Below are positions 1 to 51,894 of a stretch of 51,894 nt of DNA, in pieces. The notes beneath the pieces are model-generated. The model was not told where the DNA came from, did not search any database, and saw only the letters and a program-made list of their open reading frames with translations. Numbering within the stretch: the first letter of the stretch is position 1; each line of letters opens with the position of its first letter. The stretch spans positions 1-51,894 of the IMG/VR virus record IMGVR_UViG_3300037043_000387; one strand, written 5' to 3'. The position numbers were made by a program, and so were the translations under genes. Source of the DNA: a virus (taxonomy: Duplodnaviria; Caudoviricetes).

Positions 1-336
1 TTACTTCGATTTTAAAAACCTCGCAAATGCTTTCAAAATATCAACAATAAACCATCGACCGGCAGGGGGTAGGCTGCTAAACAGACGAAGCATGCTTGTC
101 TCTGGCTTTAACAGGTCGTCCATTATGGGTCGATAGAATTCGGATATGTCAATTTCAAGAGCGGTGGCCAGGCGAGCAACCGCCTCTTTCCCTGCTGATC
201 TGGCTCCGGACTCTATTTGTCCGAGGTTGTGAACCTCGGAGAGATCGGTAAGTTCTGCTTGGGTCAAGCCGCGGATGTGGCGCAGGCGAATCAGATTTGC
301 CCTAAAACGGGCATCGATGTCTAGTTTTGTAACCAT
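1..336 (-). CDS. XRE-family HTH transcriptional regulator
   Basis: NLIRLRHIRGLTQAEL...GQIESGARS...ARLATALEI is an HTH_3-type motif. Confidence 0.85.
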   Translation of the reverse strand: MVTKLDIDARFRANLIRLRHIRGLTQAELTDLSEVHNLGQIESGARSAGKEAVARLATALEIDISEFYRPIMDDLLKPETSMLRLFSSLPPAGRWFIVDILKAFARFLKSK

Positions 337-554
337 CTCACTATGTATCGGCTGGAGAATGGTTTTAGTAAACCGTTCAAATGGTTATCAATTTGATATT
401 AATTCATATAAACATTCATTATATTTCATATTTAAAACGGTCGTTGTCACCAAAATGATAATAATTCTAATTAGCGCGATTGTTACGGTACTTCTGGCGG
501 TATTGAAAATGCTTATATCCGCCCTTGTTGCAAAATACTGTACACGGAGGAAAT

Positions 555-710
555 ATGAACGATCTGACAGATACCGAGAAGATATCACTCCTGAGACGAT
601 TTGTGAGACAACGATTTCCGTTGCCGGTTTTGCTGCTACTGGTAGTTTCAGTGGTTGAGCCGATGGCGGGATCGACGTTGTGTGCCAGGTATATCAATCA
701 ACAGCAATAG
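555..710 (+). CDS. small hydrophobic hypothetical protein
   Basis: GGAGG RBS before ATG 555; hydrophobic LPVLLLLVVSVV; followed by a hairpin. Confidence 0.45.
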   Translation: MNDLTDTEKISLLRRFVRQRFPLPVLLLLVVSVVEPMAGSTLCARYINQQQ

Positions 711-718
711 ACCATGAG

Positions 719-736
719 GGCCGGAGCGATCCGGCC
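719..736. terminator. hairpin between convergent genes, probable terminator
   Basis: GGCCGGA-GCGA-TCCGGCC. Confidence 0.5.
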
Positions 737-737
737 T

Positions 738-1181
738 TTACTTTTGACCCTTCCTGTCCAGTTCTTCCAGTATATCCGCCACGTCATTAATGATTTTCCC
801 CGCCTCAATTAATTGGTGCCCCTTGTCAAGTTTTGCCAGCTCCTCGATAACCTGTTCTGCCACTGAAGGCATGATTCCGCATTGCTTGAAATATTCCAGC
901 GCTGCTTCTTTGACGGATCCTGATCCTGTTTTTGCGTAGGACAGGTTCGTGACTTCTGGTGGCCGCTTGGGCTCAAACATTTCACCTTCGCCGGTTTCCC
1001 ACCAAGTGTCGCTGATCCGGTAATACTGTCGCAGGAGGGTGATCAGGGTTTCGGAGGGCTCTTTTCCACCCGACTCTATAGCGGATATGTAACCGCCGGC
1101 GACTCGTAATGGCGCGGAAAACTCAACTTGGGTGAGCCTGAGTGCTTTTCTGATTGCTTTAATTTTGACGTTTGTATTCAA
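738..1181 (-). CDS. CI-like phage repressor (XRE HTH; no S24 peptidase domain seen)
   Basis: KIKAIRKALRLTQVEFS...YISAIESG...WWETGEGEMF; divergent from cro-like gene. Confidence 0.85.
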   Translation of the reverse strand: MNTNVKIKAIRKALRLTQVEFSAPLRVAGGYISAIESGGKEPSETLITLLRQYYRISDTWWETGEGEMFEPKRPPEVTNLSYAKTGSGSVKEAALEYFKQCGIMPSVAEQVIEELAKLDKGHQLIEAGKIINDVADILEELDRKGQK

Positions 1182-1188
1182 AGAAAGT

Positions 1189-1260
1189 TACCTTAGATGT
1201 TAAAAATAGCGAAAAAGCTATTGACAGCTTAACTCAGATGAATTATTCTTATCTCAGATG
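1189..1260. promoter_or_regulatory. lysis/lysogeny switch: PR-like sigma70 promoter plus three operators
   Basis: TTGACA 1221-1226, 17-bp spacer, TATTCT 1244-1249; repeats TACCTTAGATG 1189-1199, TAACTCAGATG 1230-1240, TATCTCAGATG 1250-1260 (imperfect CATCTnAGATG palindrome). Confidence 0.8.
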
Positions 1261-1316
1261 TTGTGGATAGTATATTTATTATCGTAAATATATACCAAAT
1301 TACAGTGAGTTGCGCA

Positions 1317-1547
1317 ATGAAGATCGATTATCAAGCTACAAAACAAAATATTTTTGATACGGGGCGGACCGTTGCGGGATGGTCCAGGCTGCATGGTTTG
1401 AATGCTAAATCAGTGGCGGTGTTCCTCGTCGGTAAGTTTGTGACGAATAATCCTGGATCCGGGATTTATGCCCAGATAGTTACGGCGTTGAAAGAGGATG
1501 GCTTTCTGGTCCAACTGCCGGAAGATGATCACGACCAGGCTGCATAA
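1317..1547 (+). CDS. Cro-like DNA-binding protein
   Basis: First gene after PR, 76 aa, GRTVAGWSRLHGL helix-turn-helix-like, ends DQAA. Confidence 0.7.
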   Translation: MKIDYQATKQNIFDTGRTVAGWSRLHGLNAKSVAVFLVGKFVTNNPGSGIYAQIVTALKEDGFLVQLPEDDHDQAA

Positions 1548-1565
1548 TTCATAATTATGTTGAAC
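1547..1565. promoter_or_regulatory. RTTCA-N9-TGAAC palindrome, copy 1
   Basis: ATTCA TAATTATGT TGAAC; five intergenic copies in the window. Confidence 0.7.
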
Positions 1566-1615
1566 AGCCTATCAGCCTATTCGCTACTCGCAAAATACTG
1601 AAAGGGGACAGTGCA

Positions 1616-1903
1616 ATGTGTCTGGAAATGCCTACTGGATTAACAACTTGTCAAAGCGTGAAGTCCTCAGCCATTTGCCACTGTTGCGGAAAGAGGTCGA
1701 GGCCGGTAGAGACTGATAGCGACGGAGAGCCTGATGTGTTGAGCTTGCCCCATGGTTGGTCACAAGCGCCCTTTCCCTGTGACCACAAGCATGCTGATGG
1801 GTCCGTAGGCTCGCAGTATACGTGTCCGGCCTGCAATAAGCGCTTGAATCGTGGCGAAACAGTTCGGATGCGGAACGGTTTGACTTGCCGGTTGTGGAGG
1901 TAG
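1616..1903 (+). CDS. hypothetical Zn-binding protein
   Basis: CHCCG and CPAC motifs; GGGG RBS. Confidence 0.6.
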   Translation: MCLEMPTGLTTCQSVKSSAICHCCGKRSRPVETDSDGEPDVLSLPHGWSQAPFPCDHKHADGSVGSQYTCPACNKRLNRGETVRMRNGLTCRLWR

Positions 1904-1905
1904 CT

Positions 1906-2154
1906 ATGCCTAGAATCTCGCAGTGTCAAAAAGAAATGATGGAAGCCATTGGCGAACTGGAGCCGGTTTCAATTTCCCGGCTAGGGGTTACAAGGCGATC
2001 GTTCAGGACATTCAGCATCCTTGTCAAGGAAGGCCTGGTTGAATATTACAGTCGCGGAATGTTCGGGGTTAATTGGAAACTGAGTGATAAGGGGCGCAGG
2101 TTTGTTCCTGTTGCTGGAATGAGACAGGGCGTTAAGGCCGCTTTGGGAGAGTAG
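1906..2154 (+). CDS. hypothetical, possible winged-helix protein
   Basis: GGAGG RBS; LVKEGLVE...WKLSDKGR resembles a wHTH wing. Confidence 0.55.
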   Translation: MPRISQCQKEMMEAIGELEPVSISRLGVTRRSFRTFSILVKEGLVEYYSRGMFGVNWKLSDKGRRFVPVAGMRQGVKAALGE

Positions 2155-2178
2155 CAAAATGCGAAAAAAGGACGGTGC

Positions 2179-2757
2179 GTGATGGACCTGCAAAAATATT
2201 GTTCCAAGGATGCTGAAAATTACGGCATGGACAAACCCTTTACCCAAGGAGACATGACATGGGCAACAAACGGATGGGTGGCAATCGGCGTACCCGCCAT
2301 CTCGGGTGTGTCTGAGAACGATATCTCTCCGATCATGGACAAATTGAGCAAGCCCGGAGGCGAAGAGACTTGGTTTGATTTACCAGAAATCAGTGTTGAT
2401 ACCTGTGAAGTTTGTCAAGGCAAAGTCGGGGGAATTGAATGTTATGAATGCAAAGGCCATGGACACGTCGCACTGAAACACGACTATGGCAAGGGCTATA
2501 CGATGTATGAAGGCATCGTGTGCGGCTCATGCGAGGGTGAAGGAACAGTTTCCATTTGCCCGTTTTGTTCCGAAACGGGTGTCGACACAACAAAGGGCAT
2601 GTTAATCATTGGCCAAGCTAAATTCAAGCAAAACGCTCTGTGGATGATTAAGGACTTGCCCGGTATTCAGATTGCCCCGACAGGCCCGACAACCTTCGCA
2701 TATCTCAAGTTTGACGGCGGCCGGGGGTATTTGATGCCGGGGGTCAGTTCTAAATAA
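2179..2757 (+). CDS. phage protein with DnaJ-like CxxCxGxG zinc fingers
   Basis: CEVCQG, CYECKGHG, CGSCEGEG, CPFC. Confidence 0.75.
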   Translation: MMDLQKYCSKDAENYGMDKPFTQGDMTWATNGWVAIGVPAISGVSENDISPIMDKLSKPGGEETWFDLPEISVDTCEVCQGKVGGIECYECKGHGHVALKHDYGKGYTMYEGIVCGSCEGEGTVSICPFCSETGVDTTKGMLIIGQAKFKQNALWMIKDLPGIQIAPTGPTTFAYLKFDGGRGYLMPGVSSK

Positions 2758-2767
2758 GGAGGTCGCT

Positions 2768-2884
2768 ATGCCCTATGACGAGGATTGGCCGTTGGTTTTG
2801 CCTGGTGAGGAAGAAACCGTTGACGAGTGGATGCGCAGGGTTGAGGTTGCATGCCCTGGAATGAGTAGTGAGATTCCATTTTAA
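2768..2884 (+). CDS. 38-aa acidic peptide ending ...SEIPF
   Basis: TAAGGAGG RBS; MPYDEDWPLVLPGEEETVDEWMRRVEVACPGMSSEIPF; read manually, below the ORF-track cutoff. Confidence 0.55.
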   Translation: MPYDEDWPLVLPGEEETVDEWMRRVEVACPGMSSEIPF

Positions 2885-2905
2885 GTTGTCGCTGAGGAGG
2901 ATGCT

Positions 2906-3181
2906 GTGGGTAGAAACAAGATTGAAAGGATGTGTTACGGCAATAGCACCTATGTCGCGAAGCGCGATGCTTTAATTCCTGATGCTGAGGCGTTTTGCGA
3001 CAACAAACTGAAGGTCGTGGACAAGAAAGACCGGTCAAACGACTGGACGCGGTTATTTATGGTCACCATGGACCGGATGTGGCGCTTGAAGCAACTGACG
3101 GATATGTCCGAGCACATGACGGTGGAGCTGGCTCGGATCCACGTGGAGCAGGCGGCCCTGCAGGAGCAACTGGGATGTTAG
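2906..3181 (+). CDS. hypothetical phage protein
   Basis: GAGGAGG RBS, tight operon packing. Confidence 0.65.
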   Translation: MGRNKIERMCYGNSTYVAKRDALIPDAEAFCDNKLKVVDKKDRSNDWTRLFMVTMDRMWRLKQLTDMSEHMTVELARIHVEQAALQEQLGC

Positions 3182-3396
3182 TTCAGTGTGAACGGATTGT
3201 TGATGGGTTTCTATCCAACGGCACTCCCAGGAGTGTGGAATACCGGAAGGGATGTTTGGCGGTGTTTCTGTTCCGGGATGGAGGGATTTGTATTCCTCAT
3301 CCGTTTGCCATGGGGACGGTCGAGGCGGATGCCTATTACGCGGGTATTGAACGCGGCCACCATGAGTGGGCTAAAAAAAGAATGGAGCCGAAATGA
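3175..3396 (+). CDS. hypothetical phage protein
   Basis: Overlaps neighbours; PRSVEYRKG...FAMGTVEADAYYAGIERG. Confidence 0.65.
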   Translation: MLVQCERIVDGFLSNGTPRSVEYRKGCLAVFLFRDGGICIPHPFAMGTVEADAYYAGIERGHHEWAKKRMEPK

Positions 3397-3599
3397 TTAT
3401 TGAACATGTTTTGACGACGGAGACGGTGGTGCCTGACCTGGCTTCATTTATGAGGCAACACCCTCACGCGCAGATTTTGAGGGTTGACGGCCGGGAGTGT
3501 TTTGGGAAGTGCGCGACGTGCGGGACGCCGATCCTGGCCGGTGATCAATACATCCAGTGGAATACCGGAATTCTTACTTGCGGCGATTGCAGAGGTTGA
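3393..3599 (+). CDS. small Zn-ribbon protein
   Basis: CATCG...CGDC; ATGA overlap with upstream gene. Confidence 0.6.
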   Translation: MIIEHVLTTETVVPDLASFMRQHPHAQILRVDGRECFGKCATCGTPILAGDQYIQWNTGILTCGDCRG

Positions 3600-3600
3600 T

Positions 3601-3804
3601 ATGGCAAGAACTCTGAGCAAAGAAGACGTTGCGGCCGTGGCAGCTGAGGTCGTGAGGCAGATCCGGCCGATGTTGGGTATTGAGGGTCACGTTGTTGATT
3701 ACTCCGAAGATGAACGGGTGAGCGGCCGGCGCGGCGCGGAAATTTCCGCCCAGGCCCAGGCTGTTGTGGCTCAAATGAGGGGGCGTCGTGGCAATGGTGG
3801 TTGA
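3601..3804 (+). CDS. hypothetical protein
   Basis: GAGG RBS; MARTLSKEDVAAVAAEVVRQI. Confidence 0.6.
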   Translation: MARTLSKEDVAAVAAEVVRQIRPMLGIEGHVVDYSEDERVSGRRGAEISAQAQAVVAQMRGRRGNGG

Positions 3805-3955
3805 GTGTATGTGCTGTCACAGCCGTTTGGGGTTGAAGAGTTCCGAGGGCGGCCGGAGTACGGTTACGGGCGGGATCTGTGAGCGGTGCCTGGATCTTCA
3901 TTATCCGCTGTATGCGGGACGGGTGCGAATGCTGCGGATGCAGCAGGCGGCGTGA
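3794..3955 (+). CDS. small Zn-binding protein
   Basis: MVVECMCC...TGGICERC, 53 aa, read manually. Confidence 0.55.
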   Translation: MVVECMCCHSRLGLKSSEGGRSTVTGGICERCLDLHYPLYAGRVRMLRMQQAA

Positions 3956-3968
3956 GAGGGGTGTGAAC

Positions 3969-4118
3969 GTGGACGCAGATCTATTTACCCTTGGTGAGGT
4001 TATTCTTTGGTGCGTTGTTTCCGCGATAGTCAGTCCGGTGTTGTGCTGCATGATCCGGGCAACGTGGCGGCTGCGGCGCGATCGGTTTTTGTCCAGGAAC
4101 TTCGGAGGGCATTTCTAA
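3969..4118 (+). CDS. small membrane protein
   Basis: Hydrophobic VILWCVVSAIVSPVLCCMI; GAGAGGGG RBS. Confidence 0.45.
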   Translation: MDADLFTLGEVILWCVVSAIVSPVLCCMIRATWRLRRDRFLSRNFGGHF

Positions 4119-4297
4119 TGCGGAAATATCACAGTGTTTGTCCTGGGTGCGGTAGGTCGATCGAACGGGCCTATGGTGAGATGGGCGAGGGGTTGCTGTA
4201 CGAGGATGGCTGTCAGTGCCGGGTAGAGTTGGCGCTGGGGGATTGGGCGGCGATTGGTTTGGTTTTGCTGGCCTGTTTGGTTTTGGCGGTGGGGTGA
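4118..4297 (+). CDS. small protein with CxxC and C-terminal TM helix
   Basis: CPGCG; WAAIGLVLLACLVLAVG; TAATG coupling. Confidence 0.5.
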   Translation: MRKYHSVCPGCGRSIERAYGEMGEGLLYEDGCQCRVELALGDWAAIGLVLLACLVLAVG

Positions 4298-4300
4298 GAC

Positions 4301-4762
4301 ATGACATTCATTGAAGCGGTACAGGCATTAAAGGACAAAAAATGCAGGGGTATCAAGCGACTTGATTGGGGTGACAGTTCTGTTGTGTGGCTGATGGGTA
4401 TGGAAAGTCTGTGTATTTGTGACCTTAACGCCATTGGGGATCCTGACCATCCTTCAAGAGAAATGTATTCCCCGTGTTCGTTTGCTGTTCTCGCTGATGA
4501 TTGGACGACGGTTAATCAGAGGCTTCCTGATGGGTTATTTTCTCAGGTACCAGATGCTGAATCTGTGGCGTTTCAACTCGGTATCATGCGGAACGTAGAG
4601 CGCGAAATCCCAAAACGCAAACGGAAGTCAACTCAGAATTGGGTGCTTGTTCAGGATTACCTGCTCGGGCACACATCAAAGGGCGGCAGTACCTCATGTT
4701 GTATTCACTGCCGATGGATGGGCGTTGATCCTGACGGCTACACATTTCGTGGTGAAATATAA
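4301..4762 (+). CDS. apparent two-part protein; N-terminal half DUF2829/Tad2-like
   Basis: MTFIEAVQALK...IKRLDW...YSP...VLADDW, then an unrelated-looking C-terminal half; stop codon lies in ATATAAC. Confidence 0.55.
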   Translation: MTFIEAVQALKDKKCRGIKRLDWGDSSVVWLMGMESLCICDLNAIGDPDHPSREMYSPCSFAVLADDWTTVNQRLPDGLFSQVPDAESVAFQLGIMRNVEREIPKRKRKSTQNWVLVQDYLLGHTSKGGSTSCCIHCRWMGVDPDGYTFRGEI

Positions 4763-4793
4763 CGGCTTGGCGGGTGACGGCCAAGGAGAAACC

Positions 4794-4934
4794 ATGCAAC
4801 CGAGATCAGATGAAAAAGTAGAATGTTCGCACTGTAATTACCTTTTTTCAGTTTGGGACCCGGCTTGTTTCTCCTTTGAAAAACTCAATGCTGTTAGGTT
4901 TTGCCCTCAATGTGGGCGCGTATTGTCGGTTTAA
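4794..4934 (+). CDS. small Zn-ribbon protein
   Basis: AAGGAG RBS; CSHC...FCPQCG; stop codon lies in GTTTAAC. Confidence 0.6.
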   Translation: MQPRSDEKVECSHCNYLFSVWDPACFSFEKLNAVRFCPQCGRVLSV

Positions 4935-4953
4935 CCAGCGAGGGGGAATCGAA

Positions 4954-5346
4954 ATGGACTCAACAGCGATGCAGCTCCACAATAGAGCCACAAGGCGCGA
5001 ATCCTGTGAGGATGTGCTTGGTTGCCTCGGCATAGGGAATGCTGAGAGATTGAACCACCTGGCGAATGATGCTGATTTTGAGGCCGCAACCGCCGGAATC
5101 ATACTGGAGTCTATCCGCGACGGAGTGTTTGCCACCAGTGAGAGCCAGCGGCCTGTATTCATACAGGCCGATATCCTGCCGGAATCCGACATGACCGTTC
5201 TGATTTGTATGCCAGAATCGGACAATCCCGTATCGGTAGGATTCCATGATGGCGAGGCATGGTTTGATTACAACGGGGCTCCTCTGACAGGCAGAAACGC
5301 TGTGAACCACTGGATGATGTTGCCTGAGCCAATGGGGGAACTATGA
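4954..5346 (+). CDS. DUF551-like phage protein
   Basis: LPESDMTVLI...VNHWMMLPEP. Confidence 0.7.
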   Translation: MDSTAMQLHNRATRRESCEDVLGCLGIGNAERLNHLANDADFEAATAGIILESIRDGVFATSESQRPVFIQADILPESDMTVLICMPESDNPVSVGFHDGEAWFDYNGAPLTGRNAVNHWMMLPEPMGEL

Positions 5347-5540
5347 GAAAACTGATTTTGGCGGCTTGCTGCATTAGCTTGTTATCTGGTTGCAGCGTGA
5401 CCAAAAATGATATTTCCTATGCAACATCTCTCTGTCGAGAGAACGGTGGGATAGAGGTTATTAGGTTGGACGGCCTTCGATTCCGGACTGTTACTTGCGG
5501 CAATGGGGCCACTTTCAGCTATTCACACGATTTCAGATAA
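5343..5540 (+). CDS. small lipoprotein (putative first integron cassette gene, reverse orientation)
   Basis: Lipobox LLSGC; body lies between GTTATCT (5381) and AGATAAC (5535). Confidence 0.7.
   Translation: MRKLILAACCISLLSGCSVTKNDISYATSLCRENGGIEVIRLDGLRFRTVTCGNGATFSYSHDFR
5368..5388 (-). mobile_element. attC-like arm (L''-spacer-R'')
   Basis: Plus strand GCTGCATT-AGCTT-GTTATCT; the core is the exact complement of the attI-like core; partner arm not adjacent. Confidence 0.45.
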
Positions 5541-5573
5541 CAATGATTGGACCGCTTCTATGCAGTCTATCTC
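5534..5573 (-). mobile_element. attI-like integron recombination site
   Basis: Minus strand GAGATAGACTGCATAGAAGCG-GTCCAAT-CATT-GTTATCTG: L-like box, short spacer, GTT core; directly 5' of and divergent from intI, as in canonical integrons. Confidence 0.55.
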
Positions 5574-5615
5574 CATCACGTGATTTTAACTCAATGTGTT
5601 GAAAGGAGTCGGAAA

Positions 5616-6632
5616 ATGAACACTAAACCTGTTGAACAAACCTTGCATTCGCAAAACCAGCAGAAGCCTCGTGTTCTTGACCTGATCCGCAATACGTGCC
5701 GGGTTAAGGGGTACAGTCCGAAAACGGCAGGCACCTATGGAGATTGGGTTAAGCGGTTTTCCTTTTTTCATGGTCGACGTCCGCTATCGGAGATGGGCGA
5801 GGTTGAGATTGAGGCGTTTTTGACTCATCTGGCGATTGATCACAATGTTGCACCTGCCACACAGAACCAGGCGTTAAATGCTCTGGTCTTCCTCTATAAG
5901 CACATCATTCCCAAACAAATCGGAAATATCGACGCCGTGAGGTCGAAGAAAACAAAGCGGTTGCCGACTGTTTTTACCCGGTCGGAGGTGTCGGCCGTTT
6001 TTCAGCATCTGTATGGCGCAGACAGGATTATGGCCTCTTTGCTCTATGGGTGTGGATTGCGGCTGAATGAATGTCTGCAATTGCGGGTGAAAGATGTCGA
6101 TTTCGAGCGACAGACGGTAACTGTCCGTGAGGGTAAGGGGAGTAAGGATCGGGTGGTGATGTTGCCCGCGGTTGTTTGCGGACCGCTGAAGGCTCACCTG
6201 GAGAGCGTGGCGGAGGTGCACAGACAGGATGTTGCGAACGGGATCGGTGTTTCCCTTCCTGGCGCTTTGCACAAGAAGTACCCGAAGGCTCCTTTTGCCT
6301 GGGGTTGGTTTTACATTTTCCCGGCTCGAAAGGTTTGCACTGATCCGCGTTGGGCTCCAAACGGGCCGGTGCGGCATCATATCCATGAGACTGTTTTGCA
6401 GCGCTCGGTAAAGGAGGCGGTTGGAAAGTCGCAGATCGTCAAGCCCGGCGGTTGTCATACCTTCCGGCATTCGTTTGCGACTCACTTGCTGGAGGATGGT
6501 TACGATATCCGGACCGTCCAGGAGTTGTTGGGTCATGCGGATGTGCGGACTACGATGATTTATACCCATGTGATGGGTAAGGGGTGCTCCGTGCGGAGCC
6601 CAATGGACAAAATGGAGGTTTGTCATGCCTGA
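5616..6632 (+). CDS. intI: integron integrase (tyrosine recombinase, IntI family)
   Basis: N-terminal YSPKT..Y..WV..F...IEAFLTHLA...TQNQALNAL; LLYGCGLR; GKGSKDR; integron-specific insertion VSLPGALHKKYPKAPFAWGWFYIFPA; HTFRHSFATHLL; LLGH...TTMIYTHV; AAAGGAG RBS. Confidence 0.95.
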   Translation: MNTKPVEQTLHSQNQQKPRVLDLIRNTCRVKGYSPKTAGTYGDWVKRFSFFHGRRPLSEMGEVEIEAFLTHLAIDHNVAPATQNQALNALVFLYKHIIPKQIGNIDAVRSKKTKRLPTVFTRSEVSAVFQHLYGADRIMASLLYGCGLRLNECLQLRVKDVDFERQTVTVREGKGSKDRVVMLPAVVCGPLKAHLESVAEVHRQDVANGIGVSLPGALHKKYPKAPFAWGWFYIFPARKVCTDPRWAPNGPVRHHIHETVLQRSVKEAVGKSQIVKPGGCHTFRHSFATHLLEDGYDIRTVQELLGHADVRTTMIYTHVMGKGCSVRSPMDKMEVCHA

Positions 6633-7017
6633 AATAATCGGAGGTGGTTCGTATGCGGATCTGCTTGATTCGGTGCCGAACATGACTGAGGCCTTGCGGC
6701 GCTGCTACCTACTTGCGGGCCAGGCGCCGGAGTCAGCCGCTTGGGAATTGAAAATTGATTACTGCCATTTCTCACGGATGATGCGGTCTACTGATTCACG
6801 CTCTTTCCCGCCGGATAAGATCGAGCTGCTGATGAAGCGGATGGGTAATCAGTTTCCCCTGGATTGGCTGGCACATCGAATGGGCCTGGTCTGTTATCCG
6901 CTGGAGTTGATGCAGGTGCTGGATGGGATTAAGGCGGCGCTGCAGGCTGAGGGGCGGCCGGCGAAGTTTGCGGTTGCGGAGCTGCTGCGGGCCGTCGAGA
7001 GCTTGCGGGCGGCATAG
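6625..7017 (+). CDS. phage CII-like regulatory protein
   Basis: AAWELKIDYCHFSRMM...FPPDKIELLM...GNQFPLDWLAHRMG; overlaps intI stop. Confidence 0.65.
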   Translation: MPEIIGGGSYADLLDSVPNMTEALRRCYLLAGQAPESAAWELKIDYCHFSRMMRSTDSRSFPPDKIELLMKRMGNQFPLDWLAHRMGLVCYPLELMQVLDGIKAALQAEGRPAKFAVAELLRAVESLRAA

Positions 7018-7018
7018 T

Positions 7019-7216
7019 ATGGGGTCCGGGCGGGAAATAAAACCTACTCAGAAGTCGCCGTGTGAGTGGTGTGCGGCTGCCAGGGAGTGCGACAGCGAGA
7101 GGCGAACGGATGTAAAGGCAAAGTTTGTCGTCTCTCGTTACAGCGGAGGTTTGCTGTATCACTGCCCTGAGCATGAGCCGATCTGGTTTAAGGGTATAGA
7201 GGGGTGTGCGCCGTAG
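7019..7216 (+). CDS. small Cys-rich hypothetical protein
   Basis: CEWC...C...HCPEH. Confidence 0.45.
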   Translation: MGSGREIKPTQKSPCEWCAAARECDSERRTDVKAKFVVSRYSGGLLYHCPEHEPIWFKGIEGCAP

Positions 7217-7240
7217 GAAGGCAAGGATGAAGGTTGAAGT

Positions 7241-7579
7241 ATGAATTATGAAGGAGGTGAGGTGGTGACGGCGGTTAAGGTGATTACGACTGAGGACAAA
7301 CAGCGTGCGGTTTTGTTGACAATCGGGCTGTGCTGCATTGAGGCCGTGATGAAATTGGAAAAACCTTCGAGTTTTGTTCACAACAAACTGAATGCGGCCT
7401 GTACGGCCCTGGCGAGGGCGACCGATGATTATGTCAGTCATTCTTTTCAGGGTGAGAACATGGCGAAGGCCGAGGCGGTGTTTGACGCTACGGAGCGGCA
7501 TGTTCAGCGGTTGTTTCGGTTGCCGAAGGTGAAAAAAGAGCGGGTGAGAGGCCGGGACGGCAGGTTTTTGGCGGCGTGA
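7241..7579 (+). CDS. hypothetical protein (start may be GTG near 7265)
   Basis: AAGGAGGTG RBS; C-terminal RGRDGRF. Confidence 0.65.
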   Translation: MNYEGGEVVTAVKVITTEDKQRAVLLTIGLCCIEAVMKLEKPSSFVHNKLNAACTALARATDDYVSHSFQGENMAKAEAVFDATERHVQRLFRLPKVKKERVRGRDGRFLAA

Positions 7580-7604
7580 TTATTACGGATAAGGAGGTTT
7601 CAGC

Positions 7605-7973
7605 GTGGCATTGACGGATGGTGATACCGTAAGTTTGGACAACCTGAAGGGTGGCGGGGTTCGGCAGTTATTCGATGAAGAGTTGGATAAGGTCTTGGCG
7701 AACATCATGGACCCGAATACCGAACCGGAGACGGTCAGAGTGGTTACGATCACGGTGAAAATTAAGCCGGATCGGGATCGATCTACGGCGATGGTGGCGA
7801 TTATCCCCAGTTCGAAGCTGGCGCCTGCGGTGGCGTTGGGTACCCGGATGTTCTTCGGCAAGCAGGGGGGGAAGGTCCTGGCCTGGGAGCATGATCCCAC
7901 ACAGATGTCCCTGCCGATGAATCGTGATGCTGTTTCGGTGGTGGATGGCGGGAAGTCGGCGGCTGGGGAGTAG
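7605..7973 (+). CDS. conserved phage protein (often labelled 'replication terminator protein')
   Basis: LKGGGVRQLFDEELDKVLANIMDPNT...ITVKIKPD...SKLAP; TAAGGAGG RBS. Confidence 0.75.
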   Translation: MALTDGDTVSLDNLKGGGVRQLFDEELDKVLANIMDPNTEPETVRVVTITVKIKPDRDRSTAMVAIIPSSKLAPAVALGTRMFFGKQGGKVLAWEHDPTQMSLPMNRDAVSVVDGGKSAAGE

Positions 7974-7977
7974 TTAA

Positions 7978-8127
7978 ATGCGGGGACTGAAGGCGAAAGC
8001 GCTGCGGCAACTGGTGTATGGGGATTGGGCGGTACCGCGTACCCGGCTGTATCGGTCCGGTTTTGGTGTGCGATTCAACCAGGGCCTGCGTCGGAAGTAC
8101 TTGATGCTGAAAAAATATTTTAGGTAA
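7978..8127 (+). CDS. small basic protein
   Basis: MRGLKAKALRQLVYG...RRKYLMLKKYFR, read manually. Confidence 0.5.
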   Translation: MRGLKAKALRQLVYGDWAVPRTRLYRSGFGVRFNQGLRRKYLMLKKYFR

Positions 8128-8138
8128 AGGAGATCTGC

Positions 8139-8855
8139 ATGATTAAGGCGTTTGTTGAGAAGATTTTGGACCTGGCGGTTATCGAGCATTACTTTACGTC
8201 TGATGGCCGGGAGTTTACTTCGAAGAAAATGGTCCCCGTTGAGGATCCGGGTTTTCCCATTCTAAAGGTCAATACGTTGAAGGGTCTGGTGGATTATCTG
8301 AAGAGCGGCTTCGATGGGGAGGAAATCGGCGGCGATCCTGCTCGGGTCGCCCTGCACATCATTTCCCCAACGGTTGTGCAAGCTTTCCTTCCAGTTTCGG
8401 GGGCATGGCGCAATCGTGATTATATTATTTCCGCGACATGGGATCAGACACCATTTCCTTTCGGGGATTGGCTTTCCCAGGAAAGTTTCGTAATCAAATT
8501 GATGGCGACGTTCAAGCAGGATGAGGATCTGGACAAGATCCTTGAGGTGGCCGGGAAGATTTGCTGCGAGGACAAGGCGGAAGTGATCGATGATGGTGTT
8601 ACCCAGGCGGTGACCTACCAGCGTGGGGTTAAAAAAGAGAGCGGGAAAATTTTACCGCTTCGTCCGGTTCTCAGGCCGATCAGAACGTTTACCGAAGTAG
8701 AGCAACCTGCTAGTGAGTTTGTATTCAGACTCCGGAGCGAGCCGGTTACGTTGTCACTCCATGAGGCGGATATGGGCGCATGGGAGATGGTGGCGAAACA
8801 TAATATCAAGGCGTACCTGGAAACCGAGCTGCCGGGGATACCTGTTTTCGTGTAA
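8139..8855 (+). CDS. conserved phage protein (partner of 7605..7973)
   Basis: DDGVTQAVT...LRPIRTFTEVEQPASEFVFR...LHEADMGAW. Confidence 0.75.
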   Translation: MIKAFVEKILDLAVIEHYFTSDGREFTSKKMVPVEDPGFPILKVNTLKGLVDYLKSGFDGEEIGGDPARVALHIISPTVVQAFLPVSGAWRNRDYIISATWDQTPFPFGDWLSQESFVIKLMATFKQDEDLDKILEVAGKICCEDKAEVIDDGVTQAVTYQRGVKKESGKILPLRPVLRPIRTFTEVEQPASEFVFRLRSEPVTLSLHEADMGAWEMVAKHNIKAYLETELPGIPVFV

Positions 8856-8864
8856 CTGACTTTG

Positions 8865-8903
8865 GGTCGGTGGGGCTCTCCAATCCCTGCCGGCCGTTTT
8901 TTT
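8865..8903 (+). terminator. intrinsic terminator
   Basis: GGTCGGTGGGG...CCCTGCCGGCC followed by a T7 tract. Confidence 0.7.
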
Positions 8904-8916
8904 GAGGGGTGTGATC

Positions 8917-9042
8917 ATGGATAAAAGCGAGGGGTATCTTACGCATCCGTGTCAGGGGTGCGAGGTTGGGTATCAGAGTTGTGAGTTGTACTGCCAGTTG
9001 TTGGAGCGGTGGAACATGCGGCACATTGGAGATGTCGGGTGA
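8917..9042 (+). CDS. small Cys-rich protein
   Basis: MDKSEGYLTHPCQGCEVGYQSCELYCQLL...; GAGGGG RBS. Confidence 0.45.
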   Translation: MDKSEGYLTHPCQGCEVGYQSCELYCQLLERWNMRHIGDVG

Positions 9043-9131
9043 TAATTTGTCCCGAGTGCGGTGCCGAGCTGCGGCATGAGTGTGGGTGCGCGACCTGCCC
9101 AGTTTGCGGGTGGGGGTTGTGTGGTGGATAA
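9039..9131 (+). CDS. 30-aa Zn-ribbon peptide
   Basis: MIICPECGAELRHECGCATCPVCGWGLCGG. Confidence 0.5.
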   Translation: MIICPECGAELRHECGCATCPVCGWGLCGG

Positions 9132-9441
9132 GGATCTGCTTTCCTTTGCCGTCGTGACAATCCGGAACAGGGACGGCCTGGAGATCGATATTACCGACGA
9201 CCCGGCGGAGCGTGTTCGCCGGGTCGAATCCGGGCGACTGGTGATGTCCGGCCAGGAGATTGAGCGCCTGAAGGCTGCGGGGATGACTTCGGACAAGGCG
9301 GCGCTGCTGGTGCCTTTTTTGACGGCGTTTCCGGGCGGAATTGTGGAGAGTATTGAGCCGAGTAGTGGGCCGTATCCGTGGGATACGGTGGAACCGGTCC
9401 AGGTGAAGGAAGAGAAGGATGGGCAGAGATCTTGGTGGTGA
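9124..9441 (+). CDS. hypothetical protein
   Basis: Operon packing; ORF in track (longer start at 9061 unlikely). Confidence 0.55.
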   Translation: MDKDLLSFAVVTIRNRDGLEIDITDDPAERVRRVESGRLVMSGQEIERLKAAGMTSDKAALLVPFLTAFPGGIVESIEPSSGPYPWDTVEPVQVKEEKDGQRSWW

Positions 9442-9453
9442 TCGGAGACGATA

Positions 9454-9759
9454 ATGAACAAACAAGAACATCTTATGACTGTATTCGCGGAAGAACTTGG
9501 CGAGGTTGCCATGGAGCTTCTGGACCTGCAGAAGCTGATTTTTAAGGCACAGCGATTTGGCATTGACGAACAGCGCGATTTGCCGACCAGTAATCGGCAA
9601 CGGATTGAGGCAGAGTGGCAGGATCTGCTTGGGGCCGTGGAGAAGTTGCGCGAAGTCGGAATTGAACTGAAGCCGGATATTGCAGCGATCAGCGCTAAGA
9701 TGGAAAAGGTTGAACTGTACTGCGGATACGCCGAAAGCCTGGGAACGTTGAACGCATAA
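9454..9759 (+). CDS. MazG-like nucleotide pyrophosphohydrolase
   Basis: AEELGEV...KAQRFG...IEAEWQDLL (ExxE/ExxD). Confidence 0.7.
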   Translation: MNKQEHLMTVFAEELGEVAMELLDLQKLIFKAQRFGIDEQRDLPTSNRQRIEAEWQDLLGAVEKLREVGIELKPDIAAISAKMEKVELYCGYAESLGTLNA

Positions 9760-9774
9760 TATCAAGGGGGAAAA

Positions 9775-9990
9775 ATGTTGCGCTGGATACCGCCTGAACA
9801 GGCGCCGAAAGACGGAACGGTGATTGTCGGTAAATTCAATGATACTCATCCTGAGCGAATTGTCTGCATGTGGGACACGCTTGAGGATTGTTGGGTTGGG
9901 GCGTATCCGCAGAATGATCCGGCGGATGGAAGGTTTTTCGAGAATCAGCATTTCCATGCTGATGATCTGGAAGTGTGGGCTGAGTTGTGA
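9775..9990 (+). CDS. DUF551-like small protein
   Basis: WIPPEQAPKDGTVI...WAEL. Confidence 0.6.
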   Translation: MLRWIPPEQAPKDGTVIVGKFNDTHPERIVCMWDTLEDCWVGAYPQNDPADGRFFENQHFHADDLEVWAEL

Positions 9991-10427
9991 GCTTAAATGA
10001 ATCTACAAAAGCCCGATATTTCGTGACGGGAAATAGAATTTCTCCGTTTGTTTGTGTCCTTGGGGAATGGAAAGATAATGCGGCGCTTATCAGGTCAGTT
10101 CGGGCGGGAGTGCCGATACTGACGCGGGAGATGGTTGAAGCCGAACATGAATTTTGTGCAAACAGTACCAGAAGCACGTTTGTTTACTGGAAATCGGTAA
10201 GGGAAATGCTTTGGACGCATAAAAGCCCTGACCTCGAACATGTCTATGATGTCCTCGTTCAACGTCTGAGGAGCAGGAGCGAGCGGATTAGGAAGGTTTT
10301 GGCACTATCTGTAAAACGCACAGCCGAGAAAGAAGAACAGCGCTCAAGAGATAGAAGCATTGCGGAGCTAAATAAGCTGAGGCGCGAGCCTCTTCACGAG
10401 AGGATTTTATGCAAGAGCCAATCATAA
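9987..10427 (+). CDS. hypothetical protein
   Basis: GTGA overlap, 146 aa. Confidence 0.55.
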   Translation: MSLNESTKARYFVTGNRISPFVCVLGEWKDNAALIRSVRAGVPILTREMVEAEHEFCANSTRSTFVYWKSVREMLWTHKSPDLEHVYDVLVQRLRSRSERIRKVLALSVKRTAEKEEQRSRDRSIAELNKLRREPLHERILCKSQS

Positions 10428-10561
10428 TCGAAAAAGTGGCAAATGGATTTATTGTCAACTTAGCCCCGATGGATAGAGGTCAGTTTATCTCTCGGGAATC
10501 TGCTCATGTTTTCGAAAGTATGGAGTCATTGCAAGAACATATTAAAGAGTATTTTGAGTGA
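10409..10561 (+). CDS. small phage protein
   Basis: MQEPIIIEKVANGFIV...HVFESMESL; GAGG RBS. Confidence 0.6.
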   Translation: MQEPIIIEKVANGFIVNLAPMDRGQFISRESAHVFESMESLQEHIKEYFE

Positions 10562-10707
10562 TGATTTCAACCAAGTTTTTCCCGGCGTTATTGATTGTCC
10601 TGGATGTGCTGGCGGCGGTGGCCTATGCCTGCCACGGGGCGGATGAATGGCGTAAAGTTGTGTACTGGGCGGCGGCTGCCGCGTTGACGTATGTGGTGAC
10701 ATTTTAA
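10561..10707 (+). CDS. small two-TM phage membrane protein
   Basis: MISTKFFPALLIVLDVLAAVAY...VVYWAAAAALTYVVTF. Confidence 0.65.
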   Translation: MISTKFFPALLIVLDVLAAVAYACHGADEWRKVVYWAAAAALTYVVTF

Positions 10708-10717
10708 GGGGGGCGTA

Positions 10718-12562
10718 ATGGCTTCAAGTCGCAAAGGGATACTGGCGGAGAAGAACGGCCGTTTCCGGATCCCGGCTCAATTCGGTTTTAATTTTGAGGA
10801 AATGGTGGTGGATAATTTCGCCGGCGGCGGTGGTGCCTCGATGGGTATTGAGGCGGGCTTGGGCCGTCCGGTTGATATTGCAATAAATCATGACCCGGGG
10901 GCGGTCGATATGCACCTGGTTAATCATCCACTGACCCGGCATCTGTGTGAATCGGTGTGGGATGTCGATCCGGTGGAGGTTACTGGTGGCCGTCCCGTTG
11001 GCCTGGCGTGGTTTTCTCCGGACTGTAAGCACTTCTCGAAGGCCAAGGGTAGGAAGCCGGTTCAGAAGACGATCAGGGGCTTGGCCTGGGTTGTCTTGAA
11101 GTGGATAGGTAAGAAGCGGCCACGGATTATCATGCTGGAGAATGTCGAGGAGTTTGTTACCTGGGGCCCGCTGGTTAAAAATGGCGATGGTGAACATTAC
11201 CCGTGCCCGAAGCGGCGGGGAAAAACCTTTCAGGCTTTCGTGAAGGCAATCCGGAAGCATGGCTATGAGGTCGAATACCGGGAGATGCGGGCTTGCGATT
11301 ACGGCGCTCCGACATCACGAAAGCGGTTCTTCCTAGTGGCTCGCTGTGACGGTGAGTTGATTGTCTGGCCGGAGCCTACTCACGGGGATCCGAAAAGCGC
11401 AGCGGTGAAGTCAGGGAAGCTCAAACCGTGGCGGTCCGCTGCCGAGTGTATTGAATGGAGTAGGCCGTGTCCCTCAATTTTCCTGTCAAAAGAGGAAGGG
11501 AAGGTTCTGAATGTGCGGCGTCCCCTGGTGGACGCTACTCTACGGAGGATTGCCCGTGGTGTGATGCGCTATGTGGTGGAGAGTCCGGAGCCGTTTATTG
11601 TTTCGTATTACGGAGAGAAAAAAGGCGGTGGTTTCCGTGGGCAGAAGGTCACTGAGCCACTGCGAACGCAGACGACGGAAAACAGGTTTGCCGTGATTGC
11701 TCCTCAGATTGTGGGGATAGATCATCGAGGGGCGGGAGACTCTTCCGTGTGGCCGGGAGACTCTCCGTTGACAACGGTAACGGCTGAGGCCCGGCATGCG
11801 GTCGTAGCGACCTTCCTAGCAAAACACTATAGCGGGGTTGTAGGCTCCAGTATTTCCGCTCCGGTTGGGACAATAACCAGTGTAGACCATCATTCCCTGG
11901 TGGCGGCCAGTCTTATACGGCATTTCGGGGAGAGCGTCGGTCAAGCCGTTGATGCTCCGGCACCTACCGTTATGGCTGATGGCGGCGGAAAGACCGGGAT
12001 CGTAGCGGCCAACCTGGTCCGCAATTTCGGATTATCTCATTCTGCACCTGCAGACTCACCTTTGCTTACTGTCACATCAAAAAAGAAAGATTCTCTGGTA
12101 ACTTCCCACCTCGTGAAGCTTCGCGGTACCTGTAAGGATGGACAGGCGGTTACTGGTACGATGCCCACGGTTACAGCCGGTGGCCTCCACCTGGGGGAAG
12201 TCCGGGCGTTTCTTATCAAGTATTACGGTCAAGGGACGGGGCAATCTCCGGTTGATCCTATTGCTACCATTGTCGGGCGTGACCGTTTTGGTCTGGTGAC
12301 GGTGAAGGGCGAAGAGTACCGGATTGCTGATATCGGTATGCGGATGTTGGCTCCAAGGGAATTGTTCAATGCCCAGGGATTTCCGGCTGATTATATTATC
12401 GACCGGACGGCGGACGGCAAGAAGATCACGGCGACTGAACAGGTCAAGCGCTGCGGGAATTCTGTTCCTCCTGCGTTTGCGGAGGCTTTGGTGAGGGCTA
12501 ATTACCGTACGTCGAAGCAAATTCAGGATGGCAAGGGGCTGCTATGCGCATCCGCACAATAA
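10718..12562 (+). CDS. C5 DNA cytosine methyltransferase
   Basis: DNFAGGGG (motif I), SPDC (IV), ENV (VI), RKRFFLVA (VIII), RELFNAQGFP, CGNSV (X); long repetitive P..T.T variable region. Confidence 0.95.
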   Translation: MASSRKGILAEKNGRFRIPAQFGFNFEEMVVDNFAGGGGASMGIEAGLGRPVDIAINHDPGAVDMHLVNHPLTRHLCESVWDVDPVEVTGGRPVGLAWFSPDCKHFSKAKGRKPVQKTIRGLAWVVLKWIGKKRPRIIMLENVEEFVTWGPLVKNGDGEHYPCPKRRGKTFQAFVKAIRKHGYEVEYREMRACDYGAPTSRKRFFLVARCDGELIVWPEPTHGDPKSAAVKSGKLKPWRSAAECIEWSRPCPSIFLSKEEGKVLNVRRPLVDATLRRIARGVMRYVVESPEPFIVSYYGEKKGGGFRGQKVTEPLRTQTTENRFAVIAPQIVGIDHRGAGDSSVWPGDSPLTTVTAEARHAVVATFLAKHYSGVVGSSISAPVGTITSVDHHSLVAASLIRHFGESVGQAVDAPAPTVMADGGGKTGIVAANLVRNFGLSHSAPADSPLLTVTSKKKDSLVTSHLVKLRGTCKDGQAVTGTMPTVTAGGLHLGEVRAFLIKYYGQGTGQSPVDPIATIVGRDRFGLVTVKGEEYRIADIGMRMLAPRELFNAQGFPADYIIDRTADGKKITATEQVKRCGNSVPPAFAEALVRANYRTSKQIQDGKGLLCASAQ

Positions 12563-13365
12563 AACCGGAATTTTTCATTGATGAAGACCTGCAGGACCTG
12601 GAAGCGGACAATCCCGGGAAGTATGTAATGCTGGTGTTCGCTGGGTTGTGGGGAAATTGTGATAAGCAGGGTGTTTTTGAGTGGCGGCCGAGAATATTGA
12701 ATCTTCATATTCTACCCTTCCTGAAATTCGACATGGCAGAGACCTTGGGTATTCTCACGGAGGCGGAGATTATTATCCCTTTTGAGGTTGATGGCAAAAA
12801 ATATGGTTTTATCCCGACATTTACGACACACCAGAGGATCACCGGCAAAGAAGGAACGGAACCGGCCAAATTACCCAGCTATCCCGGCAAGATACAACCG
12901 GGACCAAACGGGGACACACCGGGGACACAACAGGGAAATGATAGAGACACGGTAGGGATGACAGGAAGGGAAGGGAAGGGAAGGGAAAAGGAAGGGAAAG
13001 GAAGGCCTGCTAGTAAACAGAGTCAGTCAGAACAGACAGCCCAGGCTCCGAAACCGGAAGCGAGCGAGCAGGCTGTTGTGAGCCTGACTGAAAAGTCTCT
13101 CCGGAGAAGCGTGGAGGAAAAGCGGGACTGGTTGGTGAAAAGCTTCCCTGGCGCCGACATCGACCTAGAGCTTGAAGAGCTGGTGGCGAAGTATCGCAAG
13201 GAAACGATCGGTTCTGATCCGTGGCTGTTGGTGCTTCGCTGGTTTCGGAATATTCCCGACGAGAGAGCGAGTCCGAAGGCTGGCGGCGGGACATTGGCAG
13301 AGGAAACGAGAGAGGCAAACAAGCAGGCCTGTAGGGATTTCGCGGGAGGTGGAGCTGATGGTTGA
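12544..13365 (+). CDS. phage replication initiation protein
   Basis: MRIRTIKPEFF...GLWGNCDKQG...F..HQRI; central low-complexity repeat region. Confidence 0.85.
   Translation: MRIRTIKPEFFIDEDLQDLEADNPGKYVMLVFAGLWGNCDKQGVFEWRPRILNLHILPFLKFDMAETLGILTEAEIIIPFEVDGKKYGFIPTFTTHQRITGKEGTEPAKLPSYPGKIQPGPNGDTPGTQQGNDRDTVGMTGREGKGREKEGKGRPASKQSQSEQTAQAPKPEASEQAVVSLTEKSLRRSVEEKRDWLVKSFPGADIDLELEELVAKYRKETIGSDPWLLVLRWFRNIPDERASPKAGGGTLAEETREANKQACRDFAGGGADG
12900..13005 (+). repeat. iteron-like direct repeats and purine tract, probable replication origin
   Basis: GGGAC(A/C) repeats followed by (GGAAG)n inside the rep gene. Confidence 0.5.
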
Positions 13366-13756
13366 GGCTGATAAGTCACGTTTTGCCACGGTGATGTACT
13401 GGCTGGCGGAAAAATATCCGCTGATAAAGGGGAAAGGGGCCATCAGGGAAGAAGTCCCGCGTGAGTTGGGCCGGAAGGATTTGGGAGACTGGTTTGAGTC
13501 GTTGAAGGATCTTCACATCGAGCGCATCGAGTGGGGGGCAAAGTGGCTGTTTGGACACTCCCGGTTCTTTCCGAAACCTGCGGATCTGCGAGATGCTGCT
13601 GAACAGGCGCCGGTACCGAAAGCCCTGCAGTTACCTGCTCCGACACTGAAACCTGATACGACGCCTCCTGAGGTGCGAAAGCGGGAGGTTGTTGAGCTGC
13701 TGACTCGGTTCGAGGGGAAGTTTGGGAAGTCGGAGAGGGAGGCGGTTCGTGGGTGA
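13358..13756 (+). CDS. replication accessory protein (helicase loader/inhibitor-like)
   Basis: WFESLKDL...SRFFPKPADLR; directly follows the initiator. Confidence 0.65.
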   Translation: MVEADKSRFATVMYWLAEKYPLIKGKGAIREEVPRELGRKDLGDWFESLKDLHIERIEWGAKWLFGHSRFFPKPADLRDAAEQAPVPKALQLPAPTLKPDTTPPEVRKREVVELLTRFEGKFGKSEREAVRG

Positions 13757-13766
13757 TTCCCTTTTT

Positions 13767-13785
13767 ATTCAAAATTATGTTGAAC
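13767..13785. promoter_or_regulatory. RTTCA-N9-TGAAC palindrome, copy 2 (before terS)
   Basis: ATTCA AAATTATGT TGAAC. Confidence 0.7.
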
Positions 13786-13816
13786 AATGATTTGAATTGC
13801 GGTATGTCTTTAATTT

Positions 13817-14485
13817 ATGGATGAGGAAAGATCAAAAAAACCGGCTCACGATAATATCGTTGGCGTCGGTCAGAAGGTGCTCGTCGGTATGGAAGATGTG
13901 ATGGGTTACGATATCTGCCTTTTGGAAGATCCTCGTCATGAAGTGTTTTGCCGCAAGTTTGCCGCGAACAATAATGCAACAAAATCATACATGATAGCCT
14001 TCCCTGGCTGTTCATACGAATCAGCAAGAGCGGCAGGGAGCAGATTGTTAGCAGAAAACAACATCAAGGTCCGGATAGCGCAGATTCAGAAAGAACGACT
14101 AGATCGAATCGAAGTGACGGACCAGAAAATAATTAACGAGCTGGCGAAATTGGCCTTCACGAAAGAGGATGATTTTTATCATGAGAATGGCAGGGTAAAA
14201 GCTCCTCACGAATTGGATCCACATGATGCCGCGGCGGTTCAATCGCGGAAAATCAAGGTTGTGGAGTTGTTTGACGGTAAAGGGAAAGACGCAGTGGCTA
14301 TTGGGACTGCCACGACAACAGAGTTTAAGTTACATTCAAAGACGGACGCGCTGCAGCTATTGATGAGACATCGAAAGATGCTGACGGATAAGGTTGAGAT
14401 GGATCATGGCTTCAAGGATCTGTCAGACGAGGATCTTATCAAGAGGGCGAAGGCACTCCACGCCGAGTTGGGGATAGGTGATTAG
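13817..14485 (+). CDS. terS: terminase small subunit
   Basis: NATKSY...ARAAGSRLL...IINELAKLAF...KLHSKTDALQLL. Confidence 0.9.
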   Translation: MDEERSKKPAHDNIVGVGQKVLVGMEDVMGYDICLLEDPRHEVFCRKFAANNNATKSYMIAFPGCSYESARAAGSRLLAENNIKVRIAQIQKERLDRIEVTDQKIINELAKLAFTKEDDFYHENGRVKAPHELDPHDAAAVQSRKIKVVELFDGKGKDAVAIGTATTTEFKLHSKTDALQLLMRHRKMLTDKVEMDHGFKDLSDEDLIKRAKALHAELGIGD

Positions 14486-15930
14486 TGGCTAGTTATCAGG
14501 ATCTCATAGATATCTACGAGGAACTGGACCGTCGGAAGCGGCGGAAGCGGTTCTTCGAGTATTATCCCGATAGCGGGCCGCTTCGGCGTGATCTCTATAA
14601 GAAGCACATTGCGTTTTTTCGGGCAGGTCTGTACTTCCGGGAACGGGCAGCTATTGCCGCGAACCGTATCGGAAAAACAGAGGGCATGGGCGGCTATGAA
14701 GTGGTTGTTCATGCGACAGGCCTGTATCCGGATTGGTGGCCCGGGAGACGTTTCGATCATCCGATTGATGCCTGGGCTGCAGGTACCACAGGTGAGACGA
14801 CGCGTGACATCATCCAGACAAAGCTGGTTGGTCCTCCGGAAAAAGAATCAGAGTGGGGAACTGCGCTGATCCCGGGTCATCTGATTCAAAATTATGTGAG
14901 GAAGGCCCGGCCTGCAAACTCGCTGGAGGCCGTTATTGTTCGACACGTTTCAGGTGGATCATCAATTATCAATTTCAAAAGCTACGAGCAGGGCCGGAAG
15001 AAGTTCGAGGGTACGGCGAAGCATGTTGTGTGGTTCGATGAAGAGCCGCCGATGGATATTTATACGGAAGGATTGATGAGGACGATGACCGTTGACGGGA
15101 TCGTCCTCTGTACGTTTACACCACTGGAGGGCTTGTCAGAGGTTGTTTTGATGTTCATGCCAGGCGGAAAGCTGCCGGGTGTGAACGATATGATCAGGCA
15201 CGTTACCTTCGCTGATTGGGATGACGTGCCGCATCTTACTGAGAAATCGAAGCGTGAATTGTATGCCGCGTTACCTCCTCACCAGAGAGAGGCCCGTTCA
15301 AAGGGCGTACCTTCACTGGGGTCTGGAGCAATATATCCTGTTGCAGAGGAGATTGTTTCAGTAAAGGATTTTGTGATTCCTCGCCACTGGCCAAGAGCTT
15401 ATGCAATGGATGTCGGCTGGAACTGGACGGCGGCGCTTTGGGGTGCTTTGGATCGCGAATCAGGTGTTGGCTACCTGTATTCCTGCTATAAGCAGGGAAA
15501 GGCTGAACCGGCAATTCACGCCTCAGCTATCCGTTCGCGAGGCAAGTGGATCCCGGGCTGCGTCGATCCGGCTGCAAACGGCAGAAGCCAGAGGGATGGA
15601 GAGCGTCTGATCAATATTTATCAAGACGAGGACCTGGATCTGGTCAATGCAGACAATGCTGTTGAGGCTGGGCTTTATGATGTATGGACGGCTCTTTCTT
15701 CAGGGACGTTGAAGGTGTTCAAGTCGATGTCACCATGGTTTGACGAATACCGGATCTACCGTCGAGACAAAAACGGGAAGATTGTTAAATCAAATGATCA
15801 CTTGATGGACTGTACCCGCTACCTCAAGAGAACCGGATTCAGCCGGGCGATTGTTATGCCGATATCGAACAATGTCATTATGAATGTGAATCCCCGGGTC
15901 AGTGGAAGGCCCAGCGCAATGTGCGCATAG
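14485..15930 (+). CDS. terL: terminase large subunit, P22-like
   Basis: AANRIGKT (Walker A), VWFDEEPP (Walker B), TFTPLEG, MDVGW, NDHLMDCTRY. Confidence 0.95.
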   Translation: MASYQDLIDIYEELDRRKRRKRFFEYYPDSGPLRRDLYKKHIAFFRAGLYFRERAAIAANRIGKTEGMGGYEVVVHATGLYPDWWPGRRFDHPIDAWAAGTTGETTRDIIQTKLVGPPEKESEWGTALIPGHLIQNYVRKARPANSLEAVIVRHVSGGSSIINFKSYEQGRKKFEGTAKHVVWFDEEPPMDIYTEGLMRTMTVDGIVLCTFTPLEGLSEVVLMFMPGGKLPGVNDMIRHVTFADWDDVPHLTEKSKRELYAALPPHQREARSKGVPSLGSGAIYPVAEEIVSVKDFVIPRHWPRAYAMDVGWNWTAALWGALDRESGVGYLYSCYKQGKAEPAIHASAIRSRGKWIPGCVDPAANGRSQRDGERLINIYQDEDLDLVNADNAVEAGLYDVWTALSSGTLKVFKSMSPWFDEYRIYRRDKNGKIVKSNDHLMDCTRYLKRTGFSRAIVMPISNNVIMNVNPRVSGRPSAMCA

Positions 15931-15939
15931 GAGTCAGGT

Positions 15940-18123
15940 ATGCAAACCAATAGCAGTAGTGGCGTACCACCGGCAGAGCTTGGTGATTTCGAGAGCGCTC
16001 AATCAGAGATGCAGCGCTTCTGGTTCTCCTGCAGAAACGGCCATGAGGATTATGTCCGTCGCAACCGGAGGAACTACCGCTATTTTCATGGAGACGGCGG
16101 ACACTGGTCGGACGATGACCGTGCCTTCATGGAATCTGTCCAGGGCCGGAAGTGTTTCGAGATTAATCTATCGAAACAGGCCGTCTTGACCGCGGTCGGG
16201 GAACAGATAGCTACCCGTGCTGATATCACGTATAAGCCTAAGAAAGGTAAGGCCTCTGCGGACACTGCCGTTATTTGGTCGAAACTGGCAAAGCATTTCC
16301 TTGATCAAAACAATTTTCACATACTCGAAACAGACGCTTGGGAATCCGGACTGATAGCAGAACGGGGATATTACGATATCCGCATGTGTTTTGACGGAAA
16401 CCTGAATGGCGAGATCAAGATTACTCTGCCGGATCCTGTAACAGTTATTCCCGACATATTTGCTACCGAGTATGACCCTAAAGAATGGCCGGGCGTTATG
16501 CGGTTCATGTGGCTGACGCTGGATGAAATAGCAGGAATGTATGGAGACGAAGCCCGCGAAACAGCCAAAAAAGACTGGGAAAACTATCGTGACCGGCCTT
16601 TAACTGATGAATTCCCCGTGGAAAATGCTTCCGATTTGAATTATGGCTTTGGCACCTCTCCTGGAGCATATTACCAGTGGTGGGACAAGGAAACCGGAGA
16701 ACTGCGACTTCGGGTTATCGAGCGCCAGTTTTACAAGCGGGAGATGGCACTTCATTTCATAGACATGACCACTGGGGATACTGAAGTAGTTCCGCATTCC
16801 ATGGGAATCAAAAAGGCACGACAGTATGCAGCCGATAACGGCCTGCTTCTTCAAAAAATGGAGGGGAAGGTGCTCTATTGGCGTGTCGTGACAGCAACAA
16901 CAGTTCTGTTTGATGAACAGAGTCCTTACAAAACCCCGACCATTATTCCTTTCTTCTACCTGTTCAATAAGGGAAAAACAGGGAGTATGATTGCGGATGC
17001 AATATCTCCCCAAGACCTCCTGAACAAATCAGTATCGGCGGTTGTTCACTACCTGACGACCGTAGCAAACTCGGGCTGGCAGGTGGAAGAAGGCCAGTTG
17101 ACAAATATGACGACTGCGGATCTGGCAAATGTCGGAATGAAAACCGGTGTTGTTATTGAGAGGAAGGCTGGGACACAGCCGCTTCAAAAAATAACACCGA
17201 ACACATTCCCTACCGGCATGGATCGTCTCTGTGAAAGAGGCGAGGCCTGGGTTAAGGCTGCCACGGGGATGAGTGATGCAGAACAGGGACTTAATTCTCC
17301 AGAGGTGTCCGGTATCGCAATCGGGATGAAACAGTTTCAAAGCAAGCTGCAGCTGGCAAAGCCCTTATCGAACCTCCAGTTTACCCGCACGTTGGTCGGC
17401 CGGAAGATCATAGAGCTTGGCCAGCAATTTCTTACCAATGAGCGTATTTATAAAATTACCGGCCAGGATGATTATGGCCGGCCGAAGGAAGAGGAGTTGA
17501 TTATCAACCAGGTTGATGAGTTTGGGAATATTCTAAACGACATCACCGTGGGCGAATATGAGGTAGAGGTCTCCACTCAACCGATGGCGGCGACGTATGA
17601 GGAGAGCCAGTTCAAGCAGTTGGGAGAGATGCGCGAGAAGATGAAGGTGGCTATCCCTGATGATGAGATTGTCAGAAGATCAAATATATCAAATAAACAT
17701 GACCTGGCAGATCGTATCGCGAATCCGCAGGACAATGGGACACAGCAGGCCCAGGCCGCCATGCTGGAAAAACAGCTCGAAGAACTATCGGCAAAGGTTG
17801 AACTGCTCAAGGCGCAGCGGACCAAGGTTGTGGCGGAGGCAACAAATACCAATATCCAAGCAATGTTTGGGGCAACGAACGCGGGTAGGGTTATTGCCAT
17901 GACTCCCGGGGTGGCGCCATTAGCCGATGAGTTGATGTTGTCGGGAGGATTTGAGGACCACAACGCGGCGCCGGTTATTCCCCAGAATGTGCCACAATTG
18001 ACGCACGTTCAACCGATTACGCCGAAGAATACCAGTCCTAATTTTCCACCACAGGCAGATCGTGGTGTTACAGCCGGTATTGAAAGCGGAAATATCCCTA
18101 CTATACCTTCTATTGCAGAGTGA
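15940..18123 (+). CDS. portal protein (podovirus/P22-like)
   Basis: 727 aa after TerL; PQDLLNKSVS; SGIAI; DITVGEYEV. Confidence 0.9.
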   Translation: MQTNSSSGVPPAELGDFESAQSEMQRFWFSCRNGHEDYVRRNRRNYRYFHGDGGHWSDDDRAFMESVQGRKCFEINLSKQAVLTAVGEQIATRADITYKPKKGKASADTAVIWSKLAKHFLDQNNFHILETDAWESGLIAERGYYDIRMCFDGNLNGEIKITLPDPVTVIPDIFATEYDPKEWPGVMRFMWLTLDEIAGMYGDEARETAKKDWENYRDRPLTDEFPVENASDLNYGFGTSPGAYYQWWDKETGELRLRVIERQFYKREMALHFIDMTTGDTEVVPHSMGIKKARQYAADNGLLLQKMEGKVLYWRVVTATTVLFDEQSPYKTPTIIPFFYLFNKGKTGSMIADAISPQDLLNKSVSAVVHYLTTVANSGWQVEEGQLTNMTTADLANVGMKTGVVIERKAGTQPLQKITPNTFPTGMDRLCERGEAWVKAATGMSDAEQGLNSPEVSGIAIGMKQFQSKLQLAKPLSNLQFTRTLVGRKIIELGQQFLTNERIYKITGQDDYGRPKEEELIINQVDEFGNILNDITVGEYEVEVSTQPMAATYEESQFKQLGEMREKMKVAIPDDEIVRRSNISNKHDLADRIANPQDNGTQQAQAAMLEKQLEELSAKVELLKAQRTKVVAEATNTNIQAMFGATNAGRVIAMTPGVAPLADELMLSGGFEDHNAAPVIPQNVPQLTHVQPITPKNTSPNFPPQADRGVTAGIESGNIPTIPSIAE

Positions 18124-18131
18124 GGGCGGAG

Positions 18132-18293
18132 ATGGCTAGTAATCCACTGAAAAAACTGGACCCGGACTGGAAAAAGAAGCTGTCTGACTGTATGAAAGAA
18201 ATCGGGATGCTCGATATGCCGTTTGGACAAATTACCGTTCATATCTCTGATTCCAAGGTGTCTGAGGCGCTGAAGCAGGAACGATACAAATAA
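18132..18293 (+). CDS. 53-aa DUF2292/YezD-like protein
   Basis: MASNPLKKLDPDWKKKLSDCMKEIGMLDMPFGQITVHISDSKVSEALKQERYK; FG-I-V-I-D-KV pattern; read manually. Confidence 0.55.
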   Translation: MASNPLKKLDPDWKKKLSDCMKEIGMLDMPFGQITVHISDSKVSEALKQERYK

Positions 18294-18296
18294 TTA

Positions 18297-18324
18297 TTGA
18301 CTTTCGCCATGGTTGCGTGATAAT
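18297..18324 (+). promoter_or_regulatory. putative sigma70 promoter
   Basis: TTGACT-16 bp-GATAAT. Confidence 0.45.
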
Positions 18325-18331
18325 GGCCAAA

Positions 18332-18420
18332 ATTGAATAGAACGCGGTAAGTCGAAACCTTTCAAGGTAATTGAGACCCGCACCTTCAGTCGAAACATGA
18401 CTATCGGTGCGGGTTTTTTT
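18332..18420 (+). terminator. antiterminator/terminator RNA switch, copy 1
   Basis: Terminator GAGACCCGCACC...GGTGCGGGTTTTTTT overlapped by competing stem GCGG-TAA-GTC...GAC-CCGC. Confidence 0.75.
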
Positions 18421-18431
18421 CGTTTTATGCT

Positions 18432-18450
18432 GTTCAAAATTATTGTGAAC
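18432..18450. promoter_or_regulatory. RTTCA-N9-TGAAC palindrome, copy 3
   Basis: GTTCA AAATTATTG TGAAC. Confidence 0.75.
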
Positions 18451-18496
18451 GGATGGACATATGAACAGAGTGCAACCGATTTCGGGGAGGTCATGC

Positions 18497-18679
18497 ATGG
18501 GAAAGATGGACGCACAAGAGAGGAAGTGGCGGACCGAGGAAGACTTGAGAACCCTTGCAAACGCCGAGGAAATCAAACGAGATCCGGAAAGAATGAAGGC
18601 CTGCAAGGTCATGGCAAAACAGCGCATGACTGACCTGGAAGGTGTTGTTTCCGGCGGCGGGGCCAAGGCTAAGGGGTAG
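18497..18679 (+). CDS. small head-associated phage protein
   Basis: GGGGAGG RBS; WRTEEDLRTLANAEEIKRDPERMK. Confidence 0.7.
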   Translation: MGKMDAQERKWRTEEDLRTLANAEEIKRDPERMKACKVMAKQRMTDLEGVVSGGGAKAKG

Positions 18680-18709
18680 GACAACTATGTAATTTTGGAG
18701 GAGGACCAC

Positions 18710-19645
18710 GTGGACGCAAGAGACAAGACAAATGAAATGACGGAAGAACAGTTGGCCGAAGCACGGGGCGATGTATTTGTGCCGGAGGATAGTAATGAAA
18801 TCGTGTTGAAAGGCGATATGGACCCTGGAATCCTGGCAGCTATTGCCGGAGATGAGGGGGAACCGGTAGATGACGAAAGTGGAGAAAAGGGCGCTGCTAA
18901 AAAGGACGACGAACAGGGCAAGAAAGACGACTTCATTCCGAAGGCTCGTTTCAACGAGTTGAACAATGAAAATAAACAGTTGAAGGCACGCCTGGAAGCT
19001 CTCGAAAAGGGCGGTGGCGATCAAATAGTAGTTGAGGAAAAGAAAGAAACTCCTCCGGACTTACGGACTCAGTTGAAAGAGCTCCGTACCTTGCAGAAAG
19101 ACGCCTTACTGGAAGGCGACCATAACGAACACTCCAGATTGACCGACGAAATCGATTCTATGCAGATAGCGATTGCCAAGGCTGAAATCCAGGCAGAACA
19201 GCGACAAGAAAAAACTCAGGCCGAATTGGTTCAGGACCTGGATAAGGCGGCCTCTGCGGCAATGGCGCTTTATCCGTTTCTGGATAACAAGTCGGACGCT
19301 TGTGATCCGGTTGCAGTTGTCGCGGTGAGAAGTTGGCGGGCACAGCTTGAGGCACAGGGGCTGGCACCTGCGGAAGCCCTGCGCCAGGCAGTAGAGGATC
19401 TGGGACCAAAATTTGCCCAGATTAACGGTGTCGTGATCGACCCGGATAAGGCCGAAGATGTTCGCAAAGCAAGGAACCTGGAAGCTTTGAAAAGAAATTC
19501 GGACGCTTCCTTGAGACAGCCATCTGTATTGCCGGGAAAAACAGAGAAGGATTCTTTCGTCATTAACGTCAATGACCTTTCTCCGGCCCAGATGAAAGCC
19601 CTATCTGAGGACCAGAAGGCCAAATTGAGAGGAGACGTTCTCTAA
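18710..19645 (+). CDS. capsid scaffolding protein
   Basis: Acidic coiled coil, IPKARFNE, C-terminal LRGD; lies before the major capsid gene. Confidence 0.8.
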   Translation: MDARDKTNEMTEEQLAEARGDVFVPEDSNEIVLKGDMDPGILAAIAGDEGEPVDDESGEKGAAKKDDEQGKKDDFIPKARFNELNNENKQLKARLEALEKGGGDQIVVEEKKETPPDLRTQLKELRTLQKDALLEGDHNEHSRLTDEIDSMQIAIAKAEIQAEQRQEKTQAELVQDLDKAASAAMALYPFLDNKSDACDPVAVVAVRSWRAQLEAQGLAPAEALRQAVEDLGPKFAQINGVVIDPDKAEDVRKARNLEALKRNSDASLRQPSVLPGKTEKDSFVINVNDLSPAQMKALSEDQKAKLRGDVL

Positions 19646-19667
19646 GGCTTGTCCACTTACGGACAGA

Positions 19668-19806
19668 GACCGATGCCCCTTAGTGGTCGTTTTCGCCCTG
19701 GAACGGCGCAAAAAGTTCCCAGTGACCGACGCCCCTGTGAAGAGGTCGTTTCCGCCAATGCGAAGGCGCAAAACAACGCAAATCCAATGAGTCACAACGA
19801 AACGAC
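19668..19806 (+). ncRNA. tandem hairpin plus pseudoknot motif in the major capsid 5' UTR
   Basis: Two copies of GACC..GGTC-GTTTY-CGCC-loop-GGCG-CAAAA; each loop pairs with its own downstream sequence. Confidence 0.6.
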
Positions 19807-19830
19807 AACTACATAACAAGGAGCGACATT

Positions 19831-20988
19831 ATGGGAATGACAAATTTCGGGCAACTCGATCCCGACAAGATCAAGTTTATTCAGAAGGAAATCCGTCATG
19901 AGACGGAAGCATCTTCGTTTCTCCTCCCGCGCTTTTGCGGGAAGGGCTTCAATTACCCCATTGAAAGAATCACCGAACTGCGCAGGATGGAAGGCGGCGG
20001 TGAAGAGTGCATCATGACCCTGGTTAACCACCTGGTCGGTGATGGCGGGGTAGGATCCACTGGCGGCAAGCGTGAGGGCCGTGAAGAGCGGATGCACAAA
20101 TCTCAACAGAAGATCCAGATCGATGAGATCTTCAACATGGTCCGCAGCGAAGGCGAGCTGGCCGAACAGGCCAGCGTGGTTCAGTTCCGCAAGGAAGCCA
20201 AGCCGGCACTCAAGTACTGGCATGCCAACAGGACCGATCAGCTTTTGATGCTGGCTGCTTCTGGTATTTCCTTTGCCTACAACCTGGATGGTTCTTTACG
20301 TTCGGAAGTGCTCGATGTCGAGGGAGTGCCGATCAGCTCCGACTTCGTACAGCTTCGCTATGCCGCCGATATCAAAGCCCCCTCTGCCAAGCGTCATCGC
20401 CGATGGGATGGTACGGCCAAGAAGCTGGTAGCCGGTGATACATCCGCGGTGGCCGTAGCTGACGTTCCCAGTTATAAGATGCTGCTGATGGCAAAGGCAT
20501 ATGCCAGGACTCACCGTCTCATGCCTCTCCAGGCAGGCGGGAAGCAGTGGTATGTGGTTCTGATGCAGCCCTATTCTCTGGCGATGTTGAAAAACGATCC
20601 TGACTACAAGAACGCCGTCATTACCGGCGGGGTTCGCGGGGATGATAACCCGTTCTTTTCCGGCGCAATCGCAACCATCGACGGTCTTCTGCTGGTTGAG
20701 TACGAATATGTATTCAATACCACAGGGGCTTCTACTCGTTGGGGCGCTGGGGGTGCTATCAACGGAACCAGGACTTTGTTGTGGGGTGCCCAGGCTCTCG
20801 GATATGCAGACCTCGACCAGGGCGGCGAACCGCGCTACGAGGAAAAGGTATTCGAGTACAACACTCAGAAGGGGATCATGGTCAGCAAGTTCGGCGGAAT
20901 TCTTCGGCCGCAGTTTTACAGCACATTCGACCGAAGCGTCGAGGATTTTTCCTGCCTGGCCATCGACCACTACATGGAAGAATACTAA
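19831..20988 (+). CDS. major capsid protein, N4-gp56/DUF4043 family
   Basis: MTNFG..., IERITEL, EGREE, PSAKRHRRWD, RGDDNPFFSG. Confidence 0.9.
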   Translation: MGMTNFGQLDPDKIKFIQKEIRHETEASSFLLPRFCGKGFNYPIERITELRRMEGGGEECIMTLVNHLVGDGGVGSTGGKREGREERMHKSQQKIQIDEIFNMVRSEGELAEQASVVQFRKEAKPALKYWHANRTDQLLMLAASGISFAYNLDGSLRSEVLDVEGVPISSDFVQLRYAADIKAPSAKRHRRWDGTAKKLVAGDTSAVAVADVPSYKMLLMAKAYARTHRLMPLQAGGKQWYVVLMQPYSLAMLKNDPDYKNAVITGGVRGDDNPFFSGAIATIDGLLLVEYEYVFNTTGASTRWGAGGAINGTRTLLWGAQALGYADLDQGGEPRYEEKVFEYNTQKGIMVSKFGGILRPQFYSTFDRSVEDFSCLAIDHYMEEY

Positions 20989-20992
20989 GCAG

Positions 20993-21018
20993 CATGGGGA
21001 GGTTTCGGCCTCCCCATG
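20993..21018 (+). terminator. stable hairpin after the capsid gene
   Basis: CATGGGGAGG-TTTCGG-CCTCCCCATG; no T tract. Confidence 0.5.
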
Positions 21019-21045
21019 AACATTTCGAAGTAAAGGAGAAAAACG

Positions 21046-21447
21046 ATGGGTGTTACGAAACATGAGGGGGTACAAGCTCCTTCGTATAAAGAGGCTGAAT
21101 TTACGTTTGAGGATCTGGTTAGCGCCGGGTTTGTTCCTGCTATCGATCTGCCAAGTGACGCGGAGGTTATCGACGGTGCCATGGTAATTACCGAGGCATT
21201 CGACTCCGAGACATCGGATACCGGTACCGTCGGAGACGCGGAAACGGCCAATCGCTATAAGGCCGGTATCGACATGACGGCTCTCGGCACGTCAAAGATT
21301 GCCGCAACAGGGGTGCTTTGCAATGACTCCAATCGCAGGCAATTTGGTTTCTCCTGGACAGGTGTAGGAGAGCCTCCAACTGAAGGCAAAGGTAAACTCT
21401 GGTGTCTGTATATCCAGAAGAGCCGAGCTGATTTCGTTCAGCGGTAA
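21046..21447 (+). CDS. capsid decoration/cement-like protein
   Basis: AIDLPSDAEVIDG..VITEAFDS...VGD...RY; follows the capsid gene. Confidence 0.7.
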   Translation: MGVTKHEGVQAPSYKEAEFTFEDLVSAGFVPAIDLPSDAEVIDGAMVITEAFDSETSDTGTVGDAETANRYKAGIDMTALGTSKIAATGVLCNDSNRRQFGFSWTGVGEPPTEGKGKLWCLYIQKSRADFVQR

Positions 21448-21453
21448 AAATTC

Positions 21454-21477
21454 TTAAGGGGGCAGTTGCCCCCTTAA
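21454..21477 (+). terminator. inverted repeat, putative terminator
   Basis: TTAAGGGGGCA-GT-TGCCCCCTTAA. Confidence 0.5.
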
Positions 21478-21499
21478 TTCCATAAGGAGGTAGGTTTTT

Positions 21500-21982
21500 A
21501 TGTCGGAAAAATATTGTGTTTTACCAGGACAACAGCCAGTCAGGCTCGCCTCAACTACGGGTCACGTCATTATCGTTGGAGAAACGCCTCGGGATATCCC
21601 AACTTTGTTCATCGAAGAAGCACGGGGCAAGGGCTGCTATACCGAAAAAGAGGTCGCGGACATCAAGTCCCGCATAATGGGAGAGGCTTCGCCAGGCCAG
21701 AAAACGGACAGCGATTCCCAGCAGGGCGAGTTTGGAGCCTTAATGGGCCAGGGCCAGCAGGGGAGTCTGTCGACACCGGACGCAGGAAAAGCCGGAGAGG
21801 AAGCTGATCCAAGGGTAGAGGCAATCAAAAATGCCACTATTGAGATCCTTAATATTGGTAATCCCGAGGAATTGACCAGCGGAAACAAGCCGAAGGTTGA
21901 GGCTCTGGAAGCAAAACTGAGCTATCAGATAAGCGCACAAGAGCGCGACGCGGCATTTGAGGCCATTACCGCAACTATGTAG
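21500..21982 (+). CDS. hypothetical virion-morphogenesis protein
   Basis: TAAGGAGG RBS; C-terminal TSGNKPKVEAL...ISAQERDAA. Confidence 0.7.
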   Translation: MSEKYCVLPGQQPVRLASTTGHVIIVGETPRDIPTLFIEEARGKGCYTEKEVADIKSRIMGEASPGQKTDSDSQQGEFGALMGQGQQGSLSTPDAGKAGEEADPRVEAIKNATIEILNIGNPEELTSGNKPKVEALEAKLSYQISAQERDAAFEAITATM

Positions 21983-22005
21983 CCACCATATTAAGGAGTT
22001 TGCAG

Positions 22006-22692
22006 ATGAAAGACCTGAAGGGGCTGGTTGCACGAATGCGAGATGAATTTCTCGATGATACTACGGGAGCAGAGACCGGCGACAGTAAGTGGTCGACTCC
22101 GAATCTGGTTTCGGCACTCAATTCTTCCGAAAGGGAGTTGTGCCGAAAACTGTTTCTCTTGTCAGAATCGACAACTCCGGACATCTGCCAGGTTGCCATT
22201 ACACTGGTAAACGGTGTTTACCCACGATCATTCTCGATCAGTGACAAGATTGTAAGGATCGAACGGCTGAAGTATCCCGGAGTAACCAAGCCCCTTCTGC
22301 AAAAGACAATACAGCACTTCGACGATAAGGATCCCGGCTGGGATGAAATGTCCGGAGTTCCGACAATGTATGCGGTGGATTTCGAAAGTTTTACCGTGAC
22401 GTTCAACCGGCAGCCGGTAGCGGTTGGGACGGTGAAAATGGGTGTAAAGCGGTTGCCTCTTAATGATCTGTCCGAAGTGAACATGGCGGCATTCCCTGAA
22501 ATCAGGCAGTACGAAGATGAATTGATCCATGGGGCACTGAAATGGGCTTACTTGAAGGACGATTCTCGCACGTTTGACCCGGTTCGGGCCGGAGTGTGGA
22601 AGAAGACTTTTGATGATGATATTGCCCGGATAACTCAGGACAAGGCGGCAATGAATCCACAAGAACATATCTGCCGGGCGGAGCGTTTCTAG
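22006..22692 (+). CDS. head-tail adaptor-like protein
   Basis: Position; LNSSERELCR...LIHGALKWAYLKDD. Confidence 0.7.
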   Translation: MKDLKGLVARMRDEFLDDTTGAETGDSKWSTPNLVSALNSSERELCRKLFLLSESTTPDICQVAITLVNGVYPRSFSISDKIVRIERLKYPGVTKPLLQKTIQHFDDKDPGWDEMSGVPTMYAVDFESFTVTFNRQPVAVGTVKMGVKRLPLNDLSEVNMAAFPEIRQYEDELIHGALKWAYLKDDSRTFDPVRAGVWKKTFDDDIARITQDKAAMNPQEHICRAERF

Positions 22693-24086
22693 TGAGTATC
22701 GTAACCTATAAAGCCTATGGACGAAACAACGTCGACAATGCACTTAACGTTGGTGCCCAGGTGCCGAAGATCCGTGCGGTTATCTTTACCGAGCTGGTGG
22801 ATCTGGTCAATGCGGATCCGGATAACAACGGCGGCTGTTCGCTTCGGCCGGGGTACCTGCAGCGGTATGACGGTGATGTGCGGAGTATGTTCGCCAATGA
22901 TGACATCATCCTGTACCAGGAAGGCCCGGCTCTGAAGCGGTTCAATCCTGCCGATTACTCCTCGTCGTTTCTGAATCTCTCGCTTGATCCCGATGTCGAC
23001 GCTAATTTCTGTGACGTGAACGGGCTGGTGATGTACTCCGATGAAACCATTCTCCGGAAGGTTTACGAGGGTGCGGACTATGGCCTGACGGCTACGACGG
23101 AGGAATTCAAAGTTACTACGCCTGCCGGGCAAGTGATGGCGGAGTTTTACCGCAAGCTGCTGGTGGGTGTGGGGAGTGAGTTGTGCGTCACGGATCCGGA
23201 TAGCGTGGATTATATGGATTCGCGATTGTGTCGCTTTCCCTTTGGCGGAACGATCCTGATGATCGCTCCGGTGGATAACGGGGTGTATTTATCCACCGAT
23301 ACAAAGATTTACTTCCTGGCCGGTGGTAACCAGATGGAATGGAGCCAGCCGAGGAATGTGCGGAAGGTCGCCGATTACCCGGCTATCAAGGGTACCGCTA
23401 TCCGAATGAAGGCGGAGAAGACCGGTTTGGAGAAGGTTGATGGTAATCTGGTGATGTTCTCAACGGAGATGGGCTACTGCTATGGGTTGAATGACGGGGT
23501 TTTGTTGAACGTGACTGAGGAGCGGGTGCGGCCCGGGGTGTTTGCAGCCGGTACGGCGGTGCTGCGTGAGGGAAACACGGGTAGGCATTACCTGGCGGTG
23601 CTGCGGACTGCTGCCGGTGCTTTCCATGGTGAGGTGGTGAATACTAAGACCCAAGGGGCTGCTCGTTACGAAGGATATGATTTCCGCGCTGTTGTTTGTC
23701 ACAAGGGGCGGTATTTTGGTTGCAATGCAAACGGGATCTTTGAGTTTACCGGTAAGAATGACGATGGTGCGGCGATCCAGGCAAGCGGTTTGAGTGGGAT
23801 ATCAAATTGCGGTAGCAATACGGAGATGTTCTTTCCTGAGGTTCATTTGACACTACGTTGTGAAGGAGAAATGGAGTTTTCGTTGGCCGTTGATGAAAAG
23901 GCGCCGATCACTTACCCGGTTTCCTGGGGCGAGGGAACGGAAGGTATCCACCGAAAGCTCCGGAAGTTGGCAAAGGGTGTGAAAGGTGGACAGGCTCAGA
24001 TAGGCTGGCGGAACGTGGACGGGTGCGATTTCTACATGCAGCAGGTTGAGCTGGGGATATTGCCGACTAATAAGAGAGTGAGGTAG
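22692..24086 (+). CDS. tail tubular/nozzle-like structural protein
   Basis: 464 aa beta-rich, coupled to the adaptor gene. Confidence 0.6.
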   Translation: MSIVTYKAYGRNNVDNALNVGAQVPKIRAVIFTELVDLVNADPDNNGGCSLRPGYLQRYDGDVRSMFANDDIILYQEGPALKRFNPADYSSSFLNLSLDPDVDANFCDVNGLVMYSDETILRKVYEGADYGLTATTEEFKVTTPAGQVMAEFYRKLLVGVGSELCVTDPDSVDYMDSRLCRFPFGGTILMIAPVDNGVYLSTDTKIYFLAGGNQMEWSQPRNVRKVADYPAIKGTAIRMKAEKTGLEKVDGNLVMFSTEMGYCYGLNDGVLLNVTEERVRPGVFAAGTAVLREGNTGRHYLAVLRTAAGAFHGEVVNTKTQGAARYEGYDFRAVVCHKGRYFGCNANGIFEFTGKNDDGAAIQASGLSGISNCGSNTEMFFPEVHLTLRCEGEMEFSLAVDEKAPITYPVSWGEGTEGIHRKLRKLAKGVKGGQAQIGWRNVDGCDFYMQQVELGILPTNKRVR

Positions 24087-24092
24087 GGATAA

Positions 24093-24314
24093 ATGAACTT
24101 GTTTAAAGGTTACTGTTATATCTATTTTCCATGGTTATTCAGACCAGGCACCTGCTCGCTAGGCCATAAACATTACAAGTTAACGTGGTGTTTGCGGGGC
24201 GGCAAGTATACGAAAAGAGATTATTACGGCAACCGTTTCACAGCATCCACAATGTGCTTTTTTAAAAACATTCCTTACTATTTTAACTATTTAATGCGTC
24301 GGAAGGTGAGGTAG
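24093..24314 (+). CDS. AT-rich small hypothetical protein
   Basis: Fills the gap exactly; Tyr/Cys/Lys-rich; composition differs from neighbours. Confidence 0.4.
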   Translation: MNLFKGYCYIYFPWLFRPGTCSLGHKHYKLTWCLRGGKYTKRDYYGNRFTASTMCFFKNIPYYFNYLMRRKVR

Positions 24315-24317
24315 CTC

Positions 24318-25493
24318 ATGGCTGATATTGATAGCTTTACCACGTATGTCCAGGGGCAACTTACTAGCGTCATTGCTGCGGCAGAAGCGGCGGCTGGCGA
24401 TCTTGAAGCTGTGGCCGAAGGATATGTTGATTTCTTCACCTTCAATCCCCCTCCAGAGTATGACGACGCAACACAGATGGTTGCTTACGCTCCTGCCAGT
24501 GTTGTCATGGATGCTGTTGACCCGTTTTCCGCTCCGACTGCTCCAACCTTTCCGGTGATAACCGCTCCAACCGTGACCACCATTGACCCGGTGGATTTCA
24601 CCGATGCAAACGCGGCGCTTGCCAACTTTGATCTTTCCGCTTTTGACCCCGCAGCTGTTGATGGTGAGATAGCCGGACTCGCGGCGAAGGTGCTGGCGTT
24701 CATTGACTCGGGAGGCCCTGGAATCAGCGAGGCGGTGCAGACGGCCCTGACGGACAACATGCGGGAGCGGGATCTTCAGATTCTCGATGATGTTCTTCTG
24801 CGAGTAAGGCACTCGGATGCTCTCAGCGGATTTCCTTTCGCGACTTCGATTACTGATGCCGGGGAAGCTGAACATCGTAAAAAATGGCAAGACGATTACT
24901 CGAACCGCAACCGGGAAATCACGGCACTCATGACCGAGCGGGCGCACCAGACGGCAATGAACGGACTGAACGCCGGAGTCCAGTTAACGCAGATAAAATC
25001 CGGCCTGATTACCGATGTCTGGAAACTGCATTACTCGATGCAGGGCTTGATCCTCGAAGAGTTCAAAGTGTTGCTTGTCGCGGAGCAGACGAGGGTAGAG
25101 ACGGAATTGCGGAAGATTCTGGCTGACTACGAGATCTACAAGATCCGCATGACGACAGAGTTCAACGTCAAGCTCGAAGAGTTCAAAGTGCTGGCGTCTG
25201 GAGAGGAAGTCCGAGTGCGGGCAGAAACAACTCTTGCCACAGCCAAGGCCGAAGTTGCCATAAAGGCGAACGAACATCTCTTGCGGGCGGCTGTGGCGGA
25301 GGTCGAAGCTCAACTCTCAAAATGGACCAACACAGCCAACATTCTTACGGAGCGGGGCAAGGCCAACATACAGCAACTTGCCAGTAGCAACACTGTCAGG
25401 GTACATGGAGCGGGGCAGCAAGCTCAACTTTATTCTGGAGTGGTTAACGCTTGTGCTCAGATGGTCAATACAGTTCAAGTGAAAAAGACCTGA
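24318..25493 (+). CDS. putative virion structural protein
   Basis: 391 aa, helical C-terminal half, GAGG RBS. Confidence 0.65.
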   Translation: MADIDSFTTYVQGQLTSVIAAAEAAAGDLEAVAEGYVDFFTFNPPPEYDDATQMVAYAPASVVMDAVDPFSAPTAPTFPVITAPTVTTIDPVDFTDANAALANFDLSAFDPAAVDGEIAGLAAKVLAFIDSGGPGISEAVQTALTDNMRERDLQILDDVLLRVRHSDALSGFPFATSITDAGEAEHRKKWQDDYSNRNREITALMTERAHQTAMNGLNAGVQLTQIKSGLITDVWKLHYSMQGLILEEFKVLLVAEQTRVETELRKILADYEIYKIRMTTEFNVKLEEFKVLASGEEVRVRAETTLATAKAEVAIKANEHLLRAAVAEVEAQLSKWTNTANILTERGKANIQQLASSNTVRVHGAGQQAQLYSGVVNACAQMVNTVQVKKT

Positions 25494-25495
25494 TC

Positions 25496-25801
25496 ATGGG
25501 TATTCTTCCTGATTGGCTGGGAGAGGGCGGGTTTATTGCCGTGGCGGCAAATCCACCACCGAATCCCCAGGGGGCGAGCTATGCTCGGCGGCCGACGTCT
25601 GTTCGGGAGCTTTCTTTCCAGGTAGCCACGGTATATCCGGCCAGGGTCGCCGATCTGGGGTATGAGGTTGTCCGTCGCGTAGCATCTCCTGGTTCGGTTT
25701 CGTACCAGGACACCATCAAATTTCCTTCCAACATTTCAACAGCACAGTATTCCGGCGGGCAATTACGGCCGCCACAGGTTCAGAATCTTAGCTATCAGTA
25801 G
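25496..25801 (+). CDS. hypothetical protein
   Basis: Operon packing. Confidence 0.5.
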   Translation: MGILPDWLGEGGFIAVAANPPPNPQGASYARRPTSVRELSFQVATVYPARVADLGYEVVRRVASPGSVSYQDTIKFPSNISTAQYSGGQLRPPQVQNLSYQ

Positions 25802-25809
25802 GAGGCCTC

Positions 25810-26394
25810 ATGTCCGCCACAATCGTTTTTACTATCCCTGAACCAGCAGCCGGAGAGGATGTTCCGGTAAGTGTCGTTTGGTATGACTCTGCCGACGGTT
25901 CCGGTTTTGCCTCAATCGGTGAGAAACTACTGAATGACCAAACGCCGAATCCCGAGACCGGCAACCTCACTTATGATCCGGTGACCGGCACCTATAGTTG
26001 GGAGCTGGCAGCGGCGGATACTTCACGGTACCAGCTGATCAAAACCAAGAGCGCCGGCGGGATTGAATGTTTTTCCGGGGTACTGATGCCGCCACTACCG
26101 AGTAACCCGGTGTTGCAGAGCGTCTACGGCAGTGCCAAGGAGTTTGGTGTGGCGACCTGGAGCGTGGGCGATACTGTGGAGATGACCATGACTCAGGATC
26201 AAATGGTTGACGGCGTGATTCTGGAACCGGTTACCCGTACGGTCTTGGTCGATGCGAACGGCATGTTTGTCCTGACTCCGGATAAGGGAGTGAAGGTGAA
26301 GGTTCAGGTGAAGAATCAGGGTACCGGGAAGATTTACTTTTCCAAGTCGTTCACTGTTTCCAGTGAGGACCAGAAGAACATAAAGGACTACTGA
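25810..26394 (+). CDS. putative structural protein
   Basis: GGAGG RBS, beta-rich. Confidence 0.6.
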   Translation: MSATIVFTIPEPAAGEDVPVSVVWYDSADGSGFASIGEKLLNDQTPNPETGNLTYDPVTGTYSWELAAADTSRYQLIKTKSAGGIECFSGVLMPPLPSNPVLQSVYGSAKEFGVATWSVGDTVEMTMTQDQMVDGVILEPVTRTVLVDANGMFVLTPDKGVKVKVQVKNQGTGKIYFSKSFTVSSEDQKNIKDY

Positions 26395-26395
26395 T

Positions 26396-26812
26396 ATGTT
26401 TGCTCTGCCGAAATGGATGACCGATATAAAGAAGCTGTTTGCTACGGCTGACGGGAAGGTGCTTGGCCGAGTGGATGGGGCTTGGGAGTTTCTTTCGTCG
26501 TTCGTGCCGTCCGCTCATAAGGCGGGCCATGCGACAGGCGGGAGCGACGCGCTAACTCCTGCTGACATTGGAGCTGTAGATACAAGCGACTCACGACTGT
26601 CGGATGCAAGGACACCACTATCACATTACCAGGACGCAAGTTCCATTACCGTTTATACGGAGAATTTCAGCGGCAATCTCTCTGCCGCAGACGACACGAC
26701 ACAGAAGGCGCTTGAGACCTTGGATGCCCTTGTTGCGTCAGGAGGTACAGGCGGAGACTCTGGCCCAGGAGTGCTCGTTTTTAACTATACACACCTTCAA
26801 GGAGGTCTCTAA
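26396..26812 (+). CDS. tail fibre-like protein
   Basis: HKAGHATGGSDALTPADIGA, DSRLSDARTPLSH, TQKALETLD fibre motifs. Confidence 0.7.
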   Translation: MFALPKWMTDIKKLFATADGKVLGRVDGAWEFLSSFVPSAHKAGHATGGSDALTPADIGAVDTSDSRLSDARTPLSHYQDASSITVYTENFSGNLSAADDTTQKALETLDALVASGGTGGDSGPGVLVFNYTHLQGGL

Positions 26813-27198
26813 TGGCGGCAAATATTACTCCAATTTTCCCTATAACTCCAAGGATTGAGACACAACAGATAGCCACAGCCGATGGAACAGATAAGAAGTT
26901 GATCTTCGCGCCATCAACAAATGGTTCAAGAGTTAACATAATAGGAGCATCTTCTACCGACACGGCGATTATTACCCTCAATTTCTATGTGTCAAAAGAT
27001 AGTGGTTCCACGTTCAGCTTTTTAGGTTTTCTTACCATTGCGGCTGGTTTCCAGGGGGTAGTTTCGTCGGGGATACCTTGCTTTGATCTTGCCGTAGGAA
27101 TGGCAATCCCTAGCGGTTCCGATATTTACGTTGCCGCATCAGCGGCAGTTACAGTGGATAAAGTGGTTAGTTTTAGCGTGATTGGAAGTGATTACTGA
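26812..27198 (+). CDS. tail-associated protein
   Basis: MAANITPIF...NGSRV...GSDY, a common fibre-module neighbour. Confidence 0.65.
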   Translation: MAANITPIFPITPRIETQQIATADGTDKKLIFAPSTNGSRVNIIGASSTDTAIITLNFYVSKDSGSTFSFLGFLTIAAGFQGVVSSGIPCFDLAVGMAIPSGSDIYVAASAAVTVDKVVSFSVIGSDY

Positions 27199-28304
27199 TG
27201 AACGATTTTGTTGCTCCAAATATTACGAAAATTTCGTATTGCGTCGGTGCGGACAACGCTCCTGATGTCAAGAATATAACTATAAGTCAAGATATGCTTT
27301 TACCGTCTGTGCAAGATGGCGATATGGTTACTTTCTTTGCAAAGAACCTTACAATTGATGCCGGGGCTACGTTAACAACAGAAAATCGCTGTAAAGGCAT
27401 GAGAATTATTTGTTTCGGGGATTGCACTATCAGCGGAAAAATATCAATGACCGGTAGAGGTGCTTTTGCCGCAGGAGAAGACGTTACTATTGACATAGCA
27501 ACACAGTCATTATTCACCGTTAAATTCCCTGCTGAATTGAGGGCAATAGACATCTATTTGAAAAACTTTTTTAACCCTGCCAGTGAGTTCTCTGATATGC
27601 CGGAAAGTATCAGGCCGGTGATTGAAAAAGAGACTTTAACAGGGCAATCCCTTGGCACCGTTCCGGCAGTGGGTGGTGCTGGTGGCACGGCACCATCTAA
27701 TGCGGGTGGCACAGCAGGGGCGGCTGGCACTAACAGGGCCGCTGGTGGCGGAGGGTCAGGCGGCAGTTATATCTCGGCTGGTTATGCCGGTGCCGGTGGA
27801 ATAGGTACAGCATTTTCGGGTGGTCCTGGGGGTGGTGGGGCGGCAAGCAATACCACAGGGTATCACGCCTATGCGTCATCGGGGGCTAATGATGGAGGTG
27901 CGGGCGGATACGGTGCTGTCAATATGGCAAGCACAGCATACGCCCAGGCCGCAGGTGGTGGGGCTGGCAACCCAGGTGGTGCCGGTGCAAACAGATTAAC
28001 CGGTGTAGGTAATCCCGGTTCTGTCGGCACTGGCGGACTGTTAATCCTGATAGTATTGGGTAATTTAACTATCAACGCTGGTGGAACTATTGAGTCAAAA
28101 GGGTCTACTGGGGGTAGTACATCCAGCGCGACTTATGCCGCTGGTGGCGGTGGGTCAGGTGGTGGGAGCATTAACATTGCCTACGGAGGATTATATGCCA
28201 ACGCAGGAACAATAACCTCGTCCGGCGGTGCAGGGGGATCTAGCACTCGGACTGGGGGGGCAGGCGGAGCGGGCTGTATTACTATTGAACAGCTTTCAAC
28301 ATAA
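27198..28304 (+). CDS. glycine-rich tail fibre/receptor-binding protein
   Basis: Extensive GGGG/GGAG repeats; GTGGLLIL; GGGGSGGGSI. Confidence 0.75.
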   Translation: MNDFVAPNITKISYCVGADNAPDVKNITISQDMLLPSVQDGDMVTFFAKNLTIDAGATLTTENRCKGMRIICFGDCTISGKISMTGRGAFAAGEDVTIDIATQSLFTVKFPAELRAIDIYLKNFFNPASEFSDMPESIRPVIEKETLTGQSLGTVPAVGGAGGTAPSNAGGTAGAAGTNRAAGGGGSGGSYISAGYAGAGGIGTAFSGGPGGGGAASNTTGYHAYASSGANDGGAGGYGAVNMASTAYAQAAGGGAGNPGGAGANRLTGVGNPGSVGTGGLLILIVLGNLTINAGGTIESKGSTGGSTSSATYAAGGGGSGGGSINIAYGGLYANAGTITSSGGAGGSSTRTGGAGGAGCITIEQLST

Positions 28305-28319
28305 AAGGGGTTTCGCGTA

Positions 28320-29576
28320 ATGCTTTCATTCTTTGATGGATACGAGTCAGGGGTATCTCCCTCCGTCCGGGTCCGAAATGTCTTTCGGGAATATTGGGAC
28401 TTCACAGCTCTGCAATGGGTAGTTAGTGAAAGTGCCGATACGAGGCTTAATTATGCCGAATCAGAGAATGGAGATGGTACCAGTCTTTATGTAGTGGAGG
28501 TACCAGTCCCTCTTGGCGGTCCGTATATCCAAGAGGCGGTCCTGCCATCCGGCGAAGTTTTAGGTTGCGATACAACCGCAATCGACTCTACGTTGTCTGA
28601 GTCTGTTGCGGTAACTCCGCCGACAATAGTTGAGATCCGGCAGGAGCTGGACACCAATAGCGTGAAACTGGCGAATCTGGATGTCGCCGTGTCTTCCCGC
28701 TCTACTTACAATGGCGGGCAAGTGGCGTCAGTCCTTGGCTCGGTTGGGAGTGTAGCCGGTGCAGTAGGTAGCGTGGCCGCACCGGTTACTGTCGGGATCA
28801 ATCAGGACAAGACCGGTTACAGCCTATCAATTGCCGGGATACTGGCGATCTGGAACCAGGCTACCGGAGCGGCTGGAATCCTTGTTAACACCATTGGGGC
28901 AAAGGTCAGGGATCTGGTGCTCGGAGTTGACAATAAGGTGATGGTCTCCGCAGATCCTCAAGACTTGTCAGCAACATTGCAAGTTAACGCGAAGGTGGTT
29001 GGGGACAAAACCGGATATGCGTTAACTTCGGCCTATGATGCGGCGAAGTCGGCGTCATCTCAGACATCTGTTAGTGCAATCCCTACGAGCCCACTTCTCG
29101 AAACAGACACCAGGCTGGATCACCTGGACGCTAATATCTCTTCAATACCGACAGATCCCCTTCTCTTGGCGGATTACACAGAACCAGACAATGCGGCGAT
29201 TGCTTCCGTCCTCCTGGCCCTCCAGCACACAACCTATGGCCTAGAGCGCCTGGATACCGAGATTGATGCTATTTCTATCACTCTTTCCTCCGTTGCTTCT
29301 GGTGATGAGATCCAAACCCTGCTTGACAGGTTGAGTGTTGCCCGCGCTGGACTGCTCGACAATCTCCAGTATCTCACCGAGGCGCCAGGCTTGACAGTGG
29401 ATCAAGTTAACACACTCACCGAAGCCAGGGACGAAGCTCGTCTTTCAAGGCAGATGCAAACTAATAAAGCCATTATCGCCAATGACGGTCTATCCGTTAC
29501 AATCTACGCCGATGACGGGTTAACACCTCTCTGGGTTTTCTCGATCCCGGACAACAAGCACCGGATACCGGCATGA
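28320..29576 (+). CDS. putative tail fibre/structural protein
   Basis: Repeated DKTGYSL/DKTGYAL, LDVAVSSR. Confidence 0.65.
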   Translation: MLSFFDGYESGVSPSVRVRNVFREYWDFTALQWVVSESADTRLNYAESENGDGTSLYVVEVPVPLGGPYIQEAVLPSGEVLGCDTTAIDSTLSESVAVTPPTIVEIRQELDTNSVKLANLDVAVSSRSTYNGGQVASVLGSVGSVAGAVGSVAAPVTVGINQDKTGYSLSIAGILAIWNQATGAAGILVNTIGAKVRDLVLGVDNKVMVSADPQDLSATLQVNAKVVGDKTGYALTSAYDAAKSASSQTSVSAIPTSPLLETDTRLDHLDANISSIPTDPLLLADYTEPDNAAIASVLLALQHTTYGLERLDTEIDAISITLSSVASGDEIQTLLDRLSVARAGLLDNLQYLTEAPGLTVDQVNTLTEARDEARLSRQMQTNKAIIANDGLSVTIYADDGLTPLWVFSIPDNKHRIPA

Positions 29577-31306
29577 TCTTTACCCATGAGCAAGTGACAG
29601 GCGGGGAAGAATACCTTGGCTTTGCTCGGCAAAAGCTCGCATGGATGGACAAAGCTCGCCGTGAGGCCAAGTCGCCAGTAATGTCTTGGGGTCCGTTCCC
29701 CGTTGATTCAGTGGAAATCTTCATTGTATCTGCGGACACCGGCAACCTGATAAGGATTGAAAGCATTGTGGGCGGATTTATCTGCCATCCAAGGGACATC
29801 ACCAACAAGGGTGGCGCAAAGCCTGGAGGAGTGGCAATAACTCCAGAATACACCTATCCCTTGGTGGATGATGATCTTGGAAGTAGAGTTTTGACCTTTG
29901 AAGATGATGCCTGGCTGGTCTCGTCGGATGTTGAAAACTATGGGAATCTCTATTGGATGGGCGGCGGCGGTGATGTTCTTTCTTGGCGTGGTCCTGCCGG
30001 TAGACAGTTTGAAATGGATAGTCTTCTGACGTTTCCAGGTTTTACGGAGTGGGATTACACACAGATGGTCGATGGGTTTGAGGTGGAGCACTACACACCT
30101 TACCGCAATCTTGTCTACCAGGACGGCGAAGTGCTCAAGGAATTTCTGTACGGTTATAAAGTCCTGGGTTGTGCGCTGAATGGCGGGTCTCTCGTCTCTG
30201 TCGTCGGAGTTGATTATGCGGGGAAGACGAATCCTGACGGGGGCATGGATGGTTTTTATGACGAAGTGTGGTTTGGTGATGAAAGGATAGGCTGGCAAAA
30301 CTCTTCCCGGCCGAGTGTTCCGTGGTTCTTTAACCCATCCGGCACAGAAGCAGTCAATGGGAATCGAAAGGTTGTTATCGACGTAGACAAAAATTGCATT
30401 TTCTCTGCTCTTGAAGCCGGAAGCGGCTCGCAGAACAATTTATTTGACGGTACAGATCCAACAAGTTGGGGTGTGACAAAGAACGGATCATGGCCGATGT
30501 TCCGCGATTTTAACGGAATTGCCGAGCAAGGCGTCATGCTTAGTGTTGATGTCAATGAGCAAACAAATTTGACTGGTACTACCTCACAAACTTATGATGA
30601 TCTATCCGTCATGATTTCTGGTGAGCCGGTACTTATTGGTGGTTATCCGTATATTGGTAGAAGCTACTCAGTTGAAAACATGTGTCCGAACGTAGTGTTC
30701 TCAGCACCGTGCTTAACATTCGAGGGTGGAACTGTCACAGAAATGGAAGGTTGCTGTGCTGATATTACTATTACAGCAACAGACGAAAAAGGTAATACTG
30801 CGTCTGCTACATACAGTGGCGACGCTCTTTCAGATTTAGTCATGGTAGGAAGTGAGGACGTAACCGTTGGAGCTAATTATGGTCTGTCAGGTATTGACGA
30901 CCCTCGTCACCCTATTAGTTGGTCCTTTAATGGCGGAACCATAGACTCAAATGGTCAAATAACCACTATTACCGGTTGCGGGATGGGGAGTGTTACTGGC
31001 ACCGATGCTTGCGGCAGGAGCGCCACGATGGCAGTGAGACTGCCATCGGGTGTGTGGGTTCAGACCGGTATTCACACGGGTTGTAGTGTCGGGGATCAAT
31101 ATTGTGGCCAGGTTGGATCAACATATATCAGTGGCAACTATAAGGCATACGCGAGTATCTCATGCGGGAAACCTGTTAATTGCCCATGGCCATACAGCCC
31201 TTGGTTTTGCCCTGGATGTGGTGCCGGTGGTACTGGAGGCGGTGCGCCTGGGTACTCAATAGGAATAGTTGGTACTTGGTACTCGTATGAATGGAGGTGC
31301 CCATAA
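29573..31306 (+). CDS. putative structural protein with Ig-like and Cys-rich C-terminus
   Basis: 577 aa; TITATDEKGNTAS; many C-terminal cysteines. Confidence 0.6.
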   Translation: MIFTHEQVTGGEEYLGFARQKLAWMDKARREAKSPVMSWGPFPVDSVEIFIVSADTGNLIRIESIVGGFICHPRDITNKGGAKPGGVAITPEYTYPLVDDDLGSRVLTFEDDAWLVSSDVENYGNLYWMGGGGDVLSWRGPAGRQFEMDSLLTFPGFTEWDYTQMVDGFEVEHYTPYRNLVYQDGEVLKEFLYGYKVLGCALNGGSLVSVVGVDYAGKTNPDGGMDGFYDEVWFGDERIGWQNSSRPSVPWFFNPSGTEAVNGNRKVVIDVDKNCIFSALEAGSGSQNNLFDGTDPTSWGVTKNGSWPMFRDFNGIAEQGVMLSVDVNEQTNLTGTTSQTYDDLSVMISGEPVLIGGYPYIGRSYSVENMCPNVVFSAPCLTFEGGTVTEMEGCCADITITATDEKGNTASATYSGDALSDLVMVGSEDVTVGANYGLSGIDDPRHPISWSFNGGTIDSNGQITTITGCGMGSVTGTDACGRSATMAVRLPSGVWVQTGIHTGCSVGDQYCGQVGSTYISGNYKAYASISCGKPVNCPWPYSPWFCPGCGAGGTGGGAPGYSIGIVGTWYSYEWRCP

Positions 31307-31307
31307 A

Positions 31308-31661
31308 ATGTTGTGCAACAATAACGCTAGGTTAACGATAGTTATGACGATGTTAGATCCATATGATTACTCTGAGTTCAAAAAACTCTGCGCTGACAGT
31401 GGGGTGGAACCTCTTGCTTTTGGGGAGTATGCTCAAAAGGTGGAAGCGGTATTATCTGCCGTTGAAGCGTATCCTGATATGCCTATCGTTGACGCTTACA
31501 TGCAATTCGTAAAAAACAACGCTGGACACTTATCGGCACCACCAATAGCGGTTGACGATCCGAAGACAGTCCGTAGTTCACAGGTTAAGCATGAGGAAAC
31601 CCCAAGTCAACCAACTAGCTCAAGTGGTTGTGGAACCTGTGGTGGGGGTAAGGTCAGGTGA
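31308..31661 (+). CDS. hypothetical protein ending GCGTCGGGKVR
   Basis: GGAGG RBS. Confidence 0.55.
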   Translation: MLCNNNARLTIVMTMLDPYDYSEFKKLCADSGVEPLAFGEYAQKVEAVLSAVEAYPDMPIVDAYMQFVKNNAGHLSAPPIAVDDPKTVRSSQVKHEETPSQPTSSSGCGTCGGGKVR

Positions 31662-32665
31662 CTCTAAATACTTGTGATGGACCGCACTATAGTTGCGAAG
31701 ATCCTATTGAGTGGTTAGTCGGCGGGGAATCAAGCCGGGGGCTGTCGCAAGTCAGGAACAACAAAACATCTTTTATGCTTGGAGAAGTAGAGATAATTGT
31801 AGCTTCCATCAACAGGTCTCTGGCAATTAGCATCGCAGATTCATGGGCATTGGAGGGGGCTTTTCTCATGCGCGACTCTGAGGGTGACTTGTTTGATTGC
31901 GGCGAGTTAACATATGATCCTAATGGATCTATTTCGGAAACATGCACATACATAACTACGGTTATTCATTTTTTGGACACCCGGTACAATAACGGGGTCT
32001 TTACCGAAACAAAAGAAGTTCTGACATTCAGTGATACCGGAGATATGTGCGCCTTTAAAGAGGCATGGGGGATTCCCTGGTACCATAAATTCGTTATCAC
32101 GAATCATACTGTAGTAACCACGGTCACTCATTTTATTGTCCTGGCCGGGGTGAAAACGGTGTTGAAAGAAGCGGTTTCCACCACTTATCCGAATACGGCT
32201 GAAAATCCATTGATCCTTGTCTATCCGAATCCACCGTCAGCGGCTATTCCCTGGATTAATTGCGAGGACATTGACGAGTTTGGTTTCTATGATTACCACG
32301 AAGGCGGGCCTCCCCCTGGAGGAAGCCAGAGGATTGCACAGGACGGTGGCGATGATTTCTATTGGCCGGAGTGGATACGGGCAATCGGCCAAGTTAACGC
32401 GGCGGCTGATGTGGAGATGAAGGACGAACGATATTTCACCTTTTACCTCAACGTCCCTAACCCTGGCACTCGTTCTATCTCGAACCCAGGAATCTTTACC
32501 GACTCAACTCCGTGCGCTTCCATAGCGGTTGACCAAGGGGGGAGAGTTTTCTATTCGCTGACCCTGGGCGGGCAAAACTTCAATTACCTGGAAGACGGAA
32601 ACCTGTTGGAGCTTTTACCCTATTTCGCGGCTGATCCGAAGTTTTATCCAGTGGGGGTTATATGA
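31658..32665 (+). CDS. putative structural protein
   Basis: 335 aa, GTGA coupling. Confidence 0.6.
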   Translation: MTLNTCDGPHYSCEDPIEWLVGGESSRGLSQVRNNKTSFMLGEVEIIVASINRSLAISIADSWALEGAFLMRDSEGDLFDCGELTYDPNGSISETCTYITTVIHFLDTRYNNGVFTETKEVLTFSDTGDMCAFKEAWGIPWYHKFVITNHTVVTTVTHFIVLAGVKTVLKEAVSTTYPNTAENPLILVYPNPPSAAIPWINCEDIDEFGFYDYHEGGPPPGGSQRIAQDGGDDFYWPEWIRAIGQVNAAADVEMKDERYFTFYLNVPNPGTRSISNPGIFTDSTPCASIAVDQGGRVFYSLTLGGQNFNYLEDGNLLELLPYFAADPKFYPVGVI

Positions 32666-32922
32666 AAATTCTGGCTCAAGTTTTTGGCGCGTATATCATT
32701 ACCGCCGTGATCGTCAACGGAAACATCTTCTACCGGGTCCGTGAGTGGATCAAGACAAAAACGCCATGGCTATTCAAAGGGAATCCTCCCCGGCACCTGC
32801 TTGAATGCCGCATGTGTACCGGGTTCTGGGTGTCCTTAGCCGCAGTTGTGGTGTGCCAGAACTGGCTGATGTTTCCGCTGGTGTATGGCGGTTCATATTT
32901 CCTTGCGACACAGGAACGTTAA
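32662..32922 (+). CDS. DUF1360-like membrane protein
   Basis: IFYRVR...LLECRMCTGFWVS. Confidence 0.65.
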   Translation: MKILAQVFGAYIITAVIVNGNIFYRVREWIKTKTPWLFKGNPPRHLLECRMCTGFWVSLAAVVVCQNWLMFPLVYGGSYFLATQER

Positions 32923-32943
32923 GAGTATATTCGGGAAATTGTT

Positions 32944-32962
32944 GTTCACAATAATATTGAAC
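32944..32962. promoter_or_regulatory. RTTCA-N9-TGAAC palindrome, copy 4
   Basis: GTTCA CAATAATAT TGAAC (near-reverse of copy 3). Confidence 0.75.
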
Positions 32963-32988
32963 GGAAACCGGAAATAAGGGGGTGGCAG

Positions 32989-34509
32989 ATGGCGAACGCA
33001 TGGGGATTGCCGGATAACGAAGTGAAACAGATCAAGAGCGGACTGGGCATTGCCGATGTTTCTGCTGCTCCGGTGAAGCCGGTCAGGAGGAAGGCCGCTG
33101 CCATACCGGGTATCGGGGATACTCCGGATATGAAGCCCTACCGCTTTATGAATGCCCAGGAGCTGGCCAATGAAGGGGCCGGGCCGGTCAAGTCGCTGGT
33201 GGGCGGTTTCTCGGGGTCAATCGCAAATGCGATCGCGGGGGATAAGGAGGGTAAGCTTTATGAATATACCTCTCCGGAAGCGCAAAACAGGGTGGAAGGT
33301 GAGAAGATTTCCAACTATATGGCGGGGAGTCTGGGGCAGGTAAAGGGGCGAAGGACGGTTATTCCCGGGATTGCCAGCGTTGCGGAAGCAGCGGATCTGC
33401 CGGTAAAAACCTCAGCTGCCGTACCTACGGACCTCTCAAATATTGCGGCCAACGCGGTAGTCGGTGCGGCAGGAGGGAATCCGACGATCAGCACGGCGCT
33501 TGAAAAGGTAGGGGGAGATCTTGCTGTTTCACCTGCGACTTCCACAGCGGCGTCAACAGTCCCGGCGATTGGTGATCCTGGCAGCGGGTCCGCACTGGTG
33601 AGCGGTAAGAAAATCAATTACCAGGATATCGGCGGGATAGGGGATCCGTTGAAATCTGGCCATGATGGTTCCGGGCGGATAAAGGGGCAGGCGCAGAATT
33701 CCAATAGTCTCGTGGGCAATCTGATTGACCGGCGTGATCAGGGGATTGTTTCGCAGGAGTATAAAGACCAGGTTGCCAATGCGGTGCGGATCAATGCAGC
33801 TAACGGTATGGCTCCGACAGCGGAGCAGATGAAGACTCTGGGGATGACCAATACTGACCTGGTGAATGTGCTGGCGGCGAATAATAAGGATGGCCGCTAT
33901 GATACGCAGATAACGGACCTGCAGAAACAGCAGTTTGTCGATCAGCAGGGGCAGAAGCTGGCGGTTGATTCGCAGGCGCTGGAAAATGATCTGGCCTACA
34001 AGAACAATCTCTTGGCTATCGATGCGCCGTTGAAGGATGCGCAGGCGAAACAGTATCTGTCCGAGGCGAAGAAGAATGACCTGATGAGTACTCCTGAGTA
34101 CCTGAAAGCCGCCGGGAAAGATAAAAGCGACGAGCAGCGCTATAAGCTGATGGAAAAGCTGATCGGGACGAATGAGAGTTTGTACGGAAAGATCCTCGAT
34201 GGGATACGACAGCATCCGGAGGGTATGAATCTGCCGGTAGCCGACCAGGAGAAGTTTGCGCGTGACAAGGCCTGGGAGGCGACACTTCAGAGCTTTAGTA
34301 ATGTCGGCGGTCTTTTTGCCTCCAAGCCGGAGGAGGGTGGAGCAAGGAGCGGGCCGAATAAAACCTTGCAAGGTGCCGTGGTGGCGCTCCGGGCTGCGCA
34401 GGAGGGTATTGAGAAGCGGAAGGCTGCCGGGCAGATAGACGAGAAACAGGCGAATGCTGAATTTAGACAGGCTTGGGACGCTTATGCAAAAGTTAAATCG
34501 GCGGCATAA
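32989..34509 (+). CDS. putative DNA ejection/internal virion protein
   Basis: Ala/Gly/Gln-rich, no Cys; precedes the giant protein. Confidence 0.6.
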   Translation: MANAWGLPDNEVKQIKSGLGIADVSAAPVKPVRRKAAAIPGIGDTPDMKPYRFMNAQELANEGAGPVKSLVGGFSGSIANAIAGDKEGKLYEYTSPEAQNRVEGEKISNYMAGSLGQVKGRRTVIPGIASVAEAADLPVKTSAAVPTDLSNIAANAVVGAAGGNPTISTALEKVGGDLAVSPATSTAASTVPAIGDPGSGSALVSGKKINYQDIGGIGDPLKSGHDGSGRIKGQAQNSNSLVGNLIDRRDQGIVSQEYKDQVANAVRINAANGMAPTAEQMKTLGMTNTDLVNVLAANNKDGRYDTQITDLQKQQFVDQQGQKLAVDSQALENDLAYKNNLLAIDAPLKDAQAKQYLSEAKKNDLMSTPEYLKAAGKDKSDEQRYKLMEKLIGTNESLYGKILDGIRQHPEGMNLPVADQEKFARDKAWEATLQSFSNVGGLFASKPEEGGARSGPNKTLQGAVVALRAAQEGIEKRKAAGQIDEKQANAEFRQAWDAYAKVKSAA

Positions 34510-34554
34510 CCAGGGCACCTAAATAGAAAATACTATTCCGACAGGGAGCATTGA

Positions 34555-37500
34555 ATGGACTGGCTTAACGATATCGTTGCGAATGCGAAGAAGCAGGTTC
34601 TGACCGGCGAGGCTGGAAAAGGAATGGCAGAACTGGAAGCCATGGCGACCTTTACTCCTGAACCAACCAATGCCGTGAAGGAATTCGGCAAGGGCGTGGT
34701 GGCGGGGACTCTTCAGCTTCCTCAGATGGCCGGAGGCCTGGTCAAGGTTGCCGGTGATCTTGTCGGTAGCGAAACCGTGGCTGATATCGGTGAAGATGCG
34801 GTGAACTACTGGGGGGAGAAGACGGCCCCCTATACGCCACGTGTCGGATCGATCGAGGACGTGGAAAACGTCGGTGATTTTGTCGATTATGCGGCGGCCG
34901 GCATAGGTTCTCTGGTCCCGACAGTTGCCGCCTCGATGATCGGGGGCGGTGGCGCAGCGGCGATCGCAGGCAAGTCTGCTCTCAAATCGGCGGCAAAGAA
35001 GGAACTGACAAGGGAAGCTACCGAAGCCCTGGTATCCAAGGCTGTTACCCGTGGTGCAATGGCGGGGGCTGGCTCAACGTCCGCCGGTATGGAGATTGGT
35101 TCCATCGGAGCCGATCAGATGGAGGCCGGGACGGAGGATCCGATAAAGGCGATTCTCTATGGTTCCGTGGCTGGTGCATTGGATATTCTCCCGGTTACCA
35201 ACCTGCTGGCAAAGTTTCCGGCATTCAAGTCCCTGCAAAAGATACCGCTTTTCAAGTCACCAGAAGGCAGGGCGTGGTATACACGCGGCGTTATGGAGGG
35301 CTTTAAACAGTCCGGGATGGAAGGTGCCCAGGAAGCGGCACAGACGATGCTGGAACGGGCTGGTGCCAGTCGGGAAGTATTCAGCGACCAAGGCATGATG
35401 GAGATCCTGAACGCCGGTATCATCGGAGCAATTGGCGGCGGCGTCATGGGTGGCGGCGCTGGTGTGTTGAGTGGCAGGGGTAAGGAACGGGTAACGGGGA
35501 ACGAGGAGAACCTTGAGACTCAGACTCCTGGTCTTAATCCGGCTGCCGTTCAACCGGATCCCTTTTCGGATGCCGGTGATCCTCCTCATCCGGTCGTGGA
35601 TCTGGAGTCTCAGGAAAACCCGGTTTTGCCGGAAGCGCCGAAGGGACCGTTGGCCAGGGCGGCGGAGGCTGCTGGTGCTTCAATTTTTCCGGGGATCGGG
35701 GATGTCGTTCCCGGTTCTGTAACCGCTTCCGTTCCGCCGATTGGGGGGCAAACCTCTGATGAGCTGGTTCTTGATGAAGCCCGTGATTGGGCTGAGGAAG
35801 AAATCAAGGCGGGGAAAACTCATTTGATGCGACAGGTGCGGGAGCACCCGAATTCCTATGCCCTGCGGATTCTGGACTCATTCAAGCGGCGGGCAGAAGT
35901 TCCGGTTGTGAACCAGGGTGAGACAGGGCCGAAGTACGCCAATGTTTCCCTGGTCAATCCCGAAACAGGTATAGCCGAGATGGTGACGCCTGCTGAAGTT
36001 ATGGACCGGCTCAAAACTGGCTGGCGTGCTCCGGAAGCACCGTCAAACACTCCTGATGTAGACATGCTTGGCAGCGTTACGGACGCGGATCGTGGCCTTC
36101 TCCAGTCGGCTCGTGACAGGGCCGGTTACTGGGAACGCGGGTCGATGGATAATGGCCAGACAAATAAGAATGAGCTGTTCCCCTGGTTGAAGGATTGGGG
36201 AAAGACCACTCCGGCAGAGGTGTCCAAGGCTATCGGGAATTTCTTGGAAGGTAAGAATCTGGGCGAAGTGCAGCAAAGGCTGGTTACCGCGGCTCTCCAA
36301 TTTGAGCGGGAAAGCAGGCAGCCAAGGGGTGCAGCTCCGGCGCAGGGTATCGGTGACCTGATAGCCGAACGCAGGGGGGTGAAGGGCGTAGCCAAGGAAC
36401 AGGGGGCAGGGAACAGGGGAAATCTTGAATCTCAGGCCTCGAACCTTGAACCTGCTGTTTTGAAGAAGGCACAACTCTATGCTGAGAAGGCGGGGCTTGA
36501 TCTTGATGGTTGGAGCAATGACGAGATTTCCGATTTTGTCGGCAAATATGACTCGTTTGTTAAGAGTAAGTCCCGGGCGGCGGAACCTATCGCCAGTATC
36601 GGGGATCTTATTGCGCAGCGGCGGGCGATGAATCAGAAGAAGGGGACTCCTGGAATTGAAGCAGGGGCACACGAAGCGGCTACCTCTCCCCTTAATGATC
36701 TTGCAGAACCGAGCGAGGCCCAGGTAAAGGCTGGGAACTACCGGAAGGGCCATGTTTCTATTCAGGGCCTTGATATCTCAATCGAGAATCCGGCGGGATC
36801 CGTCCGTTCAGGAAAGGACCAGAACGGAAAACCGTGGTCTACCGCTATTCATCATCATTACGGCTATATCAAAGGAACTGTCGGCAAAGACAAGGACCAT
36901 ATCGATACCTTCATCGGTGACAAGCCGGAAGGCGATCGCGTTTTTGTTGTCGACCAGATTGATCCAAAGAGCGGCACGTTTGACGAGCACAAGGTGATGA
37001 TCGGCTTTGACTCCAAGAATGAGGCGACTCTTGGCTATTTGCGCAACTATGACGATACCGGACAAACTCGCATTGGTGATGTTTCCGAGATGACGATGGA
37101 TGACTTCAAGGCTTGGCTCAAGAGCGGGAAGACTAAGACGCCGGTTGGGCAGTTGAAAAGGGGGGATGAATCACAAGGCAAAGGAAAGCCGGCGGTGCAA
37201 CCTGCCAATGAGGCAAGGGGAAAGATCGTTGCGAAGCTGAAGGCTAGTGGTGCCGATGAAGCGACGGCCGGTAAGATTGCTGATCTGATTGCGGAAGAGT
37301 ATGCCGGTAAGAAGACGCTGGGGCCTGCCTGGCTGGGTAAGAGGATCAAGGAAGGCTGGATTGATAAATGGAAAGTCCAGACTCAGTTGAAAAGCGGAGG
37401 AAAAGAGCTTGAGGATCTGTCACCTAAAGAAATAGCGGCTCTGCCTGAAGGAAAGGTTGATCATCCGGTTACTGCTGCGCTGAAGGGGAAAGGAGCGGAC

Positions 37501-40500
37501 CTTGATAAACAACAGGGAGAAGCGAAGGAAAAAGCGGAAATAGGTGGGGTATCCGACAAAGAGCTTGACGACAAGGCTGCAAATGAGGCGCTGCGGGAGA
37601 AAGTAGCGGACCTTGGTGAAGCTCGATCCACTTCCACCGATGAAGTGCAGGCCAAGAATAAAGAGAGATTCAAAGAGGCTCAACGGAAACACCTGCGTAA
37701 AAAGATTGCCGAGGCAAGATCAGAGGCGGATAAAACCAGGTTGGCAAAACTGTTGGGGAAACTCCAGGAAAGAAAACAAGAGATTACGGAAAAACCAGCA
37801 ACAAGTATTGATGATGAGGTCAAAAACCTTTCTCTGGACGATCTGTCTGCTATGTTTGATGAGGTTGCCGCCGAGTCCCAACCGAAGGTGGAGACCAGAA
37901 CTGTCGAGCAGGCAACGCCGGGAACATCCTCACGCATGTCGTTGAAAGAGACGGTTCACTCGAAGAAGGGCCATACGCTGTTCGTAGTAACGATGAACGA
38001 GCGGGTAGAGCGGGATGAATACGACCGTCTGAACCGTGACGCAAAGCGGACTGGCAACGGCTATTCGTCGTATCGTGGCCACGGCGCTGTCCCTGGTTTC
38101 CAGTTTCTCGATAAAAGCGCAGCTGAAGAGTTTATGCAGCGGTGGGGAGGCGAAGGCAAAGCTGTAGAAACACTCGATGTCTCAAAAGAAGATCCTCAAC
38201 AGGCCCGGACGGCTACAGAGATACTAAAGGAGGCCGCGAGCCAAGGAATAGAAGGAGTGGGCGATGCTGTTACCGGGCTCTATGAGCTTTTCGGCGGTGC
38301 CGCTCTCAAGTCTTTCCCCGGCGGTCTGGATGAAGCGACCTACAGTAAGGCCAAGCCACATTTTCAAGCGGCTTTCGACAGGTTCCGTGAGGCCGGAAAA
38401 GGGATCAAGGAGTTCTTCCGCTTCCTGATTGAACAGTTTGGCCCTGGTATCAAACCGTATTCCATGAAGTTTGTGGCAGAGTTGCAAGGTAATTCCTTCA
38501 AGGAGCTTAACAAAACGAGGGGAAGCTTGACGGAAAGCGCCTCGAATGATAATATAGTTAATGAGAATAGTACAATCAATGAGGAGGGAACGGACCGTGA
38601 CGACACAGGAAATGGCGGCAATGGCCCGCAAGCACTGGAAAGCGTACCATCCGGAGACGTACCGGGAGATGGAGAAACGCGACGACCTGATAAAAGAGTC
38701 GGAAGCAGCGGCAAAACTGACGCAACGCGAGATGGATACATTGATGACGAGCGGGATGACGGTATCGGAAGCCTGGGAAGCGTCGAAGTCCCTGTTCATC
38801 TTCAGCGACCCGTCGAAGGACTACAACCCGGATTAGAACACGTCCCCACTCCGGCGAGTGAGCCACGCAGCCTGTTCCTTTCCGGAGAAAACCCCGGCAA
38901 TTACCGTATTGCGGAATCGGATCGTATCGGCGAAGGTACCCGGGGCCAACGCATCGACAGTAACATGGCCGCAATCCGGATTGCCAAACAGCTGCAGGCC
39001 GAAGGCCGCTATGCTACCCGTACGGAACAATCCGCTCTGGCCCGTTATGTCGGATGGGGCGGACTGAAGAGCGTCTTCGACCCGACATCAACCAAACCCC
39101 AGGACCAGAAAGCCCGCGCAGAACTGGAAAGCCTCTTGACGAAAGAGGAATATTTCGAGGCTCGACAATCAGTCCTTAACGCCCACTACACCTCACGCGA
39201 AGTTATTGGCGCAATCTATGACATGGCCCGTCATTTCGGGTTTTCCGGTGGGAATGTCCTGGAGCCTACCTTTGGCATTGGTAACTTCATCGGCTTCATG
39301 CCCAGCGAACTTGCTGCCTCTTCCAAATGGTACGGCGCTGAACTTGATCCGATTACTGCCGTAATAGGGAAGCATCTCTATCCCGATTCGCAACTCCTCA
39401 ACGTCGGCTTCCAACAAGCCGAATTCCCCTACAACAAATTCGACCTGGCAATCGGCAATCCACCTTTCGGAGACGAAAGGATTACCGACACCAACAAGCG
39501 ACGCTCTGAAATCGACGGCATGAAGATTCACAATTATGTCATTGCCAAGGCCGGAATGCACCTGAAGCCCGGCAAGTTGATGGCAATGGTGGTGACAAGC
39601 CGCTTCCTTGATACGGCCAACCCGGAGGCCAGGGGACACCTTGCCAAAGATTTTTCTTTCCTGGGCGCTATTCGCCTGCCGAACAACGCATTTGCCAAGA
39701 GTGCCGGTACGGACGTGGTAACCGACCTGGTATTTTTCCGCAAACTCATGCCCGACGAAAAGCCGGATCTTTCCGCTGATTGGCTCACGACCGGAGCGAC
39801 GTTAAACAACGAAGACGGCGAGGCGGTCACTCTCAATAAGTATTTTGCTGAACGTCCACACCTGATGATCGGTAAGCCATCCATGCAGGGGTCAATGTAT
39901 GGCGGTGGAGCCAGGGGGGATCAGTTCACCCTTTCGGCCCGTGAAGGACAAGACACCGGCGCCTATATCGAATCCCTTCTGGGTAAGGATTTTGCCTCAC
40001 TGAAGGATGTCCTGAAAGAGCGGGTGAACGACCAGGCCGAGGCGGCCGCTGTCTCTCTTGAGATGAACCGCGAGGATGTGGGTGTCGGAGGATATGTCCC
40101 TGAAGGCAGCGATGTGTTTATGCGCGAAGATGATGATGCTGACGGCAACCCTGTTTTCGTAAAACTTACCGCGGAGACTCAATGGACGGAAAAGACAAAG
40201 TTGGGTAAGACCCGACTGGACCGGATCAAAGGTATGCTGGAATTACGGGGCCAGACTTACAAGCTGATAGAGATGGAGCGGTTCGACCAGCCCGGGATTG
40301 AGCGACACAGGACACAGCTTAACCGGCTCTATGATGCTTTTGTGAAGGCACATGGCTATATTAATGATTCTGCCAATGCCGGACTTATGGCTGATGATGT
40401 CAAAATTGAATTCGGACTGGAGGTGAATTACCGGAAACCCATCAGCGTATCAAGGGCAAAGTCCATGGGGGTAAAACCGCAAGGGGCAAAGGCGGACAAG

Positions 40501-43500
40501 GCTTCACTCCTGAAAGAAAGGGTTTTCTACCCGCAGAAAGAGATAACTACGGCGGCGAATGCCCGCGACGGCTACGGGATATCCCTTTCGGAAAAAGGCC
40601 GTCTCGATCTGGAGTACATTGCCAGACTGACCGGCAAAGAAAAGAAAGAGGTTATCACTGAACTTGCCGATGAAGGATTGATATTGCAAGATCCCGAGAC
40701 ATTGGAATGGGTACAGGAGGATGAATACCTTTCCGGGAACGTCAAGGCCAAGCTGAAGAGCGTACAGCACCGGGAAGGGTATGAACGCAACGCGGCGGCG
40801 CTGAAAAAGGTGCAACCAAAAGATGTGGCCACGGATGATATCTTTGCCGATCTTGGCTCTACCTGGATCCCCGCCAAGGTGTACGAGGACTTTGCCGATC
40901 TGATGGGAATAAAAGGGGCAAAGGCCCATGTTTCCGATGCAACGGGAACCGTTACGATTGTCGATCATAAAAGCATCAACCAGAACGATATGAACGTCTT
41001 GCTGAAGAATGACGACTATACGATTGCGGAACTGTTCAACTTTATTGCCAACAAAAGGGCGGTGGTCGCCTATGACCATGACTCTGAAGGCAAGCGGTTC
41101 GTAAACAAGGACCGGACAAAGCTTCTCGTTCCTATCGCCAAGCGTTTTACCGCTACCTTCCGTGATTGGATAATGGCGGACCCGATGCGTGCCCAGGAGC
41201 TGACAAAGCTCTACAACGACACCCAGAATACCCATGCGGAGAGGGTCTTCGACGGAAAGCACCTGAAAACCGTAGGGGCTAATCCGGCTATCATCATGCG
41301 AAACACTCAGCGTAATGCAGCCTGGAGGATGATCCAGGCTCCCGTTACGCTATTGGATCATGTTGTCGGCTCGGGAAAGACATATACCATCATCACCGGC
41401 ATTATGGAACGCAGGCGACTGGGTTTGTCGCGGAAGCCGCTGGTGGTTGTGCCGAATCATCTGGTTGGCCAGTGGGCGAAAGACTTTCTCAGGCTCTACC
41501 CCGGGGCGAATATCCTTGCGGCTACGGAAAAGGATTTCAGTAAGCCGAACCGTCGACGGCTGTTCTCCCGTATTGCTACCGGTAATTTTGATGCGGTTAT
41601 TGTCGGACATTCATCCTTTGGCTTTATTCCCTTGGAGCAAGAAACGGAAATCAAGTTTGTGCAGGAAGAGATGGAATATCTCGAAAGGGCACTCTCTGAT
41701 GCTGCCTCTGCAGAGGATAAGCGTACCGTCCGTACCCTTACCAACCGCATAGCCAAGAAGCGGGAGCGTATCGCTCGCTTGCAGAACCGGGACCGGGATA
41801 ACGTAGCCACCTTCGAGAGTATGGGGATCGACCACTTGACCGTGGACGAGAGTCATGAATTCAAAAATCTGGAATACTCGACATCGATGCAGAATGTTAC
41901 CGGCATGGGTTCCCCGGCCGGCGCAAAGAAATCTTTCGACCTCTACGCAAAGATACGTTATTTGCGGTCCGAAGACGGCGCTGTTACTTTTGCCACGGGT
42001 ACACCAATAAGCAATTCGCTGGTGGAGATGTATACCCTGCTCAGGTATTTAAACCTGGAAGGACTGAAGGAGCGCCGACTCGATGCCTTTGACGCCTGGG
42101 CCAAGTCATACGCCGGAATAGAGACGCGCATAGAGTATACCGCTACACAGAAGCTGAAAGAACGCGGCGTGATGGCGGAATTCAATAACCTGCCCGAATT
42201 GTTGCAGCTCTATACAGAATTTGCCGACATTGTTTCCATGTCTGACTTGAAGAGGATTTATGCGGAACAGATCCGGGAGAGCAACCGGGCAACCGGCGCC
42301 AACGAACGGGAAGAATTCCCGGTACCGAAGGTGAAAGATGGTGCCAGGGTTCTGGATATCGCTGATCCGCTTGCCAGCCAGCGGGAATTCATGGACTACC
42401 TGGTTGCCAGGGCAACGAGGCTTGAGCGACTGGGCGGCCAGAACGACCCGAAGATAGATAACCATTTGTGGGTGATGAACGACGCTCGCAAGATGGCGCT
42501 CGATATTCGCCTGGTGGACCCGTTGGCTCCGGCAGATCCAAACAACAAGATTGGCCGGTCTGCTAAAAACATCAAGCGGATTTACGACAAGTGGACTGCC
42601 GACAAGGGAACTCAGCTGGTTTTCTGTGACCTGTCGACGCCTGCGAAGCAATCTGACAAGGATGCAAAGAAGTTTATCAAGGATTCTCTCACGGTTTTAG
42701 CAATGCAAAAGGACACCAGGGTCCAGGCGGTGCTGGATTCTTTGACGTGGCGGGAACAGTGGTCATACCTGAAAAACAGGATGGAAGCAAAGGTTGAGGA
42801 GTTGAATAATGCCCTGCAGGAAAACTCGAACCTTTCCGACGCTGATGAAAAATCTCTGAACAACTGGATGAACGACCTGGAAAAATACCTCGAAGAGGTG
42901 AGCGACGAGGACGAGGCGGCACTCACGACTGCCGACACCGGCTTTTCCGTCTATGACGATTTGAAATCCCAGCTTGTGTCGATGGGTATTCCTGAAAACG
43001 AGATCCGGTTTATCCATGAAGCGAATACGAAAGATAAGAAAGAAGAACTGTTCGGCATGGTCAATTCCGGAGAGGTGCGGGTGCTCCTTGGTTCGAGTAA
43101 GAAGATGGGCGCCGGCACCAATGTTCAAGAACGAGTCGTTGCGCTTCATCATCTTGATGCTCCGTGGCGGCCATCCGATGTGGAGCAGCGTGAAGGCCGG
43201 GCGGTTCGGCAGGGGAATACGCTGTATGACCGTGATCCTGATGGTTTCGAGCTGGAACTGATTGCATATTCCACCGGAAATACTTTTGATGCAGTCATGT
43301 GGCAGGTCTTGGCCCGCAAGGCTGAAATGCTTGAGCAGTTCCGGAGTGGTGTGCGCAGCGTCCAGGAAGGGCAATCGGATGCCGACAGCTACGCAACCTT
43401 TATGGCGGAATCAACCGGGAATCCTGCGTTTAAGGAAAAATACCGGCTGGAGAATGCAATAGAAGAACTCGAAGGGATGCAGAGAAACGTGCAGGCCAGA

Positions 43501-46500
43501 CGAAGCGCGGCAGAGCGGCTGGCCGGACAGAGAGAAGAGCTTACCAACAAGACAAAGCTAGGTATTGACAGGGCGGCTGCGGACCTGGAAGCGGTAGCGG
43601 AAGCTGAGGGGTTTGTTTTTGAAGGCGTGACCTATGCCGAAGATCTGGATGAAGCGCAGGCGGCGGCGAGGGAAGAGTATAACGCTGCATGGGCGATGTA
43701 TGAGAAAGAGCTGAAGGAGCATAATGGTCGTCGCACTGCGGCAATAGAAGCTCAGATGATAAAAGAGTTCGGCTTTGACAAGTACGAACTTCGAGGCAAT
43801 GAGGTTGAGAAGATTGCCATAAAGAAATGGGACGAAGAGCATAAAGCCGAGAAGCCGGTTGCTCCCAAAGAAGTGACCCTGACCGGACTTGCAAAGACCT
43901 CCCAAGCGGCAAAACTCGGTCGTCTCATTGAGAAGCACCTTGATGAAATGGACGAAGGGGAGATTGTTGTAAAGTATGGCGGACTTAACGTGGCCTTCAC
44001 GGTCGACGAGGCGCGGTGGGGAAATAGCAGCTTAAAGAAAGGTGAACGAAAGACCAATGATTATTCAATAACGGTAGGCAATTATTCTGAGTCATATCAG
44101 GCAAAACATCCTTCCTCCAAGGAAATCGTGAGCGTATTGCGGAACGGTGCAATCAAGCGACAGTTAGCAAAAGAGCTTGGAGACGCCAAGAGGCAGGCGG
44201 AATATACCTCTAAATCGATTGCCGATGCAGAGCGGATACTGGATAAGGTGAAATTCAGTGATGCTGCAGAGCTGGAAGAGAAGCGCAGCAGGTATGTGGA
44301 AGTAGTCGAAGAGGTCAACCGGCTGGAAGCGGAGATGGAGACCCGCCGTGAAAACGAGAGTAATCCTTATATTGACAGGGATAGCAGGCGTTTTAGTGGT
44401 TATGACAGGAGATCATCTGCGGCCCAGGTGCAAGAAAGTGGTGCAGCAGGCGAGACAAGATATTCCGTTACTGCCGATCAGCCAACGTATGGACTCCCTG
44501 CTGCCGACATTCAAACCGCATTTGAACCTGTTTACAAGAACATGCCCAATTCCCCGCCCTGGCGAGTAGTCCAGACGACGGCGGAATTGCCGAAGCGGGC
44601 CCTGGATAATGCCGCGAAGCGGGGGATCCCGCAAAGGATGTTGCAGGCTGTCTATCTGGGGAATGAGGTTGTTTATGTTGCTGACAACTTCCGCTCGATG
44701 GAAGAGGCTAAAGAGGTCATTCTGGAAGAGGTTGTTGTTCATCATGGCCTGCGTGGAATCATGGCAAAGGACGCCTACGAAAAGCACATGCTTCAGGCGG
44801 CGCTCTGGTATGCCAATAAGCGCAATGCCGAGTGGAAGGATTTGGCCGAACAGTACAAGTTGGACCTGAAGGACCGGGATGACCGGATTGAGGCTGCCGA
44901 GGAGATGCTGGGCCGTGATGCTCGAACCGGGATGGACTCGACTATCCTTTCCAAGGTAATAGCCGCGGTAAAAGAATTTCTCCGGAGTGTCGGTTGGAAT
45001 GCAGGCTATGGAGACGCGGAGATCCGGGAGCTGCTGGGTAAGGCCCGGAGGTTTGTGGAAGGGAAAGAGCAGGGGGCAGCGGACAGGGAACAGGGGACGG
45101 GGATTGACTACGGTGCCATGCTGCGGATTCTCCGGGAACAGGGTGTTACTGATGATCAGTTGGAGGCGTTTGCTAACTGGCAGCCGGGAGCGGCGAGGTA
45201 TGCGGCCGCGTGGCATGGTAGTCCTCATGATTTTGTTGCGTTCAAGTCGCAGCATATTGGTAGTGGGGAAGGGGCCCAGGCTTACGGGTATGGGTTGTAT
45301 TTTGCCGGGAATAAGGAAGTTGCGGAGTATTACAAGAAGGCAGTGGCAGCGCTGCGCACGAATATGTCAGAGCTTGCTGAAACATTAAAAGGGGTGGACT
45401 CGGGAGCGTACAGTCTTATAGAGAAAGCACTTACAAAAGATGATTTTCATGGGACGGGTCCGTTAGCAGTAGGAAGTATTGTACAGTCTTTAATGTCCGG
45501 GCAACCATCAATGAAAGTGGTTAATCTTTTAGGAGAAGATTTCAAGCGTGTATATGACGCGGTTGACTCATTGCCGTCGAAAGGAAAACTCTACCACGTT
45601 GAACTAGCACCGTCTGAGGATGAGTATCTTCTTTGGGATAAACATCTCTCTGAGCAGAGTGAGAAGGTGAAGGCGGCGATTGCAAAGGGCATCAAGAATC
45701 ATCAGGATGAAGTCCAGAAAGATTTAATGTCTTACTATGCTGAGGAGAATAAAGATAAAGCTGTAGGAGGAACTTTTTATAAGACATTGACGAGTATGTT
45801 GGGAGATGGCACTTCCACCGATGGGCGCAAAGAAGCGTCAGAATACCTCCATTCCCTCGGCATAAGAGGAATCAAGTACCTTGATGGAACAAGCAGAAAC
45901 AAGTCTGGTTATAAAATAATGTGGGAGAACGGTCAGACATCGTTTGAGCATGATAAAGCAGTGGCTGAGAGTGTCGCTAAAACCTTCGAGGCAAAATATG
46001 GTAAAGCAACTATAACCCCTGATGATAGGGGTGCTGACTACAACTACGTCATTTTTGATGAGTCTGATGTTTCCATCACAGCAAAGTTCGCCTTGGCCCG
46101 TCTTGAAGACGTAAAAGGCCAGATCGTTGACAAGGGTGTTTCCCTCAATACCAGCGAACGCGAGGTTCTGGAAGCGGATAAGGCGAAGGCCATTGAGGCA
46201 ATCGAAACCACTGTACGGGATTACGACGAGCCGGGCCGGTTACTGTTCCGGGCGTTTTACGAGGCCGATCAGCATCAGAGTCCCGGCGTGGTTCCGTTTA
46301 ATCCGGATCGTGGACATTTTGCGGCTGGTGAGGATCTTCGGGGATCCTGGTGGACAACCTCCTACGCCACTGCCCAGGAGATAGCCTGGAGCAAGGGGCG
46401 AGATGGCCGGACCGTGAAAATTGTTGCGCTGCCGGTTGATAAGCTGCCAGCTGGTAGGGTATTTATCCAGAACACGAACCCGCCGGGCTTTGTCTATGAT

Positions 46501-49500
46501 CTGTTTGTCGGACTTCCGGCTGATGTTCCTATGCGTGATGTTCAGGAGATGCCGGTTGATACGGGTATCCGCTTTGCCCTGGCTGATCGTTTCACCGGAT
46601 ATGTCGGGGAAATGAAGGGCGGCGACGTCTGGAAACGGATTGCCAGACTGTTAAATCCTTTCGACTGGTCGCGATTGAAAGGGATGATCGAGAACGTTAC
46701 TCCGCAATCGATCATGAACGGTGCAGCGAGCTTCCTCCGTAATCCTATCTTTGAGGCGGAAGCGGACGAAAACAAGAAGCCATTCGTTGAAAATGGAGTG
46801 AAGAGGGAGCAGACGAAACTGGATTATTTGCTGCGCTTCCTTGGCTGGGATGGACCGTCCGCCGATAATCCGAATATCATGGAGCGACTGAAAAAGACTT
46901 ATTCCCAGTGGGAAAGCGGAGACAGGACAACGGGTTGGGGCCGGATCACAGACGGGTACCAGAAACTTTCCGCTGCGGATCGTAAGGGTGTTGACTGGTT
47001 ATTATACCAGGGAGACATGCAGGGACGGGTGTTTAAGGATTTTGAGACGGCGGTGAAGGATCCGCGAGTCTCTAAGGGTAAACCGACTGAGACAGCCTTT
47101 ACCATGTACCAGCAGGTTCGGAATCATATTGATACCGTTGTTGCCGATACCGTGGAGGCTATCTCTCGCCAGTTTATGTACGACGCAGGCTTGCCTGACG
47201 TGGTTATTGAAAAGCACCTCAGCGATTACCGCAACAGATTGGCCGAGCGGCCCGGTTGGCTGCCGCGTAACCATGGCGACGGTGACCACCAGGTGAATGT
47301 CTACCAGCATATTACCGGCCTGAAATGGGAGACTCGTGGTGATAAGGATTCCATGCAGGCGCTTCTTCCCTATTATCCGAGCAAGGAAGTTGCTGACGAA
47401 ATCAAGAAACTTGCTACAGGATATGGCTTAAAATACCGCAACCTGGCGGGTGGTCAGCAGTTAATCACTACCGACAAGAACGCAAGCAGCCGCTTCAAAA
47501 AAGAGGTTGCTAAACTGAAAGGGCAGATAGAGGCAGCCACAGGAGACGAGAAATCCAAACTGGAGCTACAGCTGGACGCGGTAGAGCGGCAGCGAATTTT
47601 TGCCGAGTCAATGCCCGCCGACCAGATCAAACGATTCCGAACCAAGGCGGCGGAGATTATTCCCAAGCTGCAGCTTCGTAATGAACTGGGGATTCGTGAG
47701 CGGGAAAAGGCATTGAAGCAGGCACTTGAAGATGGCGAGTCGGAATCAACCATTAATATGTTAAAGGATGAGTTGAAGAAACTTGGCGATGGTCGAATCC
47801 GGGTCAAGGTCTACATGAGGTTGAAGGAAACCAAAAGCCGGGCGGAAAAACATAAGGCCGAGGTTGAAAAGGATCTGCAGAAGTTCATGCCGGGGAATTA
47901 CCTCGACTGGGCCAAGTATGAAGTTGAGCAGCGTTTTTCCGATCAGATCTCCGAAGATATGTACGGCGATATGAAAAATGATTTTGCCATGGAGCAGGGC
48001 CAGCTGGCTGCAATCAATAAGGCGGCAGCGCACCAGGAAATCAGCAAGAAGGAAGCGGCCGCGTTACGGCAGACAATCCTTCAATCAACAGCTGAAGTTT
48101 TGATGGCTCGCGGCGCTGGCGCTCACCGGATCCGCCGGGCAGAGTATCTGATTGAGGGTTACGACGCCGAGAATACCGTCGATGCCTATCATGATTATAT
48201 GACCGGTACCAGCGGGATGTTGTCCAAGGCCCGGTATGCGCAGGAACAGTTTGAGCAGTTCCGCTACGCAAAGCCTGAAGTCAAGCGGTGGGCTCATACC
48301 TATATTGTGAATAACCTCAGAAATATGGGGTTTGCCGACCAGGTGAGCGGTAACATGCGAGCCCTGGCTACGCTTACCTACCTGGGCTTCAAGGTCTCGT
48401 CCATGTTGATTAACTCTACTCAGCCGTGGACCTTGGGAGTAGCCGAGCTGGGGCGGCATACGAAGCGAAGTGCTGTGTGGGCAATCGGCAAGGCGCAAAC
48501 GGATATCGTGATCGGCAAACTCTCCGAGTCGGAAAAGAGGCTTTTCGCTTCGGAGATATTCAAACTGCAGGAGATGGAAACAGCGGTACACGAGATGAGC
48601 GGACAGCAGGAGGGTTTTACCGGCAAGGTCTCGCGCTTCATGCACACGTTGACCGATAAGGCCTTGATGCCGTTTCAGGAAGTCGAATTGTTGAACAGAA
48701 AGACGGTGATCCTGGCGGCCTATCGAACATTCCGGGCGGACGGAATTTCCCGGAATGAAGCACTGCAAAAGGCACTGCAAGTCAATCGGACCGTGAACTT
48801 CGAAATGTCCCGGGCGAATCTTCCCGGCTTTGCCCAGAAACCTTTGGGGCGGACCGTGTATGCACTCCAGTCATTCATGTGGAATAACTGGAATTGGATA
48901 TACAACCGCATGACCAGCGGGGAGAAGGAAGACATGAAGGCCCTGCTACGGTATGCGGTGGCCATGGGCATTATCGGCGGAGCAATGGCCCTGCCGGGTG
49001 GCGATGAACTGGACAAGCTCTATCAGACACTTTTCGGGGAAAGCCCGAAGCTGGCACTGCAAAAGTGGACAGCGAAACATGCGAAGGAATATGGTTCGCT
49101 GGGCGAGATGGTTAATGGCTTTGCCTGGCATGGGGCGGCGAGTGCGGCCGGGGTGAATATCTCCAATGCGATCCGCTTGCAGATCCCCATTGTTTCGCCG
49201 TTGATTGGTGGCGAGTCGCTCCCGGACGCGGCCGGCGGGGTCTTTACCGGTTTGGTACAGAAAGGCAGCCGGGCCACGGTGGCGGCAAGCCGTGGCGATA
49301 TGTACCGGGCACTGGAAAATCTTTCCCCGGAAGCCTTGGCCGGGGCAATGCGGGCCTATCGCATGTCGACCAAGGGTGCTACAACGACGTCCGGGAAGAT
49401 CCTCTTCGATGAGGACGGCAAGCCGATGAAGTATACCGCGGGCGAAGCGGTGAAAAGAACGCTGGGCTTTCAGCCAACACGGGTTTCCAAAAGAAGCGAC

Positions 49501-49755
49501 CTCACTAATATTGAGTACGGATTGACGGCTCACTGGAAAGAAGAGCGGGGCGATCTGCTGGCAAAGTTGAGAATTGCCACGGGAGACGAGCGGAAGAAAG
49601 TAATGCTCAAGATCATGCGCTTTAACCGCGATTTGCGCGAGTCTCAGGCTGCAGGTCTGGTCCCGATAATCAAGGAGCAAACTATCCGTCAGGCTCTCGT
49701 GTCAAAACCGAACAAGGGCAAGATGGCCTGGGAAAAAAATCAGTTGAACGATTGA
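34555..49755 (+). CDS. giant polyvalent internal virion protein (DarB-like): pyrophosphatase-like, N6-MTase, SNF2 helicase, peptidase-like and ART-like domains
   Basis: AGNYRKGH...HYGYIKGT...DKDHID...FDEHKV; VLEPTFGIGNF and IGNPPF; DHVVGSGKT, VDESHEFKN, ATGTPISNS, EQREGRAVRQGN; EEVVVHHGL; WHGSPH...GEGAQAYGYGLYFA...NYVIFD. Confidence 0.9.
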   Translation: MDWLNDIVANAKKQVLTGEAGKGMAELEAMATFTPEPTNAVKEFGKGVVAGTLQLPQMAGGLVKVAGDLVGSETVADIGEDAVNYWGEKTAPYTPRVGSIEDVENVGDFVDYAAAGIGSLVPTVAASMIGGGGAAAIAGKSALKSAAKKELTREATEALVSKAVTRGAMAGAGSTSAGMEIGSIGADQMEAGTEDPIKAILYGSVAGALDILPVTNLLAKFPAFKSLQKIPLFKSPEGRAWYTRGVMEGFKQSGMEGAQEAAQTMLERAGASREVFSDQGMMEILNAGIIGAIGGGVMGGGAGVLSGRGKERVTGNEENLETQTPGLNPAAVQPDPFSDAGDPPHPVVDLESQENPVLPEAPKGPLARAAEAAGASIFPGIGDVVPGSVTASVPPIGGQTSDELVLDEARDWAEEEIKAGKTHLMRQVREHPNSYALRILDSFKRRAEVPVVNQGETGPKYANVSLVNPETGIAEMVTPAEVMDRLKTGWRAPEAPSNTPDVDMLGSVTDADRGLLQSARDRAGYWERGSMDNGQTNKNELFPWLKDWGKTTPAEVSKAIGNFLEGKNLGEVQQRLVTAALQFERESRQPRGAAPAQGIGDLIAERRGVKGVAKEQGAGNRGNLESQASNLEPAVLKKAQLYAEKAGLDLDGWSNDEISDFVGKYDSFVKSKSRAAEPIASIGDLIAQRRAMNQKKGTPGIEAGAHEAATSPLNDLAEPSEAQVKAGNYRKGHVSIQGLDISIENPAGSVRSGKDQNGKPWSTAIHHHYGYIKGTVGKDKDHIDTFIGDKPEGDRVFVVDQIDPKSGTFDEHKVMIGFDSKNEATLGYLRNYDDTGQTRIGDVSEMTMDDFKAWLKSGKTKTPVGQLKRGDESQGKGKPAVQPANEARGKIVAKLKASGADEATAGKIADLIAEEYAGKKTLGPAWLGKRIKEGWIDKWKVQTQLKSGGKELEDLSPKEIAALPEGKVDHPVTAALKGKGADLDKQQGEAKEKAEIGGVSDKELDDKAANEALREKVADLGEARSTSTDEVQAKNKERFKEAQRKHLRKKIAEARSEADKTRLAKLLGKLQERKQEITEKPATSIDDEVKNLSLDDLSAMFDEVAAESQPKVETRTVEQATPGTSSRMSLKETVHSKKGHTLFVVTMNERVERDEYDRLNRDAKRTGNGYSSYRGHGAVPGFQFLDKSAAEEFMQRWGGEGKAVETLDVSKEDPQQARTATEILKEAASQGIEGVGDAVTGLYELFGGAALKSFPGGLDEATYSKAKPHFQAAFDRFREAGKGIKEFFRFLIEQFGPGIKPYSMKFVAELQGNSFKELNKTRGSLTESASNDNIVNENSTINEEGTDRDDTGNGGNGPQALESVPSGDVPGDGETRRPDKRVGSSGKTDATRDGYIDDERDDGIGSLGSVEVPVHLQRPVEGLQPGLEHVPTPASEPRSLFLSGENPGNYRIAESDRIGEGTRGQRIDSNMAAIRIAKQLQAEGRYATRTEQSALARYVGWGGLKSVFDPTSTKPQDQKARAELESLLTKEEYFEARQSVLNAHYTSREVIGAIYDMARHFGFSGGNVLEPTFGIGNFIGFMPSELAASSKWYGAELDPITAVIGKHLYPDSQLLNVGFQQAEFPYNKFDLAIGNPPFGDERITDTNKRRSEIDGMKIHNYVIAKAGMHLKPGKLMAMVVTSRFLDTANPEARGHLAKDFSFLGAIRLPNNAFAKSAGTDVVTDLVFFRKLMPDEKPDLSADWLTTGATLNNEDGEAVTLNKYFAERPHLMIGKPSMQGSMYGGGARGDQFTLSAREGQDTGAYIESLLGKDFASLKDVLKERVNDQAEAAAVSLEMNREDVGVGGYVPEGSDVFMREDDDADGNPVFVKLTAETQWTEKTKLGKTRLDRIKGMLELRGQTYKLIEMERFDQPGIERHRTQLNRLYDAFVKAHGYINDSANAGLMADDVKIEFGLEVNYRKPISVSRAKSMGVKPQGAKADKASLLKERVFYPQKEITTAANARDGYGISLSEKGRLDLEYIARLTGKEKKEVITELADEGLILQDPETLEWVQEDEYLSGNVKAKLKSVQHREGYERNAAALKKVQPKDVATDDIFADLGSTWIPAKVYEDFADLMGIKGAKAHVSDATGTVTIVDHKSINQNDMNVLLKNDDYTIAELFNFIANKRAVVAYDHDSEGKRFVNKDRTKLLVPIAKRFTATFRDWIMADPMRAQELTKLYNDTQNTHAERVFDGKHLKTVGANPAIIMRNTQRNAAWRMIQAPVTLLDHVVGSGKTYTIITGIMERRRLGLSRKPLVVVPNHLVGQWAKDFLRLYPGANILAATEKDFSKPNRRRLFSRIATGNFDAVIVGHSSFGFIPLEQETEIKFVQEEMEYLERALSDAASAEDKRTVRTLTNRIAKKRERIARLQNRDRDNVATFESMGIDHLTVDESHEFKNLEYSTSMQNVTGMGSPAGAKKSFDLYAKIRYLRSEDGAVTFATGTPISNSLVEMYTLLRYLNLEGLKERRLDAFDAWAKSYAGIETRIEYTATQKLKERGVMAEFNNLPELLQLYTEFADIVSMSDLKRIYAEQIRESNRATGANEREEFPVPKVKDGARVLDIADPLASQREFMDYLVARATRLERLGGQNDPKIDNHLWVMNDARKMALDIRLVDPLAPADPNNKIGRSAKNIKRIYDKWTADKGTQLVFCDLSTPAKQSDKDAKKFIKDSLTVLAMQKDTRVQAVLDSLTWREQWSYLKNRMEAKVEELNNALQENSNLSDADEKSLNNWMNDLEKYLEEVSDEDEAALTTADTGFSVYDDLKSQLVSMGIPENEIRFIHEANTKDKKEELFGMVNSGEVRVLLGSSKKMGAGTNVQERVVALHHLDAPWRPSDVEQREGRAVRQGNTLYDRDPDGFELELIAYSTGNTFDAVMWQVLARKAEMLEQFRSGVRSVQEGQSDADSYATFMAESTGNPAFKEKYRLENAIEELEGMQRNVQARRSAAERLAGQREELTNKTKLGIDRAAADLEAVAEAEGFVFEGVTYAEDLDEAQAAAREEYNAAWAMYEKELKEHNGRRTAAIEAQMIKEFGFDKYELRGNEVEKIAIKKWDEEHKAEKPVAPKEVTLTGLAKTSQAAKLGRLIEKHLDEMDEGEIVVKYGGLNVAFTVDEARWGNSSLKKGERKTNDYSITVGNYSESYQAKHPSSKEIVSVLRNGAIKRQLAKELGDAKRQAEYTSKSIADAERILDKVKFSDAAELEEKRSRYVEVVEEVNRLEAEMETRRENESNPYIDRDSRRFSGYDRRSSAAQVQESGAAGETRYSVTADQPTYGLPAADIQTAFEPVYKNMPNSPPWRVVQTTAELPKRALDNAAKRGIPQRMLQAVYLGNEVVYVADNFRSMEEAKEVILEEVVVHHGLRGIMAKDAYEKHMLQAALWYANKRNAEWKDLAEQYKLDLKDRDDRIEAAEEMLGRDARTGMDSTILSKVIAAVKEFLRSVGWNAGYGDAEIRELLGKARRFVEGKEQGAADREQGTGIDYGAMLRILREQGVTDDQLEAFANWQPGAARYAAAWHGSPHDFVAFKSQHIGSGEGAQAYGYGLYFAGNKEVAEYYKKAVAALRTNMSELAETLKGVDSGAYSLIEKALTKDDFHGTGPLAVGSIVQSLMSGQPSMKVVNLLGEDFKRVYDAVDSLPSKGKLYHVELAPSEDEYLLWDKHLSEQSEKVKAAIAKGIKNHQDEVQKDLMSYYAEENKDKAVGGTFYKTLTSMLGDGTSTDGRKEASEYLHSLGIRGIKYLDGTSRNKSGYKIMWENGQTSFEHDKAVAESVAKTFEAKYGKATITPDDRGADYNYVIFDESDVSITAKFALARLEDVKGQIVDKGVSLNTSEREVLEADKAKAIEAIETTVRDYDEPGRLLFRAFYEADQHQSPGVVPFNPDRGHFAAGEDLRGSWWTTSYATAQEIAWSKGRDGRTVKIVALPVDKLPAGRVFIQNTNPPGFVYDLFVGLPADVPMRDVQEMPVDTGIRFALADRFTGYVGEMKGGDVWKRIARLLNPFDWSRLKGMIENVTPQSIMNGAASFLRNPIFEAEADENKKPFVENGVKREQTKLDYLLRFLGWDGPSADNPNIMERLKKTYSQWESGDRTTGWGRITDGYQKLSAADRKGVDWLLYQGDMQGRVFKDFETAVKDPRVSKGKPTETAFTMYQQVRNHIDTVVADTVEAISRQFMYDAGLPDVVIEKHLSDYRNRLAERPGWLPRNHGDGDHQVNVYQHITGLKWETRGDKDSMQALLPYYPSKEVADEIKKLATGYGLKYRNLAGGQQLITTDKNASSRFKKEVAKLKGQIEAATGDEKSKLELQLDAVERQRIFAESMPADQIKRFRTKAAEIIPKLQLRNELGIREREKALKQALEDGESESTINMLKDELKKLGDGRIRVKVYMRLKETKSRAEKHKAEVEKDLQKFMPGNYLDWAKYEVEQRFSDQISEDMYGDMKNDFAMEQGQLAAINKAAAHQEISKKEAAALRQTILQSTAEVLMARGAGAHRIRRAEYLIEGYDAENTVDAYHDYMTGTSGMLSKARYAQEQFEQFRYAKPEVKRWAHTYIVNNLRNMGFADQVSGNMRALATLTYLGFKVSSMLINSTQPWTLGVAELGRHTKRSAVWAIGKAQTDIVIGKLSESEKRLFASEIFKLQEMETAVHEMSGQQEGFTGKVSRFMHTLTDKALMPFQEVELLNRKTVILAAYRTFRADGISRNEALQKALQVNRTVNFEMSRANLPGFAQKPLGRTVYALQSFMWNNWNWIYNRMTSGEKEDMKALLRYAVAMGIIGGAMALPGGDELDKLYQTLFGESPKLALQKWTAKHAKEYGSLGEMVNGFAWHGAASAAGVNISNAIRLQIPIVSPLIGGESLPDAAGGVFTGLVQKGSRATVAASRGDMYRALENLSPEALAGAMRAYRMSTKGATTTSGKILFDEDGKPMKYTAGEAVKRTLGFQPTRVSKRSDLTNIEYGLTAHWKEERGDLLAKLRIATGDERKKVMLKIMRFNRDLRESQAAGLVPIIKEQTIRQALVSKPNKGKMAWEKNQLND
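38527..38555 (+). promoter_or_regulatory. internal sigma70 promoter inside the giant gene
   Basis: TTGACG 38527-38532, 17 bp, TAATAT 38550-38555, with extended -10 TG at 38547-38548. Confidence 0.65.
38597..38836 (+). CDS. nested out-of-frame 79-aa protein, TnpV-like
   Basis: GAGGAGG RBS 38581-38587, GTG 38597; MTTQEMAAMARKHWKAYHPETYREMEKRDDL...MTSGMTVSEAWEASK; +1 frame relative to the giant ORF. Confidence 0.7.
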   Translation: MTTQEMAAMARKHWKAYHPETYREMEKRDDLIKESEAAAKLTQREMDTLMTSGMTVSEAWEASKSLFIFSDPSKDYNPD

Positions 49756-49770
49756 GTAAAGTAGGGTAGT

Positions 49771-49789
49771 GTTCATAATTATTTTGAAC
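49771..49789. promoter_or_regulatory. RTTCA-N9-TGAAC palindrome, copy 5 (before the lysis cassette)
   Basis: GTTCA TAATTATTT TGAAC. Confidence 0.75.
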
Positions 49790-49811
49790 ATGCGCCTGGC
49801 AACGGGCGAGG

Positions 49812-49901
49812 ATTGAAAAACGGGTAAGTTTCAACCCGGAAGTCTTAGGGTACCAGAAACCCCGGCAACGTTTTCAAAGACGATGCCGGGGTTTCTTTTT
49901 T
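49812..49901 (+). terminator. antiterminator/terminator RNA switch, copy 2
   Basis: Terminator AGAAACCCCGGCA...TGCCGGGGTTTCTTTTTT overlapped by CGGG-TAA-GTTTC...GAAAC-CCCG. Confidence 0.8.
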
Positions 49902-49910
49902 GGGGGATGC

Positions 49911-50390
49911 ATGGATTTAACAATCGTAGATCGGTGGTTCCTGATTTTTTTGGTAATTGTCCTGGTTGGGGCTGTTGGGCTTATATCAAAATTGTGTCTA
50001 GCTGCCTTGAAAAAGATCTACGAAGGACTTACGGCTTCTATTTTTAAGCTGGAATCAAGCCTGGAAAAAACGGTGGGTGATTTTAAAGAGGCTTTACGCG
50101 AGATTGTCTCCGACCAACGTGGAAGCAACATGCTGATTACTGCACAGGTGACGGACATGGATAAGCGGTTATTCCACATACAGGGGGAGCATGACCGCTG
50201 CATGGAAGATCATGCCATTCATAAAATAGCGGGACGGGTCTCAACTTTGGAGGCTCAGTACCTGGTTCTTCAACGAGAAACAATCTTCGGGCGCAGGGCT
50301 ACAGACTACCCGCGTGACGGGATCCCGCATCCGTACCAGTCGAGAGAAACCTGGCCGGTTGAGGAGGGGGATATTAATGCAGACGATTGA
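49911..50390 (+). CDS. membrane-anchored coiled-coil lysis-module protein (holin/antiholin-like)
   Basis: N-terminal TM helix, coiled coil, precedes the endolysin. Confidence 0.55.
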   Translation: MDLTIVDRWFLIFLVIVLVGAVGLISKLCLAALKKIYEGLTASIFKLESSLEKTVGDFKEALREIVSDQRGSNMLITAQVTDMDKRLFHIQGEHDRCMEDHAIHKIAGRVSTLEAQYLVLQRETIFGRRATDYPRDGIPHPYQSRETWPVEEGDINADD

Positions 50391-51045
50391 CCGCAAGAAA
50401 TTCTTCGACGGGTACCGTCAGAGATTCGGCCGACTGCGGACCGCCCAGGTTCCGGCAATTGAATTTATCCTAACCTCTCTGGAGAGGGATCGCCACATCG
50501 AGGACATCCGGTGGGGCGCTTACATGCTGGCCACGACGAAATGGGAAACCGGGGATACCTTCAGGCCTATCAAAGAGTATGGTACCCGGCAATACTTCAT
50601 CAAAAGGTACGGGAGTCAAACTGCAGTCGGGAAGATCCTCGGCAACGACACCCCTGAGGAGGGGGCGGATTACGCCGGTCGCGGACACACCCAAAATACC
50701 GGGAAAAACAATTATGAAATGCTCGAGCGGGAATTGCCGAAAGCTTATCCCGAGGTAATAGCCCGGTGGGAGGTACAACACGGCCGCAAATTCGATCTGA
50801 CGGTGGGTGATCAAGCCAATGACGAACACGACCCCGATGCTCTGTTGGATCCCGAAATATCATATATAGCAATGTCCTATGCTATGCGGAATGGTAAATA
50901 TACCGGCAAACGCCTTAGTCATTACATTAACAGCGCCACGTGCAATTACCTCTTGGCGAGGAAAATTATCAATGGGCAGGACCAGGCGAAGCGGATCGCC
51001 GACTTTGCCGAGACATTCGAGTGGATATTGAGGAGGGCGGCATGA
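50377..51045 (+). CDS. endolysin, GH19/lysozyme-like fold
   Basis: AYMLATTKWET...PIKEYG...YAGRGHTQNTGKNNY...ARKIING. Confidence 0.85.
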   Translation: MQTIDRKKFFDGYRQRFGRLRTAQVPAIEFILTSLERDRHIEDIRWGAYMLATTKWETGDTFRPIKEYGTRQYFIKRYGSQTAVGKILGNDTPEEGADYAGRGHTQNTGKNNYEMLERELPKAYPEVIARWEVQHGRKFDLTVGDQANDEHDPDALLDPEISYIAMSYAMRNGKYTGKRLSHYINSATCNYLLARKIINGQDQAKRIADFAETFEWILRRAA

Positions 51046-51554
51046 TGTATCTTGCAGCTAAAAAAGAGGCTACTTCTTTCTTCGGCAAAGTCATCAAGGC
51101 TTGGACGTATTTCGGCAAACCCAAGGGGCTCCCTTCCTATTGCCATGTGGAGTTGGTTTTTTCGGATGGCACGTGGTTTTCCTCACGGGAGTTTAAGGGG
51201 GCTACTTCTTTTGTGAAAGGTCCACCACCTGGCGAACGCATGAGCATGTATGATTTCTTCCCCCTGCCGGTGTCTCCCGATGATGAATATTCAATCCGCG
51301 AATGGTGCAGAAAAGAGCAGTACCGTGATGACGGTTCGCAAAGCGGATACGATGTGCGCGGGGTATTGTTCTCGTTTCTGCCGATCCCCATTGGCTGGCA
51401 GTCGGCGCAGGATTGGTTCTGTTCGGAGGTTTGTTGTGCGGCATTGCAAACCAGGGGCTGGTTTTCGGGATATTCGGCGGCTTCGGTACATCCCAATCAA
51501 GTGATAAGGCTCTATCAAGCTGAAATACTGCAAAGGAAGCTGGCGACGATATGA
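51042..51554 (+). CDS. permuted papain-like (YiiX/NlpC-P60-like) protein
   Basis: YCHVELVF ... YD..G ... WFCSEVC. Confidence 0.75.
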   Translation: MMYLAAKKEATSFFGKVIKAWTYFGKPKGLPSYCHVELVFSDGTWFSSREFKGATSFVKGPPPGERMSMYDFFPLPVSPDDEYSIREWCRKEQYRDDGSQSGYDVRGVLFSFLPIPIGWQSAQDWFCSEVCCAALQTRGWFSGYSAASVHPNQVIRLYQAEILQRKLATI

Positions 51555-51727
51555 AAAAATCTTGGATGCCAACAGTGTTCGGAGTCGGGGCGGCAGCCGG
51601 CAGCGTTATGGCTGCGTCCGGTCCCAGTGAGTATTGGAAATTTGCGGGGCAGATTATATCAGCGGCGTGTCTTGCTGGCCTGGGTATCACGGCAAAACAA
51701 TACAATGTTTCAGGAGGCAAGGAATGA
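51551..51727 (+). CDS. small two-TM holin-like protein
   Basis: MKKSWMPTVFGVGAAAG...LAGLGITAKQYNVSG, read manually. Confidence 0.6.
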   Translation: MKKSWMPTVFGVGAAAGSVMAASGPSEYWKFAGQIISAACLAGLGITAKQYNVSGGKE

Positions 51728-51894
51728 AATATTTACTACTGGCTATATTTCTCTCTGGTTGCGTGTCCACAACGGTAAATATCCCCCCAGGGGCGAAGGT
51801 TGGAAACATCACCATAAATGCTAATAAGACAATCACCACTTCGCCAAGCCTGAAGGCTGACGGTAACACCGTGCCTGTTTCACCATTACCTTGA
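51724..51894 (+). CDS. small lipoprotein (o-spanin-like)
   Basis: MKYLLLAIFLSGC lipobox at the end of the lysis cassette. Confidence 0.6.
   Translation: MKYLLLAIFLSGCVSTTVNIPPGAKVGNITINANKTITTSPSLKADGNTVPVSPLP

Follow-up and report, generated by a model that had tools for sequence, protein, structure and literature searches.

Integrons are known as bacterial devices. We asked whether an integron integrase gene (intI) found among the early genes of a temperate phage (Duplodnaviria; Caudoviricetes) belongs to an integron of the phage itself, and whether the small genes in front of it are cassettes. The sequence analyzed, hereafter the window, is the whole 51,894-nucleotide stretch of IMG/VR record IMGVR_UViG_3300037043_000387.

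An integron integrase gene within the early operon

The intI gene (5616–6632, plus strand) starts at an ATG behind an AAAGGAG ribosome-binding site. Its product matches TIGR02249 at 403.1 bits (cut-off 265) over profile positions 1–315 of 315, scores far under the cut-offs of the XerC, XerD and XerA models, and gave 121 bits with PF00589 and 87 bits with PF13495 in a Pfam search. Tyrosine recombinases share a catalytic set of R, K, H-x-x-R, H and Y, and an additional IntI-specific segment is what sets IntI apart from Xer and phage integrases. The window protein aligned over its full length (E 1.9e-75) with 2A3V, the Vibrio chromosomal IntIA (VchIntIA, IntI4); its GLRLNE, GKGSKDR, HTFRHSFATH, LGH and IYTH fell on matching stretches, and the IntI-specific segment (ALxxKYPxAxxxWxWxxxFP) aligned with a gap of only two residues. 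The gene encodes a genuine, intact integron integrase, as the first-pass annotation of the sequence had claimed from the catalytic motifs and the integron-specific insertion. IntI shares 98% amino-acid identity with its homolog in the related provirus record L001, at a nucleotide identity of 91–93%, and this difference suggests purifying selection. More distant matches, found by tblastn at 41–47% identity, were to Vibrio phages p16 and p42, Shewanella M16-3, and P1; in a quick tree the branches of phage IntIs were long, deep and without resolution.

This bona fide intI lies inside the plus-strand early operon of a temperate phage. Its end overlaps by 8 nt a gene for a CII-like activator (6625–7017, plus strand; phrog_101, E 4.2e-8), so the co-orientation and overlap reported earlier both hold. 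An HTH regulator gene (1–336, minus strand; PHROG transcription-regulator families, best E 1.6e-6) occupies the left edge of the record of this provirus, and L001 begins at the base homologous to this edge. A CI-like repressor gene (738–1181, minus strand; phrog_8, E 3e-10; phrog_4, E 9e-8) is divergent from the early operon, followed by a PR-like promoter candidate (1221–1249, plus strand; TTGACA-17-TATTCT, 10/12), a consensus match in a region where promoter-like matches are no more numerous than the shuffled expectation. This candidate would drive the entire plus-strand early operon, intI included. A search for Pc from the intI/attI side returned one weak minus-strand match inside intI (6056–6027, 9/12), and no Pc/Pint pair was evident from a consensus scan of the region, in which matches did not exceed the shuffled expectation.

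A site 5′ of intI where gene content changes

Directly 5′ of intI is a conserved non-coding block of 77 bp (5539–5615), an attI-like site on the minus strand, which reads GGTCCAATCATTGTTATCTG from 5553 to 5534. We compared four junctions at this block: that of the window, those of two L001 copies, and that of L111, a relative that has the attI block in common with the window and whose IntI is 72% identical. Homology sets in at AAC 5539–5541, a GTT core on the minus strand, in 4/4 junctions, with unrelated genes to the left; nucleotide homology between the window and L111 starts at 5539, and identity in the four-way alignment begins at AACAATGATT. The block's outer edge is this GTT core, beyond which relatives carry different genes, and the crossover would lie at the same GTT (minus strand, 5541–5539). 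In L111 the junction, AGTGAAC, is complementary to the GTTCACT that ends a 33-bit attC match. These comparisons support the earlier proposal that the site 5′ of intI behaves as attI. A second motif within the block, TTTTAAC-N7-GTTGAAA (5586–5606), was considered as a simple site and rejected: it scored 7.4 bits, and its GTT is replaced by ATT in L001 copy 2 and lacking in copy 1.

If cassettes had been exchanged here, gene-content breakpoints among related phages might fall at GTT/AAC cores, a check that the first-pass annotation had put forward. The right edge lies at such a core in all four junctions, and the left edge does not: the left breakpoints of the variable region lie inside a gene (homology with L001 copy 2 ends at 4531/4532, within the gene for a 153-aa protein, where the variable region begins) or at a TGA stop (4297), with no cores at either place. 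Phage mosaicism ordinarily produces sharp breaks of this kind at the ends of genes.

The junction core is also part of a perfect 10-bp inverted repeat, which had been described before and which we confirm. Its left arm (5379–5388, TTGTTATCTG) contains the core GTTATCT and closes the plus-strand sequence GCTGCATTAGCTTGTTATCTG (5368–5388); its right arm (5534–5543, CAGATAACAA) includes the junction core. GTTATCT (5381–5387) and AGATAAC (5535–5541) are complementary, in keeping, for an attI-proximal unit, with the cassette rule, by which the opening bases of a cassette complement its own R'' box, and the left arm sits where the R'' box of such a cassette would be expected; the remaining parts of an attC are absent. 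Arms of perfect inverted repeats (at least 10 bp, arms at most 300 bp apart) occupy only 0.82% of window bases vs a block-shuffled mean of 0.39%, so that a junction inside one is unusual, as a single observation picked post hoc.

An inverted repeat around 145 bp beside a tyrosine recombinase could also bound an invertible segment (5389–5533) that IntI flips as a lipoprotein switch, much as Fim and shufflon systems work, and a 9-bp counterpart (GTTAAACCG / CGGTTTAAC) flanks the last gene of L001 copy 1. Only 6 matching bases are found in L001 copy 2, however, and the cassette rule predicts the identical geometry. The stretch is present in 24 coal and groundwater metagenome runs, and the contigs of four runs (X17, X19, X22 and X24) have the gene arrangement of the window. 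These contigs, which can hide rare forms and to which the joint search was limited, contained neither the opposite-strand joint at 5388/5534 that inversion would create nor any excision or inversion joint at 5381 or 5538–5541. We regard a switch of this kind as very improbable.

Upstream genes and the search for attC sites

Four plus-strand genes precede the attI-like site. They encode a 153-aa protein whose N-terminal domain is weakly Tad2-like (4301–4762; PF11195 at 22.7 bits, under the cut-off of 25), a 46-aa zinc-ribbon protein (4794–4934; sub-threshold zinc-ribbon Pfam matches only), a DUF551 protein (4954–5346; PF04448 at 22.3 bits, cut-off 22) and, adjoining attI, a 65-aa lipoprotein (5343–5540; phrog_6873, E 8e-8; lipobox LLSGC). 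As reported in the first-pass annotation, three of the four stop within TAAC (4760–4762, 4932–4934 and 5538–5540), the exception being the DUF551 gene with its TGA (5344–5346); the corresponding count among the other listed plus-strand early genes is 1/24 (Fisher p = 0.0047, with region limits chosen post hoc). None of the five internal gene boundaries of L001 has TAAC.

Such stops would fit an integron that is both complete and active in the window, in which three or four of the upstream genes are mobile reversed cassettes whose unusual attC sites are embedded in coding sequence. The complementary cores of the 10-bp repeat satisfy its cassette rule, and two further cores invite the same interpretation. 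One is ATATAAC with the stop codon of the 153-aa gene, followed by a hairpin with a 6-bp stem (4766–4785); as read from the sequence, this core and hairpin (4757–4785) are a possible attC remnant. The other, CGGTTTAACCAGCG (4927–4940), is a perfect RYYYAAC core with a stop codon, and this 14-mer recurs inverted at L001 5328–5341. Every core in the window is without a hairpin partner, however. The gaps between the four genes are 31, 19 and −4 nt and leave no room for attC hairpins; the gap of 19 nt is the one behind GTTTAAC, and the lipoprotein ORF overlaps the DUF551 stop and crosses the supposed R'' box. The left repeat arm does lie within the signal-peptide codons of the lipoprotein, as had been stated, while its identification as an attC arm fails: the proposed arm (5368–5387) has no second arm, with no L''/L' stem or R' box after it, and the repeat order around the gene is GTT...AAC, not the AAC...GTT of a single attC. 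In addition, the unit 5381–5541 is not homologous to a cassette with identical cores in the relative L002, their alignment scoring at the null level.

Two sequence resemblances proved uninformative. A 12-nt match, TATAACGGCTTG, between window 4758–4769 and the first attC of the relative L109 is at chance level (E 0.35; other 12-mers match likewise). The motif GTCGGTTTAAC, also the junction of L001 copy 1, was rejected as an enriched element, with 9 window matches at up to two mismatches against 10 expected; it is notable only as copies with 0–1 mismatch at gene ends.

Across the whole window no Rfam match reached the gathering score; at 3500–8000, with E values up to 10, Rfam gave only two chance lncRNA matches. 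Because Rfam returned nothing resembling an attC family, we built three covariance models for attC (R1, R2 and R3) and used them in place of IntegronFinder. They also took the place of a heuristic based on core pairs and folding, which found true control sites with poor discrimination. With filters off, the three models detected no attC in window 1–6000 or in L001 1–10000. The best window matches (9–14.5 bits, E at least 0.56) were all outside the region of the upstream genes, and the best within 3700–5700 reached 7.4 bits. The models worked on positive controls, finding arrays both in chromosomal integrons and in viral contigs outside the training set, with 36 matches in 35 chromosomal loci (9 of them training sites), 17 strong matches in the unseen locus L062, and 131 matches in 47 of 77 viral loci.

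With our own models as a surrogate for IntegronFinder, the window has an intact intI, no attC nearby and no attC bounding a cassette, and the locus is probably an In0 under the IntegronFinder scheme. A complete integron with mobile cassettes in the window is a quite improbable reading, with no joints among the contigs of four runs. For one of the genes a different origin is suggested by L109, where a DUF551-like gene lies directly 5′ of the CII-like gene, the same backbone position as in the window, without an adjacent intI; on this positional evidence at least the DUF551 gene of the window may be ordinary phage backbone.

attC arrays with reversed ORFs in related phages

Bona fide attC sites lie upstream of intI in three relatives, L111 (for example at 1049–1106), L109 (10024–10074) and L002 (5721–5780). 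The L111 array obeys the cassette rule at 3/3 junctions, and a DUF551 gene there forms a cassette bounded by attC (37 bits), with its ORF on the plus strand. L109 has the same phage backbone as the window (16 window proteins matched); upstream of its intI, two minus-strand attC matches score 33.0 and 15.6 bits. L002 has seven attC matches, of 34–13 bits. Adjacent pairs agreed with the cassette rule at 7/7 positions in 5/6 cases in L002 and 2/3 in L109, vs 1/36 and 0/6 for non-adjacent pairs. The ten phage attCs were 85.9% paired vs 65.1% after shuffling, and 0/500 shuffles reached the observed value.

In all three relatives attC polarity is on the minus strand, while those ORFs that have family matches lie on the plus strand and point towards intI. 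Besides the DUF551 gene of L111, these reversed ORFs encode a DnaB-like protein and a phrog_1273 protein in L109 and, in L002, a radical-SAM protein. The attC R boxes of L002 contain stop and start codons, an arrangement that speaks for coding-embedded sites of the kind a complete integron in the window would need. Taken together, family matches and attC polarity support reversed cassettes facing intI in L111, L109 and L002. The earlier claim that cassette genes face intI and are read by the phage early transcript thus stands for these three, and for the window it is unproven that the DUF551, lipoprotein, zinc-ribbon and 153-aa genes are mobile cassettes.

In chromosomal controls the minus-strand ORF was the longer one in 13/14 (L022) and 11/16 (L062) intervals. 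A wider tally of ORF length over 30 viral loci (89 intervals) found the plus-strand ORF longer in 43, the minus-strand ORF longer in 23, and 23 undecided, vs 5 (plus) and 20 (minus) of 30 in chromosomal controls; the Fisher p of 1.2e-4 was calculated with 44 instead of 43, and the tally is confounded by GC-rich shadow ORFs and near-duplicate contigs (L159, L160 and L163). We treat this plus-strand excess as a lead only.

A possible role of IntI as the integrase of the prophage

The window IntI could instead be a plain phage integrase/excisionase or a Cre-like resolvase, with upstream variation reflecting mosaicism on conserved flanks and the cores being coincidental. IntI is the sole tyrosine recombinase in both the window (94% complete) and L109 (97%), both classed as proviruses; it accounts for the single PF00589 match across the whole window record, and neither a serine recombinase (PF00239) nor an rve transposase (PF00665) was found in the window. 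The int gene of lambda-type phages lies in the early operon under CII control, and the window intI likewise encodes a tyrosine recombinase co-transcribed with early genes and overlapping a CII-like gene. The left breakpoints, as typical mosaic joints, and the lack of any attC in the window also agree with this explanation.

Unlike lambda Int, however, the window protein belongs to the IntI family, and the site adjoining its gene is unbroken, with phage genes on both sides, in three provirus records (window, L001 and L109-type). Since an attP would be split in a provirus, the intact site counts against an attP at this position. No shared core marking attL and attR emerged either: no repeat of at least 11 nt was common to the left flank (1.8 kb, L045) and the last 2.2 kb, in records from which host flanks are trimmed and whose true prophage ends lie outside the sequence. 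The roughly 6% of the genome that is missing could hold a conventional integrase. Finally, a plain integrase leaves unexplained why relatives with the same attI block or backbone have attC arrays that obey the cassette rule. We judge a plain integrase unlikely as the whole explanation, and the two roles of IntI, in phage integration and in an integron, are compatible with each other.

A proposed phage integron platform compared with known systems

The explanation that we consider best, and hold to be somewhat probable, is that the window carries an integron platform borne by the phage but devoid of attC. IntI would be produced from the early (PR-type) transcript upon infection or induction and would recombine the window attI, at G|TT, with attC-bearing circles. 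The recombination reaction would fix the polarity of attC relative to attI, and the sole promoter would be on the far side of the array, so that expression would be limited to cassettes with an ORF antisense to the top strand of attC. Such a limit matches the pattern in L111, L109 and L002. The four upstream genes of the window would have lost, or never had, attC hairpins, leaving the cores ATATAAC and GTTTAAC and the GTTATCT/AGATAAC pair, and would now be fixed and non-mobile by the canonical route.

Like classical integrons (class 1 IntI1/attI1 and Vibrio IntIA), the window has an IntI with the family-specific segment and a putative insertion site on the 5′ side of intI with its predicted crossover at GTT; its relatives also share the R''/L''/L'/R' attC hairpins, with the top strand directed away from intI, and the cassette rule. 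In contrast to classical integrons, the window intI is co-transcribed in a phage early operon and not divergent from an array, no Pc/Pint pair is evident, any attC is lacking, and the cassette ORFs, as seen in the relatives, head towards intI, antisense to the polarity of attC. Treponema, Chlorobium and some planctomycetes have integrons in which intI itself is inverted with respect to attI, with the array downstream. The resemblance is that intI and cassette ORFs run in one direction, but here the polarity of attI and attC to intI is canonical and it is the ORFs within the cassettes that are flipped.

Phage integrons were treated in only one relevant paper in the literature searched, two Shewanella phage papers aside. 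Qi et al. 2023 (PMC9892861) describe temperate phages with intI, one of them an In0, the IntegronFinder class of intI without attC that is named there; the records of Vibrio phages p16 and p42, Shewanella M16-3 and P1 matched by tblastn are among those treated. The paper describes the phage integrons as captured pieces of host chromosomal integrons, with a class 1 mosaic for P1 and one cryptic prophage. It contains none of the words "reverse", "opposite" and "early", and "orientation" appears twice (a vector oriT and a cited title). Unlike in those cases, the platform here is set among the early genes of the phage and is seen in four lineages, and the earlier cases are read as captured host integron pieces where in this one integrase and putative insertion site belong to the phage early operon. 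The window resembles In0 elements in its intact intI with attC undetected nearby, and differs from them in a junction that shows gene turnover at a core and in a neighboring unit that obeys the cassette rule. The literature searched yielded no account of reversed cassettes within the early operon of a phage.

A broader reading, which we advance tentatively as falling a little short of an even chance, is that several temperate phage lineages carry an early-operon integron with backward cassettes, their ORFs antisense to attC and their stop and start codons in R boxes. Being built backwards, cassettes inserted at attI would be read by the phage early promoter rather than by Pc. This would be the phage's own cassette system, induced with the prophage and swapping small accessory genes (DUF551 proteins, methylases, a radical-SAM protein and possibly anti-defence genes), and the window would be a member in which the cassettes became fixed by hairpin loss. 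The integrase and its putative insertion site are here part of the phage's own early operon, in a block that recurs in a relative with true cassettes. If the reversed design is real, it would amount to a dedicated gene-capture system of phages timed to induction and to a cassette pool whose orientation is selected by phage promoter geometry, the latter bearing on the open question of cassette origin; it would also give cassettes a direct route of traffic between phages and bacterial integrons. A scan of the viral collection found 294 stretches that encode IntI relatives, enough to make a survey feasible.

An integron integrase in a temperate phage

The window is a provirus record of 51,894 bp with an estimated completeness of 94% (IMG/VR), and its gene layout is that of a temperate phage. 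At its left end the minus strand encodes two HTH regulators, and a PR-like promoter match (1221–1249) precedes one long plus-strand operon containing small early genes, a C-5 cytosine DNA methylase of 614 aa in the early part (10718–12562, plus strand; PF00145, 93 bits), a replication initiator, terminase, portal and head genes, and an ORF of 5,066 codons. No tRNA genes or Rfam families were found in the window. The product of the ORF at 5616–6632 covered the whole profile of NCBIfam TIGR02249 “integron integrase” with 403.1 bits (cut-off 265), scored far below the cut-offs of Xer models, and aligned end to end with the Vibrio integron integrase structure 2A3V (E = 1.9e-75), family-specific segment included. 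The intact IntI that the first-pass annotation had placed in the early operon is thus upheld, and what that annotation observed was confirmed, with every string and coordinate found in place in the window sequence. Between the window and the related viral locus L001, intI is 98% identical as protein and 91–93% identical as DNA, which looks like purifying selection.

IntI is the sole PF00589 protein of the record, and neither a serine recombinase nor an rve transposase was detected there. IntI may double as the phage's own integrase; it is the only recombinase in two nearly complete records. The site beside intI is unsplit in provirus records, whose host flanks are trimmed.

Reversed genes in the attC arrays of related phages

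In the related locus L111, whose IntI is 72% identical to that of the window, three minus-strand attC sites lie directly upstream of intI (121–205, 589–647 and 1049–1106; 26.5, 41.4 and 33.1 bits). Going along the array, the inner core of one site and the outer core of the site after it are always exact complements, and the last attC core, GTTCACT, complements the attI junction, AGTGAAC. The ORFs of this array are on the plus strand, with their stops inside the TAAC of the site that follows; one encodes a DUF551 protein (37 bits). A further tyrosine recombinase of L111, which is Xer-like, is encoded 4 kb downstream of intI and is followed by another attC match at 8236–8292 (41.2 bits; region 6956–8292).

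Locus L109 has the window's phage backbone, with 16 window proteins matched in order and a DUF551-like gene directly preceding the CII-like gene. Its IntI homologue lies 5 kb beyond the CII-like gene (43% identical to the window IntI; TIGR02249, 328 bits), with attC matches of 33.0, 15.6 and 12.1 bits upstream. Two plus-strand ORFs between these sites match phage families, compared with none of the three scanned on the minus strand. At 8415–12492, L109 has this integron module (intI and two or three attC) in place of window positions 9441–10558, the phages being otherwise colinear; IntI modules thus occupy different places within one phage backbone.

A third locus, L002, is a phage early region (repressor, CII-like gene, serine recombinase, SSB and DnaB) with seven attC matches at 4611–7384. 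The stop codons of its plus-strand ORFs fall in the TAAC of one R box, and some of these ORFs apparently use the ATG within GTTATGA of the other R box as their start. A radical-SAM protein is the product of one cassette, and a DNA methyltransferase gene separates the array from intI. The cassette rule held with 7/7 matches in five of six adjacent pairs in L002 and two of three in L109, as against 1 of 36 and 0 of 6 non-adjacent pairs, respectively. In an alignment fitted to the model, the 10 phage attCs were 85.9% paired versus 65.1% when shuffled, with changes on both sides in 11 of 16 pairs.

In two canonical chromosomal integron controls, the attC strand carried the longer ORF in 13 of 14 (L022) and 11 of 16 (L062) intervals; in the phage arrays, the opposite strand did so in 4 of 6 (L002) and 2 of 3 (L109). 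Scanning the viral collection gave 294 stretches encoding IntI relatives; in 30 of these loci a crude ORF-length tally counted 43 reversed versus 23 of 89 intervals (5 versus 20 of 30 in controls), an excess that we regard as a lead, not a result. Cassette genes facing intI, which the first-pass annotation had proposed for the window, are found in relatives, for instance in L111 with its attC on the minus and its ORFs on the plus strand; in the window, which lacks a canonical attC, the genes upstream of intI are at most candidate cassettes.

Absence of attC from the window

Because Rfam returned nothing resembling attC, we built our own covariance models from nine canonical sites of four chromosomal integrons with IntI 45–50% identical to that of the window (R1), from 36 sites found by R1 in 35 loci, 35 of them on the strand that an array upstream of intI should occupy (R2), and from 10 sites of the phage contigs L002 and L109 (R3). 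These models gave 17 matches of 51–68 bits on the unseen locus L062; in a set of 77 viral loci, 47 had matches at E ≤ 0.01, 131 altogether, with 128 on the minus strand. Neither R1 nor R2 nor R3, run with filters off, found an attC in positions 1–6000 of the window or 1–10000 of L001. The best window matches (75–113, 1227–1266, 25422, 27994, 29020 and 31319) reached 9–14.5 bits with E of at least 0.56, and the top score of R1–R3 in 3700–5700, filters off, was 7.4 bits. The intergenic gaps upstream of intI are 31, 19 and −4 nt, leaving no room for a hairpin. Since three models that work on unseen data found no attC in 1–6000 and the gaps are tight, a canonical attC is absent from the window.

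Possible traces of recombination beside the putative attI

Both ends of L001 are at positions homologous to the ends of the window. L001 contains a tandem structure, A1-X1-B1|A2-X2-B2 (2881–9893; 90–92% identity between copies), B1 being a truncated intI. The truncated intI (5698–6603) is joined at ...GCCCGG|GTGAGG, a joint with no GTT, to a second copy of an upstream early segment. No gene is common to X1, X2 and window 4533–5538. DNA homology between L111 and the window begins at L111 1789, which is window 5539, and in a four-way alignment of the window, the two L001 copies and L111, identity starts exactly at AACAATGATT; left of this point the four are no longer related (CAGAT, GGTTT, GGTTT and CAGTG). 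Viewed on the minus strand, conserved ...CATTGTT is followed by variable DNA, consistent with the trace expected of an attI crossover at G|TT. On its left, the variable region has unremarkable limits, found within the Tad2-like gene (4531/4532) in one case and at a TGA stop in the other, and none of five internal gene boundaries in L001 has TAAC. The gene-content breakpoints predicted at GTT/AAC cores therefore occur on the right side of the variable region and not on the left.

Three of the four genes upstream of intI stop in TAAC versus 1 of 24 other listed early genes (p = 0.0047), and arms of perfect inverted repeats of at least 10 bp, at most 300 bp apart, make up only 0.82% of the window; both tests were post hoc. 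The 10-bp inverted repeat noted in the first-pass annotation (5379–5388/5534–5543) reads GTT...AAC and encloses a gene, which is the geometry of a cassette between two sites and not of one attC. The attI-proximal unit keeps complementary cores (GTTATCT/AGATAAC), and CGGTTTAACCAGCG, a perfect RYYYAAC core in the window, recurs inverted in L001. Chance combined with ordinary mosaicism could also have produced these cores, which we take to be remnants.

A proposed phage-embedded integron

Judged from sequence, this lineage is probably a phage-embedded integron, and we lean slightly towards reading the window as an attC-less (In0-like) integron platform. We propose that intI shares a transcript with the early genes, with attI at its 5′ side, and that attC polarity is canonical while the ORFs inside cassettes are reversed. 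This reversal would arise because the sole promoter sits beyond the array as seen from intI, and the polarity of attC with respect to attI is presumably fixed by the reaction. The window and L001 keep intI and the putative attI and lack hairpins. The earlier interpretation is supported in part, the reversed-cassette design being real in relatives and canonical attC sites being absent from the window.

The design appears undescribed so far. In a screen of 10,705 phage genomes, Qi et al. 2023 (PMC9892861) reported three complete integrons, one In0 and 17 CALINs, which they interpreted as captured host integron pieces, as a class 1 mosaic carried by P1 and as a cryptic prophage of Shewanella. In the text of that paper, “reverse”, “opposite” and “early” are absent and “orientation” occurs twice, never of cassette genes. 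Leaving aside two Shewanella phage papers, our literature search turned up nothing else on phage integrons.

Other features of the window

The 5,066-codon ORF (34555–49755, plus strand) is one continuous reading frame in the late region and is followed by a 42-bp imperfect palindrome (49855–49896). A perfect 13-bp inverted repeat (CTGCGGATACGCC; 9720–9732/9900–9912) spans two neighbouring small ORFs, and one contig of metagenome run X24 links 9732 to 9899 on opposite strands; this link may stem from an inversion or from a fold-back in assembly. A purine-rich 30-nt stretch at 7222–7252 is shared with very high-depth contigs of three runs, where it adjoins the apparent 5′ part of a tRNA gene; in run X19 its bin has a depth of 172, with neighbouring covered bins at 2–9. 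This sharing could be due to low complexity of the match, or the segment could derive from the host. Locus L045 extends the window leftward by only 1,385 bp (L045 1–1385), outside the provirus boundary, and encodes three minus-strand ORFs, a membrane protein (234 aa), a Cys-rich secreted protein (100 aa) and an HTH protein (129 aa), which may still be part of the phage.

Follow-up and report, generated by a model that had tools for sequence, protein, structure and literature searches.

The window, by which we mean the whole stretch of DNA analysed here, is a 51,894-bp provirus record from IMG/VR, and its + strand carries nearly all genes. An early region with an HTH repressor-like gene, an integrase and a C5 methylase precedes the packaging genes (TerS, TerL and a P22-type portal) and the head genes, and the late end is occupied by a 5066-aa open reading frame (ORF), a 159-aa gene and an endolysin-like gene (Table 1). 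The packaging block closes with a gene for a protein of 53 aa and pI 8.8, which belongs to a family of basic proteins of about 50-60 aa with an F-T-G...G-G pattern, referred to as FTG, a name coined here. Behind this gene lies element A, composed of a 5' box, a hairpin and an intrinsic terminator, and a second copy, element B, which is without an adjacent FTG gene, precedes the lysis region. The 159-aa gene (gene 49911) encodes, by a reading of the DNA by eye, a hydrophobic stretch at its N-terminus.

Table 1. Coordinates of genes and candidate regulatory features in the window
Feature	Coordinates	Strand	Remarks
HTH repressor-like gene		-	early region
Integrase	5547-6632		early region
C5 methylase			early region
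TerS	13817-14485		packaging genes
TerL	14485-15930		packaging genes
P22-type portal	15940-18123		packaging genes
FTG gene (53-aa basic small protein)	18132..18293	+	final gene of the TerS-TerL-portal block; conserved ORF
Sigma-70-like promoter TTGACT-16-GATAAT	18297..18324	+	10/12 consensus matches; consensus match only
Conserved 5' box, copy A, AUUGAAUAGAAC	18332..18343	+	directly 5' of hairpin A
Hairpin A, candidate antiterminator	18344..18381	+	folds alone at -10.3 kcal/mol; model R1 50.8 bits
Hairpin A, P1	G18344-G18347 with C18378-C18381		UAA bulge U18348-A18350
Hairpin A, P2	18351-18353 with 18375-18377		
Hairpin A, P3	18357-18360 with 18365-18368		loop UUCA
Intrinsic terminator A	18373..18420	+	stem 18373-18384 / 18407-18418, 12 bp, -24.5 kcal/mol, U7
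D1 palindrome, GTTCAAAATTATTGTGAAC	18432..18451	+	promoter/operator-like; between terminator A and head genes
Scaffold-like gene	18695-19645		named by position and relatives; no family match
N4-gp56-type major capsid gene	19831-20988		head genes
5066-aa ORF	34555-49755		late end
D1 palindrome, copy 5	49771..49790	+	with TTGAGT at 49752 a sigma-70-like promoter (TTGAGT-16-CATAAT), before leader B
5' box, copy B, AUUGAAAAA	49812..49820	+	
Hairpin B	49821..49864	+	folds alone at -12.3 kcal/mol; model R1 43.0 bits
Hairpin B, P1	49821-49824 with 49861-49864		UAA bulge 49825-49827
Hairpin B, P2	49828-49832 with 49856-49860		
Hairpin B, P3	49835-49837 with 49848-49850		
Intrinsic terminator B	49854..49901	+	stem-loop 49855-49897, 13-bp stem, -29.6 kcal/mol, U-run UUUCUUUUUU to 49901
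159-aa gene (gene 49911)	49911..50390	+	first gene 3' of terminator B
Endolysin-like gene	50314-51045	+	phrog_181 endolysin, E 2.7e-23, for 50314-51042

A 20-nt palindrome, (G/A)TTCA-nAAT(T/A)ATnn-TGAAC (D1), is present in five copies, at 1547, 13767, 18432, 32944 and 49771, every one of them in an intergenic gap ahead of a + strand gene block. Related phages keep the AATTAT core of D1, with the arms replaced, and we read the palindromes as the phage's own promoter/operator sites. The promoter-like site between the FTG gene and hairpin A arises from a stretch of about 19 nt that is missing in chromosomal cassettes (an insertion relative to L273 and L265, described below). A reading of the GGCACAATTGAA box, made by eye, as a sigma-54 promoter was rejected, as its spacing does not fit.

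Competing folds at both sites

In both copies the candidate antiterminator is a three-tier hairpin, in which a UAA(G) bulge separates a 4-bp basal helix (P1) from two helices above it (P2 and P3). The terminator shares bases with it, as its 5' arm opens with the 3' strands of P2 and P1. Copy A reads GCGG(18344-47)-UAA-GUC-GAA-ACCU-UUCA-AGGU-AAUUGA-GAC-CCGC(18378-81) and copy B CGGG(49821-24)-UAA-GUUUC-AA-CCC-loop-GGG-UACCA-GAAAC-CCCG(49861-64). As bases 18373-18381 in A and 49856-49864 in B serve both the hairpin and the terminator, the two predicted folds exclude each other at each site, as proposed in the initial annotation. The recurrence of the architecture with compensatory changes, also noted there, holds as well, two of the four P1 pairs being altered on both sides (GCGG/CCGC vs CGGG/CCCG). 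The 5' box of copy A is unchanged in the chromosomal cassettes L273 and L267, and its counterpart in copy B is AUUGAAAAAC.

Folded alone, the hairpin segments adopt nearly the structure proposed from sequence, and enforcing the hairpin costs 11-18 kcal/mol across the whole leader. The terminators are far stronger than the hairpins, so that one would expect termination by default, with the hairpin depending on help to form. Whole leaders fold better than their shuffled versions (z -2.51 for A and -5.58 for B), mostly on account of the terminators, and the energy gained when the terminator arm is paired with the leader is not significant against shuffled leaders (z -0.72 for A and -0.04 for B). 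The pattern ATTGAA..ACG..GGTAAGT occurs twice in the window, with 0 occurrences expected from 100 shuffles, a count that is circular in that the pattern was taken from the two copies themselves.

The basal helix pairs in every lineage examined despite differing letters, namely GCGG/CCGC in A and in the chromosomal types ii and iv, CGGG/CCCG in B and CCGG/CCGG in the phage lineage L123. In an alignment of 10 sequences all 40 P1 cells are paired and two of the four pairs are changed on both sides, and P2 and P3 are 72% and 80% paired, a shortfall due in part to one-column shifts of some rows in the MAFFT alignment. For the structure as a whole, 83.3% of cells are paired, compared with 77.9% in shuffles (a value reached by 2 of 500), and the covariation score, based on about four to five independent lineages, is 0.133 vs 0.048 in shuffles (2 of 500), with 0.122 when the 3' partners are slid by -1. 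In none of six lineages does antiterminator pairing gain more energy than it does with shuffled leaders (z between -1.76 and +0.72). With covariation this thin and a null energy test, we regard conservation of the antiterminator pairing in evolution as likely and not as proven.

Neither element matches a family of the Rfam catalogue at threshold. The initial annotation had put forward an Rfam scan as a check; at gathering thresholds Rfam has 0 matches in the whole window, and at E up to 10 elements A and B gave only weak terminator-type matches, with no curated riboswitch aptamer among them. A chromosomal subtype linked to FTG genes is a known family, Moco-II (see below). The strongest of the weak matches (Leu_leader, rnk_pseudo and int-alpA) align mainly over the terminator stems. 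The bglG-cis-reg RAT model, whose threshold is 80 bits, reaches 21.5 bits on copy B. Exact-motif matches in viral contigs, at least 111 stretches, were set aside: the contexts listed look like chance, lie mostly within coding sequence and include none with a hairpin and terminator. A blastn search of positions 17000-21000 against the phage collection gave no match.

The FTG family and its linked hairpins

The initial annotation called the small protein DUF2292-like. A real and conserved 53-aa gene is indeed present at this position, yet its kinship with DUF2292 (PF10055) is remote: the family matches 3 of 46 FTG members (best E 0.0036), all below the Pfam threshold, and leaves the window protein unmatched. 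It is the most-matched family, tied with PF19976 (GAAD; 3 of 46 as well), and has the best E-value of all. The Atlas lead to DUF2292 is weak (rank 11, score 0.78, the family being carried by 11% of that cluster), and neither the window protein nor any of five phage homologues has a Pfam family at E up to 10. DUF2292/YezD proteins resemble FTG in size (about 50-60 aa) and also in a C-terminal pattern, 'G-x-hydrophobic-x-hydrophobic ... GG/DG ... E-K-x-E'. In the open literature searched we found no function for DUF2292 and no link of DUF2292/YezD to a protein-RNA pair of this kind.

At E up to 0.001 a profile built from phage FTG proteins collects 126 cluster representatives, mostly of 45-70 aa; the median pI of the family is 9.3, and 91% of 47 members lie above pI 8. 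AF2 models of the small protein show a helix and a beta-hairpin (pLDDT 70.6 and 69.5), for which Foldseek found nothing in the pdb set at E up to 0.001 and VIA no convincing fold (best Z 2.6). A profile search of PDB sequences with FTG gave nothing below E 0.078, and tblastn of the FTG member P0141 against the phage collection gave no match.

Relatives of the phage were collected with the portal as query, which gave one relative, and with an alignment of the relatives' capsid proteins (MCP), which gave 54 viral, 7 genomic and 39 metagenomic loci. Among these loci the stretch from portal to scaffold varies. An FTG gene is found in six lineages, namely that of the window (L187 and L188, identical), L002, L116, L119, L117/118/168/192 and the L123 group, and in 6 of 6 a strong terminator lies directly 3' of it. 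In L123 the hairpin has the same build (GCCGG-UAAG-GAUC-A-ACC...GGU...GAUU-GC-CCGGU). In L002 the palindrome is located 5' of the small gene and the terminator between the small gene and the head genes, an order from which we conclude that the head genes of L002 do depend on read-through. Element B is peculiar to the phage of the window, its relatives having neither leader nor terminator 3' of the giant gene.

The family is also widespread in bacterial chromosomes. In the order of a related Geobacteraceae metagenome-assembled genome (MAG), the FTG profile matches 81 of 239 genomes, and the genes are usually followed by a hairpin and terminator, with a downstream sequence that sorts by protein subfamily. 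Behind proteins with the sequence NFSGKVVISFK (subtype i) there is a Moco-II leader (5 of 5 loci scanned, 47-64 bits), then a terminator and a zinc-ribbon gene. Subtype ii proteins, with LDPEWKRKL..LQVT, are 58% identical to the window protein and are followed by AAUUGAAUAGAAC..GCGG-UAAG-UCUCA-UCCC-UACG-GGGC-AAGUGAAA-CCCGCG and a terminator, such an A-like hairpin lying behind LDPEWKRKL proteins in 12 of 12 loci. The window gene, hairpin A and terminator A can be aligned end to end with a chromosomal cassette, including the terminator loop and the U-run. Subtype iii (EFTGHVKINF) carries GGGUACCUUGCUG...GGGGUACCAGAAAGCCCGA, the 3' half of which is common to copy B, and subtype iv (FGGKMEIDW) carries GCGG-UUAG-UUUGC-AACCC-GCAA-GGGA...GCGAAA-CCCGCA. 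A strict script placed a terminator within 330 nt at 42 of 56 FTG loci; of the 14 misses, about seven have a hairpin that can be recognised by eye but whose U-run is interrupted, at L250, L252, L253 and L255 the FTG gene runs directly into the next gene, and at L247 and L257 nothing is seen.

The linkage of gene and RNA, with matching subtypes, can also be seen from the RNA side. A covariance model (R1), seeded with 10 hairpins of the types A, B, L123, ii and iv, matches 18 of 151 genomes, with one match each, and 17 of the 18 matches lie 30-190 nt 3' of an FTG match on the same strand; when the five genomes that supplied seeds are left aside, 12 of 13 matches adjoin FTG. A co-occurrence test of this kind had been suggested in the initial annotation with DUF2292 genes as partner; run with FTG genes, it bears out the proposed tie between the small-protein gene and the RNA element, FTG genes having a cognate hairpin with terminator behind them in phage relatives as well as in many chromosomes. 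In 844 kb of loci from related phages the model gives three matches, all to its own seeds, and misses the divergent leaders of L116, L118, L119 and L002. The single exception among the genomes (G118:C55) is an A-like hairpin on a contig with no FTG match, in a leader between an integrase and an AlpA-like gene, with a TTGACA/TATACA promoter before it and a terminator after it.

Moco-II (RF01713) was first listed by Weinberg et al. (2010, Genome Biol 11:R31, PMC2864571), in whose Table 1 it figures as a candidate for cis-regulation, its 'switch?' entry being left open. Five genomes of the order examined here contain 4-9 copies each, one of which lies directly behind a type-i FTG gene, and the other copies are leaders with terminators before other genes. 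By eye, the genes after these solo copies look molybdoenzyme-type, cysteine desulfurase-like and similar. Among the 151 genomes all 16 that are positive for Moco-II are also positive for FTG, an overlap that is not an independent count since the genomes are probably close kin. Like A and B, Moco-II is a small hairpin of two stacked helices that ends in ...AACGAAACCCGC and enters an intrinsic terminator; its helices match P2 and P3 by position, and a conserved 5' UGCG could pair with CGCA in the manner of P1. Elements A and B have the same layout, P2 and P3 being followed by GACCCGC (A) or AACCCCG (B) into the terminator, and the phage repeats the Moco-II pattern of one FTG gene with an adjoining site (A) and a further site without an FTG neighbour (B). 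The two differ in bulge and loop sequences, and the Rfam model is without the outer helix; the Moco-II model matches neither A nor B, even when E is allowed to rise to 10, and L123, L248 and L254 score below the gathering threshold (35 bits). Solo Moco-II copies precede molybdoenzyme-type genes (by eye), whereas A and B precede head and lysis genes. The open literature searched does not connect Moco-II with a small protein, and passages of a Geobacter cGAMP riboswitch paper contain nothing on the FTG gene.

What the terminators may gate, and by which factor

In the initial annotation element A was thought to gate the head operon. This is doubtful, as the head genes are separated from terminator A by the promoter-like D1 palindrome and therefore probably have their own start site, so that terminator A would mainly end the TerS-TerL-portal-FTG unit. 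Moreover, in L189, L190 and L115 the head genes lie behind such a motif without an FTG gene or a strong terminator between portal and scaffold (3 of 3 lineages). To judge from the layout, gating is far more compelling for copy B, as terminator B ends 10 nt before the ATG of gene 49911. Its U-run is followed by GGGGGA, which provides the ribosome-binding site (49902-07), and a promoter would not fit between 49901 and the ATG, so that the gene would be reachable by read-through only.

Several known systems have a comparable organization. In HutP-hut, GlcT-ptsG and the BglG/SacY RAT systems, a regulator gene is followed by its own antiterminator/terminator site and then by the target genes, and further sites are located before other operons. 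The present elements match this layout, with a candidate regulator gene, then a terminator whose 5' arm overlaps a hairpin, and sites elsewhere; they differ in the protein, which has no CAT/PRD or HutP domain in Pfam and only about 53 aa. Membership in the HutP, GlcT or BglG families is excluded by the Pfam and RAT model tests, and the CAT/PRD domain is absent from all 29 window ORFs scanned with Pfam. In lambdoid phages, pR'-tR' consists of a promoter and a short terminated leader before the lysis and late genes, and lysis needs read-through; the Q protein acts via DNA and the paused polymerase, not via an RNA fold that competes with the terminator. Element B resembles this arrangement in having a promoter-like site, a terminated leader and lysis genes that would be reached by read-through, and departs from it in that a candidate RNA fold competes with the terminator. 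No Q family was detected among the 29 scanned ORFs, which agrees with the earlier remark that no Q-like antiterminator is recognisable, although distant Q-like proteins could escape such a scan.

The reading we favour, to which we give about an even chance, is that A and B are paralogous copies of a protein-dependent, cis-acting attenuator worked by FTG. A factor that holds the three-tier hairpin would block the terminator and thereby allow read-through, and the likeliest such factor is the 53-aa basic FTG protein encoded just upstream, which would be cognate to the hairpin; the two occur together as a cassette in Geobacterales chromosomes and in phages. FTG would be made along with the packaging genes and would enable RNA polymerase to read through terminator A into the head genes, on top of transcription from their promoter-like site, and through terminator B, which would be the sole route into gene 49911, so that lysis would be delayed. 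We infer the binding of FTG to the hairpin, the direction of its effect and its role in timing from this arrangement, and a shift by FTG towards termination is just as conceivable. Attenuation by way of an antiterminator hairpin is already known, and there is a fair chance of a new family of attenuation proteins here. If FTG works the switch, a widespread family of tiny proteins, present in one third of the genomes of a bacterial order, would gain a function, the orphan Moco-II would have a named partner, and a temperate phage would have a lysis-timing device that is neither Q- nor N-like.

The alternative that survives best, though we consider it rather unlikely, is a passive terminator: the phage would have taken up the FTG gene from a host-type chromosome, 3' end included, hairpin and terminator would do no more than end and stabilise that transcript and insulate the units next to it, and copy B would be a leaky duplicate. 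The end-to-end homology with chromosomal cassettes speaks for it, as does the ratio of one gene to one hairpin for the A-like subtype in 17 of 18 genomes, which fits a plain 3' end of an FTG transcript. The D1 copy after terminator A gives a classic terminator-then-promoter order, the energy test is not significant, and L189 and L190 manage without such an element. However, the terminator arm and the segment 5' of the bulge both change and yet remain complementary, and hairpins without an FTG neighbour are 5' leaders of other genes; a passive role also leaves unexplained why copy B came to lie behind a promoter-like site and just 10 nt before a gene. Should the elements be only terminators after all, the phage would be a clean case of the acquisition of a host gene together with its 3' end.

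It is quite unlikely, in our view, that the hairpin is its own sensor for a small molecule or an ion and that FTG is just a frequent neighbour. Such an attenuator would be in line with the open 'switch?' entry of Moco-II in the table of PMC2864571, with the molybdoenzyme- and cysteine desulfurase-like genes that solo Moco-II copies precede (judged by eye from N-termini) and with the overlap of hairpin and terminator, which resembles an expression platform. The hairpin is, however, very small and simple, matches no Rfam riboswitch family in A or B, and varies in sequence in step with the protein subfamily, which is better explained by a protein partner than by a common ligand. In addition, the FTG gene is located upstream of the element, which is thus not its regulator, and a metabolite logic for a phage lysis cassette is not obvious.

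Very doubtful is the possibility that the modules encode trans-acting small RNAs, each consisting of a promoter, an RNA of about 90-115 nt and a terminator, with the 5' box AUUGAA..GGUAAGU as the seed for phage or host mRNAs. Promoter-like sites are indeed found directly 5' of both modules, sequence conservation is strongest in the 5' part, and both have a strong terminator with a U-tail, but the chromosomal homologues lie 30-190 nt past the FTG stop codon without a recognisable promoter of their own, and module B would have to double as a leader, since gene 49911 starts 10 nt past its terminator. Highly improbable is the working of the switch by another factor, such as host FTG paralogues, a Q- or N-like protein that escaped recognition, or the transcribing complex through its speed or coupling, since this leaves unexplained why, across chromosomes, FTG subfamilies and hairpin subtypes go together, even though most early-region ORFs are without a family and the window FTG gene is without a promoter-like site of its own upstream. 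A ribosome-mediated (leader-peptide) mechanism was rejected, as the stop codon lies 21-122 nt before P1 across lineages.

The reading of A and B as FTG-worked attenuators can be extended, tentatively, beyond the phage. The chromosomal gene copies nearest to that of the window adjoin tandem cyclic-dinucleotide (GEMM-I) riboswitches, behind which they lie. It is possible, though less likely than not, that FTG is a new family of RNA-binding attenuation proteins with subfamily-specific hairpins, that Moco-II is a protein site and not a riboswitch, and that the phage captured the pair and added a second site that times lysis; host FTG expressed from behind GEMM-I could then open the phage sites, and phage lysis would be tied to the cyclic-dinucleotide signalling state of the host. 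The module itself is compact, with a gene of about 160 nt and an RNA of about 85 nt, and would be reusable as a genetic part.

Riboswitch matches beside the chromosomal FTG genes

Chromosomal loci with a type-ii FTG gene, the subfamily of these small basic proteins that is accompanied by an A-like hairpin, carry matches to riboswitches of the GEMM-I clan in 14 of 14 cases (L288-L301), and a further FTG cassette, L248, was likewise noted for such matches. The 14 loci hold 40 matches in total, one to four each, belonging to the c-di-GMP-I, -GGC and -UAU classes and lying mostly upstream of the FTG gene and on the same strand; on this evidence, the FTG protein appears to be under cyclic-dinucleotide control in bacteria with type-ii cassettes. 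In two genomes, the type-ii cassette (L261 and L272) carries the hairpin's 3' half, GGGCAAGUGAAACCC, twice in tandem, so that the 5' strand has two alternative partners. An A-like hairpin is also found inside an integrated element (L302), where it is flanked by an integrase gene on one side and an AlpA-like gene on the other; the contig that carries it, G118:C55, gave no FTG match.

The Rfam Moco-II motif is present in four to nine copies per genome in G118, G107, G100, G113 and G037 (loci L276-L287). One copy in each genome lies directly 3' of the type-i FTG gene and 5' of a zinc-ribbon gene, and the remaining copies are leaders with terminators upstream of other genes, which, as read by eye, seem to be of molybdoenzyme type and cysteine desulfurase-like.

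Palindromes and open reading frames of the phage

Five copies of a palindrome with the consensus (G/A)TTCA-nAAT(T/A)ATnn-TGAAC are found in the window. Related phages retain the AATTAT core and differ in the arms, which are ATCCGCC/GGCGGAT in G001, G003 and L189 and TTCGTCAA/TTGACGAA in L190. Judged from the sequences, the palindromes look like a phage-specific promoter/operator set, the arms of which would change jointly from phage to phage.

The small protein encoded at 18497-18679 has homologues in L002, L115, L117/118/168 and L190, the last with its frame interrupted by a stop, and its gene opens the head block in several related phages; the protein is without a Pfam or PHROG family. Relatives of the 5066-aa protein are encoded by frames of 5119 and 5231 aa in G003 and G002; the C-terminal 399 residues are 41% identical. 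The Tad2-like Pfam match scores 22.7 bits (E 1.4e-4), under the 25-bit cut-off.

Positions of the features (in the window unless a locus is named)
Feature	Position	Remark
A-like hairpin and terminator	L302 (G118:C55:11700-13300), about 783-829	own TTGACA/TATACA promoter
Palindrome copy 1	1547-1566	before + strand gene block
Palindrome copy 2	13767-13786	before + strand gene block
Palindrome copy 3	18432-18451	before + strand gene block
Palindrome copy 4	32944-32963	before + strand gene block
Palindrome copy 5	49771-49790	before + strand gene block
Conserved small protein, 60-85 aa among homologues	18497-18679	pattern W-x-E-(E/D)-DLR-x-L
Single open frame, 5066 aa	34555-49755	
ORF, weak Tad2-like (Thoeris anti-defence 2) match	4301-4762	Pfam

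Follow-up and report, generated by a model that had tools for sequence, protein, structure and literature searches.

A TnpV-like four-helix protein probably encoded within a giant DarB-like phage gene

Does a 79-codon reading frame that lies wholly inside an uninterrupted giant phage gene encode a protein of its own, and, if so, what has that protein to do with the gene around it? The question arises in the window, by which we mean the whole 51,894-nucleotide stretch analysed here (Caudoviricetes; IMG/VR record IMGVR_UViG_3300037043_000387, classified as a provirus). A first-pass annotation had proposed a separately promoted, TnpV-like microprotein nested just before the methyltransferase-helicase part of a 5066-residue protein. 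We consider it probable that bases 38597-38836 serve two frames, as a linker in the giant protein and as a separate gene whose product would act in the way set out below.

The giant gene and the frame inside it

The giant gene (34555..49755) is the final gene of the virion module, preceded by terminase, portal, major head and head-closure genes and followed by the endolysin. Matches to the profile phrog_10089 ('DarB-like antirestriction') span the whole length of its product, one piece scoring 1300 bits with a reported E of 0. Pfam places InPase, an Eco57I-type methyltransferase (MTase), SNF2-rel_dom, ResIII and Helicase_C in it; ART-PolyVal stays below the Pfam cut-off (E 0.009; 17.2 bits vs 31.2). 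YVGWGG stands at residue 1498, NPPF at 1635 and a helicase motif at 2271. With an N6-adenine MTase, an SNF2/SF2 helicase, several modules and a virion-module context, the host gene is of the DarB-like kind. A blastn search of 37800-39600 against phages gave no match. The features of the locus are as follows.

34555..49755, + strand: host gene, polyvalent and DarB-like, 5066 codons without interruption (from the ORF list and translation)
38527..38555, + strand: sigma-70-like promoter candidate, with TTGACG at 38527-38532, a 17-nt spacer, TAATAT at 38550-38555 and TG at 38547-38548
38581..38587, + strand: Shine-Dalgarno (SD) sequence GAGGAGG, 9 nt 5' of the GTG, by direct reading
38597..38836, + strand: nested gene, 79 codons and TAG in the +1 frame of the giant gene; predicted product an acidic (pI 5.1), four-helix, TnpV-like protein
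38596..38835, + strand: the same bases in the giant frame, giant residues 1348-1427; G/D/E/R/S-rich linker from the upstream modules to the MTase-helicase module
38881..42999 (extent of the piece tested), + strand: start of the DarB-type MTase-SNF2 helicase module, from the phrog_10089 match

The +1 frame is open from 38558 to 38833 and offers two starts, ATG at 38561 (91 codons) and GTG at 38597 (79 codons), ahead of TAG at 38834-38836; a stop closes it 13 codons 5' of the GTG. The 79-codon ORF, its GAGGAGG ribosome-binding site and the unbroken giant ORF all lie where they had first been described. The ORF had also been said to end about 50 nt before the methyltransferase module, and the phrog_10089 match does resume 45 nt past the small stop (residue 16 of the piece starting at 38836). 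From that stop to xVGWGG is 71 giant residues. ORF length was rejected as evidence for a gene, since the +1 frame of the giant gene holds six open stretches of at least 92 codons and the length is unremarkable. The codon signature is distinctive: the small ORF has a logL(coding) minus logL(shifted) of +14.8, and none of the 4788 other 79-codon +1-frame windows of the giant gene equals this score (mean -8.8, sd 4.1, maximum 1.8).

AlphaFold predicts four helices for the small frame with high confidence (pLDDT 94.7, pTM 0.82), in agreement with the earlier description of its product as helical and globular-looking. The giant frame over the same DNA, which had been read as a G/D/R-rich linker, translates into a G/D/E/R/S-rich sequence and models as disordered (five-row alignment; pLDDT 52.9, pTM 0.10, no secondary structure).

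Family, nesting and selection

A phmmer search of 1.84 billion representatives returned 135 proteins at E<=1e-3, 17 of them at E<=1e-10, with the best E values down to 9e-19. Most family members are 74-130 residues long, and the match begins at their residue 2-8, the position of the window's GTG. W14 is invariant in a 29-sequence alignment, and H13, P19, A39, T42, M46, A59 and W60 are nearly so. The family is acidic, with a median pI of 5.1 and 78% of 109 members below pI 6.

The proposed resemblance to TnpV holds as a distant relationship and fails as a direct one. Neither the 79-residue nor the 91-residue form of the window protein matches TnpV (PF14198) in Pfam at E<=10, the 27-bit cut-off not being reached; PF14198 found no match in a six-frame translation of the record, and P0139, the closest relative of the window protein, is also without one. 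The family profile (A4), however, matches P0182 (3e-14) and P0188 (4e-10), which score 28.9 and 27.9 bits against PF14198 (cut-off 27), and BLASTP aligns the window protein with P0182 at 32% identity over 73 residues (pairwise E 2e-8). Sub-threshold TnpV matches occur in 37 of 109 family members, the best at 1.5e-4. Aligned through such intermediate sequences, the window protein is a distant TnpV homologue. The Pfam run on the 79-residue product, suggested earlier as a check, produced no match giving a function; an NCBIfam search with the window protein found nothing, and a PDB sequence profile search nothing significant.

In the ESM Atlas, a cluster whose members are 99% TnpV has a TM score of 0.80 by query when aligned over residues 3-72 (70 residues) to the Atlas model of the window protein; both structures are predictions, and the match falls below the tool's family-naming bar. 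No solved TnpV structure turned up in the structure searches. Foldseek against the PDB gave nothing at E<=0.001, and the best VIA-align wide hit (2apl_A, Z 7.9) lies within the range that the tool calls common for helical models. The single entry found in BFVD, Q8W6J4_2 (TMq 0.84, E 1.8e-3), is one that we take to be the PBC5 protein carrying the same domain.

Nesting was examined at 17 loci, about 11-12 distinct phage lineages by our own grouping, which include the window, nine named phages, one phage-like plasmid and four viral contigs; single-protein scans of metagenome, viral and genome contigs for closer relatives yielded nothing but spurious 26-residue matches (L008, L018-L020), which were left out of all counts. 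The small gene occupies the +1 frame of a giant ORF at 16 of the 17, with the ORF open for 1427 to 5066 codons, and the third frame is closed at every one. Isolates with this layout include Agrobacterium phage Atu_ph08, Erwinia phage Pavtok and Pseudomonas phage Itty13. At 15 of the 17 loci, 56-81 giant residues separate the small stop from the xVGWGG that follows it, with varying sequence upstream. Conservation of the +1 ORF at the same position in DarB-like giant genes had been named as a check and is what these loci display. All ten annotated records with a nested gene that were opened lack a feature for the inner gene.

The exception to nesting is PBC5, in which the 2180-residue gp22 ends with the TnpV-like domain, in frame. 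In P0004, P0007, P0077 and P0118, upstream polyvalent sequence is likewise in frame with a C-terminal domain, and phrog_938 has it at positions 2075-2151 of a 2185-position profile. Judging from these in-frame, C-terminal copies, the domain can also work within a larger chain. Standalone, non-nested relatives are found in two bacterial metagenome-assembled genomes, L021 and L022, and the L022 copy is located immediately 3' of an N6_N4 MTase and a ResIII helicase. Among 401 genomes surveyed from the class to which G001 belongs, G001 itself was the sole match at E<=1e-5.

The pattern of substitution bears on both frames. Across four independent pairs, small-frame codon positions 1/2/3 carry 98/90/156 substitutions (chi-square P = 1.2e-5). 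Numbered by the giant frame, the overlap has 119/73/64 and the downstream MTase region 130/65/336, a comparison made on the three pairs with downstream counts (P = 6e-23). Amino-acid identity is greater in the small than in the giant frame in 14 of 14 pairs (window vs L005, 40/70 vs 21/70); close pairs show the small-frame bias weakly, as with Pavtok-PEp14 (7/8/11 substitutions; identical residues 59/70 vs 57/70). If synonymous codons for the same small protein are drawn at random, the probability that the giant frame stays open is 0.000-0.122 across lineages; it is under 0.04 in 10 of the 11 and 0.002 in the window. Both frames are kept, because substitutions track the wobble position of the small frame, yet the giant frame is open far beyond synonymous-codon expectation.

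The same openness weighs against a reading in which the giant ORF is an artefact or recent accident, and the true layout consists of three genes (front protein, small gene and DarB-like gene) joined by chance or assembly error. Standalone and split layouts do exist (L021, L022, PBC5), and in one public run the DNA contigs are interrupted at 38646/38675, within the small ORF. The giant frame is nevertheless open at 16 of the 17 loci, including independently sequenced isolates annotated as one CDS, and many DNA runs carry the stretch with a word share of 0.95-1.00. In addition, reading on from the small stop, no in-frame ATG, GTG or TTG is met until about giant residue 1471. We regard such an origin as highly improbable.

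Translation start and candidate promoter

An ATG or GTG with an SD-like core occurs at the same alignment column in all 16 loci scanned. The core stands 4-16 nt 5' of the start, an arrangement with a background of 0.118 over all positions and 0.069 over other +1-frame ATG/GTG codons; its presence in 11 of 11 lineages has a binomial P of 6e-11. A stop closes the small frame 2-7 codons 5' of the start at 9 of the 17 loci. An own translation start for the small gene is supported by this conserved SD motif and start codon, and in the window ribosomes would initiate at GTG 38597 via the internal GAGGAGG.

The in-frame forms (PBC5 gp22; P0004, P0007, P0077 and P0118; phrog_938) raise the alternative that the small frame has no start of its own and is entered by a programmed +1 ribosomal frameshift, giving, beside the full-length protein, a shorter product in which the front part of the giant protein ends in the TnpV-like domain, as in gp22. 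Against such a shift, the small frame is closed 13 codons 5' of the GTG in the window and 2-7 codons 5' of the start at the 9 loci just given, and inspection by eye of 38558-38597 revealed no slippery or stop-stimulated shift motif. Even the in-frame forms retain a start codon at the shared alignment column, and the SD-like core recurs in 16 of 16 loci. Frameshifting is very unlikely to be how the domain is made here.

Less credible still is a decaying relic or chance ORF without a product. Its ordinary length, matched by the six +1 stretches noted above, would fit such a relic; homology down to an E of 9e-19, a pLDDT of 94.7, substitutions concentrated at the wobble position, a conserved start with its SD core and a unique codon signature reduce the idea to a negligible one. 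That the small ORF is a real gene within a gene is supported by homology, a confident fold, conserved +1 nesting and selection on both frames, and we hold it very probable that this nested gene is real, selected and separately initiated.

The first-pass annotation had further assigned the small gene a promoter of its own. Of that claim, the sequence elements stand: TTGACG, a 17-nt spacer and TAATAT with the TG of an extended -10 are present, within an AT-rich dip (GC 0.42 at 38425-38574). Taken alone, the site is an ordinary one, agreeing with 9 of 12 consensus positions, and the giant gene holds 11 sites of such a match against 9.7 +/- 3.4 in shuffled sequences; among the 11, only this one has TG before the -10 element. 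A sigma-70-like site recurs 51-70 nt 5' of the small start in four of the five members of the window's clade. These sites score 9, 10, 11 and 12 of 12, one being perfect, against a background of 16 sites in 42,914 nt (P = 1.1e-5 for four of five if members are independent). Three of the four loci with such a site have homologous arrangements, which brings the count of independent events down to about two. The promoter was not found in the fifth clade member or in any of the 12 loci of the other clade.

A separate promoter for the small gene is plausible in the window's clade, and we lean slightly towards its being functional. There, 38527-38555 would probably add a transcript of the small gene's own, independent of the late operon. 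Metatranscriptome contigs from three runs (at least 99% identity), which may include DNA, cover 38668-39043, 38726-38878, 39039-39220 and 39060-39210, and one of them spans the small stop. Because the DNA run mentioned above breaks at the same place, these contigs give no start, strand or level, and the missing cover 5' of them counts neither for nor against a transcription start.

Possible roles and known counterparts

In the reading that we prefer, the giant frame of 38597-38836 would provide a disordered linker between the front modules and the DarB-type methylase-helicase of a virion-packaged polyvalent protein, and the +1 frame a complete, separately translated, acidic four-helix protein of 79 residues, distantly related to TnpV. 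The existence of standalone relatives indicates that the small frame is the older coding frame. The giant gene most likely arose when the genes on either side of the small gene fused across it in a different frame; the arrangement suggests that gene fusion can proceed through a gene that is left intact.

The small protein would act together with the methylase-helicase module that always follows it, perhaps as an assembly or packaging helper or as a subunit gating activity. The link to the MTase-helicase is drawn because the position of the small stop is kept at 15 of the 17 loci and because of the neighbours of the L022 copy. Argued in this way from position, partnership with the module is a tentative proposal. 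Prediction of a complex between the small protein and giant residues 1215-1325 and 1435-2050 scored 0.00, which is uninformative either way. A 'pre-domain' upstream was rejected as a general partner, as upstream sequence differs among loci. A bolder version, in which an old two-gene unit of TnpV-like protein and DarB-type methylase-helicase has repeatedly been welded, in phages and in mobile elements of other kinds, into giant genes that read the small gene in a different frame, with the small protein a dedicated partner and the clade's promoter serving separate timing or level, is rather doubtful. Candidate roles for a dedicated partner include a chaperone for loading or ejection, and a gate that keeps the methylase-helicase from acting in the cell that produces it or in the lysogen.

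The small gene might instead be real and separately expressed with a job unrelated to the giant protein, for example as an excision or recombination-directionality factor or a regulator, a kind of role postulated for TnpV of Tn4451, and its product could be made from its own promoter in the lysogen. Its place would then be a historical accident of fusion. The connection of the family to Pfam TnpV, with P0182 and P0188 above the 27-bit cut-off, fits this view, as do an internal promoter that would permit expression outside the late operon and the provirus classification of the record. It does not sit easily with a position before the MTase motif that is kept at 15 of the 17 loci while the upstream modules change, with loci that include phages whose records show no sign of lysogeny, or with an acidic product (median pI 5.1), unusual for a DNA-binding protein of the Xis type. 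The function of TnpV is itself a postulate in passages of PMC3158075. An unrelated job is unlikely by our estimate, and a role alongside the methylase-helicase is preferred.

Several consequences follow for giant phage genes. Routine annotation misses the small gene, as giant polyvalent genes are recorded as single CDSs. The locus is a rare case of dual coding: what passes for a 'disordered linker' conceals a conserved, structured protein, and selection can be measured on each of the two frames. If the small protein partners DarB-type enzymes, it offers a handle on the folding, packaging and control of very large anti-restriction proteins, and, if the internal promoter is real, regulatory signals have been overprinted on coding sequence. 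Literature searches found no paper on a nested TnpV-like gene arrangement. A word search of the DarB papers PMC5512222 and PMC9024508 found no inner gene, and 'overlapping', 'frameshift' and 'TnpV' occur 0 times in PMC5512222.

Among known systems, the TnpV of Tn4451-type mobilisable transposons resembles the window protein in being a small helical protein of similar length. The settings differ: TnpV of Tn4451 belongs to a transposon with a serine recombinase (TnpX), whereas the window gene lies inside a phage virion gene, in a series running from head/connector genes to endolysin. The host gene finds its counterpart in P1 DarB and DarB-like proteins, with which it shares the methylase and SNF2-helicase dyad and a virion-module location (Iyer et al. 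2017, PMC5512222; Gonzales et al. 2022, PMC9024508); its relatives bear the annotation 'DarB-like antirestriction'. According to passages of PMC9024508, P1 DarB is a capsid-packaged protein that shields incoming DNA from restriction, and the JC1 homologue gp69 was detected in virions by mass spectrometry (excerpt of PMC9144972). P1 DarB begins at its own N-terminal packaging signal, as described in the same passages of PMC9024508; in the giant protein, by contrast, some 1430 residues of other modules precede the fused module.

The closest parallel for the nesting is Rz1 within Rz of the lambda-type spanins, a whole gene inside another on the same strand, in the +1 frame and with its own start, as set out in sections of PMC6139136. 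The same sections describe embedded, overlapped and separated layouts among relatives, and an inner gene that is usually missed by gene callers. The window agrees with this type at the sequence level, its inner ORF being wholly nested in the +1 frame, with its own start and ribosome-binding site and both frames under selection. The outer genes are dissimilar, a 15-kb polyvalent virion gene here and a 150-codon lysis gene in Rz, as are the inner products, a predicted cytoplasmic helical protein here and a lipoprotein in Rz1. In the present pair, the inner frame is apparently the older of the two, with the outer frame reading it as a linker.

The nested frame and its giant host gene

The provirus record, 51,894 bases in all, contains a giant gene that is preceded on the same strand by terminase large subunit, portal, major head and head-closure genes and followed by an endolysin gene, making it the last gene of the virion module. 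Pieces of the giant ORF match the PHROG profile phrog_10089 ('DarB-like antirestriction') over the full length and, in Pfam, InPase, an Eco57I-type methylase, SNF2-rel_dom/ResIII and Helicase_C; ART-PolyVal is matched below the Pfam cut-off only. The prophage also has a second methylase, a 614-aa DNA methyltransferase encoded separately at 10718-12562, 5' of the packaging genes (phrog_116, E 9e-98). The first-pass annotation had placed a separately promoted, TnpV-like microprotein gene inside the giant gene, and every sequence feature that it listed (promoter-like site, GAGGAGG, +1 ORF, open giant frame) is present where it was reported.

Features of the nested locus
34555..49755, + strand: giant ORF, a single uninterrupted frame of 5066 codons
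38527-38555, + strand: promoter candidate, TTGACG-17-TAATAT with TG before the -10
38558-38833, + strand: open +1-frame stretch inside the giant gene
38561, + strand: ATG of the open +1 stretch
9 nt 5' of GTG 38597, + strand: GAGGAGG
38597, + strand: GTG start of the small ORF
38834-38836, + strand: TAG stop of the small ORF

The promoter candidate sits in a G+C dip, down to 42%. Two features were set aside as stand-alone evidence. The length of the small ORF is ordinary, the +1 frame of the giant gene having six open stretches of at least 92 codons, and the promoter match (9/12) is one of 11 such sites in the giant gene, compared with 9.7 +/- 3.4 in shuffles.

Codon usage in the small ORF exceeds chance in this sequence. 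With codon frequencies taken from the window's own genes, the small frame scores as coding (logL -313.9 vs -328.7 and -331.5 for shifted readings), and the giant frame across the same bases scores as a shifted frame (-324.0 as coding vs -315.5). The resulting statistic, +14.8, is reached by 0 of the 4788 other 79-codon +1-frame windows of the giant gene (mean -8.8, sd 4.1, maximum 1.8). Further long out-of-frame ORFs of 110-133 codons occur on the + strand of the giant gene (37613-37945, 41360-41752 and 44987-45388); any of them in the +1 frame are unlikely to be genes, because the +1 frame carries no coding signature outside 38300-38900 (at most 1.8, vs 14.8 for the small ORF).

Conserved nesting, selection and start signals

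A tblastn search of 50,697 phage records finds the domain in 3 phages with the window protein as query and in 21 records with its family member P0042; one phage-like plasmid and four further viral contigs also carry it. With SJM3 and GenBank duplicates of RefSeq records left out, 16 loci were examined besides the window, from Erwinia, Klebsiella, Vibrio, Pseudomonas, Agrobacterium, Ochrobactrum/Brucella and Microcystis hosts. By our own grouping, the 17 loci represent about 11-12 distinct lineages, with Pavtok/PEp14/Stean, LASTA/SopranoGao and POI1126/plasmid as close sets. At 16 of the 17, the small ORF sits within a long outer ORF and in its +1 frame; the outer ORF is open for 1427 to 5066 codons, mostly running past the end of the DNA examined, and the third frame is closed at all 17. 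The exception is Sinorhizobium phage PBC5 (NC_003324.1 23257-29490), where the domain is in frame as the end of the 2180-aa upstream protein gp22 and an ORF open from position 2760 of that locus (L002) in the -1 frame runs on into the methylase-helicase. This layout is either a genuine split or a one-base sequencing error of 2001-era data. About 1.6 kb of the PBC5 RefSeq record (L002:3337-4967) is without annotation.

None of the records examined annotates the inner gene as a feature of its own. In Pseudomonas phage Itty13 (NC_070969.1 4117-10296), three annotated CDSs, gp01-gp03, run opposite to a frame open over more than 2059 codons, which harbours the nested TnpV-like ORF and, 63 residues later, the xVGWGG methylase motif; the strand assignment of the record looks wrong in this interval. 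Separately, Logan DNA contigs of run X20 stop at 38646 and resume at 38675, and an RNA-library contig begins at 38668, suggesting an assembly break, possibly from strain variation, inside the small ORF.

Exactly across the overlap, substitutions take on the periodicity of the small frame. Four independent pairs have 98, 90 and 156 substitutions at codon positions 1, 2 and 3 of the small frame (chi-square P = 1.2e-5). For the three pairs with downstream counts, the overlap gives 119/73/64 in giant-frame numbering vs 130/65/336 in the downstream methylase region (P = 6e-23). Amino-acid identity over a 70-codon core is likewise higher in the small than in the giant frame in 14/14 pairs, as in window-L005, L005 being another of the loci (40/70 vs 21/70), and Pavtok-SopranoGao (45/70 vs 27/70), with a slight gap in the closest pairs (59/70 vs 57/70). 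Translated in the giant frame, these bases yield a G/D/E/R/S-rich stretch. A short PVHLQ-type motif in this 'linker' (38542-38892) is kept across the clade, owing to conservation of the LFIF segment in the small frame and not to selection on the linker. Random sets of synonymous codons for an unchanged small protein, sampled according to local usage, seldom preserve the giant frame: it remains open in 0.0-12.2% of draws (10 of 11 lineages fall below 4%, and the window is at 0.2%). The small gene's choice of codons is therefore under constraint to leave the giant frame free of stops.

The start codon occupies the same alignment column at all loci. A Shine-Dalgarno (SD)-like core lies 4-16 nt 5' of it in 16/16 loci scanned, against a background of 11.8% of all positions and 6.9% of other +1-frame ATG/GTG codons; counted by lineage, the score is 11/11 (binomial P = 6e-11). 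The locus found later, L023, reads AAGGAAGG. At 9 of the 17 loci a stop codon interrupts the small frame 2-7 codons 5' of the start, and in the window this distance is 13 codons, leaving almost no room for frameshift entry.

Separate promotion, as first proposed, is plausible, having support within the window's own clade but not beyond it. A sigma-70-like site lies 51-70 nt 5' of the small start in four of five clade members (window, 9/12 with TG; L006, 10/12; L007, 11/12; L023, a perfect TTGACA-17-TATAAT), but none occurs at the corresponding place in any of the 12 other-clade loci. Outside this position, 42,914 nt of + strand in the same giant ORFs contain 16 sites, nearly all 9/12, giving a chance of P = 0.039 per locus and 1.1e-5 for four of five if independent. 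Because the sites of L006, L007 and L023 share one arrangement and the window -35 hexamer lies in a different giant-frame phase, the sites are best counted as about two independent events. A functional internal promoter in the window's clade is slightly more likely than not.

The protein family and its relation to TnpV

The small product has no match in a Pfam search, and in PHROGs its 91-aa form corresponds to positions 2075-2151 of the 2185-position profile phrog_938 (E 1.5e-8). Against 1.84 billion cluster representatives, phmmer returns 135 proteins at E<=1e-3, 17 of them at E<=1e-10, mostly of 74-130 aa, with matches starting at their residue 2-8, equivalent to GTG 38597. The closest, P0139-P0141, are 77-80% identical. 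An alignment of 29 sequences has one invariant Trp and nearly invariant H13, P19, A39, T42, M46, A59 and W60, and the proteins are acidic, with a median pI of 5.1 and values under 6 in 78% of 109 members. The ESM Atlas contains the exact 79-aa sequence, and P0142 in the protein collection is a 55-aa fragment of it, so the small frame has been picked up by some gene callers. Chromosomal members are rare: one of 401 genomes of one class matched, the query's own.

On two bacterial MAG contigs, members occur as conventional genes that are not nested, and the family is thus independent of the overlap. On the Desulfuromonadales contig (L022:500-5276), a standalone 92-aa member begins 14 nt 3' of a ResIII helicase gene (887 aa), itself preceded by a 606-aa N6_N4 DNA methylase; these form a restriction-modification-like trio with the small gene last. 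On the Alphaproteobacteria contig (L021:5001-5672), a 223-aa protein has the TnpV-like domain N-terminal and a hydrophobic, membrane-like tail, and an MmeI N-terminal/helicase-spacer fragment lies near this gene on the opposite strand.

AlphaFold2 with a 109-row alignment predicts helices at residues 3-17, 19-27, 31-51 and 56-67 of the small protein (pLDDT 94.7, pTM 0.82); the same DNA translated in the giant frame, on a shallow 5-row alignment, gives pLDDT 52.9, pTM 0.10 and no secondary structure. Solved structures offer no convincing match to the small protein. The likeness to TnpV holds as distant homology. The family profile finds P0182 (3e-14) and P0188 (4e-10), which exceed the cut-off of Pfam TnpV, PF14198 (28.9 and 27.9 bits), and 37 of 109 family members give sub-threshold PF14198 matches. 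The window protein is 32% identical to P0182 over 73 residues, and an Atlas TnpV cluster aligns with it at TM 0.80 (both predicted models). Because it falls under the Pfam threshold itself, the protein is named TnpV-like and not a Pfam member.

Possible role, origin and embedded phage genes

The small ORF is a selected, structured and separately signalled gene, and the gene-within-a-gene proposal is well supported by its family, conserved nesting, selection on both frames and start signals. Its sole constant neighbour is the methylase-helicase module, the sequence 5' being variable: 56-81 giant residues separate the small stop from xVGWGG at 15 of the 17 loci; the distance grows to 224-239 in Atu_ph08 and PBC5, where an additional domain intervenes. 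From this neighbour, the gene order of the Desulfuromonadales contig and the fusion of some relatives to the C-terminus of the preceding chain, we tentatively favour the view that the small protein is an accessory subunit to the DarB-type module and would either aid its assembly or packaging or gate its activity. The first-pass annotation had put forward a hypothetical role as inhibitor, antitoxin or chaperone. As the chief alternative, the protein could act in excision or regulation in the manner of TnpV, with no connection to the giant protein. The discussion of TnpV in PMC3158075 only postulates its function, and the account of Streptococcus suis ICEs in PMC9815147 reports TnpV-bearing elements inserted in snf2 genes. 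Standalone relatives indicate that, of the two frames, the small one was the first to code; the flanking genes would likely have been fused by read-through across an intact small gene.

The giant host gene is of the DarB-like polyvalent kind catalogued by Iyer et al. 2017 (PMC5512222), in whose text 'overlapping', 'frameshift' and 'TnpV' are absent, and a partial literature search found no published description of a TnpV-like gene nested in a DarB-like gene. To this picture the window contributes a separate clade, a conserved promoter candidate, a bridge to PF14198 and the synonymous-codon test of the giant frame. The small gene adds to the known embedded phage genes, sharing its architecture with Rz1 in Rz, which the relevant part of PMC6139136 describes as a +1-frame gene that gene callers overlook and that comes in embedded, overlapped and separated forms: both are embedded, in the +1 frame and missed by callers.
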